Source: Proteromonas lacertae
Lineage: Eukaryota
NCBI GenBank assembly: GCA_002245135.1
Contig: NGBS01000345.1
Location: forward strand, 1-48,810
Length of the DNA stretch: 48,810 nt
Reading direction: 5' to 3'
Below, piece after piece: positions 1 through 48,810 of the stretch. The notes under the pieces are model-generated. The model made no database searches. It had not been told where the DNA came from and saw only the letters and a program-made list of their open reading frames with translations. The translations under genes and the position numbers were made by a program. Position 1 is the first letter of the stretch; every line of letters begins with the position of its first letter.

Positions 1-2
1 AA

Positions 3-1901
3 AATGAAGGTAAATGTAATGAAGGTTATATATCACTAAGTCAAAATGGAAAGCCTCAAAGAGAGTGTTTATCTGATGGAACATGGTCAGAAGTAACTTT
101 TCCTTGTATTAAAGATGATTATTCATTATTAAGGTTTAACTTACAGAATTTAGCTATCACAATGAATAATAAAAATGAGTTTTGTATAAATGGTAATTTG
201 CTATCACAATATGAAGGAGAATGTGATAAATATAATTATAATTTAGTTATAAAGTTATATTATCAATTAAATGGAACAGGAGTAGAGAATTATTATCAAG
301 ATTTTATATTTGATTGTAGAAATGGTAATTACAGTGTAACTAAATTCAAAGCTGATTTATGTATTGATTCTTCATTATACAATAAAATCAAATTCCATTT
401 ATACTATACCAATACTCATATAACTGATTCTTTATTAAATTTAGGTTGTATGAAACAGATAGTTAATGGAAGTGAATGGCAAGCTAGTTTGATAGGTAAA
501 TCGAATGGAACATGTTTAAGTGGTTATAAGACATTAAATGATAATATATCTCATCCAATTCGTGAATGTTTATATGATGGTAATTATGGATATATAATAG
601 AACCTTGTGTTCAAATACCTTCAAATGAAGGTTTCTTGACTGGATCAGTGAAATATGCAATATTTGGAATATCAATATTGTTGCTGTTGATATGTTTGTT
701 ATTATTATGTTGTTGTTTATTGTGTTATGCTTGTGATCGAACAAAGAAGAAACATAAGAAAAGAGTTAGAAATGAAGCAAATATTGATGCAGAAGATGAA
801 GAAAATGATAATGAAGAAAATGAAAATGATAATGAAAATAATAATGAAGATGATGATAAAGATGAAGACAATAAAGATAATTGTGGAACAAATGTAATAT
901 TTAATGATAAAAATGATATAGAATCAATCGATTGTTGGAATGGTTCAATATCTGGTGATTCAAACAATAATCTCAAGAAAGGAATATTGAAGAAGACATC
1001 CTCTAAGTTTGGTAAAAAATCAAGTGCTATTTCATTAACAAATAATGCTAATTATAATATGAATAACGCTAAGAAGAGTGCAGCAACAATGTATTCCATG
1101 AGAACTAATCAATTACATCCTTCAAAATCCTCTAATTTTGCTAAAAACCCCAATTCCAATGAACCATTACGTCACTTTAAATCTTCTCATAATGTATTAA
1201 GATCAAATTCAAAAATAGCTCCATCATTACCAGGAAGTACAAGTGAAATAATGAACGATAATAATTTATTAGGAAGAACTAAATCATCAACATCATGTGG
1301 TTTTAATCCAACATTTTCAACTTCAAACATTGGTTTGAGTAATCCAAATATGCCAGCATTAGCTAGAACTTCATCGAGTAATTATAATCCTCGATTTACA
1401 TCAGCTACACTTGGTTTAAGTAATCCTGGTTCTGTAGTAAACAGTGATAATGAAAGCAGTGGAAATGAATTATTAGGAGCAAGTGTGTCATCTTTAAAGA
1501 AATCAAATGAAAAAATGAATGAAAATATTCCTCCAAAATATCAATTGAATAAAAGACAAAGTATTGGCCGTTCAATATCCTCTGCATTTCCACCTCCACC
1601 ACAACCACAAATACAACCTCCACACGCTCCTTCCAGTAGTAAAACAGTTCGTCATTACACTGTAAGAGGAGGAAATGGTCCAACTCGATCTGTATCTTGT
1701 CGAATACCTAAAAGAGTGAATAAAACAGAAACTACTGAAGTTCATCCATTTGGAGTCGGAAGTCCTATAAAGAGATCTAAATCTACTCTGTTTAGAGAAA
1801 ATAAGAGTGAAATCAGTAATGGTGGTCCAGTTAGACAAATATCGAAGAAAAATAGTAGTAAAGCAATGGAATTAGACTTAGAAATCGAAGATCTTATTTA
1901 G
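3..1901 (+). CDS. Type I membrane/surface protein with Sushi(CCP)-like Cys modules, one TM helix and a low-complexity cytoplasmic tail (5' partial)
   Basis: The frame is open from the window edge into ORF 162..1901. Two modules, GKCNEGY..PQRECLSDGTW..PC and GTCLSGY..PIRECLYDGNY..PC, precede a hydrophobic Cys-rich TM segment (AIFGISILLLLICLLLLCCCLLCYAC) and acidic, Ser/Asn-rich tails. Confidence 0.7.
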   Translation, partial: NEGKCNEGYISLSQNGKPQRECLSDGTWSEVTFPCIKDDYSLLRFNLQNLAITMNNKNEFCINGNLLSQYEGECDKYNYNLVIKLYYQLNGTGVENYYQDFIFDCRNGNYSVTKFKADLCIDSSLYNKIKFHLYYTNTHITDSLLNLGCMKQIVNGSEWQASLIGKSNGTCLSGYKTLNDNISHPIRECLYDGNYGYIIEPCVQIPSNEGFLTGSVKYAIFGISILLLLICLLLLCCCLLCYACDRTKKKHKKRVRNEANIDAEDEENDNEENENDNENNNEDDDKDEDNKDNCGTNVIFNDKNDIESIDCWNGSISGDSNNNLKKGILKKTSSKFGKKSSAISLTNNANYNMNNAKKSAATMYSMRTNQLHPSKSSNFAKNPNSNEPLRHFKSSHNVLRSNSKIAPSLPGSTSEIMNDNNLLGRTKSSTSCGFNPTFSTSNIGLSNPNMPALARTSSSNYNPRFTSATLGLSNPGSVVNSDNESSGNELLGASVSSLKKSNEKMNENIPPKYQLNKRQSIGRSISSAFPPPPQPQIQPPHAPSSSKTVRHYTVRGGNGPTRSVSCRIPKRVNKTETTEVHPFGVGSPIKRSKSTLFRENKSEISNGGPVRQISKKNSSKAMELDLEIEDLI

Positions 1902-2265
1902 ATTTTTTTTTGATATTATTACTTCCAAATTTTTAAATCCTTTTTCTTTTTTTCTCAATATTTTTGTGTGTGTTGTAGGTATAATACAGTATTTAAATAA
2001 ATAAATGATACTAAATGTCAAGCCTAAAGCTTGATATTTTTTATTTAATTTTTTAAATATAGTTTTTTGTTTTTTGTAGCTATGCTTTCCTTGTTTTTTC
2101 GACAAATATGATTTTGACTGATTTTTTTCTATAGTATTTTATGCTTTTCAGCTAGGTGTAAAAGAGACTTATTTTAATTCAAATAAACGTGAAAAGATTA
2201 TTAATTTAGATAGTTTATTAAGTAAATAAAAGCGTCAATATAATATTTAGATGATAGTTCTTATA

Positions 2266-2400
2266 CTATATACAAATGCCTTCTAAAATTCTGGTTAATA
2301 ACTCGTTGAAGAGAGATTTTCGTGGTTCTAACTTACTGTACATCTCTATTTTGGGTGGAGTGACTTTAGACGGAAAGTTGTAGTAAAAGTTGACAGTAAG
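2266..2400 (-). pseudogene. Remnant homologous to the C-terminus of the small ORF of the Polinton-like element
   Basis: Manual translation LTVNFYYNFPSKVTPPKIEMYSKLEPRK...* matches AINIYYNFPSSITPPKIELYSKLE of ORF 20470..20763. An in-frame TAA lies immediately upstream. Confidence 0.75.
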
Positions 2401-2519
2401 TTAATCTGAATCAGATACCTCTAAATCGCTGTCTTCAATTATTATTAGTTCAAACTTCTTTTTATTATAATTTATTAGGTGTATGTGCTGTAAACTTTGG
2501 GAAGTTTGTGTTTAGACGT

Positions 2520-2830
2520 GTGCTCAAAATTTGAACTCGCCTAATCTAGTTAGAGTTTGACTCTAATATTTTATATTACTTGACTATAATTGCTTAATTA
2601 AGAGATTCTGAGAAGATGGTAGAGATAGCACAACTTTTTTTGGTCTAATTTCACGATCTTTTAATGATTTGAGCATTTTTGATCCCAACCTATTGTACAT
2701 AATAACTGTACACAGGATCTTCAGTTTTTTTATTAAATATCTTACTATTAGATGAGAATGCTCAAAATATAATGTGTGATAACACAAGCTCGGCTTGAAT
2801 ATTTTTTTATATTTTATAAAATATGAGCAC
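2520..2830. repeat. ~300-bp MITE-like repeat, diverged relative of 4915..5212 and 11380..11677
   Basis: Ends are GTGCTCAAAAT...ATATGAGCAC. It shares a TGCTCAAA-TTTGAAC start, an identical internal 22-mer TATTGTACATAATAACTGTACA and a TGAGCA end with 4915..5212. Confidence 0.6.
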
Positions 2831-3123
2831 CTGCCTCCTATAGGAAGTTAGGGCTTATTTTTGTTAATTAATTAATAAATACTATTATTTTTTAAACTGT
2901 TTGACTTATTTACTATCTGAATAACTATCTTAAGCTCTATTTCAATCGTTTATCCCATAAAAACAATTTAACTAAGTCATTAAGACATATTTATTTATAA
3001 CTAACTGATAATTGAACCTTTTTCTTAAAAAACAAATCATTCAACTAAATTTTGGCAATCTTGTATCTATTCGAGGAAGTCAACATATTTTACATTTCCA
3101 TAGCTTCTATTATTGTTAAATTA

Positions 3124-4360
3124 TCACCTTCTTGAACATAATTTACTTACATTTATTAAACTACTAGCCATTGGATAAGTTAAGAATTTAGAATCATCTA
3201 CTTCTCGTTTTATAATCATGAATTTTGATAAATTGCTTTCTAAAGCATTTCTTATACCTACAACGAAGTTATCTCTATTGAATTGTAATTGATATACTTC
3301 TACTAATCTTTTCATATATTATAAAGCTACTTCTTTTATATTCAATTTACCTCTCATGATTTAGCATTGAATATCTAGCTTTTACAACCATTCTTTAAAA
3401 TTTCTCAGGTGTAAGTAGACCTTTATCATTTGTAATTGTGATCTTATTAGCTTTACCAATACTCTCTTTTACAACACTTATATTCAAAGCATTATTAGTT
3501 ATTATATATTGTCATAGATTCTTCACCTTCAAACACTTGAATTAACACATCGAGTTGTTAATCACTGTATGTACAAAATACTTGAGTATTATTAACTGAA
3601 ATTTTGATATTAATTGTAATTAATTAACTTCTATTAATCCTTTCATATATTCAAAAGCTAATTCTTTAACTTTGCATAACTTTTACTATGTTAAATCATC
3701 TCTTCTAAAAAACCTTTTTAAATCACTATAATTTCTTTTCTGTTCAATAAACAAGTCTCAATAATTACTTTAACAAGCACACATTCCTATATTATAGTGA
3801 AATTCCCATTGCCCAAATATCACTCAATGGACTTATACTACCTGTTTTAATTGATTTGTTTAATATTTTTATTGCATATTGATTCTTTGATGGATCTTCA
3901 CATAATTCATCTAATTTCTTTATTATTTTATATTGATTGATATGTCCATTACCACTTTGATCTACTTGTAACTTTAATAAATTAGTTTGCTCCATAGGCT
4001 TATCGATTGTTACATGACGTTTTAATTTTGCATGAATATTTTCACTTATATCACAAGTATTGTACTATACTTTTTGACATTTTTTCGAGCTTCTATTTCA
4101 TGAGAGGTTGTGGAATTTCGAGGTGATTCGTTTGTAAGCCAATCATAAACTTCAGGATTATCACACTCTTCAGAACAATAAGACATACCAACTGATCCTA
4201 TTGAATGATGTGTATGCCTACCACCTACAACAGATTGACCAATTGGTCTAACTGAAGGTTTTATTATATTATTAGATGACAATGGTTGGTTTCGAGATGA
4301 ATTCTGTTGACTTCCACCATTTTGGTTTTTTAAAGCTTTTTCATGTATATTTAACTTCAC
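3124..4360 (-). pseudogene. Decayed coding fragments including a protein-kinase C-lobe remnant
   Basis: Short broken ORFs. SPLSDIWAMG resembles kinase subdomain IX. An internal repeat (KEVAL*YMKRLVEVYQLQ vs KELAFEYMKGLIEVN*LQ) carries in-frame stops. Confidence 0.45.
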
Positions 4361-4903
4361 TGTTTTTATTTCTACCTCAGATTCAAAAATATTTGGAACT
4401 ACTACAGGGCTAGAACCCTTACATCCCGTTATTTTCTTTCCAGAATTTTAAATTCAAGAAATATTAATAAACAAAGTGTTAAAAAGTTTGAAGGCTTGTT
4501 ATCTTTATGAAAGATTTTTAATGGTGAATCGTCTGCTTTAGAACCTTTACAAGCTCAAACAAAGTTTCAAGAGTTTTTAAGAGATTATAGTGAAAACAAT
4601 ATTTATATCTACAGGTATATATAAATATATTGATTATTCTTATCACTAGAAAATCATTATTGGAAAATTTCAACAGAGGTAATGAAGATGAAAATATCAA
4701 TCCATCTATAACAGATGTTAATACAAGAACAATAAAAATTCCTAAAGTAATTGAAATAGTTGAAGATACAACTGATGTTGATGATGATAAACATGTTGAG
4801 CTTGATGAAATTAGTTTAATATTGATAATAATAAAGTTCATAAAAAAGTATATCACAGATGTAGGTCGTATGACAAACTAACTATATATTTGGAAAAGTT
4901 CTA

Positions 4904-7219
4904 TTTTGAGCAGCTGCTCAAATTTTGAACAGGCTGTTTCTAATAGCGCCATGAATCTCATATTGAAATTTGTCTGACTATTATAAATTATTATAGCTTT
5001 TCTGAATTGTGTGTGGTATTTAGACATCATCAATGTTAATCATTAGAATAATTATAAGAATTTTGTATATAAATTTATTGTACATAATAACTGTACATTG
5101 GACCTCCAGTTTTTATTCTAATTATTTTGTTATTTCAAGAGAAAAATGAAAAAATATAAATTTAGTCAAGCATTTGGCTTGATTTGAATTTGAAATTTAT
5201 ATATTTTGAGCATTTGTTATGTATAGCAACATATTTTTAATTTTAATTAAATAGATTTCAACTTTATCATAATTTTCAATTATATATATATCAAAAGTCC
5301 ATATTCTTCGTATAATTATATATATTTTTAATTGGTTTAGATTTAAAGAATTATGAAAAGATTATAGATAGAATAGCATACGACTAAATTTATTATGGAA
5401 TGGATTGATTCAAAAATATGGAAGAATGCGTGATAAGCCAGATAGTAAGGAATATAAATCAAAAATGGTTAAGAAAGAGTCTTACTATATCACTTGAAGA
5501 AATAAAGAACATAGTTGCATTGAAAAATGAGAATATAATCTAAATTTAAGTGATATATTTAAATATGAAATGGATTATACTCAAAGATATATTGAATGTA
5601 GTAATAATGGAATACAGGATGTGAAATGTAATGGTTGTAATAGGATTTATAGGAATATCTTCTTCAGAAATTGATTCTTTTTATTAATTGATAATTTACA
5701 CAAATATTTAACATTTATACTTTAATTTGTGTATTTAATATGTGTATGTTACTTAATATTAAATTGGCCTATATCAATGAATTTTAGGATTAAATATGCC
5801 AATTGTTGAACAAGATTCATTTACTTTCAACATTCAAAGATTGATAAAGATATAGATGACATGGTTAGCTTGTCGAAGAACTTGAATGTATTTAGAACTG
5901 AGTTAGGCAAATGACATCCTTTTCGACTTTTGTCCCTTTCACACGCTCAAAATACCCAGTGTTTTCCTGTAGCTGTCCCTTTTGTCCATTTTGCTTTTTT
6001 ATTATCTTTTTAGTTTTTCTGTAATAAATAGTAAAAATAATCAATCACTAAGCAATATATATCAATATAACACATTATACTCCTGCCCTACTGAAAAATT
6101 AACAAATAAATATATTATTTGTCAATTTAACTATTTTTTTAATATATTGTAGTTGCATTTAATTGTTTTCACTCATTTTTTATCCCATTTTATATGCTAT
6201 TCCCTAATCTGTTTCTCTGTTTGTTATGTATCAATCCCTGTATAGAAAAACTATGTTCTATTAAGCTTCTAGAGTTTGGGATTGTTTGTATTCTATGAAG
6301 CTGCTACGTCTTTTATATGACATGATAAAATAAAAAAGCTTGAAAAGAAATCAAGCTTGGATTTATTTCAAAGTTTAATATTTCGTGTTATGATTAAGTA
6401 TTGTTTCTTTTTATGTTCATATGTTTGTAATGTTGTAAATTCGTATGTATAAATCTAAAAATTAATTACTGTTTCTTTGAAATACTGTGAATTAATGAAT
6501 ATTAAAATTTAGCTAAATTTAATCAGTTTATTTTACTGTATATATTCAAATTAGTTATAAGTAGTTTATTAATTTACATTATATTCAGATTATGTCAATT
6601 TGTTTGATATTTCTATTATGAAGTGACGCTATTTATGTAAATGAACAATACATTTATAAGTATGTTATTTAGATAGATTTAATGCATAAAATTTACATAA
6701 TATTTTGATTAATAGAAATGAACATAGGTATATTTGTTCTTAAACAGGTTAATATGTCTTATAAACAATAGGATATATAATATATGTAGTATTTATGATA
6801 AACAAATATTGAATAAAGGGACACAAAAGGAATACTGTCCTTCTTGAAAAAAACATGTTCGATTTCCTTACAGGCTAGACGAGAGAAGAAAGGACAGAAA
6901 GGAGGATATGGCTCCAGAAGGATGTCCTTTCTGCAACTCATATATCACTATATCAACATACATTATATCACATCACTCAATAATATAGAATTAATAATAA
7001 CAATATAATAGAAATTATTGACAAAATTATTGAAAGTGTAATCTAGTATTTCAAGTATGAACTAGTACTTTTTTATGTTTAAAAATATTTAATCGTTTCA
7101 TATTTTGTGGCATTATAATTTATAATCTATTTTCTATATCATACTTGAAAATAAATAATACATGAACATAATAACTATTGATGCCAATGATTTTGTATCA
7201 GTTCCTACTAATGATAGTA
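4904..7219 (+). repeat. Left arm of 2316-bp inverted repeat
   Basis: Reverse complement of 9373..11688. Mirrored ORFs 6759..6941(-) and 9651..9833(+) are identical. Confidence 0.95.
5898..6941. mobile_element. Non-autonomous hAT-like element within the arm (mirror copy 9651..10694)
   Basis: Imperfect TIRs CTGAGTTAGGCAAATGACATCCTT and (reverse complement) ATGAGTTGCAGAAAGGACATCCTT. Subterminal GGGACA/AAAGG motifs resemble the hAT at 32697 (CTGGGTT end). No matching TSD. Confidence 0.45.
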
Positions 7220-9183
7220 GACATACAATAGTCGATCGAAGAAAAAAGGAGTTATATAAACAATGTCAAAAATACCCTCCTTTGGATTCTTTTTATAGCA
7301 TTAATGAATCAATATTTCAGAAGAAATTTAAGTCAATTGGTGATTTATACTTTTTAGTCTATGTATATGCTACACAATATGACTTTGAAGTAGTAGTTAC
7401 TCATGGCAAAAATGTTAGCAAGGAAAAGACATTAAAATTTACTTGTAGTAAAGGAATGTGTCAATTTTATATCAAAGCAAAATATACTGATTATCAAGTT
7501 CATGTCAAATTTAATCCACATTCCCATCAGCTGAATATGGTAAGTAAAAAGATAATTAGTGTTATGACGGATGATATTTTGAATGAAGTGCATTGTATGG
7601 TTATGCAGACAAGAAACACATCTAAAGAAATTATTAATGTTATAAAAAATAATTATAATATTTCAACTCGTGTTATAAAACAGATAGATTGTGAAGTAAA
7701 TAAACTACGTCAAATGTTACGAGATGAAAATTCTGGTAGATACAAATTCTATGAAAGTATAAAATCAAAGTATACATATTTCGAAAATTCTCACTGTACG
7801 CTTGTCATTTTAGACAAAATAAGGTTAAGTAAGTATAGTACATTGTGTTGTGATGGTACTTTTTCTATTTTTCTTGGTCATGAACAGCTATATGTTATAT
7901 ACTCTCAAGTCAGTCCTTCTTTATTAATTATAGTAGCTTTCGCAATTACTCAAAATAAAACCAGTGATACATACAAATTTATATTTAAGAATTTAAATCA
8001 ATATTACAATATAAAGGCAGTTATTCACGACAAAGAGATGGCTGTTGTCAAAGCTCTAAAGGAATTAAATATTAAGTTTGTATTCGACACCTTTCATCTT
8101 CTTATGTGTGTAAAAGATAAGTTGCTTAAACATTTATTATATCAATACATTAAAGATCCTAGTTCAATAAATATTAATGACTTAGATGAAAAATACAAAA
8201 TCTATTTTAATAGGGATGGAATAACTAATTTTGGTATTTATGGATGTCATAGTAGTTCAGCAGTTGAATCTTTAAATCACAAAATCAAAAACGATTTGAA
8301 ATATAGGAAATCACGCTATGATAATGTATTGACAGTACTAGAAAAACTTCATCAACAACAATTTGATAAAATACAATCAATTGCTTCTATAGAGAATGAT
8401 AATAATTTATTATACCAAAATTTATTGTGGGAGGAGTGTAGTAGAAATATTTATAGAGAATTTGAGAGAGTGTATGAAGATAACTATTCTAGCACATTTG
8501 ATGAAGAATCTAATTCATATTATATTAACAATGAGTACAAAATTACAATGAATAATACAAATATCCAGTGTAGTTGTTTTTTACATAACTTTAGTGGAGT
8601 ACCTTGTTCTCACATACTCTATATAATAATAAAATATGGATTAAACTTTGAAATTATTCATTTAATATCAAATGAATGTTTCAAAAGATATTTTCAATCA
8701 ACCATTCCTATAACAGATTACTATTTAGATTATGTTTATCCTGTTGATATAGAGATTATAAATAATACTATTCCTAGTGATGATGTAGATACTGATAATA
8801 TTAATATTCCTATTAATGATAATGAGTTGGATAAAACAGATATTGAAATATTACAGAAAATAATTAGTAATATATACAAAGCTGGCATGTTAAATGATAT
8901 AGATGACACTGTTGAAGAAATATATCAACAAATTAAAAAACCACTTACCCAAAATCTTTATCACACTATATCTGAAAATGACTTTAACAGTTTCATTAAT
9001 AAGGATTATACGAATATAAAACAAGAATCAGCAGTAACAATATTATCAATTATCTATTTATTAATAAGTAAAATCAAAAAAGGATACATAATAATTGATA
9101 AGGATGCTGTACTAAACTACATTAATAATGAAGTGAAGAAGAGAAAAATAGTAATGGAAAAAAGACACAAAACATCATACTAA
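7162..9183 (+). CDS. Mutator-like (MULE) DDE transposase with SWIM zinc finger
   Basis: 673-aa intact ORF with an N-terminal FAR1/WRKY-like C..C..H.H region (FTCSKGMCQF..HSH), DGTF, IHDKEMA, DTFHL, SSAVESLNHKIK and SWIM motif CSCFLHNFSGVPCSH. Confidence 0.92.
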   Translation: MNIITIDANDFVSVPTNDSRHTIVDRRKKELYKQCQKYPPLDSFYSINESIFQKKFKSIGDLYFLVYVYATQYDFEVVVTHGKNVSKEKTLKFTCSKGMCQFYIKAKYTDYQVHVKFNPHSHQLNMVSKKIISVMTDDILNEVHCMVMQTRNTSKEIINVIKNNYNISTRVIKQIDCEVNKLRQMLRDENSGRYKFYESIKSKYTYFENSHCTLVILDKIRLSKYSTLCCDGTFSIFLGHEQLYVIYSQVSPSLLIIVAFAITQNKTSDTYKFIFKNLNQYYNIKAVIHDKEMAVVKALKELNIKFVFDTFHLLMCVKDKLLKHLLYQYIKDPSSININDLDEKYKIYFNRDGITNFGIYGCHSSSAVESLNHKIKNDLKYRKSRYDNVLTVLEKLHQQQFDKIQSIASIENDNNLLYQNLLWEECSRNIYREFERVYEDNYSSTFDEESNSYYINNEYKITMNNTNIQCSCFLHNFSGVPCSHILYIIIKYGLNFEIIHLISNECFKRYFQSTIPITDYYLDYVYPVDIEIINNTIPSDDVDTDNINIPINDNELDKTDIEILQKIISNIYKAGMLNDIDDTVEEIYQQIKKPLTQNLYHTISENDFNSFINKDYTNIKQESAVTILSIIYLLISKIKKGYIIIDKDAVLNYINNEVKKRKIVMEKRHKTSY

Positions 9184-9300
9184 TGATAATATTATAACTT
9201 TTTTGAATTAAGATATTCTTATTGGAATTTATATTCTTTGTGTTAGTTGGATAAACAACTACAGCAATTGTTAAATGTTATTTACGATGATCATCAGAAA

Positions 9301-9318
9301 AACCCTAACCCTAACCCT
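9301..9318 (-). repeat. Interstitial telomere-type repeat (TTAGGG)x3
   Basis: AACCCTAACCCTAACCCT on the + strand. Confidence 0.7.
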
Positions 9319-9372
9319 TTCTCCTTCTATTACTTCATCATTTATTCCATCTTCTATTATTTCATCTTCTAT

Positions 9373-11688
9373 TACTATCATTAGTAGGAACTGATACAAA
9401 ATCATTGGCATCAATAGTTATTATGTTCATGTATTATTTATTTTCAAGTATGATATAGAAAATAGATTATAAATTATAATGCCACAAAATATGAAACGAT
9501 TAAATATTTTTAAACATAAAAAAGTACTAGTTCATACTTGAAATACTAGATTACACTTTCAATAATTTTGTCAATAATTTCTATTATATTGTTATTATTA
9601 ATTCTATATTATTGAGTGATGTGATATAATGTATGTTGATATAGTGATATATGAGTTGCAGAAAGGACATCCTTCTGGAGCCATATCCTCCTTTCTGTCC
9701 TTTCTTCTCTCGTCTAGCCTGTAAGGAAATCGAACATGTTTTTTTCAAGAAGGACAGTATTCCTTTTGTGTCCCTTTATTCAATATTTGTTTATCATAAA
9801 TACTACATATATTATATATCCTATTGTTTATAAGACATATTAACCTGTTTAAGAACAAATATACCTATGTTCATTTCTATTAATCAAAATATTATGTAAA
9901 TTTTATGCATTAAATCTATCTAAATAACATACTTATAAATGTATTGTTCATTTACATAAATAGCGTCACTTCATAATAGAAATATCAAACAAATTGACAT
10001 AATCTGAATATAATGTAAATTAATAAACTACTTATAACTAATTTGAATATATACAGTAAAATAAACTGATTAAATTTAGCTAAATTTTAATATTCATTAA
10101 TTCACAGTATTTCAAAGAAACAGTAATTAATTTTTAGATTTATACATACGAATTTACAACATTACAAACATATGAACATAAAAAGAAACAATACTTAATC
10201 ATAACACGAAATATTAAACTTTGAAATAAATCCAAGCTTGATTTCTTTTCAAGCTTTTTTATTTTATCATGTCATATAAAAGACGTAGCAGCTTCATAGA
10301 ATACAAACAATCCCAAACTCTAGAAGCTTAATAGAACATAGTTTTTCTATACAGGGATTGATACATAACAAACAGAGAAACAGATTAGGGAATAGCATAT
10401 AAAATGGGATAAAAAATGAGTGAAAACAATTAAATGCAACTACAATATATTAAAAAAATAGTTAAATTGACAAATAATATATTTATTTGTTAATTTTTCA
10501 GTAGGGCAGGAGTATAATGTGTTATATTGATATATATTGCTTAGTGATTGATTATTTTTACTATTTATTACAGAAAAACTAAAAAGATAATAAAAAAGCA
10601 AAATGGACAAAAGGGACAGCTACAGGAAAACACTGGGTATTTTGAGCGTGTGAAAGGGACAAAAGTCGAAAAGGATGTCATTTGCCTAACTCAGTTCTAA
10701 ATACATTCAAGTTCTTCGACAAGCTAACCATGTCATCTATATCTTTATCAATCTTTGAATGTTGAAAGTAAATGAATCTTGTTCAACAATTGGCATATTT
10801 AATCCTAAAATTCATTGATATAGGCCAATTTAATATTAAGTAACATACACATATTAAATACACAAATTAAAGTATAAATGTTAAATATTTGTGTAAATTA
10901 TCAATTAATAAAAAGAATCAATTTCTGAAGAAGATATTCCTATAAATCCTATTACAACCATTACATTTCACATCCTGTATTCCATTATTACTACATTCAA
11001 TATATCTTTGAGTATAATCCATTTCATATTTAAATATATCACTTAAATTTAGATTATATTCTCATTTTTCAATGCAACTATGTTCTTTATTTCTTCAAGT
11101 GATATAGTAAGACTCTTTCTTAACCATTTTTGATTTATATTCCTTACTATCTGGCTTATCACGCATTCTTCCATATTTTTGAATCAATCCATTCCATAAT
11201 AAATTTAGTCGTATGCTATTCTATCTATAATCTTTTCATAATTCTTTAAATCTAAACCAATTAAAAATATATATAATTATACGAAGAATATGGACTTTTG
11301 ATATATATATAATTGAAAATTATGATAAAGTTGAAATCTATTTAATTAAAATTAAAAATATGTTGCTATACATAACAAATGCTCAAAATATATAAATTTC
11401 AAATTCAAATCAAGCCAAATGCTTGACTAAATTTATATTTTTTCATTTTTCTCTTGAAATAACAAAATAATTAGAATAAAAACTGGAGGTCCAATGTACA
11501 GTTATTATGTACAATAAATTTATATACAAAATTCTTATAATTATTCTAATGATTAACATTGATGATGTCTAAATACCACACACAATTCAGAAAAGCTATA
11601 ATAATTTATAATAGTCAGACAAATTTCAATATGAGATTCATGGCGCTATTAGAAACAGCCTGTTCAAAATTTGAGCAGCTGCTCAAAA
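9373..11688 (-). repeat. Right arm of 2316-bp inverted repeat
   Basis: Reverse complement of 4904..7219, including a copy of the first 19 transposase codons. Confidence 0.95.
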
Positions 11689-12129
11689 AAAAAATACCCC
11701 ATATATTTGTTAATAACTAACTCCTAACATCATGAATATCATATTAGTTTTGATTGAATCATTCTGCAATATAGAGTTACGCCATACTGGGAACAACAAT
11801 ATTTGTCGAATAATAACTTGATTTTAATGAAAAATAAAAGATTACACCTTATAGTAAAATATTGTCTTATATTTGTTTGGTAAAACTAAAAGGAACAATA
11901 AAATAAAAAACTTAACTCAAAAAATAAAAAAAAGACTGACGTAATTTTTTATACATAGTGTATTAAGAAGTAATAAAATTTGGATAGAATAATTCATACT
12001 CTACAACAGCATTTTATTGTACATAATTAGCTGTACATGTTGTTGTAGTGTAAAAAATGAAAAAATTAATTATTATTTGTCATAATTACATTTTGACCGT
12101 CAATAATTTATTTTGTTGTAATTTGTTGA

Positions 12130-12791
12130 ATGAGTGAAGAAGGAAGAAATATCAACCCTACTCACTATTCTAAATTAGAAGTATATGTACAATTTTTATA
12201 TTATATAGATACCAGAAGTTGATTATTCTGATATTAACCAATTAACTCTAAAATCAGAGATAACTAAAGTGGAAGTATTTGGTATAGTTATTGTTAACAA
12301 TATTAAATAGAATTTTTAAGAAATATACGAGATCCTGAACATCCAGTTTCATTGGAAGAGCTTGGTGTAATAAAATTGGATTTAATAGATGTAAGTAACG
12401 ATAATAAAACAGTTGATGTAAAATTTACGCCTACAATCTCAAACTGTTCGTATAATACATATAATTATGAACTTGTAGTCTAGCTGGTATTATTGGTTTA
12501 TGTATATGTGTAAAGTTGCAAAGATCATTGCCTATAGAATATAAATTCAATGTTGAAATAACACATGGAACACATGATCAAGAAGATATATGTATTTAGT
12601 TATTTTAATGTTGTATATTAGTTACAAAGCAATTGAACGATAAAGAAAGAGTAGCTGCTGCAGTTGAGAATGTAGGTTTATGTATAGTTATATTTTTGTT
12701 ATATAATTTAGGTGATCAAATAAACAGATGTTTACAACCATCAGATCCTGTGAATATGGGTCAAATAAATAAATTGATAATGTCGTTGTAA
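12130..12791 (+). CDS. CIA2: Cytosolic Fe-S assembly component CIA2/MIP18 (FAM96 family), 5 short introns
   Basis: Manual splicing of 28-30-nt GT-AG introns gives IRDPEHPVSLEELGV...FTPTISNCSLAGIIGL...KQLNDKERVAAAVEN. Confidence 0.92.
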
Positions 12792-12897
12792 TAATATTTG
12801 TGTTTTAAATGTTGTTTTTTAGTATAGGCTTGGATTATGTTTGAAAAAGTCATTTTCAAATTTTAAATTTCTTTTGTTATAAGTTATTCTGTTTAAC

Positions 12898-13835
12898 ATG
12901 AATCAATCGTTTACATCTCGTGTGATATGCTTTGCGTCTAAAGATCATCTTTATTTAACTGATATGAAACCTATATATAATTGTTTTCAACCGAAGGTAC
13001 TTGGATTATTTTTGTTGAAAGATTCTGTTCTTGCACTTAATGATGTATTAGCTGATTTAGAAAGCGAAGAAGAAGATGAGTATAGGAAATAAATCTATTA
13101 ATATCCTAGAAAAAAGTCCAAGCAAATAACCAAGAGATTAATTAACAATATAACAATTGATATAGCAGGTACATTCCTCTTGAGATGTGTTGAAAGACTC
13201 GTTGGTTTATTTGTAACACCTAGAATGTTAGACAAACTTACAAAGAATGTCAGATACTCTGCAATTAGAAAGGTTCAAAAATTTGGAATTAAAGAAGGTT
13301 CAATAAGAATAATTAAAACAGATATTGTAGCATCCTTTTTATATCACTGTGTTGAATTCTTTATTGGAAGAGTATAGAATATATTATTTATATGTAGTGC
13401 AAAAATTTATATACATTGATAAGATTCCGTAAGAATATGCCAATATCCTTTTTATTCCTATAATGCATAGTAAAAGTGATAATGGTTTGTCTTTAATTGA
13501 TATCTTTTAAGAATTAATGAATGAAGATGATTATTGGGAGCATCCAGATACAGAGGCAATATCTACAAGTAGAGCGAAGGAAGAATGGAGAGAATTAAAA
13601 AGAGATTTTTGGAGAAGAGTATATATATTATATTATATTATAATTCAATAATTAGACTCATTATGAATTTGTGGTTGAATGTATCTCCTTAGGAATGGGA
13701 GGAATTGGTGCTTGTCTTGGTACATTAATATACCCAGGATTAGGAACAGTAACTGGTGAGATTATAACAAGCACAGTAATGTGTAATTTATGCAGTATGG
13801 AATCTAATCCAGTGGTATTGGAAGATAGTAAATAA
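12898..13835 (+). CDS. Hypothetical protein, multi-exon, with a C-terminal Gly-rich hydrophobic segment
   Basis: ORFs 12898 and 13180 join through a short intron. The last exon reads ...LGMGGIGACLGTLIYPGLGTVTG...EDSK*. Confidence 0.65.
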
Positions 13836-13933
13836 TTAAGTAATTTCTATTATTATTTCTCTATTTTTGGTAATTTAGGTTTTAATTAAGAAAAATAAAT
13901 TGTTACATATGTATATATATATTTAATGTAATT

Positions 13934-14835
13934 TTATCGTCTTCTAGTACTAACAGCTGGCTTTTTACTTGTCACTCTTCCTGCTGCAGCATATGCTCCT
14001 ACTCCAGCATTTCGATGAGTTGTTTTTGGCTAATATGTTATATATATATAACATCATATATACCTTTGCAATGATATCTTTACACTTTGGTATATGTCTT
14101 TCAGCAACTTGAGCTTCAAATTTTCTTCCACAATAATTACATTTAATTAAAAAAACATATATATATATATTAAAAAGGATATGGACAAGGAACTCTATCA
14201 TCAATATCAGGTGGAGCTTCATATTTACTAGCATCATATCCACCACCACTATTATTACCATTACTATTTCCACCTTTCGTACTTCTCATTGCAGCTCTAA
14301 ACTGTTCACTTTGTATTTTCCATTTAGGCATTGTTGGCTTCTTCTTTTTAACTTCTTTCTTCTTTAATGCTGCTTTTACAATCTGTGCTGCATCTTGACC
14401 ATTCATTTCAACTACTGCTTTCACTCTCAAATTAGTTGAATTGAAAGTTTTTCTCTTTTTACTTGCTTTTTGACAGGCTTGAATATGTTTGGGTAATACA
14501 TCATCACTGAAATTTCTTCCACATATAGGGCAAGGTTGTAGTATCATATTAGCAGTTGGATCTTCTATTGGAGCGTATGAACTAATTGGTTGTGCTAAAG
14601 CTCCCATGGCATTCAAACAGTCTGGACATTGACAACCTGCTTTTCTAGTACATTCTACTCTTGGACCATTATTCCTTCGCTGTTGTGGTTGTTGCATTAT
14701 TTGTGGTTGTGGTTGTCTTCGTTGTTGTTGTTGTGGAGGCGGTTGTTGAGGTTGAGGTGCTGGTTGATATCTTTGTTGTTGTTGTTGTTGGTGTGGTTGT
14801 CTATGAGATTGTAATTGTGGTTGTTGTCTAAATTT

Positions 14836-14866
<31 letters not shown>

Positions 14867-15661
14867 TTATTATTAGAAGGTGAAGTTATAGGTGATGTGG
14901 GATATGTTGGTTCATATCCTCCATCATCTTCATTATTATAATCAGATGAATTAGATTGATACATTCTGTTATTAATACGAGGTTGTGGTCTATTAGATAT
15001 TTGTTTGGGTTTTTGGTATTGAGGATATCCGTTATCATCTTCATCTTCATAATTCACTTCTGCAGATTGTCTTTGGTAGTTACGTTGAGATTGAGTAATT
15101 CTTTGTTGTTGCGGTGGCATATTATACTGTGCAGGTGGTAAACTATTGTATTCTTCATCTCTAAATGAGGGATGTTTATTCATTTTCGATTTTAGTAAAG
15201 CTAATCCTGCTCTACTTGCTGATCCACCCCTTTCTTTATTAGATCTAGCACCAAATCGAATGTGATCTGTTTCTTCCATTAAATCTGGTCTTTGTGGAGC
15301 TGATGGCACTGGAGAGGCATAAAGAGAACTCATTGCAGCTTTACACTATTATTAGTAAAAATAACCGTTTCATACATTTGGACATTGACAATTGGAATTT
15401 CTAGTACATTTTATATTTTTACCTGAGCTTTTTCTAGAAGATTGTCTCAGGATTTCATTTTCTATAATATCTGGTCCAGGTGGTGGAACTTCATAACCTT
15501 GTAATGATTTTTGTCTCTGTGGAATTGATCCAGATCCTTGTCTCGAAAAATGATCTAAAGAGTCTTCAAAACCATTACTATATTAAAGATAAAACAATGA
15601 TATATTTATACGAATTGCCTGGATTTCCATTAGTTCTGTATATTCCTCTATATTGAGCCAT
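13934..15661 (-). CDS. C2HC zinc-finger protein (zf-C2HC_2 / ZC2HC1-like), multi-exon
   Basis: Fingers CPICGRNFSDDVLPKHIQAC and CPYCGRKFEAQVAERHIPKC, KWKIQSEQFRAAMR, two CTRxxxCQCPxC motifs and Q/N-rich linkers. ATG at 15661. Confidence 0.85.
14137..14182 (-). other. Candidate U12-type (minor spliceosome) intron with AT-AA termini, 46 nt
   Basis: 5' ATATCCTTTT, branch-like TTTTTAAT ~10 nt from the 3' end, ends GTAA. Removal restores CC|T TAT TGT = P-Y-C of the second finger. Confidence 0.75.
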
Positions 15662-15730
15662 TTAAAAAAATAAAACTGAAAAGTCAAATGCGGTTCTATC
15701 TGATCTTGATCACTTTTTGAATTTCAAAAA

Positions 15731-18455
15731 ATGGAAGAAAAAGAGAGTGTATAGTATATATAACTAATTCTAATAGAACATATTCATTACTGAAGTAAAT
15801 GAAGAAGTATGACTGTATCTCTAGTATTGTTTAGATAATTGAGACTTTAAGAGATGATAAGGATGTAAAGACATACCTGATACAGCAATCAGAGCATTCT
15901 CAGGTAGTTATCAAAACAATTTTTATGCATGATGAAGAAGTGGCAAAGATAAATCTACTAGTATAGCTTTCCATTAATATTTATATTAATATAGATTAGT
16001 GACCTTAATTCAATAACTGGAAATAACATCATTCCCTCAATGGTAAGTTATTCATCAGAAAAACACTTAATTACCTTAAGTCATACATATCAAGAGGAAT
16101 ATACACCATTAGATATGTTAATACTTGATGCACCAGAGGTAATGGAAAACTACAATAGAATATTAATAGACATAGGTGAAGGCTTACTTCAATTATTAGA
16201 TCAGAATTATTACCATCACAATCTCAAGCCAAGCAATATATTCGTTATACCAACATCACAGTACCACACATTTGTAGCAGATTATTTACACAATTCATTA
16301 TTCAAAAATCCTCAATTCTCATTCTTTATTAGTCCAGAGCAATTAGTGAGTTCTAGTCATGATAAATCTGATATTTGGAGTTATGGATGTATAATATATT
16401 ATTTATACACCAGTGGAGATATTTTATTTTCCATTACACACATTAATTTTGACACTGAAAAAAATACAGCTGAAAATCCTCGTGATTTACTATACGCTAT
16501 GAGATGTTTTGATTATGAAGAAGATATTGATGATATGTTTTATGAGAATGAAGAAGAAGAGGAAATAGGTAGATTATTAAAACAGATGTTAAACCCTGAT
16601 GCAGATAGTCGAATGGATTTGAATAGTGTAGTAAATACAATAAAAAGTATATATCTATACATATCTATATATATATATATTATTATAGATCTTGAAGCGA
16701 AGAAAAGGCATAATAGCAATAACAATAATAGTTATGAAATATTACCAACCTATACACATGAAGAACAGGAATTATTATTATCAATACAGAATGAAAGTAT
16801 TTATATAATAATAATATTGTTAATATATAAATATATAGAAATAACTATTGAAGATTTACTTCATATCTTAGAGATAAATAACAATAATAACATAATGAAT
16901 AACCCTCTTTTTATATCTGCCTGTCAAAGTCAATATGTAATTAACTTATTGATTAAATCTTATAATCATGAAGGATATAACTCTGAAGTGTTTAAATTTA
17001 TAGTTTTTATGGTATTTAGAATACCAAACCTAAAAGAATTGATGTTAAAATCATTACAACTGAAAAATGATCCAAATTTAATTCATCGAATAATCATAGA
17101 AGGAATAAAAGATAATTATAGCTTGTGCTTGAATAATCTCAATTTAGATGATAGTTTGATGAAGTTATTGAGTGAAGAATTAACAGAATATAAATTCCTG
17201 AAGAAATTAGACTTAAATGGTATATAATATAATATAATATAATATAATAATATAGATAATGAGATAAGTGATATAGGTATAAACTATATAAGTGAAACTT
17301 TGTACGAACTTAAGGAGTTGAAAGAGTTGAATATATCCAACAATCGCATCACTAAATATGGAATTAAATATATTGTAGATCATTTATCAGATAATCATCA
17401 TAATGAATTGAAATCATTAATATGTGAAAGTATTATTATTATTATTAATAATAAATAGACAATATGATTGATGAAGAAGGTGCAGCAATATTGAGTAATG
17501 GTTTTAAGTACTTTCCAAATTTAGAATTGTTGAATTTATCCAGTATTATTTATATTATTGTTTTATGTTTATAATAGATTGTAATATATCAGATATGGGT
17601 TGTAAAAGTCTTTCAGATAATTTCCCATCAATATCTCAACTGAAAATATTATGTTTAAATGATAATAATATTACAGACATTGGAATTAGAGATTTAACTA
17701 ATTCATTCAAGTCAATAGTGCATTTGAAGAAGTTATTTATTAATAGTATATTTATATATTATAATTATTATGTTTTATCTATCTATCTATATATATATGT
17801 AGATAATATGATAGGAAACAAAGGAATGATTCATTTAAGTAAGAATATGAAACATATAAGTGAATTGATAGTATTAGAACTATCTAACAACAATATTGAT
17901 GATGAAGGAATTGAGATATTTGCTCCTGATTTGACTTGGACAATTAAACTGGAAATATTGAACTTATCAAGTATGTTATATATATATATATATATTATTA
18001 TTATTATTAGATAATAAGATTACATCTGTTGGTATAAAGGAATTATGTAAATTATTATATGTAATACCTCATTTGAGAGAATTATATTTGAATTATAATG
18101 TTTTACAGAATGATGGTGTAAATGTATTATGTGAGTATATGAGTATATGTTGTGATTTACAGATATTAGAAATTCAAAGTATATATATATATATAATATT
18201 ATAGAGAATTACATAAGTGATAGTTGTATGAAAATGTTATGTAATTGTTTAAGCAGTCTTCCTTATATAAGATGTTTGAATATGTGTGAGAATGATATAA
18301 CCCCAATCGGTTTTAACTTAATGATTGAGAATTACAGAAATTTAATAAATCAATTAGAAATATTGAATATTAAGAATAACAGAATTAATAAAAATGAGGA
18401 GAATATTAGAAAAAGACTAATTGAAATTAACCCTGAGTTAATATTAAGAATATAG
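15731..18455 (+). CDS. Pseudokinase plus ribonuclease-inhibitor-like LRR protein, many short introns
   Basis: Kinase fold with HHNLKPSN (no HRD), DYL (no DFG), SPE and KSDIWSYG. LRR exons such as LKILCLNDNNITDIG and LELSNNNIDDEG follow. Confidence 0.8.
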
Positions 18456-18510
18456 TTATTATATATTTTTGACTTTTTTACAAACTGTATAGTATTATAT
18501 TTCATAATTT

Positions 18511-19330
18511 TCAAATGAAAATCTTTTTCATACACCTTTTAATTGAATTACTATTCACAAGCATACTTTCAATCATCTCAAAATCAAATCTATATTTATC
18601 ATTATTATCAATCATTTTCTTTATTATACTCTGTAAATAGTTTAACTTATTTAAATTATCTATTTCAAATATTCCTTTATAATTATTTTTAACTAGTTTT
18701 TCTCTAGGTATTTTATTATCAAATAATTCTTTTCCAGTGTATATTTCATAGAATATACAGCCCAAGGCAAATATATCACTTGAATAAGAATAGGGAGGAG
18801 GATTCTTATTCCATAATTCTGGAGATAAATAATTATCATTCTTTTCTACTATTTCTGATAGTTTTAGCTTTAGTTTTTTACCATCATCTATTACTAATAT
18901 ATTCTCAGAGTCTAAATATTTGTAAACACCATACTTATTATAATCTTTCAACTCACTCATCAAATTACTCATATAATCAACTATCTCCTAATTGATAAAT
19001 AATTCTTTTCCTGTTGTTTCTTGTTTATCATTTCCTTTAAAGTAACCATTTCTGGAAGATTAATTTCATTAAAGTCTACTATGTTTTGTTCGTTTAACTT
19101 TCTTTCCATCTTATCATCAATAGTCGTTTTATTAGCATCATTTTCATTATTATGTGTAAATTTCTTTACACTTTTATTTATTTTTCTTAATGCATGAAAC
19201 TCGGCTGTATTATAACCTATATCATAAAAATATTTATATAGCTGATACATGATATATCATGTACTTTTTCATTAACATAATTGTATGAAATTTCATTAAT
19301 TAAAGGTAATTCTCTTTCATCTTCCGTCAT
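18511..19330 (-). CDS. Kinase-like protein (degenerate; apparent frameshift near 18985)
   Basis: YLSPELW..YSYSSDIFALGCIFYE, with ATG at 19330 (MTEDERELP). The catalytic loop is degenerate. Confidence 0.55.
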
Positions 19331-19423
19331 TTCCAAAACACAATGCAAAGAGAAAAAATAAAATATATAGGTAATAATTTCAAGGTAAATTACTTGTTGC
19401 ACAAATACATTTAAATATCTTAC

Positions 19424-19429
19424 AGAACC
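19424..19429 (+). repeat. 6-bp target-site duplication AGAACC (left)
   Basis: Identical AGAACC at 40375..40380. Both copies abut the palindrome ends. Confidence 0.9.
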
Positions 19430-19799
19430 ATAATAATGTATAAATAAGGGAAATAGAACGTGAATCAAACTATTATATACGAAAATTTTCCATGACCGTC
19501 AATTACCAAAAGCGTTCTATTTTATTATACGAAACGGCTATTTTACCATGTAACGGCCAAATTTTTTTGGGAATTCCTGACATTTTTAGTTCCATTTCCC
19601 TATGCCATTTTTTTTCCTTTGACCATTTTTGGGACGAACTGACACGTAAAAAATGGTCAATTACAAAAAGCGTTCTATTTTTTTGACCTCGTAATTACCT
19701 CAAAATGACCACACCGATCGATGCAGCTCGTCATGCTGCATCCATCTAAATACATATTTTTTGTTTTATGAACTAAGTGTATATCGCATATTGTCATTA

Positions 19800-20201
19800 A
19801 TTTCAAAATTCGAAATAAACTCTATCAATTGATGCACCATCGATCGGTGATGCGATTGACATATATTATATACATATATGCTATAGTACACAATTCATGA
19901 GAATATTGTGAAACGAATATTTTTTTATATATATTGGAACATATTGACAAATGCTCAATAAGGCATAATAAGCACATGTATCAATTCTTTTCATGATGGA
20001 GCATCGATCTATGCAATAAAAAGAAATTTGAAAATTTTTATGAAATCCATCTATCATTTTACGAAATATTTTGAAAATCGAAATTAACCATCTCAGTCGA
20101 TGTACCATCGATCGGTTATTCCATTGACATATCATATTCACATATATGCTATGTCACTCAAAATATGAAAATATTATGAAACAGATATTTTTTCATAATT
20201 A
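19800..20201 (+). repeat. ~270-bp repeat cluster 1 (~1.5 units; mirror 39603..40004)
   Basis: GAAACG(G/A)ATATTTTT-like boundaries at 19910 and 20178. Nearly identical to 26055..26323 and rich in ATCGAT/CGATCG palindromes. Confidence 0.85.
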
Positions 20202-20469
20202 TTCAATTGATTATTTCGTTTATTTATTCCTTATGGTTCGAACTAAGTACACAAATCGCTAACCAACATATTGCTGATTTTATCTTATCCCTATAGTGTT
20301 TATTTAACCAAAACATTTATATTCAAACCTAAATTCAAACCTTTATCATTTTAATTTTTTTCTTATGATTGATAAACACTTCAAATATTTTTTATTTACG
20401 AATATCTTTAACACCCAACAAATACATAATTCAATAATCAGATTACTTTTAATTATTCACTCTAATGTT

Positions 20470-21125
20470 TTAATGTTGCTTCTTTATTTTACCTACCGAC
20501 TTGATATTATCTATTTCCAGCTTACTATATAACTCTATTTTGGGTGGAGTAATACTTGATGGGAAATTGTAATAAATATTGATGGCTTGTCCAATAGCTT
20601 CATCGTATTTGAATATTTCATCCACCATAAAGCTATGCAACATACATCTCACCTCTTCAGTAGCTGGTCCATACATTTTCAGAACATCATGCCATTTGCA
20701 CCCATTAAACCTAATCCACTCCATTTGAAGCTGAAACTTGAGTCTTCTGGTATACAATAGCATCTCATTGCTAAAGCTGAGGTTCCATTTGCTTGGGTGT
20801 ATATGTCATCCAGCTTTATCACAGTTTCATCTAAATAGCTTTGAAACAAATCCTGTTGCACATTGGCCATTGCTTTGTACATTCCTTTGGACCCTTTACT
20901 CACAAATGGTTTTACGATAGACCTAATGTCTCTAACTTTCTTAATTAAACCTGGCACTCCATCCACCAACATCTGAAAATCACGATGATAAAGTTCATCT
21001 GATGATATTAATTGATGCGACATGAAATATAGAAAATTGGAGTAAGAGAGTGTAACGACTATATTTTTTATTTTCTCAAAACTTGATTGGACACCTTCGG
21101 TACGTCTCGAAAGATGATTGGTCAT
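20470..21125 (-). CDS. Element gene of unknown function, split into overlapping 148-aa and 97-aa ORFs (probable frameshift)
   Basis: The ORFs overlap by 85 nt. A shift at ATG TTC TGA AAA TG would give ...GMMFLKMYGPATEE. The same arrangement occurs in both arms. Confidence 0.55.
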
Positions 21126-21196
21126 ATCCTATATCATTATCGACTAACCAATAAAATTGAACAAAATACAAAAATATAGTCGTTATACTATATATC

Positions 21197-22018
21197 ATGA
21201 TTTCACCCAAAACTTATGTATTGAATGATCTTTTAGTAGTTGAGACTACAAGAAAAGCATGTACTATCCTAATCATCCCTCCAGAGACAAACAAGAGGAT
21301 TTTAGATGAAAATGTGAAAATCATGTTAATGGGTCCAGAGTTTGATATAGAAGAACCACTTCTGGAGATAATGCAGCCAAAGAAGTTATGGATGGTCAGA
21401 TTTCCTCAGTGTTTCAGACCGCATGTGATAACATCCTTAGGTGAAGAGTGGGTAAAGAAGAATGTCAGTTGGCAATACTTCAGAGACGATCTCGAGTATG
21501 AAGACTTCATGTGTAAGAAGTATAAGTTAAAGAAGGAAGATCATTTCAAAATCCCAGAATTGAAAAGCGAGGTGGAAGAATATGTGTGTAATGCAATAGG
21601 TAACAGAATTGGTAATATTAAAGATGTAGTGTTTGATGGAGTAGTTGGATACAAATCTTGGAATGTCAAGAATAAGGATGGAAGTGATTTGTTTGTACTG
21701 GAGTATCCAGATGATGATAAGATAGAGGATATTTGCTGTATGCTAAAGATATTACCTGAGAGCAATGATTTCTTAATTAACAGTAATGCATTAATCACAA
21801 TTTTAGGACCACAGTATCATTTGAAAGAACCACTGTTTAAAGGTTGTTATGATCATAACATGTATGAGATTATACTCCCAAGAGCTCCTGCTATCTTAGA
21901 TACAACATTACCTTACAATTGGGTCCAAGAGCATATCAAAAGATGTTGGGAGCCAAGCAAAGGTCAATTGATCGAAGAATTAATTGCTAAAGGTATCATG
22001 GTGGATCCTTGCGCATAA
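21197..22018 (+). CDS. Element protein of unknown function with an internally duplicated ~70-80-aa domain
   Basis: 273-aa intronless ORF. CTILIIPPETNKRILDENVKIMLMGPEFDIEEPLL aligns with CCMLKILPESNDFLINSNALITILGPQYHLKEPLF. Confidence 0.8.
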   Translation: MISPKTYVLNDLLVVETTRKACTILIIPPETNKRILDENVKIMLMGPEFDIEEPLLEIMQPKKLWMVRFPQCFRPHVITSLGEEWVKKNVSWQYFRDDLEYEDFMCKKYKLKKEDHFKIPELKSEVEEYVCNAIGNRIGNIKDVVFDGVVGYKSWNVKNKDGSDLFVLEYPDDDKIEDICCMLKILPESNDFLINSNALITILGPQYHLKEPLFKGCYDHNMYEIILPRAPAILDTTLPYNWVQEHIKRCWEPSKGQLIEELIAKGIMVDPCA

Positions 22019-22187
22019 ACATGAGAGAAGTAAAAAAATATCCGTTTCAGGATCAATTGTTTTTTGTTGGGTTATATAACATAAATAAATCATCTTAAAA
22101 TAAAATATATGCATTGTCTTTATACATAACTAAAAAGAAATTGAAAATATTTTGTAACGACTAGTTTTTACTGACTTTCGATATTTC

Positions 22188-22239
22188 ATTGGCTGATGCA
22201 GATACGTGGCCCAATCATATTGCAATCGATTTCTATTGG
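22188..22239 (+). promoter_or_regulatory. Putative PolB promoter: three CCAAT/ATTGG boxes and ATACGTGG
   Basis: ATTGG 22188, ATACGTGG 22202, CCAAT 22211 and ATTGG 22235, all 65-115 nt upstream of ATG 22303. Confidence 0.35.
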
Positions 22240-22302
22240 TCATGAGACTCTAACTAGCCACTCAGATTCGACATTCAAGATTCAAGATTTTTTAAGTTCA
22301 AG

Positions 22303-25300
22303 ATGTTCCCTCAATACCCATATGGTTACAATATGTATCATCCAATGATACAAGGAGGTGGTATGCCACCATATAACAATGGGATGCCACCTATGCAGTC
22401 TATGTACTACTATGCTCCTCAACCCATGATGGTACCAGTACCCATGCCCATGTATGGACCACCACCTATGTATGGTCAGCAGCAACCATTACAGCAACAT
22501 CCAGTAAACACTTTGGCTCAAAGTTCATTCAGACCGATACTTCCACGTCCATCTGCACCATCTCAACAGCAAACTATGTATCAAACACCTCAGAGAAGAC
22601 CAGCAGTGCTAGCTGAGCCTCCACCACCACCCAAAGTTCAAAGAATCGATCCAGCTCAATTTCAGCGATTTTTGGAGGATGATGATATTCCAGAGTCTCC
22701 AAATCAAAATCAACCACCAGCATCAGAAATAGAAGAGACTCATCCCCAGGACACCAATGTGAGTAGTGAATCCAAGCAAGAAGATAGAGATGGATTATTA
22801 GCTCTAGATATAGTACAGAATCATCCACAACAATTAAGAAATATACCAATCACAGTCAGAAGAGAATTAATGGATAAAGTGATTACATCCTCAAAAATGT
22901 TCAGCATGTCAATCCCAGTGAAATTTGGTAAAGAAAAATTTGAAATCGCAAAATCCCCAGAATTGGTGTTTGAAGCATTGACTGGATTTAAGAAAGATAG
23001 ACAAGAAGATGAACCAGCTGTTGTACCAGAGTGTATGGTGTTGATTAGAGAATTTATCGAAAATTTTGGTTATGCTAAAATTTATTATACATTCAAAGTG
23101 GCTTATATAGCAGCAGATGAGGTTGAATCAAATGATACTGGTGAAACTATGTCAAATTGGAAAAGTTTTGATACAGAAGTAATTACATGCTCTAAAGGTG
23201 ATTTAGGTGGTGTATTACCAGAAAAGCTGTATTATCACTTATATGATAGTATGGGTGAGATATTCAATACTCAGAAGTCAGATTTGAGATTTCGATGGAT
23301 TAATGAAGTTACAATTAATTTAGCTCGATCTCGTGTAACAACTGGTTCTGCAACTAATGATAACGAAATAGAGAACATTCCATTACCAAAAGAATTATCC
23401 AACAAAAAATGTATACTTAACTTGCAATTTGGTAAAACAGTTGCTAGACAAAATATATGCTTTTTATATGCAGTAGCCGCATCATTACACTATATGGAGT
23501 TTCCAAATAATAGACATCGCTCATATCATTATAAAAAATATGTTGAAGCATATAATGTGAATTACTTAGAATTTCCTGTGGATCCAATGAATCACCAGCA
23601 TGGTATAAGAAAATTTGAGAAGTGTAACAAAATTACATTAAATGTATTCACAGTGGATTCTAATGAAGCTATACCATTATATGTCACCCAACAAGATAAA
23701 AACAAAAATTGGCCACATGCTAATATACTTTTCTATGGAAACCATTTTTATCCTATTACCAATTTAAATGCATTTTTACTACCATTGGATAAAAAATGTA
23801 GTAATTATGTAGAGAGATGCCCATATTGCTTCTGCAGTTTATTTACCAATAGATCTATAATATACCATCAAAAAATCAATTGTCAATTAAAAAGTAATAG
23901 AGGTATTATTAGAAAGTTCCCAGAACCAAATACAAGAATATCGTTCAAAAATTACAAGTTTATGCAAATGATGCCAGTAGCCCTATATTGGGACACTGAA
24001 ACATATCAAGAAGATTTACCTCAAAATACTGAAATCAAAAATGCCAAAGGTGGGGCAACAGATGATTTCATATATAGGTGGGGTTTGGAAAAAGGACACT
24101 TCCCTTACGAATATTGCGATACTTTGGACAAATATTATAAAACTAGCCATTTACCACCCAAAGAAGCATTTTATTCAAAACTCAAGCAGGATGAAAATAT
24201 TACAGATGTAGAGTATGCATCATGTTGTGATTTGTGGGATGTACTCCAGTGCAAAGATTTGATGGATTATAACCTCTTCTATCTAGCTATGGATGTACTC
24301 ACTTTATCTTCAGTATTCGATCACTTTAGAAAAGTAGTGTTTAGAAATTTCGATTTAGACCCATGTTGGCATTTATCATCACCAGGTCTGTCATGGAGTG
24401 TGTTTCTAAAATATTGTCCTGTGGAGATAGAGTTATTAAGTGACCAAGATAAATATGACTTTATACATAGTGGTTTGATAGGTGGTATATCTATGGTTGG
24501 TTCAACACGTTTGGAAGAAGCTCATAATCACTATATGGACCCACCTGTACATCCTCCGCTAAGAGAATCATATATATGTTATCTAGACTATAATTCACTT
24601 TACCCTAGTACAATGGCCACTATGAAACTTCCATATGCTGATTTCAAGTGGGAAGAAGGAAATCCAGATGAATTGATGAAATTGTACCATGATGTAATAT
24701 ACAATGTAAAAACGTATGAAGAGATGATTAGTAACTGTCAAAGATATAATGATACAGAATGGGATGACATGGATTCCAGAGGTTATATATTAGAGGTAGA
24801 TATCGAGCCTCCCCAAAACACTCGCAAGTTTGATGAATATCCATTATTCCCAGAGAAGAAGTGTATTCAATATGAACACTTATCTAGTTTACAGCAAAAG
24901 TGGGCATGTGAACTTGGATTGGTAAACAAAAAGAATCACATCAAAAGCAATACACCCAGAATTATATTGGATATGTCTCCGAAAAGAAAATACGTGGTGC
25001 ATTATCAATATTTAAATTTTGCTGTTTCCTTAGGTTATAAAGTATCGAAAGTACATCGAATTATATCATTCAAAGAATATCACTTCTGTTATGATTTTGT
25101 GATGAGATGTCATACCCTGCGTAGAGATGCCAAACAACATAAAAGAGAAGCAGAAGCAGACACTTTCAAATTATTGTTAAATTCAGCCTATGGAAAAATG
25201 TGTGAAAATACCGAAAATCGATGTAGATCAAAATTGGTGAACAATGAGGAAGATTTTTTGAGATGTGCCAGTAATCCTTTTTTCAGTGGATTTATCAGTA

Positions 25301-26031
25301 TTGATGGATGTGATTTAAGGATCTGCAAATTTAAGAAGTATCAATGTAAGGTGAATAAACCAAGTTACATAGGGATGTGTATTCTATTTGAAAGTAAACA
25401 TTTAATGGCTAAGTTTTGGTATGGTCATCTCTATAGAAAATATGGATCAAGCCTCAAGCTTTTGATGACTGATACAGATAGTTTCATTTTCAAAGTGTAT
25501 ACGAGAGATATATATGAAGATATAATGAATGATGTGGCTTTGGAAGGCAGAATGGATACTGGTAATATAAGTTGTGATTTTCTTGAGTCCAAAGGTATTA
25601 GGTATACTAATGCTCAAAGAACTTCTGATCTCAATTTGATGAAAATGGAAGAGAATAAAAATGGTTTGTACACTATTATAAAATTTTGTGGTTTAAAGGC
25701 AAAAATGTATGCCTATGAGAAACAAAGAATCGATGGTGTGAATTCGTTGTTACTAAGCGATTCCAGAGCTAAAGGTGTAACTAAAGGATTTAGGTTACAG
25801 ACATGTGATTTCAATTATTATTACGATATCTTAACTAAAGCTGATAAAGTGTATGTGGAGCAATATTCGTTCAGAACAGCACGTCAGTGCATATATACTA
25901 TTCGTATGAACAAATTGGCATTTACGATCTTCGATGTGAAAAGAAAATATACTACAGTGTATGACTCAGAGCCATACAGAGATGTTATTAAAGAAGTAGA
26001 AGATGCATTAGAAGATGATGATGACACATAA
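22303..26031 (+). CDS. polB: Protein-primed family B DNA polymerase (Polinton type)
   Basis: 1242 aa with YLDYNSLYP, KLLLNSAYGK, MTDTDS, KAKMY, RAKGV and KGHFPYEY. ExoI-like WDTET and ExoIII-like YLAMD are present, as is an N-terminal CFLYAV...HFYPI module. Confidence 0.95.
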   Translation: MFPQYPYGYNMYHPMIQGGGMPPYNNGMPPMQSMYYYAPQPMMVPVPMPMYGPPPMYGQQQPLQQHPVNTLAQSSFRPILPRPSAPSQQQTMYQTPQRRPAVLAEPPPPPKVQRIDPAQFQRFLEDDDIPESPNQNQPPASEIEETHPQDTNVSSESKQEDRDGLLALDIVQNHPQQLRNIPITVRRELMDKVITSSKMFSMSIPVKFGKEKFEIAKSPELVFEALTGFKKDRQEDEPAVVPECMVLIREFIENFGYAKIYYTFKVAYIAADEVESNDTGETMSNWKSFDTEVITCSKGDLGGVLPEKLYYHLYDSMGEIFNTQKSDLRFRWINEVTINLARSRVTTGSATNDNEIENIPLPKELSNKKCILNLQFGKTVARQNICFLYAVAASLHYMEFPNNRHRSYHYKKYVEAYNVNYLEFPVDPMNHQHGIRKFEKCNKITLNVFTVDSNEAIPLYVTQQDKNKNWPHANILFYGNHFYPITNLNAFLLPLDKKCSNYVERCPYCFCSLFTNRSIIYHQKINCQLKSNRGIIRKFPEPNTRISFKNYKFMQMMPVALYWDTETYQEDLPQNTEIKNAKGGATDDFIYRWGLEKGHFPYEYCDTLDKYYKTSHLPPKEAFYSKLKQDENITDVEYASCCDLWDVLQCKDLMDYNLFYLAMDVLTLSSVFDHFRKVVFRNFDLDPCWHLSSPGLSWSVFLKYCPVEIELLSDQDKYDFIHSGLIGGISMVGSTRLEEAHNHYMDPPVHPPLRESYICYLDYNSLYPSTMATMKLPYADFKWEEGNPDELMKLYHDVIYNVKTYEEMISNCQRYNDTEWDDMDSRGYILEVDIEPPQNTRKFDEYPLFPEKKCIQYEHLSSLQQKWACELGLVNKKNHIKSNTPRIILDMSPKRKYVVHYQYLNFAVSLGYKVSKVHRIISFKEYHFCYDFVMRCHTLRRDAKQHKREAEADTFKLLLNSAYGKMCENTENRCRSKLVNNEEDFLRCASNPFFSGFISIDGCDLRICKFKKYQCKVNKPSYIGMCILFESKHLMAKFWYGHLYRKYGSSLKLLMTDTDSFIFKVYTRDIYEDIMNDVALEGRMDTGNISCDFLESKGIRYTNAQRTSDLNLMKMEENKNGLYTIIKFCGLKAKMYAYEKQRIDGVNSLLLSDSRAKGVTKGFRLQTCDFNYYYDILTKADKVYVEQYSFRTARQCIYTIRMNKLAFTIFDVKRKYTTVYDSEPYRDVIKEVEDALEDDDDT

Positions 26032-26054
26032 CTAATTTCTTATTTCTTATTTTT

Positions 26055-26617
26055 GAAACGGATATTTTTTTATATATATTGGAACATATTGACAAATGCT
26101 CAATAAGGCATAATAAGCACATGTATCAATTCTTTTCATGATGGAGCATCGATCTATGCAATAAAAAGAAATTTGAAAATTTTTATGAAATCCATCTATC
26201 ATTTTACGAAATATTTTGAAAATCGAAATTAACCATCTCAGTCGATGCACCATCGATCGGTGATTCCATTGATATAACTATAGTGACATATATGCTATAT
26301 CACCCAAAATATGAAAATATTATGAAACGGATATTTTTTTATTATTTTGAGAATTTCAACATATACTCTATATGACATAATAAGCACATGTATCGATTCT
26401 TCTCATGATGGAGCATCGATCTATGTAATAAAAAAGACTTTAATAAAAAAATTTATGAAATCGATCAATCATTTTACGAAAAATTTCAAAATTTGAAAAT
26501 AACCACATCAATCGATGTACCATCGATCAGTGATGCGATTGACATAATATATTCAACATATATGTTATTGTATGCAATTTATGAGAATATTGTGAAACGG
26601 ATATTTTTTCATAATTA
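26055..26617 (+). repeat. ~270-bp repeat cluster 2 (two tandem units; mirror 30433..30994)
   Basis: GAAACGGATATTTTTT at 26055, 26324 and 26594. Confidence 0.9.
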
Positions 26618-28383
26618 ATCTATTATTTTCTCATATTTTCATTCATGGTTCATATAAAGATCACCTACCAAAAGCCCACGTATACATTACTTTTTTATGC
26701 TTATAGATTCATGCCACATCATGGCAGATCAAATTATGGCAGATTGATTCAATCAACACCATCACCTACACCTAAAAGTCCATTCCACATTAAGATCAGT
26801 CGTGAATTCTATATATTTAATAAAATTCTGCATGATGCGTATAAACATAAATCAGATGGGTGTTCAAGATTAATAATGATAATATTGTCACTATTCGCTA
26901 TAACCCATTTAAGTGTAATAATACTCATAATTGATGAATTTTATTTCTGCTTTGTGTTTTGCTTTTAATCAATATATTTAGCACTAATAGCTACGATCCA
27001 CATCTATACCGCAAGTTTAGCAATCAAAATCATTATATACCTAAACAGCCATCTGCAGATGGTAACTTATTACTTGCAACATATATTAACCATGGAGCAC
27101 TAAATATACTGCCACCTGCAAGAAAGGCTTCGTTTGAAGATCAAATGTCAAGTTAAATTTCTCAATATCGATCATGCTTAGATGAATTTTATAAGAAGTA
27201 CTATTACATGAATGAAAGTGAATTTATCAAAATGACCTAACAATTGACTAGCGTGAATGACACAGCTCCACCCTCAAATATGGTACGTGAATATTTAAGA
27301 ATCAAATTTTTGATGCAATGCTGTTACACAAAATCTTCCTTCATGAAATCAATTTTTGATACTTTTGTTGTTTCAATTACCTATTCCAAAGAAACTTATA
27401 GCATCATGAAGTTGTCTTGTTTAATCAAAATTACTCACTGCACTTCCAAAATTGCTGAGTGAACTTGGAATTTACTGTTGTGATCTCTTCACGTAGTTAT
27501 TCATTTTGATTGCATTCTTGCGTTCATATGGTTTTGGTTTCAAAAAGTTTAATAAAGTGCCTGCATACAACAAACTAATTATTGTTCCCAATGCAATGAA
27601 TACTGTTCCTACAGTTGCAACAGTAGCTTATGTACCTGTTGACATGTTGAATAAAAAGTGAAGTACCAAAATTATACAACAAGTCTAATGGAAGTTATGA
27701 TTTTTGCAATGCTTCAGGTAAACATTGACTTCACTTTTTTCTGAATTGCCATAATCCAATCATTGATGAAAGGTATATGTTCTCCTAATATTATATGTAT
27801 AATCTCATACTAGTCGAAAATGAAGTACCACATCACATACACATACATGAAGCCTGACATAGACAAATTTTGATTTCTTCCATAACCAAAATGATGTACA
27901 TGAAATGAGTATTGTATGTATATATTTCATTGCATGAATGTCAAACATTTTAAGAAGTCATTCAACCTATCACATAAGACTTCACTGTATAAATACATTC
28001 TCTACACACAGCAACAAATTACATGTAAAACAAATAAAATCAGATTCACGCTATGAATCAAGTGCTTTTTGAAATTGTGAATTTTCAAATTTAGATCATG
28101 AACTACATGAACTTTTCAAAAAACCAATTGCTATTTGAAACTTTTCTTGATTATCAGCATTCATCCACTCTTCAGGAAGTGAGTGTCCTAACTTCTGTGA
28201 AGTTTTTATATTCTGTGATCCTACTTCATTCAACAATTTATACTAATGTTCATTAATTCATGAATATTGTTGAGGTTCAATTTCTTGAATGCTATTTATT
28301 ATTGATTAATTTTTTGGATCTAATGTCAATCTATGAAATTTGCTCTATCTTCTATTTATGTTGTTGGTATTGGTGGTGATGTG

Positions 28384-28421
28384 GGCAGTGTACCTGCCGC
28401 CATGGCGGCAGGCACACTGCC
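28384..28421. repeat. GC-rich 38-bp palindrome (mirror 28629..28666)
   Basis: GGCAGTGTACCTGCCGCCATGGCGGCAGGCACACTGCC, with one mismatched pair. Confidence 0.9.
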
Positions 28422-31400
28422 ATGGCGACGATGTTTTCAATATTCTATATTTAATGTTACAACTGGTGCATGTTTCAGCATTCCATATTTAATGCTACAA
28501 GTGCAGTCACTTGAAACACTATTAGTTGCATTATTATAGGAGGGGGCACTTGTAACATTAAATATGGAATGCTGAAACATGCACCAGTTGTAACATTAAA
28601 TATAGAATATTGAAAACATCGTCGCCATGGCAGTGTGCCTGCCGCCATGGCGGCAGGTACACTGCCCACATCACCACCAATACCAACAACATAAATAGAA
28701 GATAGAGCAAATTTCATAGATTGACATTAGATCCAAAAAATTAATCAATAATAAATAGCATTCAAGAAATTGAACCTCAACAATATTCATGAATTAATGA
28801 ACATTAGTATAAATTGTTGAATGAAGTAGGATCACAGAATATAAAAACTTCACAGAAGTTAGGACACTCACTTCCTGAAGAGTGGATGAATGCTGATAAT
28901 CAAGAAAAGTTTCAAATAGCAATTGGTTTTTTGAAAAGTTCATGTAGTTCATGATCTAAATTTGAAAATTCACAATTTCAAAAAGCACTTGATTCATAGC
29001 GTGAATCTGATTTTATTTGTTTTACATGTAATTTGTTGCTGTGTGTAGAGAATGTATTTATACAGTGAAGTCTTATGTGATAGGTTGAATGACTTCTTAA
29101 AATGTTTGACATTCATGCAATGAAATATATACATACAATACTCATTTCATGTACATCATTTTGGTTATGGAAGAAATCAAAATTTGTCTATGTCAGGCTT
29201 CATGTATGTGTATGTGATGTGGTACTTCATTTTCGACTAGTATGAGATTATACATATAATATTAGGAGAACATATACCTTTCATCAATGATTGGATTATG
29301 GCAATTCAGAAAAAAGTGAAGTCAATGTTTACCTGAAGCATTGCAAAAATCATAACTTCCATTAGACTTGTTGTATAATTTTGGTACTTCACTTTTTATT
29401 CAACATGTCAACAGGTACATAAGCTACTGTTGCAACTGTAGGAACAGTATTCATTGCATTGGGAACAATAATTAGTTTGTTGTATGCAGGCACTTTATTA
29501 AACTTTTTGAAACCAAAACCATATGAACGCAAGAATGCAATCAAAATGAATAACTACGTGAAGAGATCACAACAGTAAATTCCAAGTTCACTCAGCAATT
29601 TTGGAAGTGCAGTGAGTAATTTTGATTAAACAAGACAACTTCATGATGCTATAAGTTTCTTTGGAATAGGTAATTGAAACAACAAAAGTATCAAAAATTG
29701 ATTTCATGAAGGAAGATTTTGTGTAACAGCATTGCATCAAAAATTTGATTCTTAAATATTCACGTACCATATTTGAGGGTGGAGCTGTGTCATTCACGCT
29801 AGTCAATTGTTAGGTCATTTTGATAAATTCACTTTCATTCATGTAATAGTACTTCTTATAAAATTCATCTAAGCATGATCGATATTGAGAAATTTAACTT
29901 GACATTTGATCTTCAAACGAAGCCTTTCTTGCAGGTGGCAGTATATTTAGTGCTCCATGGTTAATATATGTTGCAAGTAATAAGTTACCATCTGCAGATG
30001 GCTGTTTAGGTATATAATGATTTTGATTGCTAAACTTGCGGTATAGATGTGGATCGTAGCTATTAGTGCTAAATATATTGATTAAAAGCAAAACACAAAG
30101 CAGAAATAAAATTCATCAATTATGAGTATTATTACACTTAAATGGGTTATAGCGAATAGTGACAATATTATCATTATTAATCTTGAACACCCATCTGATT
30201 TATGTTTATACGCATCATGCAGAATTTTATTAAATATATAGAATTCACGACTGATCTTAATGTGGAATGGACTTTTAGGTGTAGGTGATGGTGTTGATTG
30301 AATCAATCTGCCATAATTTGATCTGCCATGATGTGGCATGAATCTATAAGCATAAAAAAGTAATGTATACGTGGGCTTTTGGTAGGTGATCTTTATATGA
30401 ACCATGAATGAAAATATGAGAAAATAATAGATTAATTATGAAAAAATATCCGTTTCACAATATTCTCATAAATTGCATACAATAACATATATGTTGAATA
30501 TATTATGTCAATCGCATCACTGATCGATGGTACATCGATTGATGTGGTTATTTTCAAATTTTGAAATTTTTCGTAAAATGATTGATCGATTTCATAAATT
30601 TTTTTATTAAAGTCTTTTTTATTACATAGATCGATGCTCCATCATGAGAAGAATCGATACATGTGCTTATTATGTCATATAGAGTATATGTTGAAATTCT
30701 CAAAATAATAAAAAATATCCGTTTCATAATATTTTCATATTTTGGGTGATATAGCATATATGTCACTATAGTTATATCAATGGAATCACCGATCGATGGT
30801 GCATCGACTGAGATGGTTAATTTCGATTTTCAAAATATTTCGTAAAATGATAGATGGATTTCATAAAAATTTTCAAATTTCTTTTTATTGCATAGATCGA
30901 TGCTCCATCATGAAAAGAATTGATACATGTGCTTATTATGCCTTATTGAGCATTTGTCAATATGTTCCAATATATATAAAAAAATATCCGTTTCAAAAAT
31001 AAGAAATAAGAAATTAGTTATGTGTCATCATCATCTTCTAATGCATCTTCTACTTCTTTAATAACATCTCTGTATGGCTCTGAGTCATACACTGTAGTAT
31101 ATTTTCTTTTCACATCGAAGATCGTAAATGCCAATTTGTTCATACGAATAGTATATATGCACTGACGTGCTGTTCTGAACGAATATTGCTCCACATACAC
31201 TTTATCAGCTTTAGTTAAGATATCGTAATAATAATTGAAATCACATGTCTGTAACCTAAATCCTTTAGTTACACCTTTAGCTCTGGAATCGCTTAGTAAC
31301 AACGAATTCACACCATCGATTCTTTGTTTCTCATAGGCATACATTTTTGCCTTTAAACCACAAAATTTTATAATAGTGTACAAACCATTTTTATTCTCTT

Positions 31401-32696
31401 CCATTTTCATCAAATTGAGATCAGAAGTTCTTTGAGCATTAGTATACCTAATACCTTTGGACTCAAGAAAATCACAACTTATATTACCAGTATCCATTCT
31501 GCCTTCCAAAGCCACATCATTCATTATATCTTCATATATATCTCTCGTATACACTTTGAAAATGAAACTATCTGTATCAGTCATCAAAAGCTTGAGGCTT
31601 GATCCATATTTTCTATAGAGATGACCATACCAAAACTTAGCCATTAAATGTTTACTTTCAAATAGAATACACATCCCTATGTAACTTGGTTTATTCACCT
31701 TACATTGATACTTCTTAAATTTGCAGATCCTTAAATCACATCCATCAATACTGATAAATCCACTGAAAAAAGGATTACTGGCACATCTCAAAAAATCTTC
31801 CTCATTGTTCACCAATTTTGATCTACATCGATTTTCGGTATTTTCACACATTTTTCCATAGGCTGAATTTAACAATAATTTGAAAGTGTCTGCTTCTGCT
31901 TCTCTTTTATGTTGTTTGGCATCTCTACGCAGGGTATGACATCTCATCACAAAATCATAACAGAAGTGATATTCTTTGAATGATATAATTCGATGTACTT
32001 TCGATACTTTATAACCTAAGGAAACAGCAAAATTTAAATATTGATAATGCACCACGTATTTTCTTTTCGGAGACATATCCAATATAATTCTGGGTGTATT
32101 GCTTTTGATGTGATTCTTTTTGTTTACCAATCCAAGTTCACATGCCCACTTTTGCTGTAAACTAGATAAGTGTTCATATTGAATACACTTCTTCTCTGGG
32201 AATAATGGATATTCATCAAACTTGCGAGTGTTTTGGGGAGGCTCGATATCTACCTCTAATATATAACCTCTGGAATCCATGTCATCCCATTCTGTATCAT
32301 TATATCTTTGACAGTTACTAATCATCTCTTCATACGTTTTTACATTGTATATTACATCATGGTACAATTTCATCAATTCATCTGGATTTCCTTCTTCCCA
32401 CTTGAAATCAGCATATGGAAGTTTCATAGTGGCCATTGTACTAGGGTAAAGTGAATTATAGTCTAGATAACATATATATGATTCTCTTAGCGGAGGATGT
32501 ACAGGTGGGTCCATATAGTGATTATGAGCTTCTTCCAAACGTGTTGAACCAACCATAGATATACCACCTATCAAACCACTATGTATAAAGTCATATTTAT
32601 CTTGGTCACTTAATAACTCTATCTCCACAGGACAATATTTTAGAAACACACTCCATGACAGACCTGGTGATGATAAATGCCAACATGGGTCTAAAT

Positions 32697-35443
32697 CTGG
32701 GTTGAATAATAAAGGGACAGGGCAGTGGCGGGACAAGGGCATGTCCCGGGCAAAAATTGAAAGGGGCGTCCTTTATACTATCTAAAAATAGAAAAGGGTA
32801 CAATTTGCCCTTTTCAATTATTTTATTTGAATTTTTATATTTTGTGCGATTTTAGGGATATTAAACGCTATAAAAATATTTATTCTTTTCATAATTATGT
32901 ATTATTATCTTATAACAATAACAAACAATAATATTTCATTATAATAATAGCCTTAAAAGTAAGGGCTTTGAGATCCTTCATCACTAAAACCTTCATCACT
33001 AGAACTTTCATTTTCATCACTAGAACTTTTATCTTCATCACTAGAATTTTCATCACTTAAACCTTCATCGCTAGAACTACCAGAACTTTCATCTTCATCA
33101 CCAGAACATTGATAATCTAAAGTGTCATATACTATATTGTTATCAATTTCATTCAGCACATCTAAATTATATTCTTCTTCACTAATATCATTATCATCTT
33201 CATTTCTATCTTTTTCTTTGTTTTTTTCTTTTAATAAATCATATTTTATTCTTAAAATATTATTTATAGTATTAAGCTGTAATTTATTTCTAATATGATT
33301 ATGAACTATTCCCTCAATACTAAATGAACGTTCAATAAATGAGCTTGTGACAGGAATAGTTGAAAGAATATCATATAGCTTCTTAACATTTGGGTAAAAA
33401 ACTCCATACATATTGTACCATATATTAGTTGATATCTTTTTCGAAAATATATCTGAAGGGCACTTTTTGGAGTATGGTTTTCTTCTTTCAAAATGATATA
33501 TCTCATTTAATGCTTTCTGATTTAAAATAGGGCTGAATTTAGATAATATATATCTTTTTATATTATCCTTCTCCATGTCTGAAAATTTATGTTTACTGTT
33601 TATGTCTAAAAATTCATATAGAGCTAAAATGCTGTAGTTTGCATGTCTAGTCTCTTTTTTTATAATGTCTTTAATAAGTTCTTTTTCACTTGATGACCTT
33701 TTCATTAACTTTCTTTTAATTTTGGTCAATATTCTGAAACCATCATTTAATGTAGATGAATCTTTGCATAATAAGTGTATATTTGTGGAAATATATTTTG
33801 CAATCTTGTAGCATTCTTTAATTTCTGGTATATCTTCTTCCTTTAATAATTTTATCTGTAATAAAATTTCTTTATTGAGTAATATTTTTCTAAATACATC
33901 GCTATAGCTTGACCATCTCGTATCACATCCCTTGCGTATTTGGATATTTTTTTGTATAATTGAATATATAATTTCTCTAATCTTTTGATTATTATTTAAC
34001 TTATGAATAATGTCATTACACATGATTATCACTTTTTTGTATTTCTCTATTTCGAATACTTTTTTACTGATTAAGTTTAGGATGTGTGCTAAACATCCAA
34101 ACTTTACTACAGGTCTATTTATTTTTTTCTCTAAAATACTACTTATCTTTTTCATGGTGTAGTTGTTATCACTACTCACAGCAACAATGTTTTTAATATC
34201 TAGTTTATACTTCACTAATGTTTGAATTATTAATTCCACTATATTTTCTGATGTTTCTCGTTTATGTAAATAAATGGATTCCAAAAACGAAATATCACTG
34301 CTTTTCTTTATTGCCAAATTAATAACGTTTTCATTGGTTACTGATTTCCAAGAGTCCACAATTATACATATTTTACTGTTATCTACAATTTCCTTTACTA
34401 TTCTTTCTGCTTCTTCGTTCATTGATGCTTTTATTTTGTTTATTGTTATTGACTTTGTAGTTGGATTTAATGCATATATTAGATTTTTAAAGGATTTAGA
34501 TTGTATGGTTCTGAAAGCTAAGTTATTTTCTATAAGATATTTGGTCACCATTAAGTTTATTGCACGTTCATCATATCTCAATTCTGTAAGTTTTGATTGG
34601 ATTAGCTTTTCACTACATCTAATTTAATAAATATAATAAATATATTTATACTTTTTGTAATGACGTTTCAAATTAGTGCAATGAGCAATAATCATTGCCT
34701 TGCACCTTCTGCATTGAATTCTGTTGTATTTTTCAAGGGGTTTCTTTAACACCACATCTTCATTAAAGTATCTATACACAGCATCTCTCGTTTTACCCAT
34801 ATACAATTGAAATGCAAAATGATAGCTCGAAATTCTCAAACCATTTTCTAAATATTCAAATAATTGCTTGAAATACATTAAGTAGTATGCAAAATATACT
34901 AAATAGTAATTTTGAAATAGTTTTTCTATTAGTTTATGAAATATATTATGTTATTATCATAACAAGTACTATTGATTATCAATTAACTGAAAATACCCAT
35001 TCTATAGCTATACTTCTTAATTATCTATATGATATATGTGTAATATACAAAATTATTTATTATATAAATTTCATTTATGTTCAGTGACGTCAATCACCTT
35101 GAAATGTACATAATGTATATATATGCATATCAGAATATGATATACAGTATGTATATTCTATATAATTAGTATATATGCATAAACATATGATATTATATAA
35201 TCATAAGAAAAGTAGATGACTATTATGCTATAATACACAATAATATATCCTTTTTAACATATGTTAGTATATCTAGATGATAATATGGAAAAGTTATAAC
35301 AAAAAATCAGAAAAAATATACTACAGCATAACACATGGTAATATTACTATGCCCGAGCAGTAAGGGGCAGGCTTCTTTTCAGCTGAAAAAAAAGGGGCAA
35401 AAATAGGGCAAAATTCGAAAAGGACGCCCTTTATCGAACCCAG
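32697..35443 (-). mobile_element. Autonomous-looking hAT transposon, 2747 bp
   Basis: 8-bp TSD GTCTAAAT (32689..32696 and 35444..35451), termini CTGGGTT...AACCCAG and GC-rich subterminal GGGCA/GGGAC motifs. The empty site is visible in the left arm near 24353..24360. Confidence 0.95.
32953..34800 (-). CDS. hAT transposase with BED finger; one 33-nt intron (34619..34651)
   Basis: Exon 1 MGKTRDAVYRYF..CRRC..NLKRHYK; exon 2 IVDSWKS, SSDNN, CLAHILNL, TRWSS, SSFIERSFS, with an acidic SSDE-repeat tail. Confidence 0.9.
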
Positions 35444-37785
35444 GTCTAAATCGAAATTTCTAAACACTACTTTTCTAAAGTGATCGAATACTGAAGATAA
35501 AGTGAGTACATCCATAGCTAGATAGAAGAGGTTATAATCCATCAAATCTTTGCACTGGAGTACATCCCACAAATCACAACATGATGCATACTCTACATCT
35601 GTAATATTTTCATCCTGCTTGAGTTTTGAATAAAATGCTTCTTTGGGTGGTAAATGGCTAGTTTTATAATATTTGTCCAAAGTATCGCAATATTCGTAAG
35701 GGAAGTGTCCTTTTTCCAAACCCCACCTATATATGAAATCATCTGTTGCCCCACCTTTGGCATTTTTGATTTCAGTATTTTGAGGTAAATCTTCTTGATA
35801 TGTTTCAGTGTCCCAATATAGGGCTACTGGCATCATTTGCATAAACTTGTAATTTTTGAACGATATTCTTGTATTTGGTTCTGGGAACTTTCTAATAATA
35901 CCTCTATTACTTTTTAATTGACAATTGATTTTTTGATGGTATATTATAGATCTATTGGTAAATAAACTGCAGAAGCAATATGGGCATCTCTCTACATAAT
36001 TACTACATTTTTTATCCAATGGTAGTAAAAATGCATTTAAATTGGTAATAGGATAAAAATGGTTTCCATAGAAAAGTATATTAGCATGTGGCCAATTTTT
36101 GTTTTTATCTTGTTGGGTGACATATAATGGTATAGCTTCATTAGAATCCACTGTGAATACATTTAATGTAATTTTGTTACACTTCTCAAATTTTCTTATA
36201 CCATGCTGGTGATTCATTGGATCCACAGGAAATTCTAAGTAATTCACATTATATGCTTCAACATATTTTTTATAATGATATGAGCGATGTCTATTATTTG
36301 GAAACTCCATATAGTGTAATGATGCGGCTACTGCATATAAAAAGCATATATTTTGTCTAGCAACTGTTTTACCAAATTGCAAGTTAAGTATACATTTTTT
36401 GTTGGATAATTCTTTTGGTAATGGAATGTTCTCTATTTCGTTATCATTAGTTGCAGAACCAGTTGTTACACGAGATCGAGCTAAATTAATTGTAACTTCA
36501 TTAATCCATCGAAATCTCAAATCTGACTTCTGAGTATTGAATATCTCACCCATACTATCATATAAGTGATAATACAGCTTTTCTGGTAATACACCACCTA
36601 AATCACCTTTAGAGCATGTAATTACTTCTGTATCAAAACTTTTCCAATTTGACATAGTTTCACCAGTATCATTTGATTCAACCTCATCTGCTGCTATATA
36701 AGCCACTTTGAATGTATAATAAATTTTAGCATAACCAAAATTTTCGATAAATTCTCTAATCAACACCATACACTCTGGTACAACAGCTGGTTCATCTTCT
36801 TGTCTATCTTTCTTAAATCCAGTCAATGCTTCAAACACCAATTCTGGGGATTTTGCGATTTCAAATTTTTCTTTACCAAATTTCACTGGGATTGACATGC
36901 TGAACATTTTTGAGGATGTAATCACTTTATCCATTAATTCTCTTCTGACTGTGATTGGTATATTTCTTAATTGTTGTGGATGATTCTGTACTATATCTAG
37001 AGCTAATAATCCATCTCTATCTTCTTGCTTGGATTCACTACTCACATTGGTGTCCTGGGGATGAGTCTCTTCTATTTCTGATGCTGGTGGTTGATTTTGA
37101 TTTGGAGACTCTGGAATATCATCATCCTCCAAAAATCGCTGAAATTGAGCTGGATCGATTCTTTGAACTTTGGGTGGTGGTGGAGGCTCAGCTAGCACTG
37201 CTGGTCTTCTCTGAGGTGTTTGATACATAGTTTGCTGTTGAGATGGTGCAGATGGACGTGGAAGTATCGGTCTGAATGAACTTTGAGCCAAAGTGTTTAC
37301 TGGATGTTGCTGTAATGGTTGCTGCTGACCATACATAGGTGGTGGTCCATACATGGGCATGGGTACTGGTACCATCATGGGTTGAGGAGCATAGTAGTAC
37401 ATAGACTGCATAGGTGGCATCCCATTGTTATATGGTGGCATACCACCTCCTTGTATCATTGGATGATACATATTGTAACCATATGGGTATTGAGGGAACA
37501 TCTTGAACTTAAAAAATCTTGAATCTTGAATGTCGAATCTGAGTGGCTAGTTAGAGTCTCATGACCAATAGAAATCGATTGCAATATGATTGGGCCACGT
37601 ATCTGCATCAGCCAATGAAATATCGAAAGTCAGTAAAAACTAGTCGTTACAAAATATTTTCAATTTCTTTTTAGTTATGTATAAAGACAATGCATATATT
37701 TTATTTTAAGATGATTTATTTATGTTATATAACCCAACAAAAAACAATTGATCCTGAAACGGATATTTTTTTACTTCTCTCATGT

Positions 37786-38607
37786 TTATGCGCAAGGATC
37801 CACCATGATACCTTTAGCAATTAATTCTTCGATCAATTGACCTTTGCTTGGCTCCCAACATCTTTTGATATGCTCTTGGACCCAATTGTAAGGTAATGTT
37901 GTATCTAAGATAGCAGGAGCTCTTGGGAGTATAATCTCATACATGTTATGATCATAACAACCTTTAAACAGTGGTTCTTTCAAATGATACTGTGGTCCTA
38001 AAATTGTGATTAATGCATTACTGTTAATTAAGAAATCATTGCTCTCAGGTAATATCTTTAGCATACAGCAAATATCCTCTATCTTATCATCATCTGGATA
38101 CTCCAGTACAAACAAATCACTTCCATCCTTATTCTTGACATTCCAAGATTTGTATCCAACTACTCCATCAAACACTACATCTTTAATATTACCAATTCTG
38201 TTACCTATTGCATTACACACATATTCTTCCACCTCGCTTTTCAATTCTGGGATTTTGAAATGATCTTCCTTCTTTAACTTATACTTCTTACACATGAAGT
38301 CTTCATACTCGAGATCGTCTCTGAAGTATTGCCAACTGACATTCTTCTTTACCCACTCTTCACCTAAGGATGTTATCACATGCGGTCTGAAACACTGAGG
38401 AAATCTGACCATCCATAACTTCTTTGGCTGCATTATCTCCAGAAGTGGTTCTTCTATATCAAACTCTGGACCCATTAACATGATTTTCACATTTTCATCT
38501 AAAATCCTCTTGTTTGTCTCTGGAGGGATGATTAGGATAGTACATGCTTTTCTTGTAGTCTCAACTACTAAAAGATCATTCAATACATAAGTTTTGGGTG
38601 AAATCAT
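37786..38607 (-). CDS. Mirror copy of the 273-aa element protein
   Basis: Identical translation to 21197..22018. Confidence 0.8.
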   Translation of the reverse strand: MISPKTYVLNDLLVVETTRKACTILIIPPETNKRILDENVKIMLMGPEFDIEEPLLEIMQPKKLWMVRFPQCFRPHVITSLGEEWVKKNVSWQYFRDDLEYEDFMCKKYKLKKEDHFKIPELKSEVEEYVCNAIGNRIGNIKDVVFDGVVGYKSWNVKNKDGSDLFVLEYPDDDKIEDICCMLKILPESNDFLINSNALITILGPQYHLKEPLFKGCYDHNMYEIILPRAPAILDTTLPYNWVQEHIKRCWEPSKGQLIEELIAKGIMVDPCA

Positions 38608-38678
38608 GATATATAGTATAACGACTATATTTTTGTATTTTGTTCAATTTTATTGGTTAGTCGATAATGATATAGGAT

Positions 38679-39334
38679 ATGACCAATCATCTTTCGAGAC
38701 GTACCGAAGGTGTCCAATCAAGTTTTGAGAAAATAAAAAATATAGTCGTTACACTCTCTTACTCCAATTTTCTATATTTCATGTCGCATCAATTAATATC
38801 ATCAGATGAACTTTATCATCGTGATTTTCAGATGTTGGTGGATGGAGTGCCAGGTTTAATTAAGAAAGTTAGAGACATTAGGTCTATCGTAAAACCATTT
38901 GTGAGTAAAGGGTCCAAAGGAATGTACAAAGCAATGGCCAATGTGCAACAGGATTTGTTTCAAAGCTATTTAGATGAAACTGTGATAAAGCTGGATGACA
39001 TATACACCCAAGCAAATGGAACCTCAGCTTTAGCAATGAGATGCTATTGTATACCAGAAGACTCAAGTTTCAGCTTCAAATGGAGTGGATTAGGTTTAAT
39101 GGGTGCAAATGGCATGATGTTCTGAAAATGTATGGACCAGCTACTGAAGAGGTGAGATGTATGTTGCATAGCTTTATGGTGGATGAAATATTCAAATACG
39201 ATGAAGCTATTGGACAAGCCATCAATATTTATTACAATTTCCCATCAAGTATTACTCCACCCAAAATAGAGTTATATAGTAAGCTGGAAATAGATAATAT
39301 CAAGTCGGTAGGTAAAATAAAGAAGCAACATTAA
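38679..39334 (+). CDS. Mirror copy of the split 148/97-aa element gene
   Basis: Identical translations to 20470..21125. Confidence 0.55.
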
Positions 39335-40374
39335 AACATTAGAGTGAATAATTAAAAGTAATCTGATTATTGAATTATGTATTTGTTGGGTGTTAAAGAT
39401 ATTCGTAAATAAAAAATATTTGAAGTGTTTATCAATCATAAGAAAAAAATTAAAATGATAAAGGTTTGAATTTAGGTTTGAATATAAATGTTTTGGTTAA
39501 ATAAACACTATAGGGATAAGATAAAATCAGCAATATGTTGGTTAGCGATTTGTGTACTTAGTTCGAACCATAAGGAATAAATAAACGAAATAATCAATTG
39601 AATAATTATGAAAAAATATCTGTTTCATAATATTTTCATATTTTGAGTGACATAGCATATATGTGAATATGATATGTCAATGGAATAACCGATCGATGGT
39701 ACATCGACTGAGATGGTTAATTTCGATTTTCAAAATATTTCGTAAAATGATAGATGGATTTCATAAAAATTTTCAAATTTCTTTTTATTGCATAGATCGA
39801 TGCTCCATCATGAAAAGAATTGATACATGTGCTTATTATGCCTTATTGAGCATTTGTCAATATGTTCCAATATATATAAAAAAATATTCGTTTCACAATA
39901 TTCTCATGAATTGTGTACTATAGCATATATGTATATAATATATGTCAATCGCATCACCGATCGATGGTGCATCAATTGATAGAGTTTATTTCGAATTTTG
40001 AAATTAATGACAATATGCGATATACACTTAGTTCATAAAACAAAAAATATGTATTTAGATGGATGCAGCATGACGAGCTGCATCGATCGGTGTGGTCATT
40101 TTGAGGTAATTACGAGGTCAAAAAAATAGAACGCTTTTTGTAATTGACCATTTTTTACGTGTCAGTTCGTCCCAAAAATGGTCAAAGGAAAAAAAATGGC
40201 ATAGGGAAATGGAACTAAAAATGTCAGGAATTCCCAAAAAAATTTGGCCGTTACATGGTAAAATAGCCGTTTCGTATAATAAAATAGAACGCTTTTGGTA
40301 ATTGACGGTCATGGAAAATTTTCATATATAATAGTTTGATTCACGTTCTATTTCCCTTATTTATACATTATTAT

Positions 40375-40380
40375 AGAACC
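40375..40380 (+). repeat. 6-bp target-site duplication AGAACC (right)
   Basis: Matches 19424..19429. Confidence 0.9.
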
Positions 40381-40691
40381 TTTCGAAGAAGAAGAAAACA
40401 GACCTTGGACCTAATAAAGTAAGACGAGGAGGAAGATTTGATCCACGAGATGATAGATTCAGAAGAGATAACAGAGATTACAAACGTAGGTATGATAGAA
40501 GAGATGATCGTCGTGATGATAGATATCGTAGATCAAGAAGTCGTAGTAGAAGTCGTAGTAGAAGCAGAAGTGGAAGAAGAAGAGATGATGATAGATATTA
40601 TAGTCGAAGAAGCCATCACAGTAGTGATAGATATGACAGTAGAAGAGATAGAAGAGATGATCGATATGAAGGTAGAAGATCTTATCATTAA
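40377..40691 (+). CDS. Terminal exon of an Arg/Ser/Asp-rich (RS-domain) protein, cut off at the element end
   Basis: Manual translation NLSKKKKTDLGPNKVRRGGRFDPRDDRF...RSRSRSRSRSRS...GRRSYH*. No ATG; starts after AG. Confidence 0.7.
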   Translation, partial: NLSKKKKTDLGPNKVRRGGRFDPRDDRFRRDNRDYKRRYDRRDDRRDDRYRRSRSRSRSRSRSRSGRRRDDDRYYSRRSHHSSDRYDSRRDRRDDRYEGRRSYH

Positions 40692-40955
40692 TTTGTAAAA
40701 ATTATGAGAAATTGATTCTTTTTGTATTTTAATTGTGTATATAGTTTAAAGATGGAATTAATTACAATATGATAATAGAAACCAATTTACAAATTATTTC
40801 TATAAATCAATTTCAAAAAATTAAATTCTTCAAATTGATTGGTTATACGTGGAGCAATTTGATTGGGTGTTTGATTAAATCATTATTTTTTGCTCATATC
40901 TCATCAACTAACTATTTTACCACGGTTATTGTAATAAATATTGGTAATTGATCAA

Positions 40956-43900
40956 ATGCGAGGTATTTTTTTTGCATGTTATTACTTTTTTAATAGTAAA
41001 GAGAAAGTCAGTCCAAGTAGATAAAGTAGATAAAAACACCAAAAAACGAAAAATAGAAGATATAGCTGAAGATAAAGATGAAGAAGGTATAGAAGAAGAA
41101 ATGACAGAAATTATTCATACAGGTGTTGTTAATGTTGCTACAGAAGATTGTTTATTCTCCGAAAAGATGGAGAATAAGATTTATCATTTCAAATTCAAAG
41201 TAGAAAGCTTAACTGATGGTATTAGTTTTGGTTATCGTCTGAAAGAAGACTCAATGAGTGAAGGTGATGCATTTGTCGTTTCAACAGTAGGAGATACATA
41301 TGAAGTGATATATGATATGATTAACAAAAGAATGTCAATTAGACAAGGAAATAACAAAGAAGTGAGTGTATGTAGAATTAGTTCAACACCAGTTTACCCA
41401 TATATTGGTGCTAGAAATGGTTCAGTTGAATATTTAAGCTGTTGGAATCTTCCATTACCTATGATAGAAAGATATACAATTGAGGATTGTGATATTAATA
41501 CAACTCAAGATAAAAGTTGTAATGTAGTTAATTACTTAAAGTATATCAATGAATTGTACAGCTATGATAATAATGGCAGTAGTGGTGGTAATAAAATGGA
41601 TGAAATTCAATATGTAGTGTGTAATCAGTTATTTCAAGATATACGTAATAATAAGTATTATTTTAAAATAAATGAAGAAATGAAAGAGAAAAGTGGAATT
41701 TATCATTTCTATTTTGAAATAATGAATGTTGGTAGTACAAAAATTGGATTTGGTTATACAATTGGAGATAAAGTAATAGTAAAAAATGATATTGATCAGA
41801 ATGGTGAGGTATATGAAGTTAAATATAATATGAATGAAAAGAAAATGTTTATTAAACAGGGAAATGGTATTGAAAAACTAGTGTATGAAAACTTACCTGC
41901 ATCAATATATCCATGTATTAGTATTGGTGATAGAAAAGGTTTAGTGAAATTAATAGAATATTATATAGAGAAAAAGGATTATCACTTATTTAATGCAATT
42001 AATATTGAAGATGGTAAAGCTGTAATACATGGAATAAAAGTACCAAATACTATTTGTAGTATATACAACTATGAAAAGTATTACTGGATATCTGAACTAT
42101 TATCAATCAAAGCCAATCCATCAAATATTGATATTAACGAAATAAAAGAAAGAATAGAAGATATATTTATATTAGATGAAATACAAGAAGAATATTTATC
42201 TAATAGTGATATAAATGATTTAATAATACTATTAACATATTTTGATGATGAAAATGCAAAGTACTTAGATTTTCCAGATATTTTTGTTAAAATAGTGAAT
42301 AATTTGAATATAATTGAACTTACTAAACTCGATGAAGATGGTAATATTGAAGAAAGCGGTGAAACAAAGAAATATTTAGAGTTTTCAAAAGCCAATGTAA
42401 AAGTATTCCAGTTTCCAAAGAATATTATTTACATTAGAGATTGTTACTATTCAATGTTTAGAGATATATGTAAACTCTTATCACTTGATAAGATAAATTT
42501 CAATATAGTGATTACAGGTCAGCCAGGTATTGGCAAAACCTCTTTTATATATGTATTGTTGTTCTTTTTAAAGAATAATCTATCATATGATTATAAAGAA
42601 GAAGAAAAAGAATATTTGAAGAAAATACAGTTAATTAAAGAAAATAAAGAGATAGAAGAATTTCTGAATGAATTGAATAAAGAAAAGGAGAAAAGAATTG
42701 TTGATTTGAATATTGTAATAAAACAATTAGAAAAAGATATAGAAGAAAGTAATAAATCTATAAATGTTTTAAAAGAAAATATTAAAACAGTATTTGACAG
42801 AATTAAAAGAATATATGATAAAGAAGTTGATCATAGTGATTTATACATTCATGAAGGATGTAAATATACAATGAAAATATATGATAAAGAAATACATGTC
42901 AGATATTATAAAAATTTAACTAAGACAATATGTGAAGGAAAATATAATTCTAATATTAAAGAAATAGAGAATTTGCATAAATATATTAAAATAATTGATG
43001 ATAAAGAATTGAATCAATTGAATAATTGGATAAAAAGGAAAAATTATAACGATGATGTTGTATTAAAATATGTAATTACAGATAGAATATTAAACAGTTT
43101 GATGAATATAAAGAAAATGAATGATTCAATAGAATTATATAACAAAAGAATTGGAGAAATTACTAGTGAAATTAATAGTATTAAAAAAGAATATAATAAA
43201 ACCAGAAAAGTTGTGAAAAAGAAAGAAGATAAAATAATAGCTGAAATTGATAAAATAAAAGATGTTGAAGTAAAAGAAGAAAATTTAGGTATTGGATTTA
43301 ATTATTATATTTTGGATGCTTGTAAAAAGATGAGAAGCATATATTTCATTAAAGGGAAGAGGAATGGTGATGTTGCAGAAACTCAAATATACAAGTTTGA
43401 AAAGATCAATGGAGAATATATTCTATTTAAAATCAAAATAAATCCACATGATATTAAAAATTCATTGATAATAGTTGATACTTATAATGAGGAGTTTGAT
43501 GAAAGTAACATAGTAATATCAATCAGTTCTCCTGATTCTAAAAATTATGAAACATATATTGATAACAATACTAAATATTTATATTTTGATACTTTAAATA
43601 AAAGAGAAATAGAAGAATGGTTTAAATATTGTATTAATTTTGATAAAGGTAATGAATTTGATGGAATATGTGAAAAGTATGGTAATAATCCTCGACAAAT
43701 ATATTATCACTATTTGTATAAAGAAAACTATAATGGTGATTATTGGAAATATTATAAGCAGTTAATAGAAAGTGTAGTAGGAACAACAGGTTATATTCAG
43801 TTTGTAAATGATTATATGGGAAAGTATGAATTGAAAGAATTATCTAACATTATATTAAAATATGATTTGGAAAAAGTATGGGATAATGATGTTAAAAGAA

Positions 43901-45960
43901 TAATATTAAAACAAAAAGATTATTTAAAATTCATTTCTGAAGAAGTAGAAAAATTAATAGTTTGTAAATTTAATCCACCTAAAAATGAAGAAGAATATCA
44001 TCAGATTGAAGAATATTACACATCAACTAAAGATGAATATATGAGAAGAATGGCATTAAAACAGATAATAGCATATGAATTAAGTAGTGGTATAATTGAG
44101 TTCAATTATGAAGATTCTAATTTTGAAATGAATTCTGAATTATATGTTCCAGTTTATCATCCTCCAAATTCCTTACAGTCAGTGTTTTATATATTGGATG
44201 AAAATAATTTCTTTGATTTGATAATGAATGGAGTATTTATAAAAGTATTACTAAATCATGAAATTATTGAGAATGATGATAAAACAAAAGAAAAAATGAT
44301 AGAATCTATGAAAGTATAAATATATCTTGTATTTATAATTAAATAGAAATATAATATGAATGAAAGTGGCGAGTTTAAATATTGTATAATACAAAATAGA
44401 AGAGTAAAAGATTGTGATATTTTCCCTATATCAAATAAAGATGATGATGAAGAACAGAAACAAGAAGAAGGAAAAGAAAAACAAAAAGTAGAAATAGAAG
44501 AACAAGAACTAAAAGATGAAGATAGTGAACAACAAAATCAGGATATTAATACAATAGTTTTACCTCCAATGGATGTATATATACAAAACAATAAAGTTTA
44601 TTTGATGAGAGAATGTTTTTATAAGATGTTAAATTTTATTTTTCCTCAAAATTTTAATTTTAATTATGATAATCAAAGAAATTATTTGATATTTGGTCAT
44701 AATGGGATAGGAAAGTCAAAGTTTGCTGATATCATTAGAGAGAAAATTCATAAGAAATTCGGTAAAAGTGTTAGTATATTACATTTAATTAAAGGAAAAA
44801 CCTGTCCATACGAAAACAAAGAATATTACGATAAGAAAAAGAAATTTCAAATAGTAATTTCTGATGAAGCTGTAATTGGTGAAGATGATTATGCAGATGC
44901 AAAAATGATAATATTATTAGCTAATCCATTCAAAAAGCAGTATAAAACATTTCAAAGTAAAAGATGTGCATTAATAATGTATATACCTCAATTAACACAA
45001 GAAGAAGTAGAGAAAGTTGGAGAAACAAAATTTATTATAGTTAAAAAATTGAATGGCATTGAACTGAATATTACATATAAAGGATTTACAAATAGTGATG
45101 AAATAAATTCTGATAAATCACAAATATTTTTCAATAAGAATGGATATGATAAATGGAAAAAGGTGTATGAAGAAAAGTATTCATTATATAAAGGTATTAT
45201 TGGTTTTTACAGAAATAAAGACAATGAAAATTATATAAAAGCTTCAATTAATGATGAAAAGAACAAGGTGATAATGGAAGAAATATTAAAAGGAATAAAT
45301 AAATCTCCATTTTCAAAAGGTGAATATGATTATGTATTGATATATGATACATATGAAGATGAAAATGGTATTTTTACATCAAATCGACTTACATTTATAT
45401 CTGAAGAAATCAAAAAGAAGGCATGTGATAAACTTTATAATATAAACGATAAAGAAAGTTGTAAAGAAAAGATAAAATCATTAAAAGAAAATCCAGTAGG
45501 AAGTCTAGCTGGAATATTATATGAAAGAATTATATCATATTTAATGAAGAATTGTGATTCTTTTAATAAAAATTTGATAGATGATATTAAAGAATATTAC
45601 TTAGATGAAAAAAAGAATAAATATATTGTTTATCACTTATGATGAGTTGAATAATATTGATAAAGAGATTAATTTATATTATTCATAAAGTATATTTTCT
45701 ATTATTAAATATTTTCTGTTATTTTAGAATGACATTATTTTGGCAAAAGGAACAATGACAAAAGGAGTTTATCATTATAACATTATATTTATACGCAAAT
45801 AGAAGATACTATTCATTATTCAAAGATATAGATTTATAAATCAATGAAATGATAATATTAGTGGTAGAATTTACTACGCAGTTTGCAATGAAGTGTTTAA
45901 AGGTGATGATAATTGTTTATTGAGAGAATGGAAGAAGGAATACATTATTTATATTCTTTT
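40956..45960 (+). CDS. Large protein with two SPRY-like repeats and two Crinkler/RHS-type P-loop NTPase modules (3' end approximate, frameshifted)
   Basis: The 1123-aa and 428-aa ORFs join in frame through intron 44314..44346. Motifs: YIRDCY..ITGQPGIGKT..SSPD.KNY and LMRECF..IFGHNGIGKS..ANP.KKQY..YIP, then AGILYE. Confidence 0.65.
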
Positions 45961-46432
45961 CTTAGTGAATCACTAAATCTACTTCTTAATAATTTCCTTT
46001 CCCCTTGTTCTATTAATATCACATAATAATCACATTATAGGTGAAGCATATCACAATCACAAATAATCATCAACTGTATTATTTTATAAAATTTTATCCG
46101 TTTCATATTATTTCTTTTTATTCTTTTTCGATGTGTCGTAAAGTTACTTGTTCAAAATGTGGAAAACCAACATGGGCTGGTTGTGGTAATCATATAGAGC
46201 AAGCATTAGCTGGAGTATAGTTTTAGAAACATTTTTTGAAATAGATTCCTGAAGCTGATCGTTGCCATTGTCCTAGAGATGATAAGAAGTGATAAAATTA
46301 TTAATTAATTACTACTATATTATTTTTATATTACTTATCGTAATAAATTTACATCTATTATGTTTATGCTATTTTATTTCATACAAAAGAATAATAATAA
46401 TAACCAATATCATTTAAAAACTATCACCACAG

Positions 46433-47215
46433 TTAAATCAAATCTCTACAATCCTTTGAATGATTAGGATGAGGTGATCTTTCAAAGAATGAACTACATT
46501 CACTGTCACTATCACCACAATTCTTCTCAACCATATGCCCCATAGAGAATCCACTCTTTTTAGCAGCAGCATTATACTCCTTTGATGTCTTATATTCTAT
46601 TAACTTCTGTAATGCTGATAATCTAAATAATGTTGCACCATTCACATATCTCGTTCTACCATTACATACAGCTAACTTCTTACCATTTTTATCAGTCACT
46701 TTCCAATCATCAGCACTACCATGACAATCATATGGAGCTAAACTTAAACCATATACACCTGTCCATGAATTAGTTAAGGTCTGAATAGCTTCACGTAAAA
46801 ATGGTCTTTTATGAATTTCAGGTGATTTCATTTTCATTCCTTCTTCTATTACAAAGATCCATGGAGCATTGTTACACAATATCCAAATTGTCTTGTAGGT
46901 CATCACATATCCATCTGTCTTGTCTAAAAATACGTGTTTGTTAAACTGATACCCATCTACAACATATTTTCTGTATTGGGAGTGAGTATCAATCCAAACT
47001 AACTCATATGGAATATGATCGTATAATTCTAAATGAGTAACCATTTCCCATAATGTTCTATTCAATTCTGTTGATCCATATTTGTTACAGGAGTTTAGGA
47101 CAATACATATCTCTGGTTTCTTTTCAGTCGGTGTCTTTCTTGCTATATAAAGGTTCTTCTTTGCTGATACTTCAATTGCTAAAAATAGCACAAAAAAAAG
47201 TACTAGTTTAGACAT
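46433..47215 (-). CDS. Secreted protein, possible GT-A fold glycosyltransferase-like
   Basis: Signal peptide MSKLVLFFVLFLAIEVSA, then ICIVLNSC, ELVWID and WIFVIEE patterns. The family call is tentative. Confidence 0.55.
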   Translation of the reverse strand: MSKLVLFFVLFLAIEVSAKKNLYIARKTPTEKKPEICIVLNSCNKYGSTELNRTLWEMVTHLELYDHIPYELVWIDTHSQYRKYVVDGYQFNKHVFLDKTDGYVMTYKTIWILCNNAPWIFVIEEGMKMKSPEIHKRPFLREAIQTLTNSWTGVYGLSLAPYDCHGSADDWKVTDKNGKKLAVCNGRTRYVNGATLFRLSALQKLIEYKTSKEYNAAAKKSGFSMGHMVEKNCGDSDSECSSFFERSPHPNHSKDCRDLI

Positions 47216-47365
47216 CTAAAAAAACAAATTAAATTTTTGGTGTATGAAAAATAGAGATTAATTTTGCTACACCAATTCTTTTCCTTCATCTTCATTTATA
47301 TCAATATATGTATAATTCATTTTATTTTATTCCAAGATTAAAAAAAAAGAAAATATATATCATAA

Positions 47366-47807
47366 TTACATTGCTTTCTTATAATCCTCTAATACTTTAT
47401 TAGCAACATCTACAGATATCATATCTTTAGAGTTTGGAGTAATGTAAATAAATGATCATCACCTCTTCTTGGAATCAAATGAAAATGAACATGTGGAACT
47501 ACTTGTCCGGCATCTTTACCATTATTTTGACATAGATTTACTCCTGTAACTCCTTCACATGTCTTAATAGCTTTTGTTATCTTCGAACATAAAGGAAGTA
47601 TTTTAGCTGATACATCTTCTGGTAATTGATCTAAAGTTTCACAATGATGTTTTGGTACAACTAGGCAATGACCTTGAGTTACTGGGAAGGCATCTAAAAA
47701 AGAATCAAGTTTTCATCTTCATAAATCTATATATAGTTCGATATATAAATAGATACTTTGAATGATGGAATTTCTCCTGATATAATTTTGCAGAATATGC
47801 AAGACAT
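47366..47807 (-). CDS. HIT-family (HINT-like) nucleotide hydrolase, one intron, two apparent 1-nt frameshifts
   Basis: MSCIFCKIISGEIPSFK|IYEDE..FLDAFPVTQGHCLVVPKHH..NNGKDAGQVVPHVHFHLIPR. Confidence 0.88.
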
Positions 47808-47919
47808 TGAGTTTTTTCGAAAAGAATAAAAAATCCTATTTGCAAAATAGATTTGAATAATTGCTTTTATTTCACTTTCAAGATAGAACATTTAAATATA
47901 AAACACAGAAATATATATA

Positions 47920-48810
47920 TCAAAATGTACGAATCTGATTATTCTTTTGCTCTCTGTTGTAAACCCTATTTATATCAATATTTATGAAATATACATATTG
48001 AAGGACTTGGGCTAATTCTTCAGATGAATTACTGTACAAATATGGGAAACCAATATCTGCTATCATTCTTCTTAATTGTTCTACAGATAAACAAGTCAAA
48101 TCATCGTATTCAATAGCTAAATGCTTTCTTTGCTTTCTATTGATAAAAAAATAAATCATATTTTTATAAATATACACCACATTCTCAACGCAAAACCATA
48201 CTAATTCTTCTTTTCTCATATTGCTAGCATAGGAAGTAGCCAATCGTTTAAAAACAATCTTATTCCATCAACATCTAATAGAGTACACATGGTGTGTATT
48301 CTTCTTTCTTCTACTGATAATTCATTCATTTTCTTGATAGTTTGTTTTTCTTTACCATCTTTTTCTACTTCAGATTCAACTTGAGGAGTTGTAGGTGTTG
48401 TAGACTCATTTTTTCAATATTCAATTTTTGAAATTCATTCCTAATCAATCCCAAAAAGTATACCAATCCAACTGTCCATCTTTATCTACCAGTTTATCAA
48501 TTGTATATTCCAATATATCATCACTTTCATCCTTATCAATGTTAGATGCTTTAAACAGTGATGATAATAATGTTTTGGTTTGTTCTCTATTCAGATATCC
48601 ATGATGATTTGTATCTAATTCTTCAAACAGTATTCTAATATATATAATTAAATATAGACATATATATACCTTGCTCCTACTTCTAATCTCTCAATTTCAT
48701 CTGCAATTTGTTTATTCTTTTCATTTATTTTTCCATATAATTTCTTATGAATTTTATTCCTATATAATAAAATGCAAATCCACTTGCTAATGCAGCTGAT
48801 GTGCAAATGG
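47920..48810 (-). CDS. EF-hand-containing protein, partial and frameshifted (one or two genes)
   Basis: LFEELDTNHHGYLNREQ EF-hand loop near 48580..48630, with short introns. Reading frames break near 48440 and 48245. Confidence 0.45.

What the first reader, a model, noticed from the sequence alone, without database searches (positions are those of the whole stretch)
19430..40374. A wholly palindromic, integrated Polinton-like replicon carrying only a replication module
Seen: the inverted repeats make up the whole element (two ~9.07-kb arms, 41-nt spacer), bounded by a perfect 6-bp TSD. Each arm carries pPolB and two orphan genes; I recognise no integrase, capsid, ATPase or adenain protease. 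The arms differ (C19480 vs A40324, C28495 vs A28555, a 1-nt homopolymer indel, a hAT in one arm), which argues against a fold-back read artefact. Known: Polintons have pPolB, ~6-bp TSDs, TIRs usually around 1 kb or less and their own integrase. Inference: it integrated already as a palindrome, using an integrase in trans. It could be a snap-back defective-interfering genome, or the dimeric intermediate of a linear replicon with one protein-capped end and one hairpin end. This is the best candidate for an undescribed system here.
Basis: partly seen in the sequence, partly recalled or inferred. Interest (0 to 1): 0.92.

Follow-up and report, generated by a model that had tools for sequence, protein, structure and literature searches.

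The report
Mirror-image defective Polinton-like insertion
A damaged virus-like element sits in this eukaryotic chromosome as a near-perfect 18-kb mirror image of itself, likely a 9-kb defective copy that was doubled tail-to-tail and then likely inserted by a helper's enzyme; free forms of such mirror genomes are known, an inserted one is unusual, but only one copy is seen.

Summary
The palindrome is real in the sequence: arms of 9,075/9,074 bp, 41-nt spacer, AGAACC duplication, 2 substitutions, 1 indel and a hAT in one arm. The flanks rejoin into a plausible host RS-domain gene, split at an intron acceptor, which favours a true insertion. (1) The replication module is damaged: the pPolB has only 35 residues between ExoI and KGxFPYEY against 183-439 in 13 measurable relatives, and has lost ExoII and the HNH/EndoVII-like domain; both arms share this and the other lesions, so decay preceded doubling. 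(2) The spacer holds the reverse complement of the element's first 9 bases followed by 8 unrelated bases, so the unit is likely a 9,108-bp monomer joined tail-to-tail (p about 0.007, post hoc). Best reading: a helper-dependent, snap-back-type dimer of a defective Polinton-like element, inserted in trans. No genome, reads, second copy or helper could be examined. Palindromic derivatives of protein-primed replicons have precedent; I found no report of an integrated one in ten searches. New variant of a known kind.

The parts
19424..19429 (+). left target-site duplication AGAACC (its AG is the acceptor of a 41-nt host intron)
19430..28504 (+). left arm, 9,075 bp
19430..19438 (+). element end ATAATAATG (3-base reiteration, as expected for protein priming; inference)
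   Evidence: sliding/jumping-back passages in PMC4974454
19763..20212 (+). subterminal ~270-bp CpG-rich repeat units (about 1.5 copies)
20470..20763 (-). ORF97; overlaps ORF148 in another frame, likely its frameshifted 3' part; no family match
20679..21125 (-). ORF148, no homologue found
21197..22018 (+). ORF273: intact member of a small unnamed family, two ~90-aa repeated domains
22031..22086 (-). short inverted copy of the repeat unit start (TGAAACGGATATTTTTT motif)
22303..26031 (+). pPolB, 1,242 aa, open frame; vOTU-type Cys/His motifs and Pol A/B/C present; in-frame deletion at about residues 570-585 removes ExoII and the HNH/EndoVII-like domain
26051..26627 (+). second array of the ~270-bp units, same orientation as the left one (95% and 81% identical)
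26938..27462 (+). 174-codon frame with two in-frame TAA stops; weak coding signal; no family match
28384..28421 (.). 38-bp GC-rich hairpin (z -4.6), mirrored at 28629-28666
28505..28545 (.). 41-nt unique spacer, mostly unpaired in the fold-back
28529..28537 (-). CATTATTAT: reverse complement of the first 9 bases; likely the monomer's right end, followed by AGGAGGGG (28538-28545)
28546..40374 (-). right arm, 9,074 bp plus the hAT
32697..35443 (-). hAT transposon inserted in the right pPolB copy, 8-bp duplication GTCTAAAT
40375..40380 (+). right target-site duplication AGAACC
19343..19425 (+). likely first exon and GT-AG intron of the interrupted host gene
40377..40691 (+). RS/RD-rich exon (104 codons, no ATG of its own) of the interrupted host gene

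Best explanation
This is a near-perfect 18.2-kb palindrome of a damaged Polinton-like element, likely a tail-to-tail dimer of a 9.1-kb helper-dependent monomer that likely formed outside the chromosome and was then likely inserted whole by an integrase supplied in trans. Steps: (1) a pPolB2/Beta-type element lost or never carried recognisable integrase and virion genes and accumulated lesions (shown: polymerase deletion, overlapping broken frames, all identical in both arms; loss from a fuller parent is inferred). (2) At or just past its right end the new strand folded back or switched template, or two right ends were joined with a short filler, giving a molecule with two left ends (inferred from the terminal 9-mer plus 8 extra bases in the spacer). 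(3) Two identical ends make it a substrate for a helper's priming and integration machinery; integration left the 6-bp duplication in a host gene (duplication shown, enzyme inferred). (4) A hAT landed in one arm after doubling (shown: one arm only). The arms differ by 0.03%, so doubling is likely recent.
For: Geometry and duplication. Mirror stops exactly at the duplication, and the flanks rejoin into ATG exon + 41-nt GT-AG intron + RS-rich exon. Lesions exact in both arms. ExoI-to-KGxFPYEY 35 aa vs 183-439 aa in the 13 of 24 relatives where both motifs could be matched; ExoII motif in 20 of 24 and HNH-type motif in 18 of 24 relatives, both present in the two nearest (P0001, P0002), both absent here. 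Terminal 9-mer in the spacer: 0 of 8,969 arm-interior 41-nt windows and 198 of 27,678 host windows have such a match. Strand-displacing pPolB template switching gives subgenomic molecules in phi29 (passage, PMC4974454; PMC4176320 passages).
Against: One copy only; no genome, reads or helper seen (no close DNA relative). The 9-mer test is post hoc. Exonuclease loss does not prove a dead polymerase: mavirus pPolB lost most of that domain (passage), the frame is open, Pol A/B/C are intact and the model is confident (pLDDT 79.5). A 9-bp monomer TIR is far below the 100-1,500 bp of Polintons, so the monomer may not have been mobile in the usual way. Capsid absence is limited by detection: ORF273 and ORF148 remain unassigned. 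Polishing can homogenise near-identical copies and create false stops (passage, PMC10120064), so both the young age and some lesions could be affected.
Confidence: 0.56

Rival explanations
1. A propagating palindromic satellite: the natural form is a 9-kb hairpin molecule with one protein-capped end, or its 18-kb dimer, which is copied and re-inserted repeatedly with a helper. Loss of the EndoVII-like domain would leave dimers unresolved, and 18.2 kb would suit a helper capsid.
For: Dimer without hAT is 18,190 bp, inside the 13-25 kb Polinton range. The centre carries its own structure: 38-bp GC hairpin and 31-nt direct repeats. The nearest relatives carry an Endonuclease_7-like stretch (P0002 E 0.0034, below the Pfam cut-off) that is missing here. 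Hairpin-ended replicons with a putative terminal protein exist (pELF plasmids, passages).
Against: No second copy seen. The spacer is a largely unpaired 41-nt loop with a copy of the ordinary end in it. None of 83 loci with distant pPolBs has a self-inverted match over 345 bp, though they are only about 30-45% identical, 66 of 83 are under 9 kb, and short-read contigs would not show such palindromes.
Confidence: 0.2
2. The palindrome formed in a chromosome: an earlier inserted monomer broke just beyond its right end, folded back (breakage-fusion type), and the stretch between the two left ends then jumped as a composite transposon. The 8 extra spacer bases would be old host flank.
For: The spacer continues past the terminal 9-mer with AGGAGGGG, which starts with AG as the present target does. 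The window holds another long perfect inverted repeat (2,316 bp), so this genome tolerates them.
Against: Needs a chromosome break and a cut-and-paste step not shown for Polintons (my knowledge); the filler could equally be untemplated.
Confidence: 0.15
3. Assembly artefact: a fold-back long read or mis-joined repeat copies made the mirror.
For: Read support is untested. Arms are 99.97% identical; multi-copy viral inserts are prone to false consensus (passage).
Against: Different flanks with a 6-bp duplication, flanks that rejoin into a gene, a hAT with its own duplication in one arm, and a non-palindromic spacer.
Confidence: 0.08

Closest known systems
Polintons/Mavericks with pPolB2 (Beta-type, HNH-bearing) polymerase; adintovirus/MELD-type elements
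   Same: pPolB of this type (31-34% identity to animal and metagenome PolBs; fold matches adinto, bidna and MELD PolBs), 6-bp duplication, 18-kb total size.
   Different: No integrase or virion genes detected; arms make up the whole element; exonuclease/HNH region deleted; forms its own branch with two unnamed proteins P0001 (61%) and P0002 (100/100 support).
Hairpin/inverted-dimer deletion derivatives of protein-primed linear plasmids (Kikuchi et al. 1985 'Hairpin plasmid'; Vierula & Bertrand 1992 kalilo derivative)
   Same: Deletion derivative of a terminal-protein replicon existing as hairpin and duplex forms. Only the titles were seen, in reference lists; that the yeast case is a pGKL1 derivative with an inverted dimer is recalled.
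   Different: Those are free cytoplasmic or mitochondrial plasmids; this one is in a nuclear chromosome with an integrase-type duplication.
phi29 subgenomic molecules made by template switching (Murthy 1998; Esteban 1997)
   Same: Strand-displacing protein-primed polymerase yields one-end-derived subgenomes (review passage); that they are palindromic is recalled.
   Different: Phage, not integrated, no eukaryotic host.
AAV snap-back defective genomes (PMC8235507, abstract)
   Same: Self-complementary defective genome with the same end twice, helper-dependent.
   Different: Rep/hairpin-primed parvovirus, under 5 kb, no pPolB.
Halocafeteria virophages/PLVs with terminal palindromes (10.64898/2026.07.28.741278, passages)
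   Same: Palindromes in endogenous Polinton-related elements, proposed to prime replication.
   Different: 52-nt palindromes at the ends of complete elements, mostly non-pPolB; not a whole-element mirror.

Membership tests
Polinton/Maverick | protein-primed family B polymerase | tested here: met
   PF03175 5.2e-22; fold matches phi29 polymerase; Pol A/B/C motifs
Polinton/Maverick | complete TP-vOTU-Exo-Palm architecture with ExoI-III | tested here: not met
   ExoII and HNH region deleted; vOTU-type CFLY/HFYP motifs present; TP domain not searched separately
Polinton/Maverick | own retrovirus-like integrase | tested here: not met
   no hit among the arm's ORFs scanned; no unassigned stop-free frame over 150 codons except ORF273
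Polinton/Maverick | major/minor capsid, packaging ATPase, adenain protease | tested here: inconclusive
   none detected; ORF273 is a two-domain repeat protein whose model was unusable (pLDDT 41.5), so a divergent structural role is not excluded
Polinton/Maverick | TIRs of 100-1,500 bp around a unique core | tested here: not met
   9-kb arms with a 41-nt core, or 9-bp repeats if read as a monomer (range)
Polinton/Maverick | 5-8 bp target-site duplication | tested here: met
   AGAACC
Snap-back defective genome | self-complementary genome with the same terminus at both ends and lost functions | tested here: met
Snap-back defective genome | replication by, and interference with, a helper | not testable with these tools
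   no genome or helper sequence held
Hairpin-ended linear replicon | dedicated covalently closed end whose dimer junction is resolved | tested here: inconclusive
   41-nt mostly unpaired loop containing the terminal 9-mer
Hairpin-ended linear replicon | free linear DNA with 5' protein | not testable with these tools
   needs bench assay
Foldback / long-TIR cut-and-paste transposon | arms of short tandem repeats or a central transposase | tested here: not met
   arms are coding pPolB modules and the centre is 41 nt

The most novel reading that the evidence does not exclude
A family of wholly palindromic satellites of Polinton-like viruses: a hairpin-ended 9-kb unit that has shed its cruciform-cutting EndoVII-like domain, lives as an unresolved 18-kb mirror dimer sized for the helper's capsid, still supplies terminal protein and polymerase, and integrates repeatedly with the helper's integrase. 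It would be the first integrating snap-back lineage among protein-primed eukaryotic elements and would point to a dimer-resolving role for the HNH domain of pPolB2.
Probability: 0.15. Interest if true: 0.85.

Novelty: new variant of a known kind. Interest (0 to 1): 0.52.

Why it matters
How Polintons replicate between excision and re-insertion has not been observed directly (my knowledge). An inserted mirror dimer is a fossil of an extrachromosomal step: it suggests that ends alone suffice for integration in trans and that fold-back products can be fixed in a genome. It also shows an undescribed pPolB branch (with P0001, P0002) and a small unnamed gene family (ORF273). If it is a single accident its value is as a clue to mechanism; if more copies share the centre it is a new kind of satellite.

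Tried and rejected
No whole genome is held and no sequencing-run data were obtained, so copy number, helper and read support are open. Close relatives with DNA context: none in viral contigs by pPolB, ORF273, P0001 or the 21-nt end motif; the alignment search gave 3 viral and the best 80 of 364 metagenome loci, all distant, with no real similarity outside pPolB (two linked tblastx pieces of 25 bits rejected). Ten proteins looked up by exact sequence: 0 of the 8 window proteins are in the collection. ORF273: no hit by word search, Pfam, PHROGs, PDB sequence or Atlas; 6 hits in the representative library, of which P0029 (a 7-repeat coral protein) was dropped before alignment; single-sequence model unusable. 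ORF148: nothing. A trimer test of ORF273 as a possible capsid protein was not available. Rfam: 5 matches, all below gathering score; the best simply reflects the palindrome. A long TIR at the monomer's right end: none beyond 9 bp. Central 2 kb as captured host or hAT/MULE DNA: no match within the window. Earlier scan notes: nothing. Rejected: pure read fold-back (flanks differ, duplication, hAT); Foldback transposon; fully autonomous replicon. Two precedent papers were not held. No supplements were read; element tables in them could hold palindromic copies that I did not see.
Full report
Observation. Self-comparison of the window shows one mirror from 19430 to 40374. Aligning the arms gives 9,075 bp (19430-28504), a 41-nt spacer (28505-28545) and 9,074 bp plus a 2,755-nt insert; the only other differences are two substitutions and one base in a T run. 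AGAACC flanks both ends; a 6-base match has probability 8.6e-4 at host composition. The insert is a hAT with a 532-aa transposase; I read it as 32697-35443 with an 8-bp duplication, because the ends then form a 7-bp inverted repeat. Without it the element is 18,190 bp.

Is it a real insertion? Right of the element lies a 104-codon RS/RD-rich frame without its own ATG. Left of it lie an ATG at about 19343 and a GTAAAT...TTACAG stretch of 41 nt whose AG is the first two bases of the duplication. Rejoining the flanks and removing that intron gives one open frame of 129 codons, second longest among all candidate splices tried (the longest, 130, also runs across the junction). A fold-back read would mirror the flanks and could not give this, nor a one-arm hAT with its own duplication. 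Read support itself is untested, so I keep 8% for an artefact.

The polymerase. The 1,242-aa ORF is a pPolB (PF03175). Its model (pLDDT 79.5 for residues 161-1242) matches phi29 polymerase in the PDB (E 2e-12) and bidna-, adinto- and MELD-virus PolBs (E 5e-41 to 1e-33). Among 24 homologues it groups with two unnamed proteins, P0001 (61% in the polymerase part) and P0002, at 100/100 support. The alignment shows one large gap in the window's protein after the ExoI motif. ExoI to KGxFPYEY spans 35 residues here and 183-439 in the 13 of 24 relatives where my patterns matched both motifs. The ExoII motif is found in 20 of 24 relatives and an HNH-type motif in 18 of 24, including both nearest; neither is here. 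Such an HNH insertion marks the pPolB2 group (PMC10748475, passages). vOTU-type Cys and His motifs, ExoIII and Pol A/B/C remain. Against reading this as a dead enzyme: mavirus pPolB also lost most of its exonuclease domain (10.1101/2024.03.18.585575, passages).

Other content. ORF148 and ORF97 overlap on the minus strand, and the coding signal moves from one frame to the other near 20,680, so they are likely one frameshifted gene. ORF273 is a real gene: 6 hits among 1.84 billion representatives, 5 of them unnamed 195-282-aa proteins, with an internal duplication (score 99 vs at most 62 in 1,000 shuffles; hhalign 98%). Its function is unknown to every library tried. A 174-codon frame with two stops lies at 26938-27462, with only a weak coding signal. 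These lesions are exact in both arms, so they predate the doubling unless polishing homogenised the arms (PMC10120064, passages). About 270-bp CpG-rich units (observed/expected 1.6 vs 0.36 in pPolB) lie near the end and again, in the same orientation, right after the pPolB stop. Their 17-base start motif occurs 12 times in the element and once outside, against 0.05 expected. The second array may mark a recombination point at which other genes were lost (inference).

The centre. The spacer reads ...TTGCATTATTAT AGGAGGGG, then the mirror begins. CATTATTAT is the reverse complement of the first nine bases. None of 8,969 arm-interior windows of 41 nt, and 198 of 27,678 host windows (0.7%), hold such a match; the test was made after I noticed it. 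The simplest reading is a 9,108-bp monomer with 9-bp terminal repeats, 8 extra bases, and a second copy lacking its last 33 bases. No longer terminal repeat was found. The fold-back leaves the spacer mostly unpaired; a 38-bp GC hairpin sits 83 bases before it.

Mechanism. Most likely (0.56) a defective monomer was doubled outside the chromosome, by fold-back or template switch at its right end or by end-joining, which gave two left ends; a helper's integrase then inserted it, and a hAT entered one arm after doubling. Shown: geometry, duplication, lesions, order lesions-doubling-hAT. Inferred: monomer end, place of doubling, helper. Rivals: a propagating hairpin/dimer satellite (0.20), fold-back in a chromosome followed by a composite jump (0.15), artefact (0.08).

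Comparison with what is known. It works like a snap-back defective genome, but it fails Polinton membership on integrase, TIR structure and polymerase completeness; capsid absence is inconclusive. Template switching by phi29 polymerase gives subgenomic molecules (PMC4974454 and PMC4176320, passages). Hairpin derivatives of terminal-protein plasmids are in print (Kikuchi 1985, Vierula & Bertrand 1992; titles only, in reference lists; details recalled). AAV snap-back genomes: abstract of PMC8235507. Hairpin-ended pELF plasmids with a putative terminal protein: passages. Short terminal palindromes in protist virophages and PLVs: passages. PMC8502044, PMC12721341, PMC6431247 and PMC12803027 were read as passages and describe no whole-element palindrome there. 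Ten searches of the open-licence library (listings of at most 20 papers each) showed no integrated palindromic Polinton-like element; subscription papers, Repbase and supplements were not seen. None of 83 loci with distant pPolBs has a self-inverted match over 345 bp, a weak control because most are short.

Verdict. A real and striking structure, best explained as a new variant (integrated, eukaryotic) of a known kind of defective product. One copy, no helper, no reads: interest 0.52. If further copies share the centre, it becomes a new satellite type (probability 0.15, interest 0.85).

Noticed in passing
window 4904-11688: Mutator-like element: 673-aa ORF with weak MULE and SWIM hits (E 0.004, 0.002) between 2,316-bp inverted repeats that are 100% identical; no flanking duplication seen.
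   Followed up: partly
window 19385-19425 and 40375-40376: The right duplication copy recreates an AG after the element's AT-rich end, so splicing from the host donor to the distal AG would remove the whole insertion and restore the host mRNA; the proximal AG is also intact, so this is only a possibility.
   Followed up: no
window 2326-2394: A 23-codon stretch 78% identical to the C-terminal part of ORF97 (tblastx E 7e-9; DNA score 58 vs at most 39 in 200 shuffles), beside MULE-end-like sequence: perhaps a remnant of a related element.
   Followed up: partly
window 21049-21090 / 21148-21189 and 22147-22169: A TAACGACTA motif lies near the starts of ORF148, ORF273 and pPolB, inverted between the divergent pair; candidate promoter element.
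   Followed up: no
window 9303: Short run of CCCTAA telomere-like repeats inside the MULE's unique part.
   Followed up: no
window 41101-45642: Two long ORFs (1,072 and 428 aa) with P-loop-like motifs and only weak Pfam hits; they recall Crinkler/RHS-type NTPase genes (recalled, untested).
   Followed up: no
P0001, P0002: Unnamed full-length pPolBs of the same branch on 7.6-kb and 13.4-kb contigs; P0001 has a long acidic, low-complexity insertion in the exonuclease region.
   Followed up: partly
window 20177-20300 vs 26593-26720: Similarity between the left and the internal repeat module continues, diverged, past the last unit, suggesting the monomer is a join of two related modules.
   Followed up: partly
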